This document shows positions 1 to 58,828 of a stretch of DNA of 58,828 nucleotides, one piece after another. A model generated the notes under the pieces. The model was not told the DNA's origin. It saw only the letters and a program-made list of their open reading frames with translations, and ran no database searches. The DNA is taken from contig CAZHGQ010000002.1 of assembly GCA_964532205.1 (NCBI GenBank), positions 1 to 58,828 on the forward strand, written 5' to 3'. The stretch comes from an uncultured Candidatus Saccharibacteria bacterium. Its GTDB lineage: Bacteria > Patescibacteriota > Minisyncoccia > Phycocordibacterales > JAKAEA01. How positions within the stretch are numbered: position 1 is the stretch's first letter; each line of letters opens with the position of its first letter. Both the position numbers and the translations under genes were made by a program.

Positions 1-2
1 TT

Positions 3-1883
3 TTGTTTGAATTTATCGATGATATGAATCACTTTGCTAAATCTGTAGCCGATGTGATGTTGCTGTCAAAAGGTTCTGGCGGTATTGGTGCGTCAGTGAC
101 AAAACTCCGCGCCGCTGGTTCACCATTGAAATCAAACAATGGTACTTCAACCGGTCCGACACCATTCGCAAAAATTATCGACACAGCCATTCGCGCCATC
201 CAGCGTGGTGGTAAAAAGAAAGGTGCACTTTGTTTCTACATGGAAAACTGGCACCTCGATTTTCCTGAGTACATCGACTGGAAACATAATGCCGGTGACG
301 ACTACATGCGTATGCGTACAGCCAATACGGCGGTTTGGTTATCAGATGAATTTATGAAGCGGGTTGAATTGGGTCAGGATTGGTACATGTTTGATCCAGC
401 TGAAACTCCAGATCTCAATGAATTGTATGGTTCAGCATTCAGTAAGCGTTATGCTGAATATATTGAAATGGCCGAAGCTGGCAAAATGCGCACATTCAAA
501 AAAGTACCAGCCAATGAACAGTTCCGTCAGATCTTGGTGGCTTTGCAAACAACCTCACACCCATGGTTGACGTGGAAGGATACGGTAAACTTGCGTGCGC
601 TCAATAACAATACCGGCACGATTCACATGTCGAACCTTTGTACCGAAATTTGTTTGCCTCAAGACAAAGATAATGTGGCTGTTTGTAACCTAGCTTCGCT
701 CAACTTGGCAGCACATGTGCGCAATAAAGAAGTGCAGTGGTCACGTCTGGAAGAATCAGTGCGCTTAGCTATCCGCCAACTCGACAACCTGATTGATATT
801 AATGTGTTGCCAATTCCTGAAGCTGCTAAGTCAGATAAAGAAAATCGAGCTATTGGTCTCGGGGTCATGGGTTTTGCTGACACACTCGAGCAGCTCGGTA
901 TGTCATACGACTCTGAACATGCCTGGGATTTTGCCGATCGAATTTTTGAATTCGTGAGTTATATGGCTATTGATGAAAGTGCCAACTTAGCAGCTACGCG
1001 CGGTGCCTACACACACTTTAAGGGTTCTGAATGGTCAAAGGGTAAGGTGCCATTCGATACAATTAGTAAAGTTGAAAAAGATCGCGGTTTGACCGTATCA
1101 GTGACAAAAGAAAGTAAACACCGCGGTTTGAACTGGGATGTCTTGCGCGAGAAGGTTAAGAAAGGTATTCGCAATGCCACTCTCATGGCTGTGGCACCAA
1201 ATGCTAACATCGGTTTGGTGGCAGCGACGACGCCGGGTATTGATCCACGTTTCGCTCAGATTTTCTCTCGAAATAAAATCTCTGGTAAGTATGTTGATAT
1301 CAACCACAACTTAGTCAAAGATCTCAAGAACATGGGTCTGTGGGAAAAAGTTAAGGATGCCATTATTGAACAGCAGGGCGATATTTCGGGCATTGCTGGT
1401 ATTCCTCAGCACCTAAAAGATATTTACAAGACGTCATTTACCACTTCACCGTATGCCTTTATTGAAGTTGCGGCTCGAGCCCAGAAGTGGGTTGATCAGG
1501 GTTTGTCACGAAATATGTATTTGGAAACTCGCGATATTGAAGAAATTATCAAAGTCTACAGCACTGCCTGGAAGAAAGGTGTTAAGACGACATACTATTT
1601 GCACATGAAGCCTCGTCATACGGCTGAACAAAGCACGACAACTGTTAACAAGGCTCAGCAAATTGGTAAGGTTGGTTTTGCAGCTTTGCGTATGAAAGCT
1701 GCTGCTCCGGTAGAAGCAGCACCACAGTCATTTGCTGCTCCATTACAAAAGACACTCGATATACCTGTGGCTCAGCCGGTTATGGTTGAGAAACCAAAAC
1801 CAGCAGTTCAGGAAGAGTCATTACCAGAAACAAAAGGCTTTGTGTCGTTGGAACAATTGCGACAACAGGCTAAGGGAGAATAA
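3..1883 (+). CDS. nrdA: Ribonucleotide-diphosphate reductase large (alpha) subunit, class I; 5-prime end cut by window edge
   Basis: The translation carries class I R1 hallmarks: the NLCTEICLP active-site Cys/Glu loop, MAVAPNANIG, and the radical-transfer pair in TTYYLH. An R2 gene follows directly. About 95 aa follow the YY pair; they are Ala/Pro-rich and contain no Cys. Confidence 0.9.
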   Translation: MFEFIDDMNHFAKSVADVMLLSKGSGGIGASVTKLRAAGSPLKSNNGTSTGPTPFAKIIDTAIRAIQRGGKKKGALCFYMENWHLDFPEYIDWKHNAGDDYMRMRTANTAVWLSDEFMKRVELGQDWYMFDPAETPDLNELYGSAFSKRYAEYIEMAEAGKMRTFKKVPANEQFRQILVALQTTSHPWLTWKDTVNLRALNNNTGTIHMSNLCTEICLPQDKDNVAVCNLASLNLAAHVRNKEVQWSRLEESVRLAIRQLDNLIDINVLPIPEAAKSDKENRAIGLGVMGFADTLEQLGMSYDSEHAWDFADRIFEFVSYMAIDESANLAATRGAYTHFKGSEWSKGKVPFDTISKVEKDRGLTVSVTKESKHRGLNWDVLREKVKKGIRNATLMAVAPNANIGLVAATTPGIDPRFAQIFSRNKISGKYVDINHNLVKDLKNMGLWEKVKDAIIEQQGDISGIAGIPQHLKDIYKTSFTTSPYAFIEVAARAQKWVDQGLSRNMYLETRDIEEIIKVYSTAWKKGVKTTYYLHMKPRHTAEQSTTTVNKAQQIGKVGFAALRMKAAAPVEAAPQSFAAPLQKTLDIPVAQPVMVEKPKPAVQEESLPETKGFVSLEQLRQQAKGE

Positions 1884-1898
1884 TTAATCTAAACGTAT

Positions 1899-2900
1899 AT
1901 GCTCATTGGAAAAGCTTCACCAGAAGACATGAATTTGCACCCATTTCACTATAAATGGGCGTACGATTTGTATAACCAGGCAGTTCGAAACACGTGGTTT
2001 CCGCACGAAATTGCTTTGAAGGAAGATATTGAGGATTGGGAAAAAATGACTGAGGATGAACGACATGCCGTAAAGTTTTTGATGGCTTTTTTCAATCCGG
2101 CCGAACTTATTGTGAATCGTTCAATTGCGCTTGGTATTTACCCATATTTAAAATCACCAGAGTGTCATTTGTATTTGGCTAAGCAAATGTGGGAGGAAGC
2201 CAATCACTGTGTGGCTTTTGAATATGTGTTGGAAACATTCCCATTTGATCGTGAAAAGGTTTTCAATACTCACCTCGAAGTGCCCTCAATGCGAGCCAAG
2301 GAAGACTTCATCAATCGCTACATGAAGCGCATGACTGAAGATGCGCTTGATATTACAACCACCGAGGGTAAGAAAGATTTTATTCGTAACCTGGTAGCCA
2401 CAAATATTGTCATGGAAGGTACCTGGTTCTACTCAGGCTTCATGGTGGCTCTGTCATTCCGTCAGCGCAATCAACTCCGTAACTTCGGTTCAATGATCAA
2501 CTGGGTCTTGCGCGATGAATCATTACACTTAAAGTTCGGTATGAATTTAGTCCATAATATTTTGGAAGAAAATCAGGAATTATTGACTGAAGAATTTGCC
2601 GCTGAAATTCGTGATATTGTGATTGAAGGTGTTGATTTGGAAGTCGCCTACAACAAAGACCTATTTCCAAATGGTATTTTGGGTCTCAATGCTGACTATG
2701 TGAATCAGTATGTACAGTATGTGGCTGATCGTCGTTTGGAAGAATTGGGTTTGCCAAAGCACTACAATGCGACTAACCCAGCAAAATGGATGAGTACAGC
2801 TACCGACGTCTTTGAACTGGTCAACTTTTTCGAAGCCCAAAACACTTCATACGAAGTCGATGTGAAAGCTCACGATTCTAAAAAGGAAGAGACTAAATAG
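1899..2900 (+). CDS. nrdB: Ribonucleotide reductase small (beta) subunit, class Ic-like (R2c type)
   Basis: Ferritin-like R2 ligands are readable: E69 (FNPAELIV), E100-x2-H103 (WEEANH), Glu in MEGTWFYSGF, and E-x2-H in RDESLH. The residue at H103+4 is Phe107 (TTT 2217-2219) where class Ia/Ib carry the radical Tyr. The first ligand is Glu rather than Asp. The gene starts 15 nt after nrdA. Confidence 0.9.
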   Translation: MLIGKASPEDMNLHPFHYKWAYDLYNQAVRNTWFPHEIALKEDIEDWEKMTEDERHAVKFLMAFFNPAELIVNRSIALGIYPYLKSPECHLYLAKQMWEEANHCVAFEYVLETFPFDREKVFNTHLEVPSMRAKEDFINRYMKRMTEDALDITTTEGKKDFIRNLVATNIVMEGTWFYSGFMVALSFRQRNQLRNFGSMINWVLRDESLHLKFGMNLVHNILEENQELLTEEFAAEIRDIVIEGVDLEVAYNKDLFPNGILGLNADYVNQYVQYVADRRLEELGLPKHYNATNPAKWMSTATDVFELVNFFEAQNTSYEVDVKAHDSKKEETK

Positions 2901-3665
2901 TTATTTCTGAACGGGTTCGCGAAAGAATGAATGCGAACGGAGAAAACGGCTCACGCCGTTTTCTTTTGGATATGAGCGGACTTCAACACCGGCTTTACCA
3001 ATAACAGCGTATGTGGCAGGTAGTTTTGTCCAGCAGCCGGTATTGTGATAGGTGATTGTGGTACCACCAATAACGAATGATTTACTAAAGACTTCGTGAG
3101 TGTGACCGCAAAAGATGGTGGTGGCATTGTGTTCGCGAGCGTAGACAGCTGCCGCATGTGCTAAACGTGAACGTGGCCGAAGCAGGGAGTTATGGATTTT
3201 GTCGATGAGGGAGGTGATAGCTAAATTACCAAAATCGATGTTGCGAATGAATGAATATATTTTAGAAATGATTTCTGTGAAGCGACGACTTTTGCTCATG
3301 TAGTAATCGAACTGATCACCATGAATTGCCAAGTAGCGCACGTTATTATATGTCCAGGCATATTGCTCAACAAAATGTACGCCCACAAGCGGTGACAGGT
3401 TTTTATAGACTTTACGGTCGTGGTTACCGCGTACCCAGATAACTTCTTTATCACGTTTTGGGTTTGTCAGGCTACGAATATAGGAGAGGACCTGCCACTG
3501 TTCGCGATTGAGGCGATTGAGGTTACTGTCTTCAAAAACATCACCCAATAAAATGAGGCGCTTAAAATTGAGATTCTTTAAGAGTTCAAGCAGGAGTTCA
3601 GCCTGAGAAACCTTAATGCCCAAATGAAGGTCGGACACGATTACTGTATCTACCACCGATTGCAT
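2901..3665 (-). CDS. Calcineurin-like metallophosphoesterase (LpxH/YbbF-like branch)
   Basis: Ordered motifs are VSDLHLG (DxH), LLGDVFED (GD), VRGNHD (GNHD), IHGDQFD and CGHTHE. Its stop codon abuts the nrdB stop (convergent, zero spacer). Confidence 0.7.
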   Translation of the reverse strand: MQSVVDTVIVSDLHLGIKVSQAELLLELLKNLNFKRLILLGDVFEDSNLNRLNREQWQVLSYIRSLTNPKRDKEVIWVRGNHDRKVYKNLSPLVGVHFVEQYAWTYNNVRYLAIHGDQFDYYMSKSRRFTEIISKIYSFIRNIDFGNLAITSLIDKIHNSLLRPRSRLAHAAAVYAREHNATTIFCGHTHEVFSKSFVIGGTTITYHNTGCWTKLPATYAVIGKAGVEVRSYPKENGVSRFLRSHSFFREPVQK

Positions 3666-3856
3666 GTGGCTAGTCTAACAGAAAAGGTCGATATTTCATA
3701 GGGAGTTGCACAGTCCGTCAAGGTATCATAATATAGTCCAGTGACCTTAAAACGCCTATTATTCTTTCTGTTGATGCCGATTTACGTGCCGATGGCGCTG
3801 TTTTTGCAGGCTACCTTTGAGTGGTGGGCGGATTTGGGTAAATAACCTACGGGCCA

Positions 3857-3862
3857 TATAAT
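3857..3862 (+). promoter_or_regulatory. -10 box TATAAT 8 nt upstream of ATG 3871 (leaderless-type layout)
   Basis: TATAAT at 3857-3862; there is no purine-rich SD between it and the ATG. Confidence 0.45.
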
Positions 3863-3870
3863 ATAAAGAT

Positions 3871-4377
3871 ATGACACTTGGAACTCATGCGGTGGTCGGG
3901 GCTTTTGTCGGGGCGGCCGCGGCCCACAATCTGCCTTTGGCGGCCGCGGCCGCTTTTGCTAGTCATTTTTTGATGGACAGTATTCCACACTGGGATTATG
4001 CGATTTTATCGATTCAAAAAGATCCAGCCAACCCCTTAAATGATGATATGGGCAGCAATCGAATCTTATTTTACAAGGACCTTATTCGCACCGGTTTTGA
4101 TTTTGGTCTGGGCCTGTTGATTGCCTTTTTACTTTTCAAGTCGACTGGGCAAACAGTTTTGGTCGGTGCTTTACTTGGTGGCGTATGTGCGGCCTTACCA
4201 GATGCTTTACAATTTTTGTACTGGAAAGTTAGAAAAGAACCACTTATTTCCTTACAACGCTTTCATCTATTTATGCATGCTGATCATGATTTTAACAATG
4301 AACCAATCATCGGTTTTTTGATGCAGGCAGCGATTGTGGTATTGGTGGCAGTACTCAGTGCACTCTTCTTTATATAA
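3871..4377 (+). CDS. Small polytopic membrane protein, possibly YdjM/DUF457-like membrane-bound metal-dependent hydrolase
   Basis: 168 aa and hydrophobic throughout. It has an N-terminal GTH motif and HFLMDSIPHWDY (H-x3-D-x3-H), as in DUF457. The family call is from memory only. Confidence 0.4.
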   Translation: MTLGTHAVVGAFVGAAAAHNLPLAAAAAFASHFLMDSIPHWDYAILSIQKDPANPLNDDMGSNRILFYKDLIRTGFDFGLGLLIAFLLFKSTGQTVLVGALLGGVCAALPDALQFLYWKVRKEPLISLQRFHLFMHADHDFNNEPIIGFLMQAAIVVLVAVLSALFFI

Positions 4378-4378
4378 T

Positions 4379-5644
4379 ATGAAACAGTACCACTATCTCT
4401 ATTCGATCGCGATTTTAGCTACACTAGCGTTGGTAGTCTGGTTGTTTATGATGGTGCAGCCACGCCAGCGTACGTTGGCTACATATGTGGCGCGTGGTGT
4501 AGTGTCGCCGGCCGCCGCGGTGCAACTGTCATTCAAAAATGATGGCACGGTTATTGTTATAACCAAGAAAGATGGTGATGAAGTAGCGGCCGGCGACCTC
4601 ATAGCCGAACAGCGTCATGACCATATTCAACTCATGCTGAATAATGCACGTAAGTCTGTTGAGGCGGATGAAGCACTTATTGCCACCACCACAGCGGCTT
4701 TGCAAAAAGCCTTAGCCACAGCTTCTTCAACATATTCAATTTTAGCGGACGATCAATTCAAAACAATTTTGCAACAATCATATAGTGATATTGAAGATGT
4801 AATCTTTAATAAAACGGATCAGATTTTTATTAATCCAAAATCAGATAAACCACAGATTGCTTTTCCGGCAGATGCAGCTACCAAAATCAGTATCGAAAGT
4901 GGGCGAGTGGAAATCAGTAATCGTTTAGCTGTTTTAGCGCCAGCGATGAATGTATTGGCCTCAAGCACCAATCCATTGACAGTAAGTGAAACACTGAAAA
5001 AAGATGCCGCCGAGATTAATCTGTATCTCGACACGATTACCACGACATTTACTGGTCTGACACCAAATTATGGTTTGTCATCTTCAACCTTGGCAGTCTG
5101 GAACAGTGATATTGCATTGGCACACAAAAAAATTACAAATACTATTACAAAATTAGTTGCTGCTGAAGCAATATATAAAGGCCCAGCTGCAACCACTTCT
5201 CTGGTGTTTAAACCAAGTCAAAACTTACAAACAGAACTGGATCGTTTGCAGCAAAAGAAGTTATCAAATCAACGAAAAGTCAGTCAGTATACTGCAGCGT
5301 TGGCTGATACGTATTTGTACGCACCATTATCAGGTTACATAGCTTCAATTGCAGTTAATGAACAGCAGTATGTGGCGGCGCGTCAGCCGGTAGCGGCCAT
5401 TACCACTTCAGCTTTATATCAAATTCAACTTTCTATCCCCAAAGAAATGGTGGGTGCGGTAGTGGTAGGTAGCGCAGCTGATGTCAAAATTCCGGCTATT
5501 GCCAAAACCTATCGCTCGGTTGTGGCTGCCCTTAACCCTGATCCGCAGTCTGTTTCAATGTACAAGGCCACCATTCAACTCTTAGAGGCCGATACGCTTA
5601 TTAAACCTGGCGTCACAGCTGAAATCACTATGCATTTAAAATAA
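4379..5644 (+). CDS. HlyD-family / membrane-fusion (periplasmic adaptor)-like protein, no partner transporter adjacent
   Basis: N-terminal TM helix, a lipoyl-like hairpin (KKDGDEVAAGDLIAEQ ... LYAPLSGYIASIAVNEQQYVAARQPVAAI), a long helical middle and a C-terminal beta domain. I moved the start to ATG 4379 because the ORF-track extension from 4334 overlaps the upstream gene. Confidence 0.55.
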   Translation: MKQYHYLYSIAILATLALVVWLFMMVQPRQRTLATYVARGVVSPAAAVQLSFKNDGTVIVITKKDGDEVAAGDLIAEQRHDHIQLMLNNARKSVEADEALIATTTAALQKALATASSTYSILADDQFKTILQQSYSDIEDVIFNKTDQIFINPKSDKPQIAFPADAATKISIESGRVEISNRLAVLAPAMNVLASSTNPLTVSETLKKDAAEINLYLDTITTTFTGLTPNYGLSSSTLAVWNSDIALAHKKITNTITKLVAAEAIYKGPAATTSLVFKPSQNLQTELDRLQQKKLSNQRKVSQYTAALADTYLYAPLSGYIASIAVNEQQYVAARQPVAAITTSALYQIQLSIPKEMVGAVVVGSAADVKIPAIAKTYRSVVAALNPDPQSVSMYKATIQLLEADTLIKPGVTAEITMHLK

Positions 5645-5662
5645 GTGGGGTATACTGTATAT

Positions 5663-5806
5663 ATGAAACAAGCCCTACTTGTGACTTTGATTCTCGTTGC
5701 AGCTATTGCAATTGTTTTTGTTGTTATAGTCTTCGATGTTGGCCGTCATACACCTACAGAGCCTGAGTCGAATGCAATTTCAAACACCATAATTCTTACA
5801 CCATAA
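5663..5806 (+). CDS. 47-aa single-TM small protein (hypothetical)
   Basis: ATG 5663 lies 6 nt after TATACT (5651-5656). The translation is MKQALLVTLILVAAIAIVFVVIVFDVGRHTPTEPESNAISNTIILTP. It is too short for the ORF track. It has the same length and layout as ORF 20256-20399. Confidence 0.3.
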   Translation: MKQALLVTLILVAAIAIVFVVIVFDVGRHTPTEPESNAISNTIILTP

Positions 5807-5807
5807 T

Positions 5808-6110
5808 ATGCAAAGTATAATTCACGCCGATATATTTTTCTTTGTCACTACTATCGCTTTGATTCTGATTTCGATCTGCCTCATTATTGCTCTGATTTAC
5901 ACCATTAGAATCTTACGTAACATATTTGAAGTATCTAATACTGTAAAATCAGAGGGGACAGAAATTATCAATGACATTCGTGAGATTAGTACCAATTTAC
6001 GCGAAAAGACGTCTGGCGCAGGTTTTGGGCTCGGTCTGGCGTTCTTAAAACGATTGTTTGGTTCATTGCATCGCCGACGAAAGCGCAAAGATTATTCATC
6101 AGAAAATTAA
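5808..6110 (+). CDS. Membrane-anchored coiled-coil protein (DUF948-like)
   Basis: 100 aa with one N-terminal TM helix followed by a helical segment. It is adjacent to a YtxH-like gene, as in Firmicutes ytx loci. Confidence 0.4.
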   Translation: MQSIIHADIFFFVTTIALILISICLIIALIYTIRILRNIFEVSNTVKSEGTEIINDIREISTNLREKTSGAGFGLGLAFLKRLFGSLHRRRKRKDYSSEN

Positions 6111-6114
6111 TACT

Positions 6115-6450
6115 ATGAATTCAAAAACAAAAGTAATTATGGGAGTTGGAGCTGTAGCTGCCGCTGCGGCAGTAGCCGGTGCCGTATTTTTATACGGTAC
6201 TGATGCTGGCAAAAAACGTCGCAAGGAAATTAAATCGTGGAGTCTGAAAATGCAGGCTGATGTTGTGGATAAAATTTCGGCTATGAAAGAATGGTCAGAA
6301 GAGTCATATCATGAATTAATTGATAATGTGGCTAAGCGATATGAAACAATGAAAGATGTTAACAGTAAAGAATTAGCTAAGCTCGTGAAAGATTTGAAGG
6401 CACATTGGCGTACACTTCGTAAAACTGTCGAAGCCAAGCGCGTAAAATAA
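6115..6450 (+). CDS. YtxH-like membrane-anchored helical protein
   Basis: Gly/Ala-rich N-terminal TM (GVGAVAAAAAVAGAVFLYG) followed by a charged helical region. The start is set to ATG 6115; the 6058 extension overlaps the previous gene. Confidence 0.45.
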   Translation: MNSKTKVIMGVGAVAAAAAVAGAVFLYGTDAGKKRRKEIKSWSLKMQADVVDKISAMKEWSEESYHELIDNVAKRYETMKDVNSKELAKLVKDLKAHWRTLRKTVEAKRVK

Positions 6451-6451
6451 T

Positions 6452-7198
6452 ATGAGTACATCGTGGGGTCATGTGGCTGACTGGTATGAACAATACCTCG
6501 GTGGTGATGATACGTATCAGCAGAAAGTTATACAACCAAATTTGCTTCGGGCTATGAGCGTTACGGCCGGCGAGCCGGTATTGGATTTGGCTTGCGGTAC
6601 GGGCTATTTTACACTTGAGTTGAAAAACATCGGCGCCGATGTAGTCGGCGCCGATGTTGGTGTTGAACTTATCGCTAAAGCTAAAGAGCAAAACCCAACC
6701 GTGCGTTTTGAGGTCACAGCCTCCGATAACTTATCGTTTGCTACAAACGGATCATTTTCGAAAGTTAGTTGTGTTTTGGCTATTCAAAATATTGAAAAAA
6801 TTAAAGAAACATTTTTGGAAGTTCAGCGTATTTTAAAACCTGGCGGCTCATTTTTTATTGTGCTCAATCATCCAGCTTTTCGTATTCCACATGGTTCAAG
6901 TTGGGGTTACGATAGTGAATCAAATACTCAGTATCGTCGTGTCGATCAATATCTTTCACAAAAACGAGTTAGTATTGAAATGAATCCTGGTCAAAAAAAC
7001 TCACCTACAACAATTTCGTTCCATCGCTCGCTTCAGGATTATTCCAAATTATTAGCCAATTCTGGCTTTACCCTGGCTCGAATAGAGGAGTGGATTTCGC
7101 ATAAGCAAAGTCAGCCAGGACCTCGTAAAATCGCCGAGGACAGGGCTCGCAAAGAAATACCACTATTTATGCTGCTAGAGGCTAAAAAGAGTGTATAA
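6452..7198 (+). CDS. Class I SAM-dependent methyltransferase
   Basis: Motif I VLDLACGTGYFT, an acidic post-I residue (GADV), and LKPGGSFFIV. Confidence 0.8.
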   Translation: MSTSWGHVADWYEQYLGGDDTYQQKVIQPNLLRAMSVTAGEPVLDLACGTGYFTLELKNIGADVVGADVGVELIAKAKEQNPTVRFEVTASDNLSFATNGSFSKVSCVLAIQNIEKIKETFLEVQRILKPGGSFFIVLNHPAFRIPHGSSWGYDSESNTQYRRVDQYLSQKRVSIEMNPGQKNSPTTISFHRSLQDYSKLLANSGFTLARIEEWISHKQSQPGPRKIAEDRARKEIPLFMLLEAKKSV

Positions 7199-7254
7199 CC
7201 CTATCGACGGCCCATTGAAGCTTGCTATAATAGGGTATCTAATCACAAACGCTT

Positions 7255-7461
7255 ATGACTCACTATGTATGTCCTGAATGTCGTGCTGTGTCTCATTACC
7301 CAGGTCGTTGTCAAACCGATGATTGTATTTATCAGGGCTTGGAATATAAAACATGTACGTGCGAAGATGGTCAGCATGAAGGGGTTGTTAATAAGTCTGA
7401 TGCTAATCCCAGTGACGATTTGGTCAAAGAAACAACATTAGATTTAGATAACACCCCATAA
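7255..7461 (+). CDS. Small Cys-rich (zinc-ribbon-like) protein with acidic tail
   Basis: CPEC-x11-C-x5-C, then C-x-C. It has its own terminator. Confidence 0.4.
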   Translation: MTHYVCPECRAVSHYPGRCQTDDCIYQGLEYKTCTCEDGQHEGVVNKSDANPSDDLVKETTLDLDNTP

Positions 7462-7489
7462 AAAAAACCGCCTCACGGCGGTTTTTTTT
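7461..7489. terminator. Bidirectional intrinsic terminator
   Basis: A7-CCGCC-TCAC-GGCGG-T8 between convergent genes. Confidence 0.8.
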
Positions 7490-7491
7490 AT

Positions 7492-9378
7492 TTAGACTCC
7501 GAGGAGAACCGGAATTACAATTGGACGTTTTGCAGTCTGTTGGAACAAATATTTTGAAACATTATCCGTAACAACTTGTTTAACGTAATCGAAGTTAATT
7601 GGATTCATACCAACAACGGTATCCTCAATTGTTTTTTTGATGATGTAGCGAGTCTGCTGGAGTAAGTCTTGTGACTCACGTAAGTAGACGAAGCCTCGAG
7701 AAATAATATCGGGAGATTTTTTGAGCTTACCTGTTGAAGTGTTGATTGAGGCAATGATCACGAACATACCATCCTGAGCCAGCATCTGTCGATCACGCAA
7801 GACCACTTCCTGCATATCACCAACAGAGAAACCATCGACAAGTACCAGGCCAGACGGCGCTTTTTCCTTGAGCTTTACGAGCTTCGTGCCGCCTTCCTGA
7901 ATTTCAATAATTGAACCATTGTCTGGCACAACAATATTGTTTTCTGGAACACCAACAGCTTCGGCCAATTCAGCGTGTAGCTTTAAGCGGTAATGATTAC
8001 CGTGAATTGGCATGAAGAAGCGAGGGTTAATTTTGCGCATCATCCATTCCAATTCACCCTTGTTACCGTGACCTGAACCGTGAATATAGACATCAGATGT
8101 ACGGTAGTGAATGATTTTGGCACCCTGACGAGCCAAGTTATCCTTGAGTTTTTCAACAGATTTCTCATTACCAGGAATGATCGAAGATGAAAGCAAGACT
8201 GTGTCGCGCTTTGTTAATTTCAGGTTTTTGTGTGAGCGGTTACTAATGCGCATCAAGGCGGCAAATTCTTCACCTTGGGCACCGGTCGCCAAAATGATAA
8301 TACGATCAGGCGGATATGACTCAATATCTTGAGTGTTGATAATTGTACCTTTCTTAATCTTGAGCATGCCGGCCAGGGTGGCGATTTCAATGTTGGTTTT
8401 CATTGAGCGGCCTTCGAGAGCAACTTTTTTGCCATATTTCTCAGCAACTTCAATGATCTTAATCATACGCTCCATTTGTGAAGCGAAGGTACCAATGATC
8501 AAACGACCCTTAATATTTTTGATGATTTCTTCAAGGTTTTTATGAACCAATTTTTCTGGAGTTGAGAAGCCGGGGTTTTCAATGTTGGTTGAGTCGTTCA
8601 TCATGAACAACACATTCATGCCCTTAAATTTTTCGTATTCGCGACTTTCGGCATCTGTCGGTACTGTTTCGTTGTGATCGAGCTTCGGATCGCCTGGATT
8701 CACAATGGCGCCGTACGGTGTTTCGATAATGACACCCATTGAATCGGGAATTGTGTGAGTCACAGCAAAGAAGCGGACAGTTAAATTGCCGATTTTAAGG
8801 TGATCATCTTTTTCGACAATACGAATATCAAGTGGTTCAAGATGAGGAAATTCTTCCTGACGCTTTTTGATCATGAGCGCAGTTAAGTTGCGAGTGTAAA
8901 TTAGTGGATTACCAATGCGGGGCATGATGTAAGGAATGCCACCAGTGTGATCGAGGTGACCGTGAGTGATGATAACTGCACGAATTTTGTCTTTGCGCTC
9001 TTCAATATAGCGAGTATTTGGCAAAATATAATCGATGCCGGGAGTGTCGTCTTCCTGGAACTGGAAACCAAGGTCCACCACAATGATGTCGTCTTTGTAT
9101 TCGATCATCGTACAGTTCTGACCAATTTGTTCGACACCACCAAGAGGGATGATGCGAATATTGTCGCCGATTGGCGGAATTTTGTGTTCAGCCTTTTTTG
9201 GATGAGGACGATCTTCGCTCGACGTTGTTTTAGGTGCAGGAGCGTGCGCTCGCTCATGGCGGGGTTTGCGGTTTTTGCGGCCGCCGAAGTACGCGCCGCC
9301 TGAGCGAGCGCGACTAAATTGAGACCGCTGAGCCCGTTCAGGACTGTACGGACGAGAATGATGTTTTTCTGAATTCAT
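7492..9378 (-). CDS. rnj: Ribonuclease J (beta-CASP metallo-beta-lactamase RNase) with ~70-aa basic N-terminal extension
   Basis: ITHGHLDHTGGIPY (HxHxDH), beta-CASP region and C-terminal domain; 628 aa. The first ~70 aa are Arg/Lys/Pro/Ser-rich. Confidence 0.9.
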   Translation of the reverse strand: MNSEKHHSRPYSPERAQRSQFSRARSGGAYFGGRKNRKPRHERAHAPAPKTTSSEDRPHPKKAEHKIPPIGDNIRIIPLGGVEQIGQNCTMIEYKDDIIVVDLGFQFQEDDTPGIDYILPNTRYIEERKDKIRAVIITHGHLDHTGGIPYIMPRIGNPLIYTRNLTALMIKKRQEEFPHLEPLDIRIVEKDDHLKIGNLTVRFFAVTHTIPDSMGVIIETPYGAIVNPGDPKLDHNETVPTDAESREYEKFKGMNVLFMMNDSTNIENPGFSTPEKLVHKNLEEIIKNIKGRLIIGTFASQMERMIKIIEVAEKYGKKVALEGRSMKTNIEIATLAGMLKIKKGTIINTQDIESYPPDRIIILATGAQGEEFAALMRISNRSHKNLKLTKRDTVLLSSSIIPGNEKSVEKLKDNLARQGAKIIHYRTSDVYIHGSGHGNKGELEWMMRKINPRFFMPIHGNHYRLKLHAELAEAVGVPENNIVVPDNGSIIEIQEGGTKLVKLKEKAPSGLVLVDGFSVGDMQEVVLRDRQMLAQDGMFVIIASINTSTGKLKKSPDIISRGFVYLRESQDLLQQTRYIIKKTIEDTVVGMNPINFDYVKQVVTDNVSKYLFQQTAKRPIVIPVLLGV

Positions 9379-9379
9379 A

Positions 9380-11098
9380 TTAATTGTTTATAAATATTTT
9401 CCAAATATTATCGGTACTTGTATACCATTCAAATATATTGCCAAAACGTTCACTGGGCACGGAAATGCCGGTTATTTGCAGGCCGTTCAAGCTTTTAGGA
9501 ATGACGTAGATAAACGAAGGCGAATACAGGAATACGGCCGGCACATCTCTGGTGAGTTGGTTGTTAAGATCGCTGTATAATTTCAGTCGATCAGACTCAG
9601 TTTTAACTGAGCGCAGATTCTCAAGCAAGACGTCCACGCTTTTATTGGAATATTGGGCAATATTAAGACCTGGATCTGCGGTTTGACTTGAATGCCAGAA
9701 CGCGAAGAGATCGAGGTCACGATTGACCACTTGTCCGAACAAGAGAGCGTCGTATCGGCGGGGCCTAATGATGTTTTGATTCAAATAGCCGCCTTCGAAT
9801 ACTTTTATACTAACATCTACGCCGATTTTGCGCCACTCTTCTTTCAAAATGGTTGCTGTATTTTTTAATTCTTCGGCATCACCAGTGGTGATTGAAAACT
9901 CGAGACGTTGTGTGCCTTGAGCAGTTTTTTTGCTGCGAATACCATCTTCGCCAACAGTCCAGCCATGCTTATCGAGTAGTTGATTGGCTGTTTCAATTGC
10001 ACCGTTTAGAGGAATAGAAGAGGTGGCTTGAGATGTAAAGTTTGTTGGAGCTGCCTGAGTCAGGGGTTCAGCGTAACCGCGGAGCACATTGTTAACGATG
10101 TACTGACGGTTAACACTAATGTTGAGTGCTTGTCGAACCTCCTGAACAGCTAACACAGGATTTTCGCTTTGGTTAAAGAAGACACCAAACACACGTGGTA
10201 ATGATGAGGTTAAGATTCGAGCACCTCGTTCGCTTAAAGCTACAGCGTCATCAGGTGAAATGCTATTGAGACTGTCTATCTCGCGATGTTTATAGGCTTC
10301 AATAAGCTGGCTTTCGTTGGGGTAAAAATTGATGCTCAGATTGCTTATATAGGGAGCGGTTTGGGAACTATGCGCAGCCGGACTGAGGTGATAGGCCGTT
10401 GGACCAGAATCGTTGCGATCAACACCCGAAACCTTATAGAGACCAGAACCGACCGGCTGCGCATTTAGGGCATTAAGTGAAAATGTGTCAGCGGTAATAT
10501 TGGCCCATAGGTGTTTCGGTAAAATGCCCAAAGTTGTATTTTCCAAAAAAGGTGTATAGGGTTGAATTAAAATAAATTTAATTTCAGTATCACTGACTTT
10601 TTCAACAGCAACATTATCCCAGTTAACTTTTTTGACACTGTTGATTGCTGAATCCTGGGTTTTGTTGATTGTGAATAAAACATCGTCAGCCGTAATTTTT
10701 GTATTGTCGTGGAAATAAATATCGTTGCGCAAAAAGAAAGTGTAAGTACGGCCGTCGTCTGAAATTGTATAATGATCAGCCAAATCAGGGACGAGCCGGC
10801 CGTCCGGTAATTGACGCATCAAACCTGAATAGGTCAGGGCTACCAAATCTTTATCGGCATCAGTTACAGCTAAAAGTGGGTTGATAAAGCGTGGCACACC
10901 CACCACACCTTCACGTAAGCTGCCACCGCGTTGTGGCACTGCTACCATAAAAGCACTGTTAATTTTAACAAGCATACTGAGAACTGAGGCGGCAAAAATT
11001 GCCACCAAAATCCAAAGTGTTAATTGACCAGTTAGTGATAAATGCTGTAAGCGTTCATCAAGATTCCTAAAAAAAGGAATAGTAAATTTTGTCCGCAT
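9380..11098 (-). CDS. ABC-type solute-binding protein, family 5 (peptide/nickel type), membrane-anchored, no permease or ATPase adjacent
   Basis: 572 aa with an N-terminal TM and the typical SBP_bac_5 layout, including VGSGLYKV. Confidence 0.75.
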   Translation of the reverse strand: MRTKFTIPFFRNLDERLQHLSLTGQLTLWILVAIFAASVLSMLVKINSAFMVAVPQRGGSLREGVVGVPRFINPLLAVTDADKDLVALTYSGLMRQLPDGRLVPDLADHYTISDDGRTYTFFLRNDIYFHDNTKITADDVLFTINKTQDSAINSVKKVNWDNVAVEKVSDTEIKFILIQPYTPFLENTTLGILPKHLWANITADTFSLNALNAQPVGSGLYKVSGVDRNDSGPTAYHLSPAAHSSQTAPYISNLSINFYPNESQLIEAYKHREIDSLNSISPDDAVALSERGARILTSSLPRVFGVFFNQSENPVLAVQEVRQALNISVNRQYIVNNVLRGYAEPLTQAAPTNFTSQATSSIPLNGAIETANQLLDKHGWTVGEDGIRSKKTAQGTQRLEFSITTGDAEELKNTATILKEEWRKIGVDVSIKVFEGGYLNQNIIRPRRYDALLFGQVVNRDLDLFAFWHSSQTADPGLNIAQYSNKSVDVLLENLRSVKTESDRLKLYSDLNNQLTRDVPAVFLYSPSFIYVIPKSLNGLQITGISVPSERFGNIFEWYTSTDNIWKIFINN

Positions 11099-11129
11099 AA
11101 CGGAAAAGAAATTGAGATATACTCATTAG

Positions 11130-11366
11130 TTAGCGAATGATGAGAGCAACCAGGGTAGATGCTACGAATAGCACAACCACTAGGATGGTCAGATTGAAGA
11201 CAGTTCTCTCTAAACCACGACGAGTGTGTCCGACGTTGTTGAGGCCGTCAGAACCACCAAAAGCGCCACCAAGGTCTTCATCCGAATTCTGGATGAGAAC
11301 TAACGTGACGAGAATGAGAGAGAGTATGATCTGGATGTACGGTAAACTCGAGACAATGATGCTCAT
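11130..11366 (-). CDS. secG: Preprotein translocase subunit SecG
   Basis: Two TM helices flank LIQNSDEDLGGAFGGSDG. The start is set to ATG 11366 because the TTG 11402 extension would include the -10 box. Confidence 0.75.
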   Translation of the reverse strand: MSIIVSSLPYIQIILSLILVTLVLIQNSDEDLGGAFGGSDGLNNVGHTRRGLERTVFNLTILVVVLFVASTLVALIIR

Positions 11367-11374
11367 GGCTACAC

Positions 11375-11383
11375 ATATTAGCA
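11375..11383 (-). promoter_or_regulatory. Extended -10 (TGcTAATAT) 8 nt upstream of secG ATG
   Basis: The reverse complement of 11375-11383 reads TGCTAATAT. Confidence 0.45.
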
Positions 11384-11430
11384 CCTTTTTTAGGTTTTGC
11401 AATATCTGGGGTCAAAGATATACAAAAATG

Positions 11431-11479
11431 CTCAACCTCTGAAAAATGACAAAAAATTTGTCATTTTTCAGAGGTTGAG
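11431..11479. repeat. Perfect 23-bp inverted repeat with 3-nt centre
   Basis: CTCAACCTCTGAAAAATGACAAA-AAA-TTTGTCATTTTTCAGAGGTTGAG, about 100 nt upstream of the groES ATG and 65 nt upstream of the secG ATG. Confidence 0.9.
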
Positions 11480-11580
11480 AAAACACCTTACTTTCGACTT
11501 GCAGGCAAGGACACTAACTTGGTATCCTTCACCTCGAGAAAACATCTTTTTACTATTTAAAATTTCGACACGCACAATCT

Positions 11581-11901
11581 ATGAAAAACAAAACACACAA
11601 AGGTAAGACAACAATTTTGCCGCTTGGTGATCGGCTTCTGGTTAAACCACTTGAAAAAAGTTTAGAGCGCACAGCTTCAGGTATTTTTATGCCTGAAGGT
11701 GCCGAGAAAGATAAGCGAGAACAGGGTGAGGTAGTGGCAGTTGGTGAAGGTTGGTACACCAAAGATGGTAAACTTATGCCACTACGCGTTAAAAAAGGTG
11801 ATCGGGTTATTTACTCTAAATATGGCTTTGATGAGATAACTGTGGAGGGTATTGAGTACGTCATTGTTAAAGAAGAAAACATTTTAGCAATTATTAAATA
11901 A
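11581..11901 (+). CDS. groES: Co-chaperonin GroES
   Basis: ILPLGDRLLVKP ... GEVVAVGEG ... GDRVIYSKY; located upstream of groEL. Confidence 0.95.
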   Translation: MKNKTHKGKTTILPLGDRLLVKPLEKSLERTASGIFMPEGAEKDKREQGEVVAVGEGWYTKDGKLMPLRVKKGDRVIYSKYGFDEITVEGIEYVIVKEENILAIIK

Positions 11902-13536
<1,635 letters not shown>

Positions 13537-13540
13537 AAGA

Positions 13541-13572
13541 AAAAAGCCCGTCGGTAAACCGACGGGCTTTTG
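13541..13572. terminator. Bidirectional intrinsic terminator after groEL
   Basis: Stem AGCCCGTCGG-TAAA-CCGACGGGCT flanked by an A-run and a T-run. Confidence 0.8.
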
Positions 13573-13735
13573 ATGGGTCAACACCCTTTCTGTGATGGTG
13601 CAAAGAACAGTCAACGGCAAAGGACGGAGGCCACACATTTCGATGGAACTACCAAGTAATCCATCTAAGAGTGTCTTCTTGTGTCTAGGTGGTAACCATC
13701 AACCAACCTGAAAGGTTCCTCCTGTGCGCACACCA
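13541..13735 (-). ncRNA. Candidate ~190-nt structured sRNA of unknown family
   Basis: A minus-strand promoter, TTGACG (13769-13764), 16 nt, TATAAT (13747-13742), points into an ORF-free region ending at the bidirectional terminator. Local hairpins are readable, for example 13705-13717 and 13661-13692. Confidence 0.3.
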
Positions 13736-13741
13736 GCTAAA

Positions 13742-13769
13742 ATTATACACCATTTTGTGGTTACGTCAA
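13742..13769 (-). promoter_or_regulatory. Near-consensus sigma-70-type promoter facing away from lemA
   Basis: On the minus strand: TTGACG, 16 nt, TATAAT. Confidence 0.5.
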
Positions 13770-13819
13770 CAGCATATGATTGACAAATATGATATAATAC
13801 AGCCCTAATATAAAAACAT

Positions 13820-14380
13820 ATGACTATATCAATTATTCTACTTGTAGTACTTGCAATTTTGTTCCTCTATGCCATTGCCTCATACAATGGTTTTGTGACT
13901 CTTATCAACCGTGCCAAGGAAGCCTGGGCTGATATCGATGTTCAACTCAAGCGTCGTTATGATCTCATTCCAAACCTTGTGAATACCGTCAAAGGTTATG
14001 CCGCCCACGAAAGTTCAGCCTTTGAAAACGTGACAAAGGCTCGAGCTGCTTCAGTGAGTGCTCAGGGTGTAGCTGAAAAAGCTAAAGCTGAAGGTGAATT
14101 GACCGGCGCTTTGACCAAACTTTTTGCTGTAGCTGAAGCCTACCCAGAACTTAAGGCCAATCAAAACTTTTTGAGTTTACAGAATGAACTTTCAGACACA
14201 GAAAATAAAATTCAGGCTGCACGTCGTTTCTATAATGGGAATGTTCGAGATTTGAACATTAAGATTGAACATTTCCCATCAAACCTTATCGCTGGATTTT
14301 TCCATTTCACTAAAATGGATTTCTTCGAGCTCGATGAAGCCAACCAAGCGGCTCGCAATCCGGTAGAAGTAAAATTCTAA
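13820..14380 (+). CDS. lemA: LemA family protein
   Basis: N-terminal TM, then YNGFVTL ... DIDVQLKRRYDLIPNLV ... RRFYNGNVRDLN. Confidence 0.9.
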   Translation: MTISIILLVVLAILFLYAIASYNGFVTLINRAKEAWADIDVQLKRRYDLIPNLVNTVKGYAAHESSAFENVTKARAASVSAQGVAEKAKAEGELTGALTKLFAVAEAYPELKANQNFLSLQNELSDTENKIQAARRFYNGNVRDLNIKIEHFPSNLIAGFFHFTKMDFFELDEANQAARNPVEVKF

Positions 14381-14383
14381 ACA

Positions 14384-16033
14384 ATGCGTATATTCGCGTT
14401 TTTCAGTACGGCTCTCCTGAGCCTGCTTATTACGACTACAGCATTTGCTCAGACCACAGAGCATATTCGCTCTTTCGACGCGCAGATACAGATTCAGACA
14501 AATTCAAGTATTCAGGTTAAGGAAACAATTGTCTATGATTTTGCTGATCAACAAAAGCACGGTATTTTCCGCACGATTCCGGAAAAACTCGAATCCATTT
14601 CAGTTGTTGATGAACACAATCAGCCATACACATTTAAAGTTTCTGGTCAGGAAATAAAAATTGGTGATGCTGATAAAACGATTTCTGGCGTTCACACCTA
14701 CGTAATTTCATATACGGTCAATCGAGCAGTTGATTATTACAAAGATTTTGATGAATTGTATTGGAATGTGACGGGTAATGACTGGCAGGTACCCATTGAT
14801 TTAGTTTCGGTGCGAATTCAATTACCGCAGGTAATTCAACAATCTGATTTTCAAGCGAGTTGTTATGTTGGAGCTCGGGGTAGCACTGAGCGCTGTGGTT
14901 TTGCTCCAACACTTGCCGGTGACATCGTGGAAGCCGGAACCGAGGTGCTTGGTGCTGGGGAGGGTTTGACAATAGCTGTTGGTTTTCCAAAAGGTTTAGT
15001 CACGCCACCGACACGGGCTGAACAAATGTGGCAATTCATAAAAGAATATGGAATCTTACTGCTGCCGATTCTAGTTTTTGCGACAATGTTTTGGTTGTGG
15101 TGGAAAAAAGGCCGCGACCCGAAGGGTCGCGGCACGATCGTGGCCGAATACGACACACCGGATAATCTCTCACCACTTGAAATTGCCGCCGTCCTTAATG
15201 AGCGAGTTAAAAACAAAGATATTTCTGCCGAAATAATTCACCTCGCTACAAAGGGTTATCTCACAATTACCAAAACACAGGAAAAGGGTTTGTTATTAAA
15301 ACACGATGAATATGTTCTAACAAAAATCTCCGACAAAATCCCCGAAACTGAATTTGATCAAAAAATTCTCGCCGGTCTTTTTGGTGAGGCAAAAGAAGTT
15401 AAACTTTCAGATCTTAAAAAAGTTTTTTACAAAGAAATTTCCGGTATTACTAAAGCTGTGTTCGCATCAGTAATTACCAAAGGGTATTACAAAGAGTCAC
15501 CTCAAGCTACGACACTCAAATACATCGGCTTGGGCATGCTTATTCTCGGTATAGTTTTTATTATTGGCGCCATTACTGATTCGTTCAATGGTCCAGGTGT
15601 ACTGGCGCTCGGCGTCACATTTGTTGTGGTGTTGTGCTTCTCATTCATAATGCCTAAAGTTACCCCGGCTGGCGCTTTACTGCGAGATAAAATTAAAGGT
15701 TTGAAATTATATATGAATGTAGCTGAGAAGGATCGTATTAATTTTCACAATGCGCCCGAGAAAAATCCTGCACTATTTGAGCACTTACTGGCGTATGCAA
15801 TGATATTGGGTATTGAAGAAAAATGGGCTAAACAGTTTGAGGGTATATATCTCACACCGCCATCGTGGTACCACGATCCCTCAATGTCTGGCTTCAACTC
15901 AATGATGTTTGTCCACAACATGTCGACATTTAATTCTGTAGCTGCAACTACATTGGCTACATCACCAGGTGGCTCCGGCGGCGGCGGATTTTCAGGTGGT
16001 GGTGGCGGAGGTGGTGGCGGCGGTAGTTGGTAA
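14384..16033 (+). CDS. DUF2207-type membrane protein with poly-Gly C-terminus
   Basis: Signal peptide, ~200-aa outside domain, several TM helices and the tail GGSGGGGFSGGGGGGGGGGSW. It is the typical partner of lemA. Confidence 0.75.
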   Translation: MRIFAFFSTALLSLLITTTAFAQTTEHIRSFDAQIQIQTNSSIQVKETIVYDFADQQKHGIFRTIPEKLESISVVDEHNQPYTFKVSGQEIKIGDADKTISGVHTYVISYTVNRAVDYYKDFDELYWNVTGNDWQVPIDLVSVRIQLPQVIQQSDFQASCYVGARGSTERCGFAPTLAGDIVEAGTEVLGAGEGLTIAVGFPKGLVTPPTRAEQMWQFIKEYGILLLPILVFATMFWLWWKKGRDPKGRGTIVAEYDTPDNLSPLEIAAVLNERVKNKDISAEIIHLATKGYLTITKTQEKGLLLKHDEYVLTKISDKIPETEFDQKILAGLFGEAKEVKLSDLKKVFYKEISGITKAVFASVITKGYYKESPQATTLKYIGLGMLILGIVFIIGAITDSFNGPGVLALGVTFVVVLCFSFIMPKVTPAGALLRDKIKGLKLYMNVAEKDRINFHNAPEKNPALFEHLLAYAMILGIEEKWAKQFEGIYLTPPSWYHDPSMSGFNSMMFVHNMSTFNSVAATTLATSPGGSGGGGFSGGGGGGGGGGSW

Positions 16034-16040
16034 TACATAT

Positions 16041-16916
16041 ATGAATATCTATCACGAACAAAGTAAAAATGTGTTTCGAACCTGGTCTTTAATGACACTG
16101 TTTTTTGTCATAATCATTTTTATTGGCTACGGTTTTGCTTTGGCTTATAACGATGCGGCAATTCTTTATATTGCAGTCATCTTCAGCATCTTCATGAATA
16201 TTTTTAGTTATTGGTTTTCTGACAAGATAGTTCTCAGTATGTACAAAGCTCAGCCAATTTCTCGCGAGACAAACTATGATTTATGGAATACTGTAGAAAA
16301 TCTTTCAATTGCCGCTGGTTTGCCAATGCCCAAGGTTTACATTATCCCTGATGCAGCACCAAATGCCTTTGCTACGGGACGTAACAAAGAGCATTCAGCG
16401 GTGGTGGTCACAGCGGGCCTATTGCAAATGCTCAATAAATCCGAACTTGAAGGTGTGATTGCGCACGAACTTGCACATATTGGCAATCGTGACATTCTTA
16501 TTTCAACAATTGTGGTAGTACTTGTGGGTTTTGTCAGTATTCTTTCAAATATGTTTATTCGCACCTCATTCTTTGGTCGTCGCAGTGATCGAGAGGGTGG
16601 CAATGCAATCTTTGTCTTAATAGGTTTTGCGTTGGCTATTCTTTCGCCAATTGCCGTGACACTTATTCAATTGGCAATTTCCCGTAAGCGTGAATACTTG
16701 GCTGACGCCTCGGGCGCACTTCTCACACGTTATCCAGAAGGTTTGGCCAGTGCTTTGGAAAAAATTGGTAGTTACAGCGGTCAATTGCGCAATGCCAATA
16801 ATGCCACCGCCCATCTTTTTATCTCAAATCCATTCGGCAATCGCAGAATGGCTACGCTTTTTGCCACACATCCAGCGATTGAAGATCGCATCCGTATTTT
16901 GCGTGGTATGATATAG
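16041..16916 (+). CDS. htpX: Zinc metalloprotease HtpX (M48)
   Basis: HELAHIGNRD (HExxH), four TM segments and a distal EYLADASGA. The start is ATG 16041; the ORF-track extension overlaps the poly-Gly tail of the previous gene. Confidence 0.9.
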   Translation: MNIYHEQSKNVFRTWSLMTLFFVIIIFIGYGFALAYNDAAILYIAVIFSIFMNIFSYWFSDKIVLSMYKAQPISRETNYDLWNTVENLSIAAGLPMPKVYIIPDAAPNAFATGRNKEHSAVVVTAGLLQMLNKSELEGVIAHELAHIGNRDILISTIVVVLVGFVSILSNMFIRTSFFGRRSDREGGNAIFVLIGFALAILSPIAVTLIQLAISRKREYLADASGALLTRYPEGLASALEKIGSYSGQLRNANNATAHLFISNPFGNRRMATLFATHPAIEDRIRILRGMI

Positions 16917-16921
16917 GCCAT

Positions 16922-17620
16922 ATGAAATCTCCTCAAAAAATTACATTTGTTGTTGATGAAACAATTGATATCGACAATCATTTTATTGCTTTGCAAGCAT
17001 ATAAGCGAAATGCTGAGCGAGGTTTCAAACAGCTAAAAAACGAGCGATTTGAAAAATGGCTAAGTCTTGAGACTCATGAAGCAGTACGTTCTGAAATTAA
17101 AAAAGAGATAAGTGAGTATTATGCAAAAGGGGATTATTTGCTATCTCTCGTTCAGGATATTAATAGCGTTTGGGCAGAGATTGAAAATGATTTTATAAAA
17201 AGGCTTGAAAAAATTCATGGACAACCTTTTATTTTTCCACATATAAAAGGTGTGCTCTCGTGTGCAGGGAAGTTTGGTTACAATCTCGAGCATAACTGGT
17301 TTGCGACTGACATGTTGAGAAATAAATATATTGCTATTGATACCGCAACACACGAGCTCATGCATTTTATGTTTCATAGATATTTTGAAAATACATGTAG
17401 AAACGCAGGCTTAGCAGAACATCACATCTGGGATATTAAAGAATCTTTTACAGTACTTTTAAATCTGGAATGTAGTGATCTACGATTCAGAACTGATGTA
17501 GGATATCCACCACACGCTAGCCTGAGGGAGGTAATTAAAAAATCGTGGCAAGAAAGATCAGATTTCACTATTGCTTTAGAACGAGCCATTGAATCAAGTA
17601 AGCTATTGACAAATAAATAA
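16922..17620 (+). CDS. Hypothetical cytoplasmic protein with HExxH motif (possible metallopeptidase-like)
   Basis: 232 aa; the only recognisable motif is ATHELMHFMFH. Confidence 0.35.
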   Translation: MKSPQKITFVVDETIDIDNHFIALQAYKRNAERGFKQLKNERFEKWLSLETHEAVRSEIKKEISEYYAKGDYLLSLVQDINSVWAEIENDFIKRLEKIHGQPFIFPHIKGVLSCAGKFGYNLEHNWFATDMLRNKYIAIDTATHELMHFMFHRYFENTCRNAGLAEHHIWDIKESFTVLLNLECSDLRFRTDVGYPPHASLREVIKKSWQERSDFTIALERAIESSKLLTNK

Positions 17621-17697
17621 AATATTATATAGAATACGGACAAATTGATCTTTGTCATTTACCTCGAAAGGTATGTCTCACCGTCCGGGTAGCTGAA

Positions 17698-17725
17698 GGG
17701 AGAGGATCGTTTCCTCTCCCTTTTT
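17698..17725 (+). terminator. Intrinsic terminator
   Basis: GGGAGAGGA-TCGTT-TCCTCTCCC followed by TTTTT. Confidence 0.8.
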
Positions 17726-17758
17726 ATTTGCGTACAAAATTTGATATAACAGACCTAC

Positions 17759-17845
17759 GGAGAGATGCGAGAGTGGTTTAATCGGCAGTCCTGGAAAGAC
17801 TGTGTGCGGGTAACCGTACCAAGGGTTCGAATCCCTTTCTCTCCG
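17759..17845 (+). tRNA. tRNA-Ser (anticodon GGA), class II long variable arm, CCA not encoded
   Basis: The acceptor GGAGAGA pairs with TCTCTCC. The anticodon arm is CAGTC-CTGGAAA-GACTG, the variable arm is GTGCGG-GTAA-CCGTAC, and the T arm is AAGGG-TTCGAAT-CCCTT. Confidence 0.9.
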
Positions 17846-20218
17846 CTAGTTGTTCTTTTTTACTACCACATGCCCAACAATTCCCATAAGCGTGAGTAGG
17901 GAAATCATGCCGCCAATCCAAACACTGCGACTATTTTTAAACTCAAGTGAAATTGTTGATGTGGATGTGCGGATCAGGGTCATGGCCGGACTTGCCATGT
18001 AAACATCACCACCATATTTGTCGTGCCACCACGGGAAATATGAATTTTTTAAATATACATACGTTGGTGTACCATCATTTCCGACGCCTATCCTAATCTC
18101 GGTATTATTTTGAACTTGTATCTGTGCGGTAGATGTAGCAGTGCGTACGCTTTGGACATCAAGAACACGCATTAAAATACCTATATCTTGACGTACATTG
18201 CCGGTGCGATCAATTGAAAATATGTGTAGTCGTTTATCGGTGGAACGCTGCTGCATTAAAAGCTGGTACAAACGATCGTCGCTTTTCAATAAAATAATAT
18301 TTTTCGTTTGAGCTGCAGCAATGAGTCTTTTATATGCGGTCTGAATATTGCCGTATGAATAGTGGGTGATAAATATTGAGTTAAAATTTTCAATATCGGT
18401 ACTGCTATCGAGATGTTGATCGTTGGCGCGAACTAATACATTTTTGAAATTCGTCCAGAAAAACCATTCCTCATTCAGACGTAGCCAGTCATAGGCAGTG
18501 GGTCCGCCATAAGGTCGATCAGATGTTTTTAGTTCACTAAATACGAGTGTTGGCTCGATGGGCAGGGTCTCAACAAGGTGGGTCGGACGAATGTCTTCGT
18601 ATACGCGCCAGTTACCATATTGATTAAGGGGTTTGATGTATTCAGGCAAACGGGTATCAAATGTTTTCTGGCGTTGTGGCGAGCGAAGTAGGAAATATTT
18701 GATTCCAAAGAGTCGGGCACGCTCTAAATGCGCAGTCATATTCTGTAAGTAAAATTCCTGACTGTTGCTACTGGTATTGCCTATGTCATCACATAGCGAG
18801 CAAATCACGCCATAGGATTCGTGATTATACGAGAAAATGTTGCGTAAAGGTTGAATAAAGGGAGACTGAATGCTGGATTCACGGAAAATGTTCCAGATCG
18901 TTTGATGGGTACCGCTATTACCCAGTAATGCTGCAATAATAAAATGGGTCGGCTGTTTGTAATCACTCAGTTGAGAGTATCGGGGATCGACGTCTCGCCA
19001 GGCTTCTACAACTGATCGGCCGTCGGTATTTTTCGATACATCTGATATCATCTGTTTGATCTGAGAATCAATACTGTACATGCCAGCTAAGTGGTAGTGA
19101 GCTGGCGTAATCCAAAACACAAAAGGTAGAACCAGAATGATGATGCCAGCAATACGAAATTTTCCCGAGAGTTTTAATCGTTGAATAAGTTCAGTAATGC
19201 CTATAGGAGCAAGTATAAAAAACAATAAGTAACTGGCTGAAAGGATGCGGAACGGTTGGAGTGGCAAACCAGGAATGATTTTATTTAATGGCAAGACTGC
19301 GACTAAAAATAGGGCGTACGAACTTATGCTTAATCCCAACAACACCGGATGTCGACGTTTTGTGATTAGCACATAACCAGTTAACAGAAGTGCAGCACCT
19401 TGGCTGGTTAGAGCCACGAACAAGGGGACCGGGGCCTGGGTTTTGGAAAGAAAATATGACGATGTTTCAAGTAGGGGTAAAAGCCAAATTCCCGACAAAC
19501 AAAAAGCTAGAAGCAGATAGATAGAATATTTTTTTAAAACTCGCCAATCTTTTGAAATGTACCAGTCGCTTAAAACAAAGCAGGTAAAAACAATGCCCGC
19601 AACTTCAGCCATATGGACATTAGATATAAATACTAGACCCAATAAAATTGCTGATAACCAGAAACGGCGTGAATTATGTGTGCCAATAAAGCAGAGAAGC
19701 CAGATTAAAAATACAATGGCCGCGAATAACTGGCTGTATAAACCGTTTTCAAATGTTCCACCCATCGAAATACCTAATAGACCACCGAAATCTGCTTTAT
19801 CGGCCAAAAAGAGAATCGCAAAAAAACCCGCCAATGCCGCTAACCAGGAATCAAAACCGAGTTTTTTATATACAAACCAAATTAACCAAGGAAATGACAG
19901 TGTCAGGACGATAAAAAATATTTTAAATACAACATCAAAGTCTACTGGTACTGTGTGAGCAATTGTGGCCAATGAATAGCTTAAAAGGGGTGAATAACCT
20001 AAAGGCCAAGGCATACCGGTATACCACGTACCAACCCAGCCGTAAACAGCTGGGAAAATATGCTGGTTGTAGTAATTATTTATGGCGTAATGACTAATGC
20101 CATCGGTACCACTTATTAGTGAATTGGTGAAAAAACGCCAGAGGTATGGTCCAAGATAAATAATCGAAGTTATGACAACAAAAAATACGGCTAAAAACTG
20201 TTGAAAACTCTTATTCAT
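17846..20218 (-). CDS. Polytopic membrane protein, paralog A (GT-C-like layout; family unassigned)
   Basis: 790 aa: about 11-13 TM helices, a ~350-aa soluble domain and a terminal TM. It has an early loop motif TDGISHY and FPAVYGWVGTWYTGMPWPLGYSPL. It is collinear with ORF 25358-27742. Confidence 0.55.
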   Translation of the reverse strand: MNKSFQQFLAVFFVVITSIIYLGPYLWRFFTNSLISGTDGISHYAINNYYNQHIFPAVYGWVGTWYTGMPWPLGYSPLLSYSLATIAHTVPVDFDVVFKIFFIVLTLSFPWLIWFVYKKLGFDSWLAALAGFFAILFLADKADFGGLLGISMGGTFENGLYSQLFAAIVFLIWLLCFIGTHNSRRFWLSAILLGLVFISNVHMAEVAGIVFTCFVLSDWYISKDWRVLKKYSIYLLLAFCLSGIWLLPLLETSSYFLSKTQAPVPLFVALTSQGAALLLTGYVLITKRRHPVLLGLSISSYALFLVAVLPLNKIIPGLPLQPFRILSASYLLFFILAPIGITELIQRLKLSGKFRIAGIIILVLPFVFWITPAHYHLAGMYSIDSQIKQMISDVSKNTDGRSVVEAWRDVDPRYSQLSDYKQPTHFIIAALLGNSGTHQTIWNIFRESSIQSPFIQPLRNIFSYNHESYGVICSLCDDIGNTSSNSQEFYLQNMTAHLERARLFGIKYFLLRSPQRQKTFDTRLPEYIKPLNQYGNWRVYEDIRPTHLVETLPIEPTLVFSELKTSDRPYGGPTAYDWLRLNEEWFFWTNFKNVLVRANDQHLDSSTDIENFNSIFITHYSYGNIQTAYKRLIAAAQTKNIILLKSDDRLYQLLMQQRSTDKRLHIFSIDRTGNVRQDIGILMRVLDVQSVRTATSTAQIQVQNNTEIRIGVGNDGTPTYVYLKNSYFPWWHDKYGGDVYMASPAMTLIRTSTSTISLEFKNSRSVWIGGMISLLTLMGIVGHVVVKKNN

Positions 20219-20243
20219 ATTGAGGTGCAGTTATTATATACTG

Positions 20244-20249
20244 TATACT
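20244..20249 (+). promoter_or_regulatory. -10 box TATACT 6 nt upstream of ATG 20256
   Basis: Tandem TATACT boxes are present; the second ends 6 nt before the ATG. Confidence 0.4.
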
Positions 20250-20255
20250 GTACAC

Positions 20256-20399
20256 ATGGAATGGCGAAAAATATCCAGACCCCTGTTAGTTTTGTTGTGT
20301 ATTTCGCTTGTTTTTTTCTTATTATTCTACGTGGCTAAAAACACCACCAGTCCTGAGCCAATAAATACAGTAATTGGCGCCACATCGACGTCTCAATAG
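20256..20399 (+). CDS. 47-aa single-TM small protein directly upstream of the NHL giant
   Basis: MEWRKISRPLLVLLCISLVFFLLFYVAKNTTSPEPINTVIGATSTSQ. Its stop lies 1 nt before ATG 20401. Confidence 0.3.
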   Translation: MEWRKISRPLLVLLCISLVFFLLFYVAKNTTSPEPINTVIGATSTSQ

Positions 20400-20400
20400 C

Positions 20401-23400
20401 ATGTTTTCTCAAATAAAAACCAAGACTCTTCTCTACATTCTGTTTCTAAGTTCAAGTATTGTTGTGTTGCCATCACTTATTACTTTTGCAACTAATACAT
20501 TTAATTTGGGTTGGGGCGGTGGAGGTGATTATTACATGAATGCTCCGAGCGGTATTGCTGTAAATAGTGATGGAGACGTGTTCGTGGTGGAAAAAAGTAA
20601 TCACCGAGTTAAGAAATTTAACGCAGACGGTACCTTCGTTGTGTCATCGGGTATACCTTATTCAGGTTCTGATAACGGTAAATTTGATAATCCTGAAGGC
20701 GCTGTTGTTGATGCTTCAGGAAATGTTTATGTTGTGGATGAAGTCAATAACCGGGTACAAAAACTTAATTCAAATTTAACCTATGTGTCTAAATTCGGAA
20801 CGACAGGTTCAGGCAATGGTCAGCTTAGTTCACCACGCGGAATCGCTATTGATATAAATGGCAACATTTACGTCACAGAACATGGTAATGGGCGAGTTCA
20901 AAAGTTTGATTCTTCGGGCAATTACGTAGCAAAATGGGGTAATTTTGGTAGTGTGCGTGGCGTTGCAGTTGATTCTGATTTAAATGTATATGTAGCAGAC
21001 GCTGGAATGTATAGAGTTCAGAAGTTTGACTCAGGCGGTAATTTGATAGCGACAATTGGTGGAACTGAAGGTTCTGCTGAAAATCAATTTGATCGACCTT
21101 GGGGTGTGGCAATTGACCCGACAAATAACCATGTGTATGTTGCAGACTTTGGTAGAAACAGAATACAACACTTTGATTCATCAGGTGCGTTTGTTGATAT
21201 GTTTGGTTGGGGTGTGGATGATGGATCAAATTCATTTCAAACGTGTACGAGTGGCTGTCAGGCTGGTACCTCTGGCTCAGGAGATGGTCAATTAGCTAGC
21301 CCCGCTTATTTGGCTTTTAGTCAGGATGGTGCCGTGCTGTATGTAACAAATCAAGATGTTAATCGGGTTCAAAGTTTTGTGATTCATCCGGCAGCGCCAA
21401 GCGTTAAAACAAGTAATGCCACTAATCTCGGATATACAACAGCTACGCTCAATGGGCGTATTCTTTCAACCCGGGGTGCTGATGCTACGGTCCGTGGATT
21501 TCAGTGGGGCCCAACTACTGCCTATGGTGCCACGACAACTGAAACTGGAACTCTTTCTGCAGGAAGCTTTAATTCAACTATCGATGGTTTGACGCGTGGA
21601 AATACCTATCATTTCCGCGCATATGCCACAAATATGTATGGTACAACTTATGGTAGTGATAAAACATTTGTGGCTGACTTCTTGTTTAAATTCAGTTCCC
21701 AGTGGGGTAATCTTGGTGGTGGCGCATCTGATTTTGGTATTGATAATGCAGGCGGTATCTATACCACAGATAGTAATACGTATCGCATTCGAAAGTTTTT
21801 CAATGAAGCACTTGTCTCACAGACGCCGGCAATGAGTTCAATTGTTCCGGGTCTTGGTGTGGATGGTGATGGTAATCAATATGTACCAGAAGTGGCATCT
21901 TATCGTGTAACAAAATTTGATTCGAACAGTAATTTCGTTATGACGTTTGGCTGGGGAGTTCAGGACGGTTCTTCAGAGTTTCAAGTTTGCACTTCGGGTT
22001 TTGCAACTTGTGCCCAGGGATCGATGGGTTCAGGAGATGGACAGTTTTTCCGTGCCCAGGACGTGGCAGTGGATTCGGTAGGAAATATTTATGTACTTGA
22101 TCAGGTGGAAGGTAGGGTTCAAAAGTTTGGACCTGACGGTTCTTATATTACAAAGTGGGGTTCAAGTGGTTCTGGTGACAATCAGCTTGATATACCGATG
22201 AGTATAACAATTGATCCGTCAGACAATGTGTATATTCTTGAGGTAGGTGGTCCATATCGTGTCAAGAAATATTCTTCCGATGGAACTTTTTTATTGAAGT
22301 GGGGTTCATCAGGTACTGCTGAGAGTCAATTTATGCAACCAAGAGGAGTTAATGCAGGTCTAGACGGCAATATATATGTGGCAGACTCGGAGAACTCTCG
22401 GGTTCAGCAATTTAGTCCTACTGGTGCATTTATAGCAATGTTTGGCTGGGGTGTTGACGATGGTTCCTCAGAGTTTCAGGTCTGTACCTCGGGCTGCCAG
22501 ATAGGTATACCGGCTTCAACAGGTTATGGGCAGTTTAATTCACCTCGCGCTATACAGACAGATAGTAACGGACGAGTCAAGGTTTTGGATTCACAACCAA
22601 TACAAACCTTCCTGACGAGACCACTTGGACCAGAAGTGGTTACGCTGAGTCCAACTCTTATCACTACAAACTCCGTAACCCTCAATGGAAATGTGGTGAT
22701 CTCAGACGGTGAACCGGCTACTGAATGGGGTTTTCGTTGGGGTACAACCACTGCTTACGGAGCAACAACGACCATTCCCGGTAGTATTACGAGTGGTCTT
22801 TTCAGTACTTCAATTGATGGTTTGGTTGCTGGAAGACGATACCACTACCAAGCATATGCTAAAAATAGCTATGGTTTAGGTTATGCTACTGACACTCCGT
22901 TTGCCGCCACGTTCATTGCCAATGGTAACCCTTATGTTTCAGTGACGGGTTATGGTACACAGCAACCAGCAAGTGGTTTCTTCGGTAGTATCAACGCTTT
23001 GGCTATTGATTCTCATGATAATTTATTTGTGGCAGATGGTGGTAACTATCGAGTCTCGAAGTTCGACTCAGCTGGCAACACCCTGACTTCTTGGGGTAGT
23101 TTTGGTATTGAGATCACAAACTCTTTCCGTGCTCTCTATAATGTTGCACTCGATAGTAATGATAATGTGTATATTGCTGATGGTGACATATACCGACTTC
23201 TTAAATATGATTCATCAGGACATTACCTCAATTCTTCGGAAATGTATATTGGTCAAGCTGAGGGTCAAGTCGGGCGCAAGGATCTCGGACTAGCAATTGG
23301 GTCATCAGACGCACTATACGTAGCGGATATGTACAATTATCGAATTCAGAAGTTTGATTCGACGTTAGCTTTTCAGAGAACCTGGGGATATGGTGTATCT

Positions 23401-25371
23401 AATGGTTCGAATGCATTTCAGATATGTATGAGTAGTTGTCAGGCGGGCACGATTGGCTCCAACGACGGACAGTTTGAGGATGAAAATATTGATATTGCTG
23501 CTGATAAGAATAGTGGCCAAGTTTACTCAATCGACCGCAAGACGCCGCGAATTCAAGCTTTTGATTCGAATGGTAACTTTCTTTTCAAATGGGGTAGTCA
23601 AGGCTCTGGAGAGGGTCAGTTTTCAAGTCCTGCAGGTGTGGCAGTTGATAATAATGGTTTTGTATATGTTACAGATAGGAATAATTATCGTGTTCAGAAA
23701 TTTAATTCATCGGGTACATATGTAAGTTCACCTGTTAGTGTAACTTCAGGAAGTGGTCCAGGACAATCTAAGGCCTTAGACTCAATTGCGATTGATTCTT
23801 CTGGTAACATTTATATTTCAGATGCCACAAATCGAACAGTCCAAAAGTTTTCATCATCCGGTAGTTATTTGGGTCGGCTCTTGGGTATCAATCCAGTTGG
23901 TAATGGTCAATTTAGATCTCTCTCGGATATGGTTCAAGATTCTTCTGGAAATGTATATGCTACCGATCCTGGTAATGGTCTGATCCAGAAATTTGATGCT
24001 AATGGTCGTTTTATTAAGCAATGGGGTGTTTCGCTTTCAGGTAATGGTGGGGGTAGCGGAGGAGGTGGTAGCGGTGGCGGATCTGGTAATGTGTCATCAA
24101 ACCTCACGTCCATTGCAATTGGTCCAAATAATCGTTTGTACGTTGTTGATATTGATCAAAACTCAGTTGATATCTTTGACACAGACGGCAACCTGATCAC
24201 TGTCTTTGGTGGAACAGGTACAAGTGATGGTCAATTTACCATACCTGACGGTATTGATGTTGATAACTCGGGTAATGTCTATGTTGCTGATAAATTGGGT
24301 TATAGAATCCAGAAATTTGATGCAGCCGGCAATTTTATCACTAAGTGGGGAACATGGGGACGGGACGAAGGATATCTGTCTAATCCAGCTGGTGTGGCGG
24401 TGGCACCAAACAATAATATTTATGTTGTAGATCAGGATAATGATCGGGTATCGGTTTTCACCAATACAGGCAGTTTTGTTAAAACTTTTGGTTCGTCACA
24501 GTATGCTCAGGATTCTTTAGCAAATGGTGAATTTAATTTGCCAACAGATATATATATTGATGATGGTGGTAATGTCTACGTTGTTGATCAAGATGGAAAT
24601 CGAATCCAGAAGTTTGATCTGGACGGTAATTTTATTGCTCGCTGGGGCACAAATGGTACTGAACTTGGTCAGTTTTCTTATCCGTCAGGTATTGCGGGTA
24701 ATGGTACAAACCTAGTTCATGTTGCAGATACAGGTAATAATCGTATCCAAACCTTTACAATGTACAATGTTACACCATCAACTCCTCCACCTCAATCCGG
24801 CGGTAGTTCAGGTTGGGTCAGCGTGAATGTGCCTGAATTTGCACAGGCACAGAAACCAGCAACACTGTTTACTCGTGATTTATCAATACGTATGAGTGGC
24901 GCGGATGTGCTTACGTTGCAGAAATTCTTAAATAACCACGGATTTGTCCTGGCAAAATCTGGGGTTGGTTCACCGGGTAAAGAAACGACCACTTTTGGTA
25001 CCCTGACTCAACAGGCTCTGATCAAATTCCAGAAGAAGTATAACCTTAAACAGACGGGTGTACTGAATGATCAAACCAAGGCTGTCATTGAACTTATGGG
25101 GTTAAATGTGTCTCCTGTGCCGGTTTCGGCCTTGAAATTTGATCGTGATCTACAGTTACATGATGAAGGAAATGACGTCTTGGCGCTGCAAAAGTATTTG
25201 AATAGTCATGGTTATGTAGTATCAGAAACTGGCTCAGGTTCACTAGGTAATGAAACAACAACATTCGGTGTGAAAACTAAAGAGGCACTTAAAAAATACC
25301 AAAAAGATCGTGGTATCCCACAAACAGGGGTGTTAGGACCACTGACACGCAAAGCACTCACCACTCAGTAG
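20401..25371 (+). CDS. Giant secreted NHL-repeat beta-propeller protein with two Fn3-like inserts and two C-terminal peptidoglycan-binding (PG_binding_1-like) domains
   Basis: It has an N-terminal signal/anchor. I count about 24 blades of the type (V/I)YV(A/V)D-x3-(N/Y)R(V/I)QKFD-x-(S/D)G. Fn3-like segments lie at approx 21388-21675 and 22621-22910. A GGS linker lies at 24040-24090. Two repeats of the type LxxGxxGxDVxxLQKxLN ... TTFGxxTxxALxKxQ span 24866-25365. The start is ATG 20401, after the small ORF. Confidence 0.85.
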   Translation: MFSQIKTKTLLYILFLSSSIVVLPSLITFATNTFNLGWGGGGDYYMNAPSGIAVNSDGDVFVVEKSNHRVKKFNADGTFVVSSGIPYSGSDNGKFDNPEGAVVDASGNVYVVDEVNNRVQKLNSNLTYVSKFGTTGSGNGQLSSPRGIAIDINGNIYVTEHGNGRVQKFDSSGNYVAKWGNFGSVRGVAVDSDLNVYVADAGMYRVQKFDSGGNLIATIGGTEGSAENQFDRPWGVAIDPTNNHVYVADFGRNRIQHFDSSGAFVDMFGWGVDDGSNSFQTCTSGCQAGTSGSGDGQLASPAYLAFSQDGAVLYVTNQDVNRVQSFVIHPAAPSVKTSNATNLGYTTATLNGRILSTRGADATVRGFQWGPTTAYGATTTETGTLSAGSFNSTIDGLTRGNTYHFRAYATNMYGTTYGSDKTFVADFLFKFSSQWGNLGGGASDFGIDNAGGIYTTDSNTYRIRKFFNEALVSQTPAMSSIVPGLGVDGDGNQYVPEVASYRVTKFDSNSNFVMTFGWGVQDGSSEFQVCTSGFATCAQGSMGSGDGQFFRAQDVAVDSVGNIYVLDQVEGRVQKFGPDGSYITKWGSSGSGDNQLDIPMSITIDPSDNVYILEVGGPYRVKKYSSDGTFLLKWGSSGTAESQFMQPRGVNAGLDGNIYVADSENSRVQQFSPTGAFIAMFGWGVDDGSSEFQVCTSGCQIGIPASTGYGQFNSPRAIQTDSNGRVKVLDSQPIQTFLTRPLGPEVVTLSPTLITTNSVTLNGNVVISDGEPATEWGFRWGTTTAYGATTTIPGSITSGLFSTSIDGLVAGRRYHYQAYAKNSYGLGYATDTPFAATFIANGNPYVSVTGYGTQQPASGFFGSINALAIDSHDNLFVADGGNYRVSKFDSAGNTLTSWGSFGIEITNSFRALYNVALDSNDNVYIADGDIYRLLKYDSSGHYLNSSEMYIGQAEGQVGRKDLGLAIGSSDALYVADMYNYRIQKFDSTLAFQRTWGYGVSNGSNAFQICMSSCQAGTIGSNDGQFEDENIDIAADKNSGQVYSIDRKTPRIQAFDSNGNFLFKWGSQGSGEGQFSSPAGVAVDNNGFVYVTDRNNYRVQKFNSSGTYVSSPVSVTSGSGPGQSKALDSIAIDSSGNIYISDATNRTVQKFSSSGSYLGRLLGINPVGNGQFRSLSDMVQDSSGNVYATDPGNGLIQKFDANGRFIKQWGVSLSGNGGGSGGGGSGGGSGNVSSNLTSIAIGPNNRLYVVDIDQNSVDIFDTDGNLITVFGGTGTSDGQFTIPDGIDVDNSGNVYVADKLGYRIQKFDAAGNFITKWGTWGRDEGYLSNPAGVAVAPNNNIYVVDQDNDRVSVFTNTGSFVKTFGSSQYAQDSLANGEFNLPTDIYIDDGGNVYVVDQDGNRIQKFDLDGNFIARWGTNGTELGQFSYPSGIAGNGTNLVHVADTGNNRIQTFTMYNVTPSTPPPQSGGSSGWVSVNVPEFAQAQKPATLFTRDLSIRMSGADVLTLQKFLNNHGFVLAKSGVGSPGKETTTFGTLTQQALIKFQKKYNLKQTGVLNDQTKAVIELMGLNVSPVPVSALKFDRDLQLHDEGNDVLALQKYLNSHGYVVSETGSGSLGNETTTFGVKTKEALKKYQKDRGIPQTGVLGPLTRKALTTQ

Positions 25372-27742
25372 ATTTTAGCGTTCTTAGAAGTATAAGACTT
25401 GTCACAGTAGTAATGATACTAATTAACCAACCAAGATATACGCTTGGTGGCGTTGTAAAGTCTATTTCAAATGACGATGTAGCATACGTTAACATGTAGC
25501 TTGGGTTGGACAAGAATACTGGTTGACCGTCTGGGCGTTGCCAAGCGGGATGATAACTATTTTGAATGAGTATTGGAACAGGTGTTGTTGTTGTGCTCAA
25601 CTTGATATTGATTTTTTTATCTCGGATTATGGCCGCAGTCACTATAGCTGAATTATATTTTGTATTTGTTACGCTCTGTAATACATCGGGTAATTGTTTG
25701 TTGAGTGGATCAGGTTCGGCGTATTGTACGTGTAAACGCGGAATGATAGTGATGTTGGGTGTCTGGTGAGTAACAGTGAATTCTTGAATTTTTTTAAACA
25801 AACTATTTGTGTCATCAGCCACAAGAATAATACGATGCTGCTGAGCACTTTTTATTATCCTATTGAACGCTTGGTCAATATTTTTGTATTTATACGAGCT
25901 AATAAAACTAGGTGAGCTGAGTAGTTCAGGACTCGAATCAAGCGATTGGTTGTTTGCATATATTAGTGTTGTGGTCGAATTGTTGTGATACAGTAACACT
26001 TCTTGAAGTCGAGACCAGTCATAGTCATCAATCTGCCTACCTTTAAAGCTAAATGGACCATAAAATATGACTGGTTCGGATTGTACAGAATAGGCTCGAG
26101 GTAGATTTGTTGTGGTCCGGTACAATGACCATGGACCAAAACGTTTTTCAAGTTTGATTCGAGCATCATGTTCGATTTGAGCTTTGGCAAACGGTGACCG
26201 TATCAGGAATGTATCAATACCGAGATGTAGAGCGCGATTCACATTAACTGTTGCCGATTGGTTTCTGAACATTAAATCGCTTGTAAGGAAACTGACTGTG
26301 CCCCAAGCGTCATAACTTAACGAAAGAGTGCTTCGGACCGGTTCCAAAAAAATTGCGCTAATCGCTGATTCGCGCAAATTGAATGTGGTTATAGGCACGT
26401 ATTCGCCCAAGATTGAGCCGGTTATATACGCAGACGGTTGTTGACCAATGAAGACTGGTTCAATTTGTAATAGGTTAGATGATGGATTGTTTTTGATATA
26501 AGAAACAATCTCGGCCATTCGGTCTTGATTGTAAGAGTAATAGATGCCGGTTGTGTATTGCCAGCTCCAGCTTCCATGCCACATAAAAATTATTCCTATG
26601 ATCAAAACGAAAAACAGTTTTGAATATTTTTTGAAAAAAAGTGTTTGATGAACAAGTGTGGTGTAAATAAGTCCAACTAGAATTGGGTTGAGGAAGAATA
26701 ACACTGCCAACCACCTGCCGGCATGAGCAACAAGACCGATATTGCCTAAAGTATATTGCAAGAGAGTTATTGGTAATAAAAGTAGGCTGCTCGTAGCAAA
26801 TAACTGTAAAAACTTATTGCCAAATCGGTACCCAATATATGTACCAGCCAAGATAGTAAGACCAAGGATGGGAACGGTTAATAGCAGAGCGGTGAGTTGG
26901 GGTGGTTGAGTTGGCGGATAAGTATTTAGGTAGCTGTAATACATCACAAGAGGTAAACTCCAACATGCTGTAATAGCAATAGCCCACACACCATTAAGGG
27001 AATATATACCGAGCACTTTGCTCGCCACACGAATATTTTTGATTTTTGGTGCAATTGCTAGGCAGCACGAAACAATAAAAAATATAATAGCCGGTAAAAC
27101 CATGTGGGCATTGGAGAGAGCTAAGCCAGCTAACAGTAAAGCTGAAATCAGAAAGTGTCTTTTTGAAAGGTTGATTGAGGGTAAGTAGTATATCCAAAAC
27201 AGAAAAAAGATTGCCGCGATCAGATGGGCATACATACCCGTGTGGATAGTTGAGGAAACAGTTACTCCATAGTCTCCCAGAGTGCGATACGATGTTGAGA
27301 GAATAACCACAGTTACAATTGCACTAAGTGCTGTGGCTGTATTGTCTCGAGTAATTTTTTTTGTAATGCCAATAATAATAAAAGGAATTGATGCTTGAAG
27401 TGTAGTAATAAAAACCTTAAAAATGATGATTGGCTTGATAAAAAAGAAGATGTGGTACAGCACGGCTGTTAGGAAGAAGAAGAGTGGGGGATAGAATTGG
27501 GGAAACGGCATACCGGTAAACCATTGACTGGTCCAGCCCCAAACACTCGGAAATGTGGTTTGTGAGTAGTGTAAAGATGCAGCAAAGTGAGCAGCACCAT
27601 CCCAACTCTGGATAAACGGGCTAGTCCAGAAAATCGTGAATTTTTGCCAACATAAAGCAATGATGCACAAACTTGCCAACAAGCCTGTGGCAGCGGTATT
27701 GGTGAAAATATCAATAAAAATACCTTTTATGTAATTGCGCAT
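25358..27742 (-). CDS. Polytopic membrane protein, paralog B (GT-C-like layout; family unassigned)
   Basis: About 794 aa. Motifs WDGAAHF, FPSVWGWTSQWFTGMPFPQFYPPL, LSNAHM, LGIDTFLIRSP and NSYHPAW are collinear with paralog A, and it has a terminal TM. The start is ATG 27742; the GTG 27757 extension is itself the -10 box. The stop is TGA, and the gene overlaps the NHL gene end by 14 nt. Confidence 0.55.
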   Translation of the reverse strand: MRNYIKGIFIDIFTNTAATGLLASLCIIALCWQKFTIFWTSPFIQSWDGAAHFAASLHYSQTTFPSVWGWTSQWFTGMPFPQFYPPLFFFLTAVLYHIFFFIKPIIIFKVFITTLQASIPFIIIGITKKITRDNTATALSAIVTVVILSTSYRTLGDYGVTVSSTIHTGMYAHLIAAIFFLFWIYYLPSINLSKRHFLISALLLAGLALSNAHMVLPAIIFFIVSCCLAIAPKIKNIRVASKVLGIYSLNGVWAIAITACWSLPLVMYYSYLNTYPPTQPPQLTALLLTVPILGLTILAGTYIGYRFGNKFLQLFATSSLLLLPITLLQYTLGNIGLVAHAGRWLAVLFFLNPILVGLIYTTLVHQTLFFKKYSKLFFVLIIGIIFMWHGSWSWQYTTGIYYSYNQDRMAEIVSYIKNNPSSNLLQIEPVFIGQQPSAYITGSILGEYVPITTFNLRESAISAIFLEPVRSTLSLSYDAWGTVSFLTSDLMFRNQSATVNVNRALHLGIDTFLIRSPFAKAQIEHDARIKLEKRFGPWSLYRTTTNLPRAYSVQSEPVIFYGPFSFKGRQIDDYDWSRLQEVLLYHNNSTTTLIYANNQSLDSSPELLSSPSFISSYKYKNIDQAFNRIIKSAQQHRIILVADDTNSLFKKIQEFTVTHQTPNITIIPRLHVQYAEPDPLNKQLPDVLQSVTNTKYNSAIVTAAIIRDKKINIKLSTTTTPVPILIQNSYHPAWQRPDGQPVFLSNPSYMLTYATSSFEIDFTTPPSVYLGWLISIITTVTSLILLRTLKSTEW

Positions 27743-27748
27743 GGGCCC

Positions 27749-27754
27749 ATTATA
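27749..27754 (-). promoter_or_regulatory. -10 box TATAAT 6 nt upstream of ATG 27742
   Basis: The minus strand reads GTGTATAAT-GGGCCC-ATG. Confidence 0.45.
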
Positions 27755-27841
27755 CACGTTTAGGCCGGTGTATAAAAAAGAGGCATTTTTTTAGGGGTAT
27801 GGTATACTACCCCCTAAGGTTTAATAGATAATTTAAGATAC

Positions 27842-28096
27842 ATGGCAAAATCGAATTCTGCATTTATGAAGCCTATGAACGTAAGCCCGGAACTTGCCGA
27901 GGTTGTTGGCAATGGTCCTATGCCTCGTTCTGAGGTGGTTAAGGCTCTCTGGGTCTACATTAAGAAGAATGGTCTTCAGGATGCGGCAAATAAGCGTAAT
28001 ATTAACGCTGATGACAAGCTCAAGAAGGTCTTCGACGGTAAGTCAACAGTTTCAATGTTCGAAATGACTAAGCTCGTTTCAAAGCATCTCTCTTAA
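27842..28096 (+). CDS. SWIB/MDM2-domain protein (stand-alone, 84 aa)
   Basis: MPRSEVVKALWVYIKKNGLQDAANKRNINADDKLKKVFDGK ... MFEMTKLVSKHL matches the SWIB consensus. Confidence 0.85.
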   Translation: MAKSNSAFMKPMNVSPELAEVVGNGPMPRSEVVKALWVYIKKNGLQDAANKRNINADDKLKKVFDGKSTVSMFEMTKLVSKHLS

Positions 28097-28110
28097 TTCG
28101 AAAATCAAAA

Positions 28111-28135
28111 AGCCGGCGCGTAGCGCCGGCTTTTT
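28111..28135 (+). terminator. Intrinsic terminator
   Basis: AGCCGGCGC-GTA-GCGCCGGCT followed by TTTT. Confidence 0.85.
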
Positions 28136-28191
28136 GTTTGTCTTTATTTTTGATTTGTGTAATATGGCTCTAGTTTAACGAAAGGAGTTCC

Positions 28192-28578
28192 ATGTCTGAG
28201 ACTCTGATTGATCGTCAACAGTCGGCCTCGGAGATGGGGATCGTATGCGAAGGCCTGCTCAAGGTCTTTAACACACTGCCCACTACTCGTCAGGCAACCG
28301 GTCTCTATTTCGACACAGGTGTGCTCAATAAATTTCGCCAGAGTTTGGCGGATTATCTGCAGGATCAAACCGGCGGGCCTGTTTCAATGAATGGGGTTGA
28401 TTTCTATCGGCATGAGTTTGATGCTGAGACGCTGTACATGTGGATCAGAAATATTGTGGGTTGTAGCTGGGAAGCGATCAGCGTCGATCGGAAATGGTCT
28501 GAACGCGATCGGGTATTTGCCCGTGATCTAATCACGGCCACCATCTTCGCTCGTTTCTATGTCAGAGAGAATCGGTAG
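28192..28578 (+). CDS. Hypothetical protein (128 aa), GC-richer, with canonical SD
   Basis: AAAGGAG lies 4 nt before the ATG. The first 60 nt are 52% GC by hand count. The gene is flanked by two strong terminators. I see no recognisable motif. Confidence 0.6.
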   Translation: MSETLIDRQQSASEMGIVCEGLLKVFNTLPTTRQATGLYFDTGVLNKFRQSLADYLQDQTGGPVSMNGVDFYRHEFDAETLYMWIRNIVGCSWEAISVDRKWSERDRVFARDLITATIFARFYVRENR

Positions 28579-28584
28579 TTCTTG

Positions 28585-28617
28585 AAAACCGGGCGTCCTA
28601 CGGACGCCCGGTTTTTT
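28585..28617 (+). terminator. Intrinsic terminator
   Basis: AAAACCGGGCGTCC-TAC-GGACGCCCGGTTTT. Confidence 0.85.
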
Positions 28618-28655
28618 GCTGTAATTTTTACCAAACACCAGCCGTCAGTGAATGT

Positions 28656-29342
28656 ATGCCTAACCTGACACCTGCTGAAGCGATAGAGATACAACATAGG
28701 CTACAAGCTCACATAACTCTTGAGCCACGTTTAACACACATTAACTATATTGCTGGAGCCGACGTTTCCTTAAACAGATTTTCTAACACCGCATACGCTG
28801 GCTTTATTGTTTTGTCATACCCGCAGTTAAAACCGGTGGCACAAGCTTTGGCTGTGGCTGAAATAAATTTCCCATATATTCCAGGACTATTATCCTTTCG
28901 GGAAATTCCTGTATTAAAAAAAGCCTGGGAATCATTACCTCGCCGGCCGGATCTCGTTGTGCTAGACGGACAGGGAATTGCCCATCCGCGCCGGCTCGGT
29001 CTGGCCTCACACTTTGGTTTGGAATTCGATATTCCAACAATTGGCAATGCTAAAAATCTATTGTATGGGACGTTTTCAATACCAGCTATTACTGCAGGTA
29101 GTTCAGCGGCGATTATTGATCCAAAAACAGGTGATGAACTGGGCTTTGCGGTGCGTACTCAGACCAATCGTAAACCGATCATTGTTTCGCCAGGCTACGC
29201 TGTATCCTTTGAACAGGCTAAAGCGATAACGCTTTCGTGCGTGCGTATGTACCGTATTCCCGAACCCACCCGCCTGGCTCACAATTTGGTAAATGACTTC
29301 AGAACGGGTACAATTACAGAAACAGTCAAAATATATGAGTAA
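28656..29342 (+). CDS. nfi: Endonuclease V
   Basis: IAGADVS ... VLDGQGIAHPRRLGLASHFG ... PIIVSPG. Confidence 0.85.
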   Translation: MPNLTPAEAIEIQHRLQAHITLEPRLTHINYIAGADVSLNRFSNTAYAGFIVLSYPQLKPVAQALAVAEINFPYIPGLLSFREIPVLKKAWESLPRRPDLVVLDGQGIAHPRRLGLASHFGLEFDIPTIGNAKNLLYGTFSIPAITAGSSAAIIDPKTGDELGFAVRTQTNRKPIIVSPGYAVSFEQAKAITLSCVRMYRIPEPTRLAHNLVNDFRTGTITETVKIYE

Positions 29343-29838
29343 AGACCTACGTCGCCAATTTTTTATTCTTGGATTCATTCTCCTGATCCCGTTATCGTTT
29401 CTGATTGCTAGTGCATACTGGCGTCAATATCAGAATCAGCAGGTGGCTAAAGTCGAAGCCACGACAGTTAAGAAGTCTGTAGCGCCCACATTGTCCATAA
29501 ACGGTCATGATTTTAGTGTTGAATTTGCTCGGACTGACGCTGAACACGAGCAGGGCTTATCTGATCGTCTTTCAATGCCTGCCGACAGGGCCATGGTTTT
29601 TGTTTTCAAAAAACCAGGTCTACACTCGTTCTGGATGAAAAACATGCACTTTGCACTCGACATTTTCTGGCTCGATGAAAACTACAAGGTTATTTACCAA
29701 CAGCTCAACGCTAGCCCAGAATCATTTCCAAGTATCTATACACCCAAAAAACCAGCTAAGTACGTAGTTGAAGTGGTGGCAGGTACTGCCAAAAAAGCTC
29801 AAATCGGTATCGGTAGTCAGTTTACTTTAAGTCAATAG
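29335..29838 (+). CDS. DUF192-domain exported protein
   Basis: N-terminal TM, then GLSDRLSMPADRAMVFVF ... FWMKNMHFALDIFWLDENYKVI. ATG 29335 overlaps the nfi stop by 8 nt. Confidence 0.7.
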   Translation: MSKDLRRQFFILGFILLIPLSFLIASAYWRQYQNQQVAKVEATTVKKSVAPTLSINGHDFSVEFARTDAEHEQGLSDRLSMPADRAMVFVFKKPGLHSFWMKNMHFALDIFWLDENYKVIYQQLNASPESFPSIYTPKKPAKYVVEVVAGTAKKAQIGIGSQFTLSQ

Positions 29839-29883
29839 CTAAGAAGTGGTATACTGTAACCATTATTGGTAATCACATCTGGC

Positions 29884-30918
29884 ATGAAGAAAACACGTGT
29901 AGCAATTAATGGTGCAGGCAGAATTGGCCGAGCGTTTTATAAAGTCGCTCTCGAACGTAAAGAATTGGAAGTCGTTGCTCTCAACGATCTCACCAGCATT
30001 GAAAATATTGCCTACCTTTTAAAATACGACACTGCTTACAAGGGTAGCGGTTTAGATATTGCTATTTCAGCTGACAAAAAATCTTTGACTATCAACGGCA
30101 ATAACGTTGCGTATCTCAGTGAAAAAGATCCTGCCGCTTTGCCATGGAAAGATTTAGATATCGATGTCGTTGTTGAATCAACCGGCCTCTTCACTTCATA
30201 TGAAAAAGCCCAAGCTCACCTCAATGCTGGTGCTAAGAAAGTTGTGATTACTGCACCGGTTAAAGATGAACCGACAGGTGATATTAAAGGCGCTACAGCC
30301 CTGCTCGGTATCAATGAAGAAACGATTGGTACATGTGACATTACTTCAAATGCTTCATGTACGACTAATGCTGGTAGCCCACTTATCGCAATTCTTAATG
30401 AAACTATTGGTATTGAAAAAGCACTTCTCAACACTGTCCATGCGTACACAGCTAGTCAGAGTATTGTCGATGGTCCCAGCAAAAAAGATTTTCGCGAAGG
30501 CCGGGCCGCAGCCCAGAACATTGTGCCATCTTCAACCGGTGCAGCTATTGCCGTGACAAAAGTTATTCCAGAACTCGTAAATAAATTCGACGGTATTTCA
30601 ATCCGTGTGCCAGTCGTGGTCGGTTCAATTGTCGACATTACCTTTATTGCCAAGCGCGATACGACAAAAGAGGAGGTGAATGAAATTCTAAAGAAGGCCG
30701 CTCAAGAAGCTCGCTGGTCAAAGACATTTACTGTGACAGAAGAACAATTGGTTTCATCTGATATTGTGGGTAGTCATTTTGCCTCGATTGCTGATTTAAA
30801 CTTTACTCGTGTAGTTGGTGGAAATTTGGTGAAGGTACTTGCCTGGTATGACAATGAGATGGGGTATACGCATACATTGGTTGAACACGTAGTCAAGTCT
30901 GGGCTATCTTTAAAATAA
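29884..30918 (+). CDS. gap: Type I glyceraldehyde-3-phosphate dehydrogenase
   Basis: VAINGAGRIGR, SNASCTTNA and WYDNEMGY. Confidence 0.92.
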   Translation: MKKTRVAINGAGRIGRAFYKVALERKELEVVALNDLTSIENIAYLLKYDTAYKGSGLDIAISADKKSLTINGNNVAYLSEKDPAALPWKDLDIDVVVESTGLFTSYEKAQAHLNAGAKKVVITAPVKDEPTGDIKGATALLGINEETIGTCDITSNASCTTNAGSPLIAILNETIGIEKALLNTVHAYTASQSIVDGPSKKDFREGRAAAQNIVPSSTGAAIAVTKVIPELVNKFDGISIRVPVVVGSIVDITFIAKRDTTKEEVNEILKKAAQEARWSKTFTVTEEQLVSSDIVGSHFASIADLNFTRVVGGNLVKVLAWYDNEMGYTHTLVEHVVKSGLSLK

Positions 30919-30936
30919 ATTTATTAATTAAATTTA

Positions 30937-31539
30937 ATGAAAAATAGACAAAGAGGCTCAGTTTGGTTGGTGGTAATTTTGATACTAGTTCTACTAGTTG
31001 GTATCGGATTGTATTTTTATTCAAAAAATAAAACTGAAAATTTGCAACAAGTAGTTTCTTCTGATCAAACAGCAAGTTGGAAAACGTACTCAGATCCAAA
31101 AAACGGTATTGAATTTCAATATCCTTCTGATTGGACTGTAGAAGTACATAATTCTCCAAACCAGGGTGACCCCGATCAAGTATATATTATTTCTAGTAAA
31201 TTAAATCAACAATTGAAACAAAATGCTAATTATAAGGGGCGGCTGTTTTCAATAAACATTAGTATTTATTCACCAGTTTCAGAAATAACAGGTAGTAAAA
31301 ATATCAGTTTTGAGGCTTGGTATAGAGAAGAAAATAAAAATAATCCTAACGAGACGACCATTGTAACAATAGATGGGGTTAAAGGTTATTCAACCGGGTA
31401 TTTGGGAGAAAGTGAAGGTGAAATTACTTATTTGATGAAAGATAATAAATTTTATACTATTGATAAAGATGAGACTATTGCTTCTGATAAAGGCCTTAGG
31501 GAGCAAGTACTTTCAACATTTAAATTTACTTCTCAGTAA
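30937..31539 (+). CDS. Membrane-anchored exported hypothetical protein
   Basis: An N-terminal TM, then the motif TASWKTY-x6-GIEFQYP, which is shared with ORF 40760-41398. Confidence 0.5.
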   Translation: MKNRQRGSVWLVVILILVLLVGIGLYFYSKNKTENLQQVVSSDQTASWKTYSDPKNGIEFQYPSDWTVEVHNSPNQGDPDQVYIISSKLNQQLKQNANYKGRLFSINISIYSPVSEITGSKNISFEAWYREENKNNPNETTIVTIDGVKGYSTGYLGESEGEITYLMKDNKFYTIDKDETIASDKGLREQVLSTFKFTSQ

Positions 31540-32163
31540 TTGAAAATGATATATCCGAATAAGACAGCTCTGATTGAAAAGTTCTCAAACAAAGCCAACG
31601 TCGTCCTCGACGTTGGCTTTTGGGGGCAGGGTAAGAATATCGCTGAAGCCAACGCACCGCACACACTTCTAAAGAATCAAAATGCCAAAGTATACGGCAT
31701 AGATATTGCCACTGAACTCGTTGACGAATTTCATTCAAAACAAAGCGCGGAAAACTTTCATTTTGATTTTCAATTCGATTCAGTTTGGGCACTTGATTTA
31801 ATTGAACACCTCTCAAATCAGGGTTTGTTTTTGGATCAAGTCCATAAGTACGTAAAACTAGGTGGTAAATTTATTATTACCACGCCAAATTGTTTCTGTT
31901 TGTTTAATCTCACCGAAAAACTGACAAAGTATGAACCAACTACGAATATTGAGCACACCTGTTATTACAATCATCGTACACTCCGGCAACTACTTGAACG
32001 ACATGGTTTTAAGGTTGTTGAGGCCTCATATGTATACAGTCTGGAATACACCCACCGCGAGAGTTGGAAGAAAAAAATTTTAAACTCTATCAATAAATTC
32101 TTATCACTCTTCACCGATAAGTACAACGAAACTCTGGTCGTTGTTGCCGAAAGGGTTGGCTAG
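31540..32163 (+). CDS. Class I SAM-dependent methyltransferase (short)
   Basis: VLDVGFWGQG, then LIEHL and LGGKFIITTPN. The start is either TTG 31540 or ATG 31546. Confidence 0.65.
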   Translation: MKMIYPNKTALIEKFSNKANVVLDVGFWGQGKNIAEANAPHTLLKNQNAKVYGIDIATELVDEFHSKQSAENFHFDFQFDSVWALDLIEHLSNQGLFLDQVHKYVKLGGKFIITTPNCFCLFNLTEKLTKYEPTTNIEHTCYYNHRTLRQLLERHGFKVVEASYVYSLEYTHRESWKKKILNSINKFLSLFTDKYNETLVVVAERVG

Positions 32164-32216
32164 ACAAGTATCCATATTTTCGTTAATCTGCCTCTAGGCT
32201 CTACCAAAGGAGGCAT

Positions 32217-32783
32217 ATGCCTAAGCGTATTTCTTCACTTGATGCGTTTATTGACGCCAGTCGACCATACGTTCACCGTTTTGACATGTTTGTGGCGAAG
32301 CATGGCTTAGCTAAAGACATTGTTGCTGACCATATCTGCTACCGTTGTCGTGATTCTGAAGAGTATGACCGGATGCGGTTGCTGCTCGAGGAGCGACCAA
32401 CTCGGTTCTCGTATCAGTCCTGGGTTTCGGGTCGACGCGTTTCAGTCATTGTTTTACGTGAACATCTGATCAACTCAGCGGCCGGGTCGATCGACTACGT
32501 CGAGCTGTGTGATTGCAAGCCGGGGGTAATTCAAGAAAACCATTTTCACCATATTTGGTTTTATAAAGTAGGTACTCGTGATCCACGCCATGTATCGTTG
32601 GCCGAAGATCTGGCTGACCGGTTGAGAATCGGTGGTGAAAATGTGGTGCTTGATGATCGGCCGCACTGCATTACGTATGACGTTATTCAGCCGACAAACG
32701 GCTTTATTTTTCGGTTCGGCTATGCTTCGTTGTTAGACTATGTTCTTGATGAAATTAAGGCTGAAAAAGCCCCCTCACAGTAG
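32217..32783 (+). CDS. YecM-like VOC-superfamily protein
   Basis: 188 aa. ADHICYRCRD, VSGRRVSVIVL and IDYVELC align by eye with E. coli YecM (ADHISLRCH, INGRPICLFKL, SIVELP). AAGGAGG lies 3 nt before the ATG. It is GC-richer than its neighbours. Confidence 0.5.
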   Translation: MPKRISSLDAFIDASRPYVHRFDMFVAKHGLAKDIVADHICYRCRDSEEYDRMRLLLEERPTRFSYQSWVSGRRVSVIVLREHLINSAAGSIDYVELCDCKPGVIQENHFHHIWFYKVGTRDPRHVSLAEDLADRLRIGGENVVLDDRPHCITYDVIQPTNGFIFRFGYASLLDYVLDEIKAEKAPSQ

Positions 32784-32794
32784 GGGGCTTTGTT
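32768..32794 (+). terminator. Intrinsic terminator overlapping the stop codon
   Basis: AGCCCCCT-CACAGT-AGGGGGCT followed by TTGTT. Confidence 0.7.
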
Positions 32795-32820
32795 GTCTTT
32801 AGAAATTCATTAAACAGCGA

Positions 32821-32826
32821 TATAAT
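32821..32826 (+). promoter_or_regulatory. -10 box TATAAT 5 nt upstream of ATG 32832
   Basis: TATAAT-AGACT-ATG. Confidence 0.45.
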
Positions 32827-32831
32827 AGACT

Positions 32832-33164
32832 ATGCTCCAACGCTATAACAAACTCGTTCGAGACAATGTGCCGGCTACTATCCAAAAAACCGGGGCTATG
32901 CCGCATTATAGTGTGGCCGAAAACGACGAAACATTCTTCTTTAAACTGAAGGAAAAATTACAGGAAGAATTTACCGAGTTTGTAAAATCTGAGTCGATAG
33001 AAAGTATGGCTGAAATTTTTGAAATTCTGGAAGCCATTTGCAACGTCAAAGGTTTTGACTTCGGTGAAATACAGGCTATTCGGGAAAATAAAAATATCGG
33101 CGAGGGGACGTATAACGGTCGCATTATTTTGGAGGAAATCGAAGAAATTAAAAAACATATATGA
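32832..33164 (+). CDS. MazG-like nucleoside-triphosphate pyrophosphohydrolase (small all-alpha NTP-PPase)
   Basis: YNKLVRDNVPATI ... LQEEFTEF ... EILEAI. It has an ATGA overlap with rpiB. Confidence 0.6.
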   Translation: MLQRYNKLVRDNVPATIQKTGAMPHYSVAENDETFFFKLKEKLQEEFTEFVKSESIESMAEIFEILEAICNVKGFDFGEIQAIRENKNIGEGTYNGRIILEEIEEIKKHI

Positions 33165-33613
33165 ATCTTTTTATTTCGTCAGATCACGCTGGATTTAAAC
33201 TCAAGCAACGTTTGATTGCGTATTTGGAAGACAATGCGGTGAAGGTCATGGATAAAGGTCCATTTGAATTTAATGAGCATGATGATTATCCAGATTGGAT
33301 CGCTGAAGTGGCTCGCGAAATCTCGGCTGATCCTGAAAATGCTCGAGGTATTGTGATTGGTCTTTCTGGCCAAGGTGAAGCCATGGCAGCTAATAAATTT
33401 AAGAATGTTCGAGCCGGGGTGTATTATGGTGGTCCAGAAGAAATCGTGACACTTTTGCGTCAACACAACAATTGCAATGTCTTGTCGCTTGGTGCTAAGT
33501 TTGTGACACCAGAGCAGGCTGAGAAAATTGTCGATCTCTGGATCGATACTCAATTCTCTGGCGAGGAACGTCATCAGCGTCGAATTGATAAAATGTTAAA
33601 ACTTGAACACTAA
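33161..33613 (+). CDS. rpiB: Ribose-5-phosphate isomerase B, Glu-base (actinobacterial-type) variant
   Basis: ISSDHAGFKLK is present. The active-site loop reads GLSGQGEAMAANK (Ser-Gly-x-Gly-Glu) rather than the Cys-containing CGTGIG loop. Confidence 0.85.
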   Translation: MNLFISSDHAGFKLKQRLIAYLEDNAVKVMDKGPFEFNEHDDYPDWIAEVAREISADPENARGIVIGLSGQGEAMAANKFKNVRAGVYYGGPEEIVTLLRQHNNCNVLSLGAKFVTPEQAEKIVDLWIDTQFSGEERHQRRIDKMLKLEH

Positions 33614-34314
33614 TGATTGAAATAATTCCGGCAATAATGCCATTTGATGCCAAAGATTTAGAGTCCCACGTTTCGCGGGTAAAGCGCTCTGTTTCATGGG
33701 TGCAAATAGATGTTATGGATGGTCAGTTTGTCAAAGCTAAAACCTGGCCTTACAAAACTAATCGCGAATCATTCGACTCAATCTTAAATGAAGCTGAAGG
33801 TCTGCCGTTTTGGGAAGATGTCGAATATGAAATTGATTTAATGGTCACCAAACCAGAAGAGGTAATTGAAGAATGGATTTCAGCCGGCGCCGGTAGAATC
33901 ATTGTGCATATTGAAAGTACACAACAGCTGTCGGAAATCATCCGCAAAGTGAATGAGCGCCTCGGCTACACTAAAGAAAATGGTAAGCGTGATGTGGAAT
34001 TGTGGTTGGCACTCAATATCGAAACTCCAACAGAAAAAATTACTGAATATTTGGAGGATATTGATGGCGTACAATTTATGGGTATTGATACAATCGGTCT
34101 ACAGGGTCAAGAATTTGACGATGCTGTTGTGCAAAAAATTCGTGAATTTCACAATGCTCATCCAGAAATACCTCTTGCTGTTGATGGTGGTGTTTCGCTC
34201 GAGACCGCGCCCTTGCTTGTAGAGGCTGGGGTGACACATTTGGTTTGTGGTTCGGCTATTTTCAACAGTGACAACGTTGCCCACACCATCGAAGCCCTGA
34301 AAGCGTTGGGTTAG
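33613..34314 (+). CDS. rpe: Ribulose-phosphate 3-epimerase
   Basis: IDVMDGQFV, HIE, LAVDGGV and CGSAIF. Confidence 0.75.
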   Translation: MIEIIPAIMPFDAKDLESHVSRVKRSVSWVQIDVMDGQFVKAKTWPYKTNRESFDSILNEAEGLPFWEDVEYEIDLMVTKPEEVIEEWISAGAGRIIVHIESTQQLSEIIRKVNERLGYTKENGKRDVELWLALNIETPTEKITEYLEDIDGVQFMGIDTIGLQGQEFDDAVVQKIREFHNAHPEIPLAVDGGVSLETAPLLVEAGVTHLVCGSAIFNSDNVAHTIEALKALG

Positions 34315-35198
34315 TGTATTATATATACGTGGATAATCTCACGGATAGTAAAATCCTAGAACTTGAAACGATGGCGAATAGTATTCGCGAATCGATCATT
34401 TCGATGCTTCTTGAAGCTGGTTCGGGTCACACAGCTGGACCACTCGGTATGGCTGATATTTTTACCGCCCTTTATTTTCATGTTTTGCGTCATGATCCCA
34501 AGAATCCTGATTGGTCGGATCGTGATCGTTTAATTTTGTCGAATGGTCACATTTGTCCGGTGCTATATGCCACCATGGCTCATGCCGGATATTTTGATGT
34601 CGCTGAGCTTAAAACGCTGCGAAAGCTAGGTTCACGCCTACAAGGTCACCCGCATCGCGAATGGCTGCCAATGCTGGAAACAAGTTCGGGTCCATTGGGT
34701 TCAGGACTCTCTCAAGCAGTCGGCATGACCTTGGCCGAGCGAATAGATCATGGCAATTCTACTGACAAATTTTTCTATTGTTTAATGGGTGACGGCGAAC
34801 TTGATGAAGGGCAAAATTGGGAAGCGGCCATGCTTGCCGGCAAAGAAAAATTACACAACCTTATAGCTATTGTTGATCGCAATAACATTCAAATTGATGG
34901 TTTTACTGAAGACGTCATGCCAATGGAATCATTGCGGGCAAAATGGCAGGCCTTCAATTGGCATGTTTTGGAAATTGATGGTCATAATTTTGAAGAAATT
35001 GTCGCGGCAATCGGCCAGGCTCAGGCAGTCTATGAAAAACCATCGGTCATTATTGCGCACACGATTCCTGGCAAAGGTGTTAAAGAATTTGAACGAAAAT
35101 ATGAATGGCATGGCAAGGCGCCGAATAAAGAAGAGGCGGCCATGGCCTTAAAAGAATTGCGAACCTTGGGTGGTAAAATTAAAAGTGAACACGAATGA
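34314..35198 (+). CDS. Transketolase, N-terminal (thiamine-diphosphate-binding) subunit
   Basis: SGHTAGPLG, SNGH, GDGELDEGQNWEA and DRNNIQIDG. The start is GTG 34314, with ATG 34371 as the alternative. Confidence 0.88.
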   Translation: MYYIYVDNLTDSKILELETMANSIRESIISMLLEAGSGHTAGPLGMADIFTALYFHVLRHDPKNPDWSDRDRLILSNGHICPVLYATMAHAGYFDVAELKTLRKLGSRLQGHPHREWLPMLETSSGPLGSGLSQAVGMTLAERIDHGNSTDKFFYCLMGDGELDEGQNWEAAMLAGKEKLHNLIAIVDRNNIQIDGFTEDVMPMESLRAKWQAFNWHVLEIDGHNFEEIVAAIGQAQAVYEKPSVIIAHTIPGKGVKEFERKYEWHGKAPNKEEAAMALKELRTLGGKIKSEHE

Positions 35199-36190
35199 TA
35201 AATCCTCAAGCTAAACTTAATCCAAAACTTTTCGACCGCGATGTGGAGCAGGTGCCCATTCGTCGTGGTTTCGGTGAGGGACTTGTACAAGCCGGAGAGG
35301 CAGACAAAAATGTTGTTGGTGTCTGTGCCGATCTCACTGAATCTACCCAAATGCACTTATTCAAAGAAAAATTTCCAGAACGATTTATCGAAGTCGGTGT
35401 AGCGGAACAAAATTTAGCTTCTGTAGCTTCAGGTCTGGCAGCGATGGGTAAAATTCCATTTATTACTTCCTATGCGATGTTTAGTCCAGGGAGAAATTGG
35501 GAACAAATTCGCACCACGATTGCCTACAACGATCGACCGGTTAAAATCGTTGGTTCACATGCCGGCGTTTCCGTCGGTCCTGATGGTGGCACACACCAGG
35601 CTATTGAAGATTTAGCGTTAACGCGCGTTATGCCGCGTATGGTGGTGATTTCACCGGCTGATGCGATAGAAGCCCGCAAAGCCACCTTAGCGGCGGCTAA
35701 AAGTAAAACCCCAGTTTACTTGCGTTTGGTGCGCGAAAAGTCGCCAGTCATTACCACTGACGCTTCGCCATTTGAAATCGGCAAAGCTTCTATTTTATGG
35801 GAACCAGTAACTAAAAAAGCTGATGTTGGCATTATTGCCACAGGTGCTTTGGTCTACAAAGCTCTGCAAGCTGCGGTGCAACTGGAAAAAGAAAAAATTG
35901 GTGTCACTATTATGAATCTTTCAACGATTAAACCACTCGATGAAAAAGCTATTATTAAATTAGCTAAAGATACTAAAGCAATTGTGACAGTAGAAGAGCA
36001 TCAGATAGCTGGGGGTATGGGTTCGGCAGTGGCTGAGTGTTTGGCAAAGTATGCACCAACCCCACAAGAATTCGTTGGTATCAAAGATGAATTTGGTCAG
36101 TCAGGTAATCCAGAAGAGTTGATTGAACATTATGGCATGGGTCAAAAGGGTATTATCGAAGCGGTTAAACGCGTACTCAAGAGAAAATAA
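35195..36190 (+). CDS. Transketolase, C-terminal (pyrimidine-binding) subunit
   Basis: IEVGVAEQN and GPDGGTHQAIEDLA. It has an ATGA overlap with the N-terminal subunit gene. Confidence 0.88.
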   Translation: MINPQAKLNPKLFDRDVEQVPIRRGFGEGLVQAGEADKNVVGVCADLTESTQMHLFKEKFPERFIEVGVAEQNLASVASGLAAMGKIPFITSYAMFSPGRNWEQIRTTIAYNDRPVKIVGSHAGVSVGPDGGTHQAIEDLALTRVMPRMVVISPADAIEARKATLAAAKSKTPVYLRLVREKSPVITTDASPFEIGKASILWEPVTKKADVGIIATGALVYKALQAAVQLEKEKIGVTIMNLSTIKPLDEKAIIKLAKDTKAIVTVEEHQIAGGMGSAVAECLAKYAPTPQEFVGIKDEFGQSGNPEELIEHYGMGQKGIIEAVKRVLKRK

Positions 36191-36191
36191 T

Positions 36192-36413
36192 ATGGAATTA
36201 AAAATCGGCGGCATATACCAGCACTACAAAAACGGTAAGCAATATAAAGTTATCGGTGTTGGCAGACACTCGGAAACACTTGAGGAGCTCGTCATTTATC
36301 AGCCGCAGTATGAAAGTGATACCGCATTTTGGTTGCGGCCTAAAAATATGTTTTTAGAAGAGGTGGAGTTTGAGGGTAAGAAAACTCCGCGGTTTATTTT
36401 TATTGGTAATTAA
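36192..36413 (+). CDS. DUF1653-domain small protein
   Basis: GGIYQHYKNGKQYKVIGVGRHSETLEELVIYQ ... WLRPKNMF. Confidence 0.65.
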   Translation: MELKIGGIYQHYKNGKQYKVIGVGRHSETLEELVIYQPQYESDTAFWLRPKNMFLEEVEFEGKKTPRFIFIGN

Positions 36414-37414
36414 ATCTCTTTCGGTTTGTAGTCTGCCGGTGCTTTTTTCAAATAGTCTTCAAGCTGGGCTCGAGTAAGCAAACCTTCTTGCGCGCCAACT
36501 TTTTGCACCACAGACATTGAGTTAACAGGTCCCCACATGAGAGCTTCAGAAAGTGGTTTGCCGAGTGCCAGAGCAACGGTTACTGTCGAAGCAAAGGCGT
36601 CGCCAGCCCCAGTGCGTTCAAATGGATCGTGAGGGTAAATGGGCATAAACCAAGCAGTTGTGCCGTCGTATGCGTAGGCACCTTTAATACCATCGGTCAC
36701 CACGATAATCTTTGGTCCAAGTGTTTTTAGATCGGTCATCAATTTTTTAACATCGTGCTCCTGGGTTTTGAGGATACGCTGAGCTTCTTCGACATTGCAG
36801 AAGAAAATTGTGCTGCGCTGATAAATTTCTTTAAGAGCATCAGTGTCGAATTGCATTTGGTATGTACCTGGCTGGAAAGCTAAGTTCACTTCAGGATGTT
36901 TTTGCAAATACGCAGCAATTTCTTGATGATATGGCAATGAGTTGTGACCAAGAGAACTCAAGTATAGCCACTTCGGTGCTTTGGCCGGAGTCGGGAAGTG
37001 ATAAGGATATTCCTGGTGCTTTACTAAAATTGTACGCTCAACGTCGTACCACAAGACATAGTGGTAATTTGAAGGCATGTGTGGATGTGTGGTGACGTAT
37101 GTGGCATCAACATTATTTTTTTCAAATGAGGCAATGATTTCTTTACCGTACATGTCGTCGCCAACATCAGACACTAAACCGGCTTTCAAACCCAAGCGTG
37201 AGGCTGACACAGCCGCGTTTGGGCTATTGCCAACACCAGCAATAACTTTCACGTATTCAAAAGGCACTTTATCGCCGAAGGTCACGCACAATTCTTTGGT
37301 GCTGTGATCCATACTGTCTAAAATTTCTGCCTGCTTTAAACGAATAAAGGCGTCTGTGACAGTGTCACCAATAGCCAAAAAATCGACGTCGGGTTTTTTC
37401 TTAAAGAAATTCAT
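36410..37414 (-). CDS. PfkB-family carbohydrate kinase (substrate unassigned)
   Basis: N-terminal IGDTVTDAF and C-terminal TGAGDAFAST anion-hole motif. Confidence 0.75.
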   Translation of the reverse strand: MNFFKKKPDVDFLAIGDTVTDAFIRLKQAEILDSMDHSTKELCVTFGDKVPFEYVKVIAGVGNSPNAAVSASRLGLKAGLVSDVGDDMYGKEIIASFEKNNVDATYVTTHPHMPSNYHYVLWYDVERTILVKHQEYPYHFPTPAKAPKWLYLSSLGHNSLPYHQEIAAYLQKHPEVNLAFQPGTYQMQFDTDALKEIYQRSTIFFCNVEEAQRILKTQEHDVKKLMTDLKTLGPKIIVVTDGIKGAYAYDGTTAWFMPIYPHDPFERTGAGDAFASTVTVALALGKPLSEALMWGPVNSMSVVQKVGAQEGLLTRAQLEDYLKKAPADYKPKEI

Positions 37415-37420
37415 AGTGAA

Positions 37421-37429
37421 ATTATATCA
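37421..37429 (-). promoter_or_regulatory. Extended -10 (TGaTATAAT) 6 nt upstream of the kinase ATG 37414
   Basis: The reverse complement reads TGATATAAT-TTCACT-ATG. Confidence 0.5.
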
Positions 37430-37434
37430 CAGGA

Positions 37435-37487
37435 AAAAACGACTTCCGAGCGGGTTAGCGTAGCGCTTGAGCGAGGAGGTCGTTTTT
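37435..37487. promoter_or_regulatory. GC-rich imperfect palindrome between two divergent -10 boxes (candidate operator)
   Basis: AAAAACGACTTCC ... GGAGGTCGTTTTT are the outer arms (one G-T wobble). The inner part is GAGCG ... CGCTT. Confidence 0.5.
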
Positions 37488-37492
37488 GGATG

Positions 37493-37501
37493 TGTTATAA
37501 T
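37493..37501 (+). promoter_or_regulatory. Extended -10 (TGtTATAAT) 6 nt upstream of fba ATG 37508
   Basis: TGTTATAAT-TACGGC-ATG. Confidence 0.5.
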
Positions 37502-37507
37502 TACGGC

Positions 37508-38377
37508 ATGAAAACACTGAAAGACTATATTAAAGACGCAGAAGCTAACAAGGTGGCCATTGGTCATTTTAATATTTCCAACCTCGAAGCCTTGTGGGGA
37601 ATTTTTCATGCTGCACAGAAGCTAGGTTTGCCGGTAATTATTGGTGTCTCAGAAGGTGAGCGGGAATTTATTGGTGTAAAACAGGTGGCAGCGGTGGTGA
37701 AAAGTATTCGCGAACAGTATGATTACCCGATTTTTTTAAATGCTGATCACACGTATTCATTTGAAAAAGTAAAAGAGGCTATTGATGCTGGTTTTGATTC
37801 TGTTATTTTCGATGGTGCACAGTTGTCACTCGAAGAAAATATTGCTCAAACAAAAAAATGTGTTGAGCACGCTCGAGCTGCGGGACGGGAAGTGCTCGTG
37901 GAAGGTGAGTTGGGATATATCGGCACGTCATCAAAAGTTTTGGACGAATTACCCGAAGGTGTAAATGTCAAAGATGATGGATTGACGACAGCCGAAGATG
38001 CTGCACGGTTTGTAAAAGAGACGGGTGTTGATTTGTTGGCGCCGGCCGTTGGTAATGTGCACGGCATGCTGCGAGTCGGCCACGATCCTCGTTTGAATAT
38101 TGCTCGGGTCAAGGAAGTTCGAGAGGCGGCCGGCGTCCCTTTGGTCCTCCATGGCGGCTCAGGCACCGTTGACCAAGACTTTGTCGATGCTATCCATGCC
38201 GGTATTGCTATTGTTCATATAAATACTGAAATTCGTGTAGCGTATCGCAAAGGACTTGAAATTAGTCTGCAGGAAAACCCAGATGAGGTGGCGCCATACA
38301 AGATTCTCAAAGGTGCCGTAAAGGCGGTAGAGAAGGTGGTGACCGAACGACTCTCACTATTTAATGGCCTCAAATAA
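37508..38377 (+). CDS. fba: Class II ketose/fructose-bisphosphate aldolase
   Basis: AIGHFNISN, NADH, GELGYIG and LVLHGGSG. Confidence 0.8.
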   Translation: MKTLKDYIKDAEANKVAIGHFNISNLEALWGIFHAAQKLGLPVIIGVSEGEREFIGVKQVAAVVKSIREQYDYPIFLNADHTYSFEKVKEAIDAGFDSVIFDGAQLSLEENIAQTKKCVEHARAAGREVLVEGELGYIGTSSKVLDELPEGVNVKDDGLTTAEDAARFVKETGVDLLAPAVGNVHGMLRVGHDPRLNIARVKEVREAAGVPLVLHGGSGTVDQDFVDAIHAGIAIVHINTEIRVAYRKGLEISLQENPDEVAPYKILKGAVKAVEKVVTERLSLFNGLK

Positions 38378-38391
38378 GACCTAACAGCATA

Positions 38392-38419
38392 TTGACAAAA
38401 AACGTCAATGTGCTATACT
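38392..38419 (+). promoter_or_regulatory. Near-consensus promoter TTGACA-16-TGcTATACT
   Basis: TTGACA at 38392-38397 and TATACT at 38414-38419, preceded by TGc. Confidence 0.55.
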
Positions 38420-38425
38420 TCTATC

Positions 38426-38614
38426 AGTTACATCAAAGGGTAAAACCTTTGCGCGGGGTAGGCAAAGAACCCGTGGCTGTTCTTTGGTTTGTTCTTCGGA
38501 ACACCCCGATTGTTTGTGTTTGCCAAGGGCTTAATGCCCCCGATCGGTCGGGAACTAAACCCTCTTCGTAAGTCACATACTTCGCAACCCGAAGTAGTAC
38601 GAAGAGGGTTTTTT
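38426..38614 (+). ncRNA. Candidate ~190-nt structured RNA (independent sRNA or rplY leader/attenuator), family unknown
   Basis: Hairpins readable by eye: 38434-38451; a three-way junction CGGGG(38454-58)/CCCCG(38504-08) enclosing CAAAGAAC/GTTCTTTG and GTTC-TTCG-GAAC; GGGC-TTAAT-GCCC; and CCCGA-TCGG-TCGGG. It ends in a long terminator at 38557-38614. Confidence 0.35.
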
Positions 38615-38655
38615 GTTACCTGGATTAGCCCTATTGCATTTTTTGCGAAAATATA

Positions 38656-38661
38656 TATACT
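38656..38661 (+). promoter_or_regulatory. -10 box TATACT 8 nt upstream of rplY ATG
   Basis: TTGCAT-17-TATACT, then 8 nt to ATG 38670. Confidence 0.45.
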
Positions 38662-38669
38662 AGAAAGCC

Positions 38670-39323
38670 ATGTTATCGATCGACTTTAAAACACGAGATA
38701 TGAAGGTAAAACCGGACACGGTCCGACGCTCTGGCTCTCTGCCAGCAGTTTTTTACGGCCCCAAGGAACCTTCACAAGCTATTACTGTTAATTCAATTCA
38801 GTTTAAGAAGATTTGGAAGGAAGCCGGTGAATCTTCTGTTATCGTTCTTAAAAACGGTGGCGAAGAACACGAAGCTCTTATCCACGATGTGAGTGTTCAT
38901 CCTGTAACTGACATTCCACTCCACGCTGATTTTTATGTAATCGAAAAGGGTAAGAAGCTCCAGGTTAAAGTGCCTCTTGAATTCGTCGGTGTTTCTCCAG
39001 CTGTTAAGGATTTGGGCAATATTCTGGTTAAGGTGCTCCACGAAATGGAAATCGAAGCTATGCCAAAGGATTTGCCTCGTGAAATTCAGGTTGATATCTC
39101 ATCATTGGCCACAGCTGACAGCCAAATCTTGGCTAAGGACGTTAAATTGCCATCAGGCGTCACATTCCTCGGTAATCCTGAAGAAGTGGTAGCTGCTATC
39201 GCTGTGCCTAAGGAAGAAGTTGAAGAACCAACTAAGACAATCGAAGATATCGAAGTGGTGGGTGCTAAGGGCAAGGAAGAAACTCCAGCCGAAGGCGAAG
39301 CTCCAGCAGCAGAAGCTAAATAA
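38670..39323 (+). CDS. rplY: 50S ribosomal protein L25 / general stress protein Ctc (long form)
   Basis: RRSGSLPAVFYG ... HADFY, with an acidic C-terminal tail. Confidence 0.85.
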   Translation: MLSIDFKTRDMKVKPDTVRRSGSLPAVFYGPKEPSQAITVNSIQFKKIWKEAGESSVIVLKNGGEEHEALIHDVSVHPVTDIPLHADFYVIEKGKKLQVKVPLEFVGVSPAVKDLGNILVKVLHEMEIEAMPKDLPREIQVDISSLATADSQILAKDVKLPSGVTFLGNPEEVVAAIAVPKEEVEEPTKTIEDIEVVGAKGKEETPAEGEAPAAEAK

Positions 39324-39341
39324 TCTAAAAAAGGGTATAAT

Positions 39342-39375
39342 AAAACATGTGGTGATAACCACATGTTTTGTTTTG
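39342..39375 (+). terminator. Intrinsic terminator
   Basis: AAAACATGTGGT-GATA-ACCACATGTTTT. Confidence 0.85.
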
Positions 39376-39411
39376 TAACCAAAACCCCGGTTAGAGACGT
39401 AGTACATATAC

Positions 39412-40749
39412 ATGCTTTTATCGAAATTTAAGTTTTTCCTACCGCTTGTACTGATTATTGGTGTTCTGGTTAGTTTTAATTATCCGTTAGCCGCTCAAAC
39501 ACTTGATCCTGCCCGTGAAGCTCAGCTTAAAGCTGAGTTGCAGCAGGTCTTGCAAGAAATTGAGGCTCAACAAAAAGTTCTTGATGCTGAAAGAGCCAAG
39601 GGTGTATCTTTGCAGCGCGACATTAGTATTTTGGATGCCCAAATCAAACAAGCTCAACTCAAAATCCAAGCCCACAACCTGGCTATTGCCGCTTTGGGTA
39701 AAGATATTACCGCCAAGACAGCAACCATCAATACACTCACCGGTAAAATCAGTCAGAATAAAGAATCGTTGGCCCAGCTCTTGCGCAAGACAAATGAAAT
39801 GGACGAGTATTCACTTTCTGAAGCTGTTTTGAGTAATGAGACAATTTCAGAATTCTTCGACGATATTAATGATCTTGATTCAGTCAAAGAGGCGATTCAG
39901 AACACAATTGGTGTGATTAAAAAATCAAAAGAAGATACTGAAGCAGCTAAGCAAACACTCGACAAAAAACGTTTGCAGGAAATAAATGAACGTATCTCAG
40001 TTCAAGATGAACAAGCCAAAATTAAAAAAGATGAGGCTGAGAAAAAACGTTTGCTTAGTTTAAGTAAAGCTCAGCAGGCTAGTTATTCTAGTGATTTAGC
40101 CAAGAAACAGGCTCGAGCCGCTTCAATTCGAGCTGCTTTGTTCTCGTTGCGAGATACTGCTTCCATTCCATTCGGTGATGCGCTCAATTATGCTACTAAA
40201 GCTCAACAGTCGACTGGCGTTCGCCCTGCCTTTTTGTTGGCAATTTTGACCCAGGAATCAAACCTTGGTAAAAACGTTGGAACATGTAATCGACCTGGTG
40301 ATCCAGTTAATAAACAGTGGCAGGCTATCATGAAGCCGACTCGTGATCAGGCTCCATATTTGCGTATTGTGGCGGCTTTGGGTCTAACTCCTGAATCGAT
40401 GCCACTTTCTTGTCCACTTTCATCCGGTGGCTATGGTGGTGCCATGGGTCCGGCTCAATTTATTCCTTCAACCTGGGAATTATTCCAGTCACGTATTGGG
40501 GCAGCTGTTGGTAAGTCTGTGCCAAGCCCGTGGGATCCGCAAGATGCGTTTATGGCGGCAGCCATTTACCTCGGTGACCTTGGTGCTGGGGCCGGTACAT
40601 ATACCGCAGAACGTAATGCTGCTTGTCGATACTATTCTGGACGCTCGTGTGATTCAAAGAAACCAGCCAATAGTTTTTATGGCGATAGCGTTATGAGTTT
40701 GACCAACAAGATTCAAACCACAATGATTGATCCACTAAATGGGTTATAA
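39412..40749 (+). CDS. Secreted coiled-coil protein with C-terminal lytic-transglycosylase-like domain
   Basis: Signal peptide, ~230 aa of heptad-like Q/K/E/L-rich sequence, then FLLAILTQESNLG ... GAMGPAQFIPSTW. Confidence 0.65.
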   Translation: MLLSKFKFFLPLVLIIGVLVSFNYPLAAQTLDPAREAQLKAELQQVLQEIEAQQKVLDAERAKGVSLQRDISILDAQIKQAQLKIQAHNLAIAALGKDITAKTATINTLTGKISQNKESLAQLLRKTNEMDEYSLSEAVLSNETISEFFDDINDLDSVKEAIQNTIGVIKKSKEDTEAAKQTLDKKRLQEINERISVQDEQAKIKKDEAEKKRLLSLSKAQQASYSSDLAKKQARAASIRAALFSLRDTASIPFGDALNYATKAQQSTGVRPAFLLAILTQESNLGKNVGTCNRPGDPVNKQWQAIMKPTRDQAPYLRIVAALGLTPESMPLSCPLSSGGYGGAMGPAQFIPSTWELFQSRIGAAVGKSVPSPWDPQDAFMAAAIYLGDLGAGAGTYTAERNAACRYYSGRSCDSKKPANSFYGDSVMSLTNKIQTTMIDPLNGL

Positions 40750-40759
40750 TATATATTAT

Positions 40760-41398
40760 ATGAAAACACGTAATCGTGGGTTTAGTGCTCCTAAAGCTTT
40801 ATTAGTAATTGTTTTTATTTTTGCGCTTTTTCTCGGTGTGTATTTAGTAATGCTCTCAACAGGTCAGTTTATGGGTTTGTCTGGTGATAGATTAACAAGT
40901 ACGTCGACACCTCAGAAAACTATTGAACAACTTACAGCCAATTGGAAAATCTACAATACAGGCACGGGTTTTTCTATCAAATATCCACCACAAAGTACAC
41001 TTACAGCCAATAATGGTGTAGTTAACATCAGTGTGCCGTTTGTGCGTAAGTATCAGATGTGGACATCAAAAACAGTGACGGTGTCTATTACCAATGACGG
41101 CAGCTGTGATTTGCCTAAAAATGCACCTGTTAAAGAGATCAATGGTACGGGCTTCTTTTACGAAGATCCAGCCTATGGTGATACGAGCGGCATGAGTGTT
41201 GTCAATAAAATTCGTCGCTATACCACGTTGCTGGGTGTGAATTGCTATGTAATTGAAGAGAAATTGAGTGGTTTGGGCAATAATGAACGTCCAGCCTCAT
41301 ATACCAAACCAGCAGATCTCAACGCCTTTTTCAAAGAAGAGTTGATGGATTTGGACACCATTGTTCAAACATTGGTAATTTTTGAAACAAAGGGCTAA
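40760..41398 (+). CDS. Membrane-anchored exported hypothetical protein
   Basis: An N-terminal TM, then the TANWKIY-x5-GFSIKYP motif. Confidence 0.5.
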
Positions 41399-41420
41399 AC
41401 TTGCGTCCTACGCCTTATTC

Positions 41421-41429
41421 TGCTATAGT
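41421..41429 (+). promoter_or_regulatory. Extended -10 (TGcTATAGT) 9 nt upstream of rpmE ATG
   Basis: TGCTATAGT at 41421-41429. Confidence 0.45.
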
Positions 41430-41438
41430 ACTTCGACC

Positions 41439-41669
41439 ATGAAAGTAGACATTCATCCAACATACCATCCAAAAGCAAAGGTTACCTGCGCCTGCGGTAA
41501 CACCTTTACTGTTGGTTCAACAAAGGAAAAACTCCAGGTGGAAATCTGTTCAAATTGCCACCCATTCTATACAGGTACTGAAAAGACTCTCGATGCCGCT
41601 GGTATGGTAGATAAGTTCAAGAACCGAGCTGCCAAGGCAACTTCAAAGACGACTAAAAAGAAGGCGTAA
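41439..41669 (+). CDS. rpmE: 50S ribosomal protein L31 (Cys-containing form)
   Basis: [10 protein letters not shown] ... CACGN ... [10 protein letters not shown]. Confidence 0.92.
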
Positions 41670-41680
41670 CTAATTGTTGA

Positions 41681-41705
41681 AAACCCGATGTTCTATCGGG
41701 TTTTT
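41681..41705 (+). terminator. Intrinsic terminator
   Basis: AAACCCGAT-GTTCT-ATCGGGTTT followed by TT. Confidence 0.8.
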
Positions 41706-41714
41706 GCATTGTCT

Positions 41715-42686
41715 ATGGATATAGAGTCACTACGAAAAAATCATAAAACGAGCTATTTAGCTGATATGCTCGACAAACTCAATAAAGAAGAAGCTGACAT
41801 TAAAGATATGGCAGCGGGGGATGCTTCAATGCAGGAATTGGCGCACAGCGAAATGGAAAATATCCGCGTGCAGCGTGAAGCTATTACCAAACAAATTGAG
41901 GATATTTTGGCTGCCGAAAAAGAGGAGGAGGAATTTCCCAATGAAGTCATTTTGGAAGTTCGGGCCGGTGCCGGTGGGCAAGAGGCGGCGCTTTTTGCCG
42001 CAGAGCTCGCGGCGATGTATCAGGCATATACCGTAACCAAGGGTTGGTCATTTACTAAGGTTGATGCTTCTGAAAGCGATTTGGGCGGATACAAAGAAGC
42101 TTCGTTTGAAATTCGTGGTAAAGATGTCTATCGCAAATTGCGCTATGAAACTGGCGTGCACCGCATCCAACGCATTCCCGAGACCGAGAAGTCTGGACGC
42201 GTCCATACATCAACGGCTTCGGTTGCGATCCTGCCGATGCGCAAAAAGGTGAGATTTGAAATTAATCCAGCCGATATTGAAATTGAAACGTCACGAGCCG
42301 GCGGTAAGGGTGGTCAGAACGTGAACAAGGTGGAAACCGCTGTTCGCATCATTCACAAGCCAACCGGTCTCTTCGTGCGTTCTACGGCAGAACGCAGTCA
42401 AAATGCTAACAAGGAAAAGGCTATGGCTATTCTCATGGCCAAACTCCAGGCTTTGGAAGAAGAGAAGGAGGCTTCAAAATTTGCTAAGGACCGTAAGGAT
42501 CAGATCGGTACTGCTGACCGTTCAGAAAAGATTCGTACCTATAATATCCTTCAGGATCGGGTGACGGACCACCGGATTAAGCGTTCATGGCACAATATTG
42601 AGAAGATTTTTGCTGGTGGCATTGACGATATTATCGAATCTATGGGTCAGCCGATTGACCCAAACGCTGTTGATGAGGATGAATAA
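41715..42686 (+). CDS. prfA: Peptide chain release factor 1 (short N-terminus)
   Basis: RIQRIPETE (PxT-type codon-recognition loop aligned to RVQRVPATE), [19 protein letters not shown] (GGQ) and [14 protein letters not shown]. The start is placed after the rpmE terminator. Confidence 0.85.
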
Positions 42687-42742
42687 AAGCCTCTAAAACA
42701 CCCTTGCGTGGCTTAAAATCATGTGATAGACTCTATTCCACT

Positions 42743-43462
42743 ATGGCAGAACAGAAAACCGCGGTCAAAATTGCAAATCCGGAAATCGAGCGCATGTTTA
42801 AGGCAGGTGCTCACTTTGGTTATGTAAAGAGCCGCCGACATCCTTCGGTTAAACCTCTCATCTTTGGTGTTAAGAATAAGATGGAAATCTTCGATTTGGA
42901 AAAAACACTTCCATTTTTAACTAAAGCTAAAGAATTTGTCAGCTCAATTGCTGAAAAGAATGGCACCGTCCTCTTTATCGGTGGTAAAAATGAATCTCGC
43001 GAAGCAGTAAAGCGTGCAGCCTCATCAATTGGCATGCCGTATGTAGCTGGTCGCTGGATCGGTGGTACATTTACAAACTTCCCACAGATTCGCAAGCGCA
43101 TTGAACGCATGGAATCTCTCACTAGTCAGCGTGAACGCGGTGAACTCAATAAATACACAAAGAAGGAACGTCTCTTGATCGATCGTGAAATCGAAAACCT
43201 CGTTCGTTTCTTCGGTGGTATTGCTACACTCAAAGAATTACCAAAGGCAGTGTTTGTTGTGGACTCACGCAAGGAGCACATTGCTGTTACCGAAGCAAAG
43301 AAGGTTAAAATCCCAGTTATTAGTCTTTGTGGCACAGACTGTGATGTAGCCGGTGTTGAATATGCTATCCCAGGCAACGATGCTTCAGTTTCAAGTATTA
43401 CATTCTTCCTCAATGAAATTGTAGCTGCGTATCGCGACGGTCAAAAGAAGGCTAAAGCTTAA
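42743..43462 (+). CDS. rpsB: 30S ribosomal protein S2
   Basis: MFKAGAHFGY, ILFIGGK and GRWIGGTFTNF. Confidence 0.93.
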   Translation: MAEQKTAVKIANPEIERMFKAGAHFGYVKSRRHPSVKPLIFGVKNKMEIFDLEKTLPFLTKAKEFVSSIAEKNGTVLFIGGKNESREAVKRAASSIGMPYVAGRWIGGTFTNFPQIRKRIERMESLTSQRERGELNKYTKKERLLIDREIENLVRFFGGIATLKELPKAVFVVDSRKEHIAVTEAKKVKIPVISLCGTDCDVAGVEYAIPGNDASVSSITFFLNEIVAAYRDGQKKAKA

Positions 43463-43495
43463 TCTTGTTTTTAATTAGTTAATAGTTATTTATAT

Positions 43496-44083
43496 ATGGT
43501 TACGACTGAGCAAATCAAAGAGTTGCGAGACAAAACAGGTGTCTCCGTTATGCAGTGCAAGAAAGCCCTCGAAGAAGTGGGTGGCGACATGGAAAAAGCC
43601 ATTGTCATCTTGCGCAAGATTAGTAAGGATGTAGCAACAAAGAAAGCTGACCGAACATTCGGTGCCGGTGTTATTGCTTCATATATCCATAACTCAGCCA
43701 AGGTTGGGGCTATGGTAGAACTTGTATGTGAAACTGACTTCGTGGCTAAGAACGACGAATTTAAGAACACTGCCCGAGATATTGCTATGCATATCACAGC
43801 TTCAAATCCAAAGTTTCTCAAGGCATCAGAAATTACTGAAGAAGATACCAAAGCTGCACGCGCTGTCTTTGAATCAGAAGTTGAAGGCAAACCTGAAGCC
43901 ATGAAGGCTCAGATTTTGGAAGGTAAGCTTAAATCATACTTTAAAGAAAAAGTATTACTTGAACAGGAATTTGTGAAGAATCCTGAAGTGACTATTGGTG
44001 GTGTGATCGATTCACTCATCCAGAAGTTCGGTGAAAAAACTGAAATCGCTCGATTTGTTCGGTTCTCAGTACTCGAACAATAA
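43496..44083 (+). CDS. tsf: Elongation factor Ts (short, ~195-aa form)
   Basis: IKELRDKTGVSVMQCKKALEE ... ELVCETDFVAKN. Confidence 0.92.
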   Translation: MVTTEQIKELRDKTGVSVMQCKKALEEVGGDMEKAIVILRKISKDVATKKADRTFGAGVIASYIHNSAKVGAMVELVCETDFVAKNDEFKNTARDIAMHITASNPKFLKASEITEEDTKAARAVFESEVEGKPEAMKAQILEGKLKSYFKEKVLLEQEFVKNPEVTIGGVIDSLIQKFGEKTEIARFVRFSVLEQ

Positions 44084-44086
44084 TCT

Positions 44087-44464
44087 ATGGACATTCTCCT
44101 CGGACTATTTATCATTTCCGGCCTCGGTATCATTATGTTTATTATCTTGAAAGTAATTCAAGATAAATACCGTGTCTTAGTACTCTGGCCGGATGTTCGG
44201 GAGACATTTGAAATCTGGTTGCAGGCCCAGGCCAAAAAAACTGCAGCCACAGAACAGTTGGTAGAAAAAAGTTTTTACATTTTTGCTCACTATCTTGTGA
44301 TTAAAGTTCGTAATGCTTCTGCCTGGCTGTATAACAAGCTCGAAGTGCGCAATCACAAATTGGCTCACCTCATTCGTGGTGAATACAAATTGGAAAAACG
44401 TGGCCAAAGTTCCTCATATTTAAACGATATTACTGATTTTCGAAACAACGTTAGACAACGTTAG
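44087..44464 (+). CDS. Hypothetical membrane-anchored protein
   Basis: 125 aa with one N-terminal TM and no recognisable motif. Confidence 0.45.
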   Translation: MDILLGLFIISGLGIIMFIILKVIQDKYRVLVLWPDVRETFEIWLQAQAKKTAATEQLVEKSFYIFAHYLVIKVRNASAWLYNKLEVRNHKLAHLIRGEYKLEKRGQSSSYLNDITDFRNNVRQR

Positions 44465-44488
44465 AAAATATGGTAAGATACATTTTGC

Positions 44489-44564
44489 GCCGCCTTAGCT
44501 CAGTTGGTAGAGCAACTGTTTTGTAAACAGTAGGTCCCCAGTTCAAGCCTGGGAGGCGGCTCCA
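44489..44564 (+). tRNA. tRNA-Thr (anticodon UGU), CCA encoded
   Basis: The acceptor GCCGCCT pairs with AGGCGGC. The anticodon arm is ACTGT-TTTGTAA-ACAGT, the T arm is CCCAG-TTCAAGC-CTGGG, and the 3-prime end is TCCA. Confidence 0.9.
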
Positions 44565-44572
44565 CAAGATTT

Positions 44573-44581
44573 TGGTATAAT
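44573..44581 (+). promoter_or_regulatory. Extended -10 (TGgTATAAT) 6 nt upstream of ATG 44588
   Basis: TGGTATAAT-AGGCCA-ATG. Confidence 0.5.
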
Positions 44582-44587
44582 AGGCCA

Positions 44588-45460
44588 ATGAATTGGCGAA
44601 CCAAAAGAACCTCACTATTTTTTACAGCAATTATTGTGATTGTTATTGCTGTTGTATTGTACTTTGCTGTCTTTCATAAGCAGAGTGTATCGAATCGGAT
44701 TTCCATCATTCTTTCGCCGCACTACGATGATGCCGCCCTGTCTCTCGGTGGGCTTTTGGCAAGGGAGGGTAAGAATGCGCTTGTGGTGAGTTTCTTTACG
44801 GATAGTCCGGATATAGCTACAACAACGAACTGGGATGCGCGTTCAGGTTTGGCTTCAAGTACTGATCCAGAAAAAATCCGTAGTACTGAAAATGAAAAAT
44901 CGGCTGCTATCACTGGCGCCAGAATCCAGAGTTTATATTACCGCGATAATCAATATGGTCACACAGCAACTGATGATGAATTAGTCGCTGATATTAGTAA
45001 AGATATCCAGATATTGTTAGCAGCTCATTCTGGTTATGCTCATATTGATGTGTATGGTCCAGCCACATTTGGTCCGGGTATTACACACCCCGATCATGCT
45101 ATTTTGCACCAAGCTTATTTGAATGTTGCCAAAGATTATCCAAACACAGCAATTAATTTTTACATATACGAAGATTTTCCATACGTCACACGTTTCAACA
45201 GGGATGTTGTGAAATCGTTGCAGGGCTACATGGAAGATGCTGATGAGATTTATTTAGAACGACAACAGATTGATCTGACAGAGAAGCAGGTGAACACAAA
45301 ACTCAAAGCGATTGTTGAATATAAATCTCAAGTCAAAGCGTTTGCCAGCTATCAAACAGATATTATAAAAGCAGCGGAAACTTATACCACACAGCGTTGC
45401 GATGCATCAGGTGAGAAACCGTGTGAGGTAGTGTACTGGCTACGTCACTTTAGTGAGTAA
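44588..45460 (+). CDS. PIG-L/LmbE-family N-acetylglucosaminyl deacetylase with N-terminal TM anchor
   Basis: ILSPHYDDAALSLGG and ITHPDHAILH. The N-terminal helix is FFTAIIVIVIAVVLYFAVF. Confidence 0.8.
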   Translation: MNWRTKRTSLFFTAIIVIVIAVVLYFAVFHKQSVSNRISIILSPHYDDAALSLGGLLAREGKNALVVSFFTDSPDIATTTNWDARSGLASSTDPEKIRSTENEKSAAITGARIQSLYYRDNQYGHTATDDELVADISKDIQILLAAHSGYAHIDVYGPATFGPGITHPDHAILHQAYLNVAKDYPNTAINFYIYEDFPYVTRFNRDVVKSLQGYMEDADEIYLERQQIDLTEKQVNTKLKAIVEYKSQVKAFASYQTDIIKAAETYTTQRCDASGEKPCEVVYWLRHFSE

Positions 45461-46793
45461 CCTTGTAGATTGCCAATTGGCAATCATTGAAAGTTTTTGA
45501 ATAGATAAGGGGGAAAGCCTGAAGTTTTGAAATGGCTGTTTGCTGTGTTTGACCAGACAGTTCACAACTATTAAAAGCGATATAGTCAGCATCGCGGGCA
45601 TCGATATGTCGGTTTAAAGTTTCCCAGGTTTCAACTGCTCGAATGATAAGTACATTTGTAAATACTGTGAGTGGTGGCGAACTTGTGACAACACGGGCAC
45701 CGGCTTGGTTTTGTAGAAATGAATAATAGTCCAGTCGCTGACTCATAAAATCTTTGCCGGCGTAATATGAATTTGCATTGATTGGCAGGAGGATGATCAT
45801 GGCTACCGTAAGTACGCCAGCAATATATTTGTATCTTGACGCGATTGACGAGCTGATAAGTGACAAGCCGTACGCTGTAAATATCGCTATAGCTGGCAAA
45901 AAGGGTGTCGAATATCGTAATTCTTTGTGACTAATGAGACTGAAATAGCTGCCGCAAATGACTAACATCCAACTCATAAGCATCAGTTCAGGTTGATTGC
46001 GAACACGACGATAGTGATACAGATAAAAAATAAAACCAATTATACCAACAACAAATAACGGACTATCTTTAATGAGTTCAACCAGATAAAATGACAAACT
46101 TTGTAGTGAGAGATTGGCTGCCGTATTAACTGCAGAACCACCATCTTTAAGTGGCTGTAGAACATCGCCATACTGTATGAAGTTGATAATAAAGTAGGGA
46201 ATCAACAATGTGAGAAATCCAAGAATTATCTGAGTAATACTTTGCAAGCGATATTTGATTGGTTCACGAACAGACAGCAAAAAAGCGCAAGCCACAACCA
46301 AAAACAAACCCATTGGAAAACGCATCAGAAATGTCAGATTGAGGATTAAGCCACCGATATAAAATCGTTTATTGAGAATGAGCCATAAACCAAACAAACC
46401 GAGAGTCATTGATGGTAAGTCAGAAAGTGGAATGGAAGTAAAAAAGAACACGAACGGTGTAAAGCTGAAAATAATAGCCGCGTACAAACCAAGGTGTTTA
46501 CTGATGCGTTCACCGATTGAATATATTAAAGCAATTGCACCACAACCGATAATTATTTCCAGAATTTGTAGGGTTGGGATGATCGGTAGACCAAGTTTAA
46601 TGAAGGGTCCAATAATGATGGGCCATAATGGTGGACGCAGTGATTCCCAAAAGCCAATGTGGCCAGCTGAGTATATATATTTGGCCATACCGACATAGAC
46701 CGCTGTATCCCACCAGACGGCTTGGGGAATAGCCACCAAGATAAGGCGGCACAGTACTGAAATTCCTAAGATCCAATATAAAGGTCGTTTCAT
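45450..46793 (-). CDS. GT-C family glycosyltransferase (GT39/83, PMT_2/ArnT-like)
   Basis: 447 aa and polytopic. It has a first-loop WWDTAVYVGMAKYI followed by RPPLWP. Its start has an ATGA overlap with the upstream gene, and its 3-prime end overlaps the PIG-L gene by 11 nt. Confidence 0.65.
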   Translation of the reverse strand: MKRPLYWILGISVLCRLILVAIPQAVWWDTAVYVGMAKYIYSAGHIGFWESLRPPLWPIIIGPFIKLGLPIIPTLQILEIIIGCGAIALIYSIGERISKHLGLYAAIIFSFTPFVFFFTSIPLSDLPSMTLGLFGLWLILNKRFYIGGLILNLTFLMRFPMGLFLVVACAFLLSVREPIKYRLQSITQIILGFLTLLIPYFIINFIQYGDVLQPLKDGGSAVNTAANLSLQSLSFYLVELIKDSPLFVVGIIGFIFYLYHYRRVRNQPELMLMSWMLVICGSYFSLISHKELRYSTPFLPAIAIFTAYGLSLISSSIASRYKYIAGVLTVAMIILLPINANSYYAGKDFMSQRLDYYSFLQNQAGARVVTSSPPLTVFTNVLIIRAVETWETLNRHIDARDADYIAFNSCELSGQTQQTAISKLQAFPLIYSKTFNDCQLAIYKVTH

Positions 46794-47464
46794 TTTTTCT
46801 TGGTTGTTGTAGCTGTAGACGTTGCAATGAAGGAATCTATTGCAGTCGTAGCTTCTTCAAGGTTTTTAAAAGGTACAAAAAGTTTACCGTTTATGTAGAA
46901 GAAAGGTGGGCGAGCCGGTACAAAATCAACCGGAATTGAGAATTTGATATTTTCACTATCAACATCGAAATCAAATTGATAGACTTCAAGTTGTTGATAG
47001 CGCTCAGTCAGAGCACGTAGAATATATTGCTGAACGTTACACTGCGGACATTCAGTTTTTGAGGGGTAGAAATAGAGAAGGAAGATGCTATTAAAATGAC
47101 ACAACTGACTCATTTTTTTTGAGAGCAGATAGTCGCGAATTTGTAGCTGAGTGTAGTAACGTTTGAGACGGTAAATATCCGGATTGTTTTTGCCGACCTG
47201 ATCTTCCATAAAACTCAAGCGTTCAGCTAAACTATCGAGTTCCTGACGCAAATCACTACTCTTAAACGTTGAGCAGGCTGCTTCGTTTGGTGAATTGAGC
47301 AGTGTTTCGGTGGTTAATAAATCGAGGGCAATTTTATCCTCAATTGATTTGAGTTCATTAGTTTTGCGGTCATTAATATAGTTGCTCACATACATGGCCG
47401 TACCGAATAGACCTAAGGTAATAGCCAAAACAACGATATACAAAATGTAACTTCGATTTTTCAT
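46790..47464 (-). CDS. Membrane-anchored thioredoxin-fold-like protein (CxxC)
   Basis: N-terminal TM, a helical region, then FYPSKTECPQCN and PPFFYINGK (cis-Pro-like). Confidence 0.4.
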   Translation of the reverse strand: MKNRSYILYIVVLAITLGLFGTAMYVSNYINDRKTNELKSIEDKIALDLLTTETLLNSPNEAACSTFKSSDLRQELDSLAERLSFMEDQVGKNNPDIYRLKRYYTQLQIRDYLLSKKMSQLCHFNSIFLLYFYPSKTECPQCNVQQYILRALTERYQQLEVYQFDFDVDSENIKFSIPVDFVPARPPFFYINGKLFVPFKNLEEATTAIDSFIATSTATTTKKK

Positions 47465-48706
47465 TTAGCGCCAACTTGTTTTCTTTGAAACTATCGCATT
47501 ATAAATCGACCGTAAAATCCAGAAAGGCGAAATGAACGGATATATCAAAAAGTAATACAGCATAGCTCGGTTAGGTATCGGACGCTCGCCAACTAGACGT
47601 TGAGCACTCAGAAGAAGTGTTAACATCAAAGTGTAAATAAAAATACCAAGTACCAAATGCGCTTTGGTACTGATGAAGAACCAATTAAATGTTACGTGCG
47701 GCCACAAAAAGCCGACAGTGCGCCACTGGATATATAATTGATAGATATTATGCAAAATTCGGTAGACGAGAAAACCGACAGTGAAAATGACACTAATAAT
47801 TAAAGCAAAAGCTACCGGTAGAGTTAAAAAGCCGAGGTTGCCATATTTTGGATTGAAGAACAGGTGTTTGTAGTCACGACAGTTTTGTAAAAAACCATAT
47901 GTCCAGCGCACGCGCTGACGATACAATTTGTATACTGTACTTGGACCTGTTGTATAAACCCAGGCGTTGTGAACATTATCAATTTCTTGATGATGTGAAT
48001 GCATACGGAAGGCGATTTCCATGTCTTCGGTATTGTGAGCTGGACGAAATAAACCAATCTTATCAAAGAGTGTGCGACGGAAAATGGTAAAAGGACCAGG
48101 TGTGACGTGAATAGCACCCAAAATACCCATAACTTTTTTGACTAAAATACCAAAAATATATTCGGCACTCTGAATCATTTGCACAATTGTTTTGGGATTG
48201 TGAATTTTCATCGCTGGAGTAACAGCCATGGTTTTTGGATTATCAAAACGACTAACTAATTTTTTTAGGGTGTATTTATCAACCTCTGAATCGGCATCAA
48301 GACAGCCAATGAGATCGGTGGTGCATGTGGTGATACCGTAATTGAGTGCTGTGTGTTTGCCACCGTTTTCTTTATGATGAATTTGAATGTCTGGGTATTT
48401 AGTTTTGTACTGTTGCATGATTGCCCAGCTATTGTCAGTGCTGCCATCATCGACAGCTAATATTTTGAGTTTGTCTTTGGGGTAATCGAGCTGTTTAAGG
48501 GAATCAATTGTTTTGGCTAGACCAGCTCCGTCGTTCCAGCATGGTACGACAATGGTAACCGACGGATAATGGCTTAATTCAAAGGATCTAGAGCCGTCGG
48601 CGTTGATACGGGGTTTGTGTAGCACAAAGGTAAAAAGGATGAAAACCTCGAAGTAGATACCGACGAAAAAGAAAAAATAGAGGACAATTTCCTGGAAGAT
48701 TTGCAT
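47465..48706 (-). CDS. Processive family-2 glycosyltransferase (PgaC/IcaA/NodC/BcsA-like synthase)
   Basis: VTIVVPCWND ... AVDDGSTD, CLDADS, TEDMEIAFR and QRVRW, flanked by N- and C-terminal TM helices. Confidence 0.85.
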   Translation of the reverse strand: MQIFQEIVLYFFFFVGIYFEVFILFTFVLHKPRINADGSRSFELSHYPSVTIVVPCWNDGAGLAKTIDSLKQLDYPKDKLKILAVDDGSTDNSWAIMQQYKTKYPDIQIHHKENGGKHTALNYGITTCTTDLIGCLDADSEVDKYTLKKLVSRFDNPKTMAVTPAMKIHNPKTIVQMIQSAEYIFGILVKKVMGILGAIHVTPGPFTIFRRTLFDKIGLFRPAHNTEDMEIAFRMHSHHQEIDNVHNAWVYTTGPSTVYKLYRQRVRWTYGFLQNCRDYKHLFFNPKYGNLGFLTLPVAFALIISVIFTVGFLVYRILHNIYQLYIQWRTVGFLWPHVTFNWFFISTKAHLVLGIFIYTLMLTLLLSAQRLVGERPIPNRAMLYYFLIYPFISPFWILRSIYNAIVSKKTSWR

Positions 48707-48721
48707 AGGGCAGTAGGATAA

Positions 48722-48750
48722 AGTATAGCCTATTTAGGCCATTTTTACAA
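48722..48750 (-). promoter_or_regulatory. Promoter TTGTAA-17-TATACT for the GT2 operon
   Basis: Reverse complement of 48722-48750. It is back-to-back with the pheS -10 box at 48767-48772. Confidence 0.45.
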
Positions 48751-48779
48751 GAATGCTTTTTTTATGTATAATGAGCGCC

Positions 48780-49517
48780 ATGAATGACACACAGCCGAAA
48801 AAGACGGGTCATCTACATCCTATAACTCAAGCAATTCGAGAAATATACACCATATTTTCTCAACTTGGTTTTGAATTGGCTTCAGGTCCTGAGCTTGAAA
48901 CAGAATTTTATAATTTTGATGCCTTAAATGTGCCGAAAGATCATCCTGCTCGTGATATGCAGGATACATTTTGGATTGATAGTGAAGCGGCTCGAACACT
49001 CGACGATGCTGGTAAAAGTATGCGTCGGGTTTTGCGTACCCACACGTCACCCGGCCAGATTCGCTATATGGAAACACATAAGCCACCATTCAGAATGATT
49101 ATTCCGGGTAAGGTTTTTCGTAACGAAGCGACAGACGCTACACATGAAGCGCAGTTCTATCAAGTCGAAGGTTTAGTTGTTGATAAAAATATTTCTTTGG
49201 CTCATTTGAAAGCTACACTGGAGAAATTTTTCAAATTGTATCTTGGTCCTGATATTGAAATTCGTTTTCGACCAAGTTTCTTTCCATTCGTTGAGCCGGG
49301 TGTAGAAGTTGATATCCGTTGGAAAGACAAATGGCTCGAAGTTATGGGCGCTGGCTTAGTACACCCAAATGTCTTTAAAGCTGCAGGTCTTGATGCGGAT
49401 GCTTGGCAAGGTTTTGCGTTCGGAGGCGGTATTGATCGTTTGGTTATGCTTAAGTATGGCACTGACGATGTGCGACAGTTTTATTCAGGTGATTTGCGTT
49501 TTGTTAATCAATTCTAA
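48780..49517 (+). CDS. pheS: Phenylalanine--tRNA ligase alpha subunit, catalytic core only
   Basis: HPITQAIREI, LRTHTSPGQIR, FRNE and GAGLVHPNV. It is about 245 aa, so the usual N-terminal helical arm is absent. TATAAT (48767-48772) lies 7 nt before the ATG. Confidence 0.88.
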   Translation: MNDTQPKKTGHLHPITQAIREIYTIFSQLGFELASGPELETEFYNFDALNVPKDHPARDMQDTFWIDSEAARTLDDAGKSMRRVLRTHTSPGQIRYMETHKPPFRMIIPGKVFRNEATDATHEAQFYQVEGLVVDKNISLAHLKATLEKFFKLYLGPDIEIRFRPSFFPFVEPGVEVDIRWKDKWLEVMGAGLVHPNVFKAAGLDADAWQGFAFGGGIDRLVMLKYGTDDVRQFYSGDLRFVNQF

Positions 49518-51427
49518 TGAAAGTCTCGTATAACTGGCTTAAAGAATATGTGGAGTTGCCAACACCAGAAGAAGTGGTGGAGGCTTTAACATTTCATGTT
49601 TTTGAAGTTGAGTCATTAGAAAAGGTGGCACACGATGCCGTACTTGATGTGAAAGTGTTGCCGGACCGGGCTCACTATGCTTTGTCACATAAAGGTGTAG
49701 CCTATGAACTAGCGGCGATTTTGAATAAAAAATTAAGAGAGAGGGAAGTAAAAGGTTCTGCCGAAGTCGGCCCAGGTATTTCAGTGATGGTGGAGTCTGA
49801 TGCTTGTCGACGATACAGTGCCCGATGTATCAAGGGTGTCACGGTCGGCGAGTCACCAGCTTGGCTTAAAGAAAAATTGGAAGCTATTGGTCAGAGGACT
49901 ATTAATTGTGTGGTTGATATTACAAACTTTGTTATGTTTGATCTCGGCCAACCACTCCACGCTTTTGATGCTGATAAGGTGGTCGGTGGTATTACGGTGC
50001 GCCAGGCAAAAAGTGGCGAGGTTTTGGAATTGTTACCGCTTGATGGTCAGGAGCGTACAATTACGTTAACTACCCAAGATATGGTTATTGCTGATGAGGC
50101 GGGGCCGTTGGCTCTGGCAGGTGTGAAGGGTGGGATGCGGGCGGCCGTGACGGCGCAGACCAAGAATATCATTCTTGAGGCCGCTAATTTCGAACCGGTC
50201 ACCATTCGCCGCACGGCCGCCCGTCACAACATTCGCAACGACTCCTCAAAACGTTTTGAAAATGATGTCACCCCAGAATTGGTACCACAAGCCGATCGTT
50301 TAGCGACATCATTGTTTGCAGACATTGCTCAGGCTCAGGAAATTTCTCCAGTTACTGATGTGTATCCATCACCTCAAAAACTTCACACTATTTCAGTTTC
50401 AACTGAATATATTTCCAAACTTATTGGTGCTGATATTTCTATATCTGAAATGAAAGAGATCTTTGCTCGACTCTCACTGCCGGCCACAGAATCAGCGGGC
50501 ACATTTACACTTTCTATTCCGGCCTTTCGCCTCGATCTGGTTATTCCACAGGATGTTGTTGAAGAAGTTGGCCGAATTCACGGCTATCGCGCGTTACCGT
50601 CTGTAGAATTGTCTGAAGTCTCAGCCAAGCCCTTAATTGACAAAGAGTTTTACTATGCCCAGCTTTCACGTGATGTGTTAAGTAAGCTCGGTTTCTCTGA
50701 AGTTTATACGTACGCTTTGACCTCTCATGGTGATGTCGAGATCATCAATCCGCTCGCCGCCGACAAAAACTTCCTGCGTCATTCGCTTGAAGAGGGAATC
50801 ACCAAGAGTCTCGAACTCAATGCTCGCAACGCACCACTCTTGGGCTTGGATGAAATTGCTATCTTTGAAGTTGGTACCGTTTTTAGTCAAAAATCTGAGC
50901 AGACCGAGCTTGTCATTGGCTACAGTATTGTTAAAAATATCAAAAACAAAGACAATCTCGTTAAAGAAAAATTCAAGGAAATTCTCACAGCATTGGAAAC
51001 TGCATTCGATGGATCAATCAAATCTACTCAAAAAAATAATCTGCTCACCATCGATCTCTCGGCTTCTCTCAAAAAACTACCTGAACCTCAGCAGGCATAC
51101 ATGCCGTATATTTCTCTCAAATCAGTAGCTTATAAAAAAATCTCAGCCTACCCATTCTCAATGCGTGACATTGCGGTATTCGTACCGGAAACCGTCACAG
51201 ATGAACAACTCAAAACCATCATCGCAGAAAAAGCCGGCTCATTACTCGTGCGCTGTGATCTGTTCGACGTTTTCAAAAAACAATTTCCAGACAGCACAAG
51301 CAAAACCTCATATGCATTCCACCTCATCTTCCAGTCCATGGAAAAAACTTTGGAAGAATCTGAGATCAGCGGTATCATGAATGCCATAACCGCAGCCTTC
51401 ACCGCTAGTGGTGGGGAGGTGAGATAA
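49517..51427 (+). CDS. pheT: Phenylalanine--tRNA ligase beta subunit lacking the N-terminal OB-fold tRNA-binding domain
   Basis: MKVSYNWLKEYV runs directly into LDVKVLPDRAHYALSHKGVAYE (B3/B4 region). GQPLHAFD and the C-terminal FDX-ACB-like end are present. Confidence 0.88.
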   Translation: MKVSYNWLKEYVELPTPEEVVEALTFHVFEVESLEKVAHDAVLDVKVLPDRAHYALSHKGVAYELAAILNKKLREREVKGSAEVGPGISVMVESDACRRYSARCIKGVTVGESPAWLKEKLEAIGQRTINCVVDITNFVMFDLGQPLHAFDADKVVGGITVRQAKSGEVLELLPLDGQERTITLTTQDMVIADEAGPLALAGVKGGMRAAVTAQTKNIILEAANFEPVTIRRTAARHNIRNDSSKRFENDVTPELVPQADRLATSLFADIAQAQEISPVTDVYPSPQKLHTISVSTEYISKLIGADISISEMKEIFARLSLPATESAGTFTLSIPAFRLDLVIPQDVVEEVGRIHGYRALPSVELSEVSAKPLIDKEFYYAQLSRDVLSKLGFSEVYTYALTSHGDVEIINPLAADKNFLRHSLEEGITKSLELNARNAPLLGLDEIAIFEVGTVFSQKSEQTELVIGYSIVKNIKNKDNLVKEKFKEILTALETAFDGSIKSTQKNNLLTIDLSASLKKLPEPQQAYMPYISLKSVAYKKISAYPFSMRDIAVFVPETVTDEQLKTIIAEKAGSLLVRCDLFDVFKKQFPDSTSKTSYAFHLIFQSMEKTLEESEISGIMNAITAAFTASGGEVR

Positions 51428-51428
51428 T

Positions 51429-52145
51429 ATGTTTGAACAACCCAGAGCAAATTTTGAAGATGAGGCACCCAGAAAACTAGCCGATTCATTTTATAGTGGT
51501 CGTGGTTTGGAGCTTTTAGCTGCCGAACCAGTTCAATGTGGTTGGGATGGTGATGAATATGTGACACTGCTTCATAATGGTGATATTTCCGGTGCTAAGC
51601 ATATGCTTGATGGGTGGGCGATTGCTCATGTCGGTGTATCTGGGAATGATTGGTGGCAATTACCCGAATATGGCAAGCGCAATAAAATTATCAAATGGGT
51701 AGAACAGAATCAACCGGCCGACTGGGATCCTAAAGCACCACCAATAAGACAACTTGAAATTGATGGCAAGATCTACAATAACTCGTATCCAAGTGATTTG
51801 CATACCTACGTTGCTGAGGCTCTTGGTTTGGACGACTATAGCCAACTAGAGCTTTACACGGCGGTTGATACTCCGGTAGATACTATGTACGGTTATGACA
51901 TGTTTTTTAAATATCGAAACGTACGTTATACAATTGATCTGACCACAAACCTCAATAGAAAGGTTAGTAAAATCAGTCAGCAGGATAAAGCAGATCATAT
52001 TATTACTTGGGATTTTTTGGATGAGAAACGGGTTTTTCGAAAACCACCACAAAGTCAGGTAGCTGAAGAGGGCAGGCAGATTGCCAAGTATATTAAATTG
52101 AGAATCGAAGAGGTGATTGATAAACGAAAAAAGTTTGCCGCATAA
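51429..52145 (+). CDS. Hypothetical protein (238 aa)
   Basis: GGAGGTGA lies 8 nt upstream, inside the pheT end. No recognisable motifs. Confidence 0.55.
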   Translation: MFEQPRANFEDEAPRKLADSFYSGRGLELLAAEPVQCGWDGDEYVTLLHNGDISGAKHMLDGWAIAHVGVSGNDWWQLPEYGKRNKIIKWVEQNQPADWDPKAPPIRQLEIDGKIYNNSYPSDLHTYVAEALGLDDYSQLELYTAVDTPVDTMYGYDMFFKYRNVRYTIDLTTNLNRKVSKISQQDKADHIITWDFLDEKRVFRKPPQSQVAEEGRQIAKYIKLRIEEVIDKRKKFAA

Positions 52146-52149
52146 ACAA

Positions 52150-52186
52150 AAAGCCCGTCTCGTAAAAGAGACGGGCGCTTTTTATT
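52150..52186. terminator. Bidirectional intrinsic terminator
   Basis: AAAAA-GCCCGTCTC-GTAAAA-GAGACGGGC-GCTTTTT. Confidence 0.85.
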
Positions 52187-52207
52187 TAGTTGTCTGAAGA
52201 AATATCC

Positions 52208-52327
52208 CTACTTCTTCGTCACGGGCCGGCGGATGGCCTTGGCAATCATTTCTCGTTGGCGCCAGGTGGGTAGATCGAGAAATTGCTTGGTCAAGCGAAC
52301 GGCCTGTGAAAGTGTATGTCGAGACAT
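52208..52327 (-). CDS. 39-aa basic small protein (hypothetical)
   Basis: MSRHTLSQAVRLTKQFLDLPTWRQREMIAKAIRRPVTKK. AAGGAG lies 6 nt before the ATG. It is 54% GC by hand count and has a consensus promoter and a terminator. Confidence 0.45.
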   Translation of the reverse strand: MSRHTLSQAVRLTKQFLDLPTWRQREMIAKAIRRPVTKK

Positions 52328-52392
52328 GTGATTCTCCTTCGAGAAAAACATCCTTGTTGCCGAGATACTTCCTGGTACCTCAGTCTGATAGT

Positions 52393-52420
52393 ATTATATC
52401 ATATCTACACACTTTGTCAA
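52393..52420 (-). promoter_or_regulatory. Consensus promoter TTGACA-16-TGaTATAAT
   Basis: Reverse complement of 52393-52420. Confidence 0.6.
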
Positions 52421-52462
52421 GTATTTCAACCTCCAAAATAGTCCCAAAACTAGGCCTGTTTC

Positions 52463-52471
52463 TGCTATACT
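52463..52471 (+). promoter_or_regulatory. Extended -10 (TGcTATACT) 10 nt upstream of ATG 52482
   Basis: TGCTATACT at 52463-52471. Confidence 0.45.
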
Positions 52472-52481
52472 ATATCCCGAC

Positions 52482-53042
52482 ATGAATATCATAGCGATTA
52501 CGGGAACCATCGGTGCTGGTAAGGGTACCATTGTTGAATACTTGCAAACTAAAGGTTTTGCTCATTACTCAGCCCGAGATTTTTTCCTCAAGGAAGTTCG
52601 TCGCCGAAATTTGCCCGAGACCCGCGATAATATTTTAATGATTGCCAACGAGTTGCGTAAAAATCACTTTCCAGGCTACACCATTGGTGAATTACTCAAA
52701 GAAGCTCAGGCACATGGTCAAGATGCCGTTATTGAATCCATCCGAGCATTTGGCGAAGTAGATTTGCTCAAGGAACAGGCGCCGGGTTTTATTCTGTTGG
52801 CTGTGGATGCGGATTTGAAGGTGCGCTACGACCGCATTGTGAAGAGGGGTTCAAGCACCGACAATGTCACGTTCGAGAAATTTGTGGCCGATGAGAACAA
52901 GGAAATGGATGCCAAGGAGCCGTGGCAGACGAATATTAAGGGTTGTATGAAGCAGGCAGATTTTCTCCTTTCTAACAACGGCAGTGTTGAAGAATTACAC
53001 CAAAAAATTGACGACATGCTCGCTAAAATTAGGCCACAATAA
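52482..53042 (+). CDS. P-loop nucleotide kinase (dephospho-CoA-kinase / dNMP-kinase-like)
   Basis: IAITGTIGAGKGT Walker A at the N-terminus; 186 aa. Specificity cannot be determined from the sequence alone. Confidence 0.5.
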   Translation: MNIIAITGTIGAGKGTIVEYLQTKGFAHYSARDFFLKEVRRRNLPETRDNILMIANELRKNHFPGYTIGELLKEAQAHGQDAVIESIRAFGEVDLLKEQAPGFILLAVDADLKVRYDRIVKRGSSTDNVTFEKFVADENKEMDAKEPWQTNIKGCMKQADFLLSNNGSVEELHQKIDDMLAKIRPQ

Positions 53043-53058
53043 AGGCCTATTTTTGTTA

Positions 53059-53088
53059 AAAAAGCACTTGGAAACAGGGTGCTTTTTT
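53059..53088 (+). terminator. Intrinsic terminator with GAAA loop
   Basis: AGCACTTG-GAAA-CAGGGTGCT followed by TTTTT. The gyrB extended -10 (TGcTATAAT, 53088-53096) follows directly. Confidence 0.65.
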
Positions 53089-53122
53089 GCTATAATAGAA
53101 CGACCAGATTTTTAAATAACCT

Positions 53123-55186
53123 ATGGCAAAAACAGACGAAAAAAAGCGAAAACCAGGAGAATATAGTGCGGAAGATATTCAAGTCCTTGAAGGTCTTGAA
53201 CCGGTACGTAAGCGTCCAGGTATGTACATTGGTACAACCGGTCCTGATGGCTTGCATCACTTGATTTGGGAAATCTTTGATAATGCTCGTGACGAAGCCA
53301 TGGGTGGTTTTGCCAATGATGTTGAAGTTGCTCTCTTGCCTGGTGAAATTGTTCGCGTAGTCGATAATGGCCGTGGTATTCCAGTCGATATTCATAAACA
53401 AACAAAAGTTTCGGCTCTTGAAACAATTATGACCACACTGCACGCCGGTGGTAAGTTCGGCGGCGAGGGTTATAAAGTCTCCGGCGGTTTGCACGGTGTC
53501 GGTGCCTCAGTAGTCAACGCACTTTCTATCGAAACTCAAGTTACCGTTCACAAAGATGGCGGTATTTATTTCCAAGCTTATTCACAAGGTAAGAAAAAGG
53601 CCGCAGTTAAGAAAATTGGGTCAAGCAAAGAGCATGGCACGATCGTAGCTTTCCGGGCCGACGATGCTATTTTTCCTGAAGTAAAATTTGATTTTAACCG
53701 CGTGGTAAATCACTTGCGTCAGCAGGCGTATTTGGTTAAAGGCCTGCGCATTACAGTTATTGATGCGCGCGAATACGAAGGTAAAATCGCCCACGACGAA
53801 ACATTTTATTTGCGCAACCTTGGTCTTGATGTACCATCAACCACGTTCTACTTTGAGGGTGGTTTGAAATCATTGGTTAAATTCCAAAACCAATTGTTTA
53901 AACCAATTCACAAAAACATTTTCTACGTTGAAAAAAATACCAACGAATATGAAAGTGTTGAGGTGGCTTTGCAATACATCGATGATATTTCAAATCGTGT
54001 CTTGCCATTTGCTAACAACATCTACAACCCAGAGGGCGGTACGCATGTGACCGGTTTTAAAACTGCTTTGACTCGTACGCTCAACAACTATGCCCGCAAA
54101 AATAATTTAATTAAAGAGTCAGAAGATAACTTTACCGGTGATGACGTGCAAGAAGGTTTGACGGCTGTAATCTCAGTGAAGATTCGTGAAATCCAGTTCG
54201 AAGGTCAGACTAAAGCTAAGCTTGGTACTGTAGAGGCCCGCGGCATGGTGGAATCTGTCTTCGGTGAATCATTCGATGCGTTCTTGGAAGAAAACCCCGA
54301 AGATGCTAAGGCTATGATCCAAAAGGTTATCCTAGCCCTTAAAGCTCGTAAGGCTGCTAAAGCTGCTAAGGATTCAGTTTTGCGTAAGGGTGCTTTGGAA
54401 GGTATGACCTTGCCAGGTAAATTGGCTGACTGTACGACAAAGGACGCTAGCCGCTCTGAAATCTTCATTGTGGAGGGAGATTCGGCCGGTGGTACCGCTA
54501 AACAAGGTCGTGACCGTGAGACACAGGCCATCTTGCCTTTGAAGGGTAAGGTGCTCAATGTTGAGCGTGCTCGTCTCGACAAGATCTTGGCCTTTGCTGA
54601 AATTAAAGCTTTGGTTATTGCCCTCGGTACTGCGATTGGTGACACATTTGATATTGGCAAACTCCGCTATCACAAAATCATTATAGCCACCGATGCCGAT
54701 GTTGATGGTGCTCACATTCGAACTTTATTGCTCACACTCTTTTATCGCTATTTCCGTCCACTGATTGATGGTGGTTTTATCTACATTGCTCAGCCACCTC
54801 TGTACAAGATTAAAATGGGTAAAGAGGTCCACTATGTTTATACAGAAGAGGAAAAAGTTAAGTTAGTAGGCAAAGATGCACCAGATGTTCAGGAAGTTGA
54901 ACCTGAATCAGAAGGTGAGGAAGTGTCTGAAGAGACAGAAGAGGTTGAAGAAGAAACAAAGCGAGCGCCAAAAATTTTGATCCAGCGTTACAAGGGTCTC
55001 GGTGAAATGAATTCTGAAGAGTTGTGGGAAACAACCATGGACCCAACAAAGCGTGTGTTGAAAAAGGTGACTGTGGAAGATGGTCAAGATGCTGACAGTG
55101 TCTTTGATGTTTTGATGGGTACAGATGTGCCAGCTCGAAAGTCATTTATTCAAGCCAACGCTCAGCGCGCCAATATTGATATCTAA
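53123..55186 (+). CDS. gyrB: DNA gyrase subunit B (type IIA topoisomerase ATPase subunit)
   Basis: LEGLEPVRKRPGMYIG, DNGRGIP, GGLHGVGASVVN, EGDSAGG (Toprim), PLKGKVLNVE and QRYKGLGEM. An acidic insert lies at about 54885-54975. Confidence 0.85.
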   Translation: MAKTDEKKRKPGEYSAEDIQVLEGLEPVRKRPGMYIGTTGPDGLHHLIWEIFDNARDEAMGGFANDVEVALLPGEIVRVVDNGRGIPVDIHKQTKVSALETIMTTLHAGGKFGGEGYKVSGGLHGVGASVVNALSIETQVTVHKDGGIYFQAYSQGKKKAAVKKIGSSKEHGTIVAFRADDAIFPEVKFDFNRVVNHLRQQAYLVKGLRITVIDAREYEGKIAHDETFYLRNLGLDVPSTTFYFEGGLKSLVKFQNQLFKPIHKNIFYVEKNTNEYESVEVALQYIDDISNRVLPFANNIYNPEGGTHVTGFKTALTRTLNNYARKNNLIKESEDNFTGDDVQEGLTAVISVKIREIQFEGQTKAKLGTVEARGMVESVFGESFDAFLEENPEDAKAMIQKVILALKARKAAKAAKDSVLRKGALEGMTLPGKLADCTTKDASRSEIFIVEGDSAGGTAKQGRDRETQAILPLKGKVLNVERARLDKILAFAEIKALVIALGTAIGDTFDIGKLRYHKIIIATDADVDGAHIRTLLLTLFYRYFRPLIDGGFIYIAQPPLYKIKMGKEVHYVYTEEEKVKLVGKDAPDVQEVEPESEGEEVSEETEEVEEETKRAPKILIQRYKGLGEMNSEELWETTMDPTKRVLKKVTVEDGQDADSVFDVLMGTDVPARKSFIQANAQRANIDI

Positions 55187-55196
55187 ATTAACAAAC

Positions 55197-55226
55197 AAAA
55201 AGTCCGGCTCGCGCCGGACTTTTTTG
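55197..55226. terminator. Bidirectional intrinsic terminator
   Basis: AAAA-AGTCCGGC-TCGC-GCCGGACT-TTTTT. Confidence 0.85.
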
Positions 55227-55227
55227 T

Positions 55228-56301
55228 TTAGTTGGATCGTAACGTTGTCGTGAGGACATTGTTATTACGATTGCTGTCGCTCACATATGAATTTGGATCA
55301 ACGGTGATGCTCAAGTTCTGTGTACCAGATCGGTAGAAGTTATCAAATGAGAGTGTGTAGACAATGTAGTCACCAGGGCCAAGGTTTTGCTGAGCGACTG
55401 AAGTGTATGTTGGGTGGGTGCTTGATGGCAAAACTGCTCTGAATGACCAAGCGCCAGTATTTTTATCACCGCTGTTTACAACTTGAAACTGAATAGCAGC
55501 TCGGCCATTGGCTGGCACGGTGTAGCTTGGCACGAATTGATTGGTGTAGACATTTACATAACCAGTGCTGATCAAAATAATATTCAAATCAGCGCGGCCG
55601 TTAGGATTTGAAACTGGTCGACTTGAATTACGCACGACCTGAGTACCTGTTGAACTTGATGGACGAGGGGTAATCGGTGTGGCTGGAGTGGTTGTGGCAG
55701 GGTTTACTGGTGAAGAAGGAGTGCTTGTTGAAGTTTGCTGAGGATTTGAACCTCGGTTATCAGCCAAATAGGTATTTGTGACTGAAATGAGTGCATCTGT
55801 TAGTTTTGTTGGTTCAGACTGGTTTTTGCCTAAGAAGGAAAGAGTGATAGGGATATCAACAAATCGATTGACATCTGAAATCGGAGTTAAGATAATTGAG
55901 CGCTGCTCAGCATTGATATAAAAAGGTGCATCACAATGAATCTCTTCATTTGGTTGGTTAACGGTAGTTAACAAACGTACGCCAGACTGACAGGTATAGC
56001 TAAACACATAAGTACCAGAACGGGTGTTCTTGTCATCCCACTTCAAGGTAAATTGTGAGCCAGATTTAATGTCTGAAACGTCTGTAGAGAGGGTAATGGG
56101 CTTTTTACCAGTAAACAAAAAGGCTAGACCATCACCAGCAGTGGTTAAGGCATTAGGCACAAGTTTAATTGGTAAAAGGATACCAACAACAAGCAAGACA
56201 ACCAAAGCGATTAAAACGAGCACTTTTGCAAATGTGCCAGCTGGCTTTGGTTTCGGGGTTGGTTTCTGTTCCGGTTGAGGTTGTAGAGGTTTATATTCCA
56301 T
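55228..56301 (-). CDS. Membrane-anchored exported protein with Pro/Thr/Ser linker and CARDB-like C-terminal domain
   Basis: Pro-rich cytoplasmic N-terminus, a TM, a beta-rich domain, an STP-rich linker, then ADLNIILIS ... AAIQFQVVNSGDKNTGAWSF. Confidence 0.5.
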   Translation of the reverse strand: MEYKPLQPQPEQKPTPKPKPAGTFAKVLVLIALVVLLVVGILLPIKLVPNALTTAGDGLAFLFTGKKPITLSTDVSDIKSGSQFTLKWDDKNTRSGTYVFSYTCQSGVRLLTTVNQPNEEIHCDAPFYINAEQRSIILTPISDVNRFVDIPITLSFLGKNQSEPTKLTDALISVTNTYLADNRGSNPQQTSTSTPSSPVNPATTTPATPITPRPSSSTGTQVVRNSSRPVSNPNGRADLNIILISTGYVNVYTNQFVPSYTVPANGRAAIQFQVVNSGDKNTGAWSFRAVLPSSTHPTYTSVAQQNLGPGDYIVYTLSFDNFYRSGTQNLSITVDPNSYVSDSNRNNNVLTTTLRSN

Positions 56302-56358
56302 ATGTTTGTATAATCGAAAATATTATCATTAAAATTAGATATTGTCAATAATAATACC

Positions 56359-56387
56359 TTGACTAAATATATTTTTCGGTGTATAAT
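56359..56387 (+). promoter_or_regulatory. Consensus-like promoter TTGACT-17-TATAAT, 9 nt upstream of ATG 56397
   Basis: TTGACT at 56359-56364 and TATAAT at 56382-56387. Confidence 0.55.
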
Positions 56388-56396
56388 ACCGCCATA

Positions 56397-57101
56397 ATGA
56401 ATCAACGATACACATTTGAATATCCGGCCCCAGAAATGGGTTTTTTGGACCTCATTTGGACTTATAAATTCCATTTGGCCTTTTATATTGTTGTAATTTC
56501 AACGGTTACCTTTATCGGTCTTTACCTTATTGGAGGTGTGCCAGTTGAATTACGAACCGCTGATTCCACTGTCGATTCTACAGATTCAACTGAGGTTGTC
56601 CAGAACACCGGCCAACAGGGTACAGCTGTAGTTGCTACAGGTACTGCGCCAGTTCGAACGGTGGGGGAATTGCCGACTCGTATTATTATCGACAAAATCG
56701 GTGTAAACACCCCGGTTCTTAACCCTACATCTAATAAGAACAGTGTTCTCGATGAGAACCTACTTAAGGGTGCGGTTCGTTACCCAGGTTCAGGTACGCT
56801 TGGTAATGGTAATGTTTTCCTCTTTGGTCACAGTACAGGTATTCGAATTGTAAACAATCAGGCATTTAAGGCCTTTAATAACCTTAAGAGCCTCAATCCG
56901 AATGACGAAATCCGGGTACATTCTGGTACACATGAGTATGTTTATAAGGTGACATCCGTCTCATTAGCTGACAGCTCAGATGTCTGGGTTGATCTCTCTT
57001 CAACAAAGAATATGTTGACCATTTCGACGTGTAACACTTTCGGTGAAAAACAGGAGCGTTTTGTGGTTCAGGCAGTCTATGTTTCTAACCACGCTATCTA
57101 A
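56397..57101 (+). CDS. Sortase-family transpeptidase
   Basis: TM anchor, then LFGHS (His), LTISTCN (Cys) and ERFVV (Arg). The GTG 56379 extension overlaps the -10 box. Confidence 0.8.
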   Translation: MNQRYTFEYPAPEMGFLDLIWTYKFHLAFYIVVISTVTFIGLYLIGGVPVELRTADSTVDSTDSTEVVQNTGQQGTAVVATGTAPVRTVGELPTRIIIDKIGVNTPVLNPTSNKNSVLDENLLKGAVRYPGSGTLGNGNVFLFGHSTGIRIVNNQAFKAFNNLKSLNPNDEIRVHSGTHEYVYKVTSVSLADSSDVWVDLSSTKNMLTISTCNTFGEKQERFVVQAVYVSNHAI

Positions 57102-57116
57102 GGCGTTTAGAGTATA

Positions 57117-57144
57117 TTGACTTTTTAGTTAAATATGATATAAT
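57117..57144 (+). promoter_or_regulatory. Promoter TTGACT-16-TGaTATAAT
   Basis: TTGACT at 57117-57122 and TATAAT at 57139-57144. Confidence 0.5.
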
Positions 57145-57249
57145 TATAGACGAACGTTGACAATTGCCTCTATTTCATTATGTTGTAATAGTACTAATGA
57201 AGCAGAGGTAAGACAATACCTTTTTTTATTTTTAACATTATTAATCAGT

Positions 57250-58828
57250 ATGAATCGTATGAATAAGAAAATCATTGGCATTTCGGCAGGGGTGATCGCA
57301 TTGATCGCAGTTTTTGCCGTTTTTGCCTCAAATACACAGCTTTCGTTTGTGGGAGCAACAACAAATTGTGAAGCTCGAGCCCAGGATAACCTTAAGGCTT
57401 CTATTCACATTCCAGATTCAAGTAAGGTAACTATTACCAACAACTCATCTGACTGTTCATACAAAGTTGGTTTTGCTTCATACAAGGTTTTTACAACCGA
57501 TCATCCAGCAGATATTGATACCCAGACGCTCCATGATTCAAAGACAGCAACTGTAGCACCAAAAGGTTCAGTTACTCTTGATATCAACCTACCATCATGT
57601 GCCTACCAGGTAGATGCTTTCTACGGTGATGTTATCACTTCGTTTGCAAACGGTAATCGTTACAACGAACGTCGACTTTCTTCAAAAATTGTTTATGACA
57701 ACCTCTGTTCAAATAATCCTCAGAAGGCTTATTTGACCGTGATCAAAACTGTTATCAATGATAACGGTGGCACAAAGCAGGTTTCAGATTTTCGCCTCTA
57801 TGTAAATGATACTCGTGTAACGAGTGGTCAGGAAAAGGAATTGACTCCTGGCACATATACAGTTCGTGAAGACAATCTCTCTGGTTATACAGCCGGCTCA
57901 TGGGGCGGTGACTGTTCAGCTGATGGTCGCGTCACGCTTTCAAATGGTCAGCACAAAACATGTCGTATTACTAACAACGACAATCAACAGACAACAAATG
58001 ACTTGGGTGGTGTCTGTGTAGCTAATGCCACAACAATCGGTATTAACGATTCAGTAACATTTACCGCTAACCCAACAGGTGGTAACAATTCTTACACATA
58101 CTCATGGAGCGGTGACAACCTTTCTGGTTCAAGCCGATCAGTTTCAACCTCATATGGTTCAACTGGCACAAAGTATGCTCATGTAACAATTACCTCAAAT
58201 GGTCAGAGTATTACTCGTGACTGTTCAGTCTACGTAACTGGTAATACAAATAATAATCTTAGTGTTTATTGTGTAGCTTCACCTTCAAATACAGGTGTTG
58301 GGGCCACAGTGACATACACAGCGTATCCATCAGGCGGTAGCAACTACACATACTCATGGAGCGGTAGCGATGGTCTCTCAGGTTCAAATCAGTCAGCTTG
58401 GATTAATTACAACTATCCTGGTACGAAAAATGCTCATGTGATCGTGTACTCAAACGGTCAGCAGGCTTATGCAGATTGTTCTAGTTACATCAATCAGTCA
58501 AATAATAATGATTTGGGTGGTTATTGTTACGCCAGCGTTTCAAATGTAAATGTTAATGACACTGTGACATGGTATGCAAGTGCTAATGGTGGTAATGGTA
58601 ATTACTCATACTCATGGAGCGGTTGGGATGGTCTTTCAGGTTATGGTCAGAGTGTGACAAAGCAGTACAACTATTCTGGTACAAAGTCAGCCTCAGTTGC
58701 TATCACTTCAAATGGTCAGACAATTTACAAGACATGTACTGTCTATGTAAATGATTACAACAACAATAATAGTAATGCCTACTGTTACGCTAGTCCGTCA
58801 TCGGCTTACGTCGGTGATTCAATTACCT
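57250..58828 (+). CDS. Secreted surface protein: N-terminal Cys-rich domain, prealbumin/Cna-B-like domain, then tandem PKD-like ~85-aa repeats; 3-prime end beyond window
   Basis: Hand-translated open frame with no stop to the window end; it is absent from the ORF track. It has a signal/anchor (IIGISAGVIALIAVFAVFA) and LTVIKTVINDNGGTKQVSDFRLYV ... GTYTVRED ... CRITNND. These are followed by at least 3.2 repeats of C-x-A ... GG-x2-YTYSWSG-x-(D/N)-(G)LSG ... GTK-x-A-x-V ... SNGQ ... C-x-VYV. Confidence 0.75.
   Translation, partial: MNRMNKKIIGISAGVIALIAVFAVFASNTQLSFVGATTNCEARAQDNLKASIHIPDSSKVTITNNSSDCSYKVGFASYKVFTTDHPADIDTQTLHDSKTATVAPKGSVTLDINLPSCAYQVDAFYGDVITSFANGNRYNERRLSSKIVYDNLCSNNPQKAYLTVIKTVINDNGGTKQVSDFRLYVNDTRVTSGQEKELTPGTYTVREDNLSGYTAGSWGGDCSADGRVTLSNGQHKTCRITNNDNQQTTNDLGGVCVANATTIGINDSVTFTANPTGGNNSYTYSWSGDNLSGSSRSVSTSYGSTGTKYAHVTITSNGQSITRDCSVYVTGNTNNNLSVYCVASPSNTGVGATVTYTAYPSGGSNYTYSWSGSDGLSGSNQSAWINYNYPGTKNAHVIVYSNGQQAYADCSSYINQSNNNDLGGYCYASVSNVNVNDTVTWYASANGGNGNYSYSWSGWDGLSGYGQSVTKQYNYSGTKSASVAITSNGQTIYKTCTVYVNDYNNNNSNAYCYASPSSAYVGDSIT
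58006..58828 (+). repeat. In-frame tandem coding repeats, period 255-258 nt (diverged)
   Basis: The first Cys codon of successive units falls at 58015, 58270, 58525 and 58783. Confidence 0.85.

Follow-up and report, generated by a model that had tools for sequence, protein, structure and literature searches.

Two genes that bracket a giant secreted NHL-repeat protein gene encode membrane proteins, paralogs A and B, that our data support as members of a large, unnamed GT-C-fold family only distantly related to PF10131. We propose, with a probability of about one half, that A and B are extracytoplasmic GT-C glycosyltransferases using a lipid-linked donor and that the acceptor of the A-type enzymes is most likely the neighboring NHL protein. 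One of the two paralogs, A, is probably dedicated to decorating this neighbor.

The locus lies in the window, i.e., the whole 58,828-nt stretch of DNA that was analyzed (Table 1). The ORFs are arranged as the first-pass annotation had described, with two minus-strand membrane paralogs on either side of the 1656-aa plus-strand NHL gene, a 14-nt overlap of the 3' ends of the NHL gene and B (25358-25371), and a 47-aa single-TM ORF in front of the NHL gene. The 59-aa ORF that encloses the latter (20220-20399) has no Pfam match, and in two related loci, L002 and L007, the NHL gene starts within about 30 nt of the GT-C gene, leaving no room for a counterpart of the 47-aa ORF. The NHL gene diverges from A and converges with B; thus, the three genes, in three orientations, form no operon but three separate transcription units. 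Promoter-like hexamers at 20214-20249 (plus strand) are consensus matches only, in a region that has fewer of them than shuffled sequence, and the promoter and terminator scans of the A/NHL intergenic region were uninformative. The GC content is uniform at about 0.41, which argues against a horizontally acquired island.

Table 1 Features of the A/NHL/B locus (positions in the window)
Feature	Position	Strand	Assignment or source
Paralog A, 790 aa	17846-20218	-	GT-C-fold membrane protein, NHL-associated subfamily
A, terminal TM helix (residues 764-789)	17852-17929	-	AlphaFold model
A, extracytoplasmic domain (residues 373-763)	17930-19102	-	AlphaFold model
A, TM domain (residues 1-372)	19103-20218	-	AlphaFold model
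A, Arg324 codon, outer end of TM10	19247-19249	-	Candidate donor-phosphate ligand
A, Asp39 codon (TDGISHY)	20102-20104	-	Candidate catalytic/metal-binding acid, first extracytoplasmic loop
Divergent intergenic region A/NHL gene, holds the 47-aa ORF	20219-20400	.	ORF map
47-aa single-TM ORF directly 5' of NHL gene	20256-20399	+	Status uncertain
NHL ORF, opening at TTG 20374	20374-25371	+	ORF map
Giant secreted NHL-repeat protein, 1656 aa from likely ATG 20401	20401-25371	+	ORF, Pfam
NHL protein, two C-terminal PG_binding_1 domains	about 24802-25368	+	Pfam
Paralog B, 794 aa from ATG 27742	25358-27742	-	Predicted GT-C-fold membrane protein, GT2-associated subfamily
B ORF from GTG 27757, 799 aa	25358-27757	-	ORF map
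B, terminal TM helix	25385-25441	-	
B, extracytoplasmic domain	about 25442-26566	-	
B, Asp53 codon (799-aa numbering, from GTG)	27599-27601	-	

The NHL protein has a signal-peptide-like N-terminus, multiple NHL propellers, fn3-like inserts and a short S/T/P linker. Pfam detects NHL in 15 stretches (E 8e-105) and PG_binding_1 (PF01471) in two (E 7e-29). The two C-terminal PG_binding_1 domains imply non-covalent binding to the wall, and no covalent wall-anchoring signal was seen in the protein; hence, its earlier description as wall-anchored or tethered goes too far. The S/T/P linker is roughly 14 aa in length, and there is no long Ser/Thr-rich disordered region such as those glycosylated by Pgf/PgtC2. 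The lack of such a region counts against the NHL protein as an acceptor.

A and B share 27% identity over about 780 residues (E 8e-57), far beyond chance, and this full-length alignment establishes that they are collinear paralogs. All of the shared motifs that had been claimed were found, namely the loop motifs TDGISHY/WDGAAHF (A/B), FPAVYGW..WYTGMPWP/FPSVWGW..WFTGMPFP, SNVHM/SNAHM, FLLRSP/FLIRSP and NSYFPWW/NSYHPAW. The loop aspartate (D39 in A, D53 in B) is invariant in alignments A1 and A2, and its conservation among 62 family representatives is at least 90%; Arg324 of A is invariant in alignments A1, A2, A3 and A4. B retains all residues that are invariant in A1 (D, H, N200, H202, R324 and R446-E447-S448), an alignment that includes B itself. 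Nearly invariant positions number about 30, and all but M1 and P110 are located in outer loops or in the outer domain.

The AlphaFold (AF2) model of A (pLDDT 85.5, pTM 0.87) is composed of 11 TM helices, after which come a soluble domain of roughly 390 aa and one last TM helix, in agreement with the anticipated layout of about a dozen TM helices, a large soluble domain and a terminal membrane anchor; the hydropathy profiles of A and B agree. This is the build of GT-C enzymes, in which extracytoplasmic domains follow, or are interspersed in, an N-terminal membrane domain of 8-13 or more TM helices. Inner loops of A contain 18 Lys/Arg residues versus four in the short outer loops, and the AF2 helices and the positive-inside rule place the aspartate of the DG-x2-H motif in the first outer loop, facing outward as had been predicted. 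A Foldseek comparison of the model with the PDB likewise bears out the suggestion of a GT-C-like fold: ranks 1-13 are all GT-C enzymes, with probabilities of 0.99-1.0 and E values of 7e-7 to 3e-2, and the next match has an E of 0.14. These structures include AftD (6w98, the top match, E 7e-7), STT3 (6c26, 8agc, 6s7t, 6s7o), AglB (3wak, 5gmy) and AftB (9dlh), with TM-scores of 0.38-0.51 for AftD/STT3/AglB and 0.30/0.38 for AftB. We infer the same fold for B from its full-length homology to A. The outer domain of A, modeled alone (residues 372-765, pLDDT 82.9), had no significant match in the PDB (best E 0.027, to weak glycoside-hydrolase/AftD fragments) and thus gives no clue to the acceptor.

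An exhaustive HMMER search found about 1,750 cluster representatives of the family (50% identity), among which 265 reach E ≤ 1e-30. Its members are mostly from Patescibacteria/CPR and nearly all metagenomic. A word-index search had found only seven relatives for A and one for B, an underestimate relative to the exhaustive search, and the related-locus search with alignment A1 gave 4 genome and 13 metagenome loci. None of the relatives of A or B bears a database name, Pfam and NCBIfam do not cover the family beyond a weak link to PF10131, and neither does the PDB, in which sequence searches with A, B and a 63-sequence profile found nothing meaningful. Neither paralog matched the YfhO, PMT, PMT_2, ArnT or Glucos_trans_II profiles (Pfam and NCBIfam, E up to 1) or PF02516 (STT3/AglB/PglB, GT66), so YfhO, PMT_2, ArnT and STT3/AglB, which had been named as possible homes, fall away. 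Membership among the OST enzymes was rejected; the WWDYG motif, which in these enzymes lies where the outer domain starts, is not conserved, A has a WWHDKYG at residue 730, far C-terminal, and B has none.

PF10131 (PTPS_related), a member of the GT-C clan (PMC7801869), is the sole curated family with a sequence signal. A scores 20.3 bits (E 2e-4), below the gathering threshold of 26.4 bits, B has no match, and only 4 of the 62 family representatives touch the model, weakly. The family profile, however, reaches proteins annotated as PF10131 at E 2e-17, and these conserve the loop-1 Asp, R324 and the C-terminal Y727/P729. Thus, the suggested PF10131 relationship holds as distant homology despite the sub-threshold score of A itself. 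At 897-983 aa, the retrieved PF10131 proteins are longer, with 18-24% identity; one PF10131 relative has an overlapping upstream GT2. Literature searches on PF10131/PTPS_related, on GT-C enzymes in Patescibacteria/Saccharibacteria and on NHL repeats in CPR returned nothing specific.

Within this family A and B belong to two anciently separated subfamilies and are no recent pair. B clusters with GT2-linked relatives at 100% bootstrap. In a first tree A fell into an NHL-linked clade at 92% support; upon addition of L028 and L032, which lie within A's subclade yet have no NHL neighbor, the attachment of A to the NHL-linked subclade dropped to 28% bootstrap. The placement of these two loci undoes an exclusive NHL-linked clade, and what we claim is therefore NHL enrichment and not exclusivity. 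The members of A's subclade that have no NHL link count against glycosylation of the NHL protein.

The gene neighbors of the relatives point to a probable donor pathway. The family gene has a gene for a GT2 of roughly 240 aa as its neighbor in L006, L008/9/16/23, L010, L017, L018, L013/L030 and L002, and in L029 the GT2 gene is three genes downstream; overall, at least 8 loci pair a relative with an adjacent GT2, and in one, L008, GtrA adjoins the GT2. These small GT2s have sub-threshold best matches that belong mostly to the polyprenyl-phosphate sugar synthases (PpgS, PgfS, ArnC, dolichyl-P hexose transferase, AglJ); in the PDB, they come closest to ArnC, DPMS and the GtrB homologue sll0501. 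By analogy with multi-component systems of transmembrane glycosylation, a small GT2 on the cytoplasmic face would attach a sugar to polyprenyl phosphate, a GtrA-type flippase would turn the lipid-linked sugar outward, and the GT-C enzyme would pass it to an acceptor outside the membrane. Asp39/His43 of the first outer loop would form the active site together with Asn200/His202 and Arg324 of further outer loops and with the outer domain. We consider it highly improbable that the proteins keep a GT-C-like fold and are no glycosyltransferases but scaffolds, transporters or transferases of a non-sugar group. Such a role could be read from the single conserved acid in loop 1 in place of a DxD pair; however, one acid constitutes a modified DxD motif, a form that is accepted in GT-C enzymes (PMC8035078). 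In addition, the conserved residues cluster in loops of the outer face, as is typical of GT-C active sites, and the linkage to polyprenyl-P-sugar-synthase-like GT2 and GtrA genes is tight and repeated.

In the window itself, no small GT2 (DPMS/GtrB-like), GtrA or remnant of either was found near A and B; the sole GT2, about 20 kb from the locus, is of the processive type and has 413 aa. The locus thus provides neither donor synthase nor flippase and, with its three genes outside any operon, is not the self-contained unit that had been suggested. The missing small GT2 and GtrA genes and the lack of co-transcription of A, the NHL gene and B also count against glycosylation of the NHL protein.

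The pairing of A with B is not a conserved feature either. No A-type/B-type pair occurs in 19 other loci, and at no other locus does such a pair flank a surface-protein gene. The conserved partner of B-like genes is a convergent GT2, and only in this window do they have an NHL neighbor, which leaves B unsupported as an NHL-linked enzyme and makes the A/NHL/B bracket unique to this window. These data render improbable a model in which A and B cooperate, possibly as a heterodimer like Pmt1-Pmt2 or EmbA-EmbB, in a self-contained unit for the glycosylation or assembly of the NHL adhesin; the absent donor synthase and flippase and the three separate transcription units weigh in the same direction. 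Cooperation of this kind would be consistent with the 14-nt overlap of B with the NHL gene and with the natural single-chain fusions of two diverged family copies, P0013 (1546 aa) and P0014 (1549 aa), the N- and C-halves of which are conserved between the two fusions. Both halves, however, group on the A-side of the tree and not with B. L033, which has a fusion, a third family copy and a PMT-like gene, indicates that multi-copy cooperation occurs in the family, and in Pgf a single adhesin is modified by PgfM1 and PgfM2 in sequence (PMC5856776). In the reading that we favor, B may add a second sugar to the same NHL protein, as PgfM2 does, or may act on another envelope molecule.

The evidence for the candidate acceptor of A comes from gene linkage. 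A-like genes have an NHL gene as immediate neighbor in four independent loci, namely the window, L002, L007 and L011/L024; three of these are additional to the locus under study, which supports the suggested linkage of relatives to surface-protein genes. The NHL gene is downstream in L002 and L007 and upstream in L011/L024, so that three gene orders occur, among proteins only 37-40% identical; elsewhere in about 250 kb of flanks there are no NHL genes. In L002 and L007 the GT-C and NHL genes are co-directional and 27-33 nt apart, and L002 has GT-C, NHL and GT2 genes together. Sister subclades are linked to other proteins: in L001 and L005 the linked secreted or membrane-anchored proteins share a Cys module, and in L013/L030 they are cupredoxin-like.

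A possible, though somewhat unlikely, alternative is that A and B act on envelope glycopolymers, peptidoglycan or lipids (cf. YfhO, GtlB, ArnT, AftD), and that the NHL/PG-binding protein is no substrate but a wall-associated partner (an acceptor-binding or scaffolding subunit) or a co-regulated envelope protein. AftD and YfhO-type enzymes act on glycopolymers and not on proteins, which counts against a protein acceptor, and AftD, the best fold match, is a cell-wall arabinan enzyme. The A-like gene of L028 is found in a GT4/DUF4012/MurJ-like polysaccharide-type cluster, the family member of L012, outside the NHL-linked subclade, directly follows a GH17-like/processive GT2 fusion, and the NHL protein, as judged from its domains, would bind peptidoglycan and lacks a long S/T-rich region. 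The targets of most characterized GT2+GtrA+GT-C systems are teichoic acids, polysaccharides or LPS, and separate acceptor-binding proteins have been speculated upon for some systems (PMC8035078). Against a glycopolymer acceptor, the NHL adjacency recurs in three gene orders with a 27-33 nt spacing typical of enzyme-substrate or obligate-partner pairs, the other secreted or membrane-anchored partners of sister subclades are more readily explained by protein-specific enzymes than by one shared polymer, and the GT-C protein has a large outer domain of its own. We therefore favor the reading in which the A-type acceptor would be the neighboring secreted NHL-propeller protein, i.e., protein O-glycosylation, the activity, donor and acceptor being what we infer from fold, topology, conservation and linkage.

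A broader and more doubtful proposal is that A-type proteins are fold-specific glycosyltransferases for the NHL propellers of Patescibacteria, that the sister subclades serve other modules (the Cys module of L001/L005, the cupredoxin-like proteins of L013), and that the whole family of ~1,750 representatives is a surface-protein glycosylation system. The Patescibacteria (CPR) are a huge, mostly uncultured radiation whose episymbiosis depends on surface structures and whose envelope biochemistry is almost unknown. Our analysis defines for them a sizeable GT-C family without curated model, name or solved structure, for which an active-site face is predicted, the donor pathway (GT2 and GtrA) is probable and the NHL propeller proteins are a candidate class of acceptors. 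If the acceptor is as proposed, this would be a first handle on surface-protein glycosylation in Patescibacteria and would add a new example of GT-C enzymes linked to their substrates; if not, the family would still be a new branch of multi-component extracytoplasmic glycosylation systems. Fold specificity would make the A-type enzymes a bacterial counterpart of the eukaryotic GT-C enzymes for one domain type (TMTC, TMEM260, DPY19), and the family-wide proposal, if true, would amount to a previously unrecognized surface-protein glycosylation system in ultra-small uncultured bacteria.

Among known systems, the best structural matches, STT3/AglB/PglB and mycobacterial AftD/AftB, share with A the architecture of a TM domain and an outer C-terminal domain, but differ in having no sequence match to the family in the PDB, in the WWDYG motif, which is not conserved here, and in the outer domain, which alone is unmatched. 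The multi-component systems that combine GtrB/CsbB and GtrA/GtcA with a GT-C enzyme (GtrC, YfhO, GtlB, or ArnT with ArnC) resemble the relatives' loci in the small GT2 and, once, GtrA, and resemble A in the GT-C fold, outward acidic loop and large outer domain. By contrast, A and B have an extra C-terminal TM helix beyond the outer domain, the GT2 and GtrA are missing at the window locus, and the conserved neighbor of the A-type is a protein, whereas these systems mostly modify teichoic acids, polysaccharides and lipid A. TMEM260 is the GT-C enzyme for IPT domains and DPY19 the one for TSR domains; the likeness would be one of concept, a GT-C enzyme dedicated to a single type of folded extracellular repeat. 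TMTC1-4 are GT-C enzymes for cadherin domains, and their N-terminal regions detect PF10131 by HHpred (PMC7801869). The comparison is an analogy only: A and B differ in lacking a TPR domain and in belonging to another phylogenetic domain, and any specificity for NHL blades is conjectural.

The closest precedent is the Pgf system of S. mutans. GT-C enzymes carry out the glycosylation of surface proteins in both Pgf and S. pyogenes GtrB/PgtC2 (PMC5856776, PMC12041528). In S. mutans, two paralogous GT-C membrane proteins with non-redundant roles glycosylate the adjacent wall adhesin extracellularly, from a lipid-linked sugar made by a GT-A/GT2 enzyme, and the cnm-pgfS-pgfM1-pgfE-pgfM2 cluster already pairs two GT-C paralogs with an adhesin gene (PMC5856776, PMC12041528). 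The arrangement is therefore similar to a known one, in which a wall adhesin goes with two GT-C paralogs and a GT-A, and not undescribed, as had been thought; only the A/NHL/B bracket is confined to this window. No sequence relationship of A or B to Pgf proteins was detected, and the window locus differs in having no GT-A, no epimerase and no operon, in its candidate acceptor, a folded NHL propeller protein with PG_binding_1 domains in place of an LPXTG adhesin with Thr-rich repeats, and in its host, apparently one of the Patescibacteria, to judge from the affiliation of relatives and the genes of the window, and not a Firmicute. What the two share is a pair of paralogous polytopic GT-C proteins encoded beside the gene of a wall-associated protein, which A, by its predicted activity, would glycosylate.

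Two homologous membrane proteins, A and B, flank the gene for a secreted NHL-propeller protein, and the layout that the first-pass annotation gave for this locus was borne out by the ORF map and translations. Every motif quoted there was found in A and B, and an end-to-end alignment (27% identity, E 8e-57) confirmed that the two are paralogs. The NHL gene overlaps the 3' end of B by 14 nt, and A, the NHL gene and B are separate transcription units.

Coordinates of the three-gene locus and of a second gene cluster in the window.
Feature	Position	Strand	Remarks
Paralog A	17846-20218	-	790 aa; ORF map and translation
47-aa single-TM ORF	20256-20399		
NHL gene ORF	20374-25371	+	Between A and B; 1656 aa from the probable ATG at 20401
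Paralog B ORF	25358-27757	-	ATG at 27742 gives 794 aa, the form in the protein collection (P0010)
PIG-L-like deacetylase	within 44588-48706	+	
447-aa GT-C-like membrane protein	within 44588-48706	-	Weak PMT_2/GT22 matches
224-aa protein, unknown	within 44588-48706	-	
413-aa membrane GT2	within 44588-48706	-	Processive type

GC content is uniform across the window, and the neighbours of the locus are housekeeping genes (RNase J, GroEL, GAPDH, split transketolase, ribosomal proteins and PheRS), surroundings typical of a small Patescibacteria-like genome. Strong terminator-like hairpins at 28106-28136 and 17695-17723 (14 and 12 pairs, respectively) flank the three-gene block and set it apart from these adjoining genes. 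The last base of a plus-strand tRNA-Ser(GGA) gene (17759-17846) coincides with the end of the minus-strand stop codon of A, so that one base is shared. Directly upstream of the locus lies a LemA-DUF2207-M48 peptidase trio (13820-16916), in which the DUF2207 and M48 ORFs show an apparent 65-nt overlap when called from their first start codons.

Sequence searches placed A and B in no established family. A reached PF10131 (PTPS_related) only below threshold (E 2e-4, 20.3 bits, cut-off 26.4), B had no Pfam match, neither had an NCBIfam match, and a PDB sequence search returned nothing for the single sequences or for a 63-sequence profile. An AlphaFold2 model of A, for which 11 homologues were used, was confident (pLDDT 85.5, pTM 0.87) and contained 11 TM helices, a ~390-residue mixed α/β plus β-sandwich domain and a last TM helix. 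In a Foldseek search of the PDB with this model, membrane glycosyltransferases of the GT-C fold alone filled ranks 1-13 with probabilities of 0.99-1.0. They are AftD (E 7e-7), STT3 of yeast and human, AglB of Archaeoglobus, and AftB; the first match below them had an E of 0.14. The outer domain of A gave no informative structural match. The GT-C clan includes PF10131 (PMC7801869), and the family profile reaches PF10131-annotated proteins (E 2e-17), across which, among those found, the loop-1 Asp, Arg324 and the C-terminal Tyr727/Pro729 are invariant.

The modelled helices place 18 Lys/Arg residues in predicted inward loops compared to 4 in the short outward loops, indicating that the N- and C-termini are inside and that the large domain lies outside together with the DG-x2-H loop (Asp39/His43). 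In an alignment of 62 family sequences, conservation reaches at least 90% at about 30 positions and, save Met1 and Pro110, all of these fall in loops facing outward or within the outer domain. They include G37, D39, H43, the FP..GW..W..G.P..Y.P stretch, G149, G159, N200, W245/P248, P319/R324, E405, E447-S448 and Y727-type positions. As judged from the alignment, this outward-face conservation is the signature of a putative extracytoplasmic active site. B is itself part of one alignment and has retained every residue that does not vary there; it therefore resembles an active enzyme rather than a degenerate copy.

In a word-index search A had 7 relatives and B had 1, and the extreme rarity that this implied was overturned by an exhaustive HMMER profile search, which yielded 1,751 cluster representatives at E ≤ 1e-3, of which 265 reach E ≤ 1e-30. 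Among the 150 matches listed, most are full length (~750-850 aa). PF10131 was touched by 4 of 62 sampled representatives, none of the 10 representatives checked was a named protein, and for nearly all of those checked the sole sources are metagenome or raw-read assemblies. Genome records were few: MAGs of Candidatus Woesebacteria and Saccharibacteria, one unclassified MAG and a ~2-kb contig of a MAG labelled Gammaproteobacteria. Two representatives, P0013 (1546 aa; locus L029, 8001-12641) and P0014 (1549 aa), are natural fusions in which one chain joins two diverged copies of the family protein. In locus L033 (5868-10517 and 13398-15782) a fusion, a third family copy and a PMT-like GT-C protein are all co-directional. 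These arrangements hint that members of the family form dimers or act in series.

Gene neighbourhoods were compared in about 20 distinct loci, which were searched with a family HMM, the window NHL protein and the neighbouring GT2s (small putative polyprenyl-phosphate-sugar synthases). A ~240-aa GT2 (PF00535) is convergent with the family gene and overlaps its 3' end in L006, L008/9/16/23, L010, L017 and L018. In L013/L030 it is divergent, in L002 it lies one gene off, and in L029 it is found three genes downstream. A gene of the GtrA flippase family follows it in L008, and a bona fide PF10131 protein likewise has an overlapping upstream GT2. In NCBIfam the best matches of these GT2s, all sub-threshold, are for the most part to synthases of polyprenyl-phosphate sugars (PpgS, PgfS, ArnC, dolichyl-P hexose transferase and AglJ). 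In the PDB they match best to ArnC, to DPMS of Pyrococcus and to the GtrB homologue sll0501. No donor-synthesis or flippase gene was found near the A/NHL/B locus within the window, which at 44588-48706 holds a second, unrelated cluster of glycosylation type. In L008, from a Saccharibacteria MAG, a type IV pilin-like protein with an N_methyl motif (3888-4574) adjoins the GT2-GtrA pair beside a B-type gene; pilins are plausibly another glycosylation target.

NHL-repeat genes in the flanks of family loci were solely directly adjacent to the family gene: downstream after a 33-nt gap and followed by the GT2 in L002, downstream after 27 nt in L007 (Woesebacteria), and upstream in L011/L025 and L024, the window itself being a further case. 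In trees, B clusters with GT2-linked genes (100% bootstrap), while A lies on the opposite side with NHL-linked genes. Support for this grouping of A was initially 92%, and A's own attachment fell to 28% after the addition of L028 and L032, which belong to the subclade and have no NHL neighbours. The NHL linkage is thus recurrent, confined to A's side of the family and kept through changes in gene order, but not universal. Among the loci compared, an A-type plus B-type pair occurs in none but the window.

Sister subclades adjoin different secreted proteins. In L001 (8837-17044) and L005 (1082-5517) the secreted proteins after the GT-C gene have in common a ~100-aa N-terminal TM-plus-Cys module (GC.YYQAGPC...) and are possible alternative acceptors; the GT-C gene is preceded there by a conserved ~383-aa single-TM protein, which is 32% identical between the two loci and, in its L001 copy, matches nothing in Pfam. 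Cupredoxin-like membrane-anchored proteins adjoin the family gene in L013/L030. Around L013, L030 and L031 (flanks of P0018) small cupredoxin-like proteins are interleaved with PF05635 (23S_rRNA_IVP) genes, and giants of >1,500 aa without Pfam domains occur.

The NHL protein itself has a signal-peptide-like N-terminus from the probable ATG at 20401. Pfam assigns it 15 NHL stretches (E 8e-105) and, at the C-terminal end, a pair of PG_binding_1 domains (E 7e-29). These features indicate a secreted, non-covalent peptidoglycan binder, and it showed no signal for covalent anchoring. A Cys-containing insert, GWGVxDGSxxFQxCTSGCQxG, recurs between propeller units (residues ~278 and ~691, with similar inserts at ~520 and ~1010), and there are two fn3-like modules (…GYTTATLNG…YHFRAYATN…; window 20401-25371).

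Beyond what is shown here (a GT-C fold, a conserved site facing outward, linkage to GT2/GtrA and to NHL genes), the proposed mechanism is that the GT2 would make a polyprenyl-phosphate sugar, GtrA would flip it, and A or B would transfer the sugar outside the membrane. The most economical acceptor for A is the adjacent NHL protein. Candidate sites would be the short S/T/P linker preceding its PG-binding domains, or exposed Ser/Thr on the repeats. Caveats to this scheme are that the NHL protein lacks a long Ser/Thr-rich disordered region, that donor-synthesis and flippase genes are absent near the locus in the window, that the three genes are transcribed separately and that the outer domain had no informative structural match. 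A serious rival is that the acceptor is a glycopolymer or lipid, with the NHL protein a partner and not a substrate. If the NHL protein is the substrate, B may extend or complement the action of A, as PgfM2 does for PgfM1 in S. mutans (PMC5856776), or act on another acceptor. A more far-reaching reading, in which the enzymes would be protein glycosyltransferases specific for the NHL-propeller domain, we consider unlikely.

The first-pass annotation had regarded the arrangement as undescribed. As a concept it is already described, since the closest functional precedents are found in S. mutans Pgf, where two paralogous GT-C proteins and a GT-A go with an adjacent wall adhesin that is their substrate (PMC5856776), in the streptococcal GtrB/PgtC2 protein glucosylation system (PMC12041528) and in general GT-A/GtrA/GT-C systems (PMC8035078). 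Three things are new: an enzyme family that lacks a name, a curated model, a structure and a literature of its own; the concentration of this family in metagenomic lineages of Patescibacteria type; and its recurrent coupling with NHL propeller proteins.
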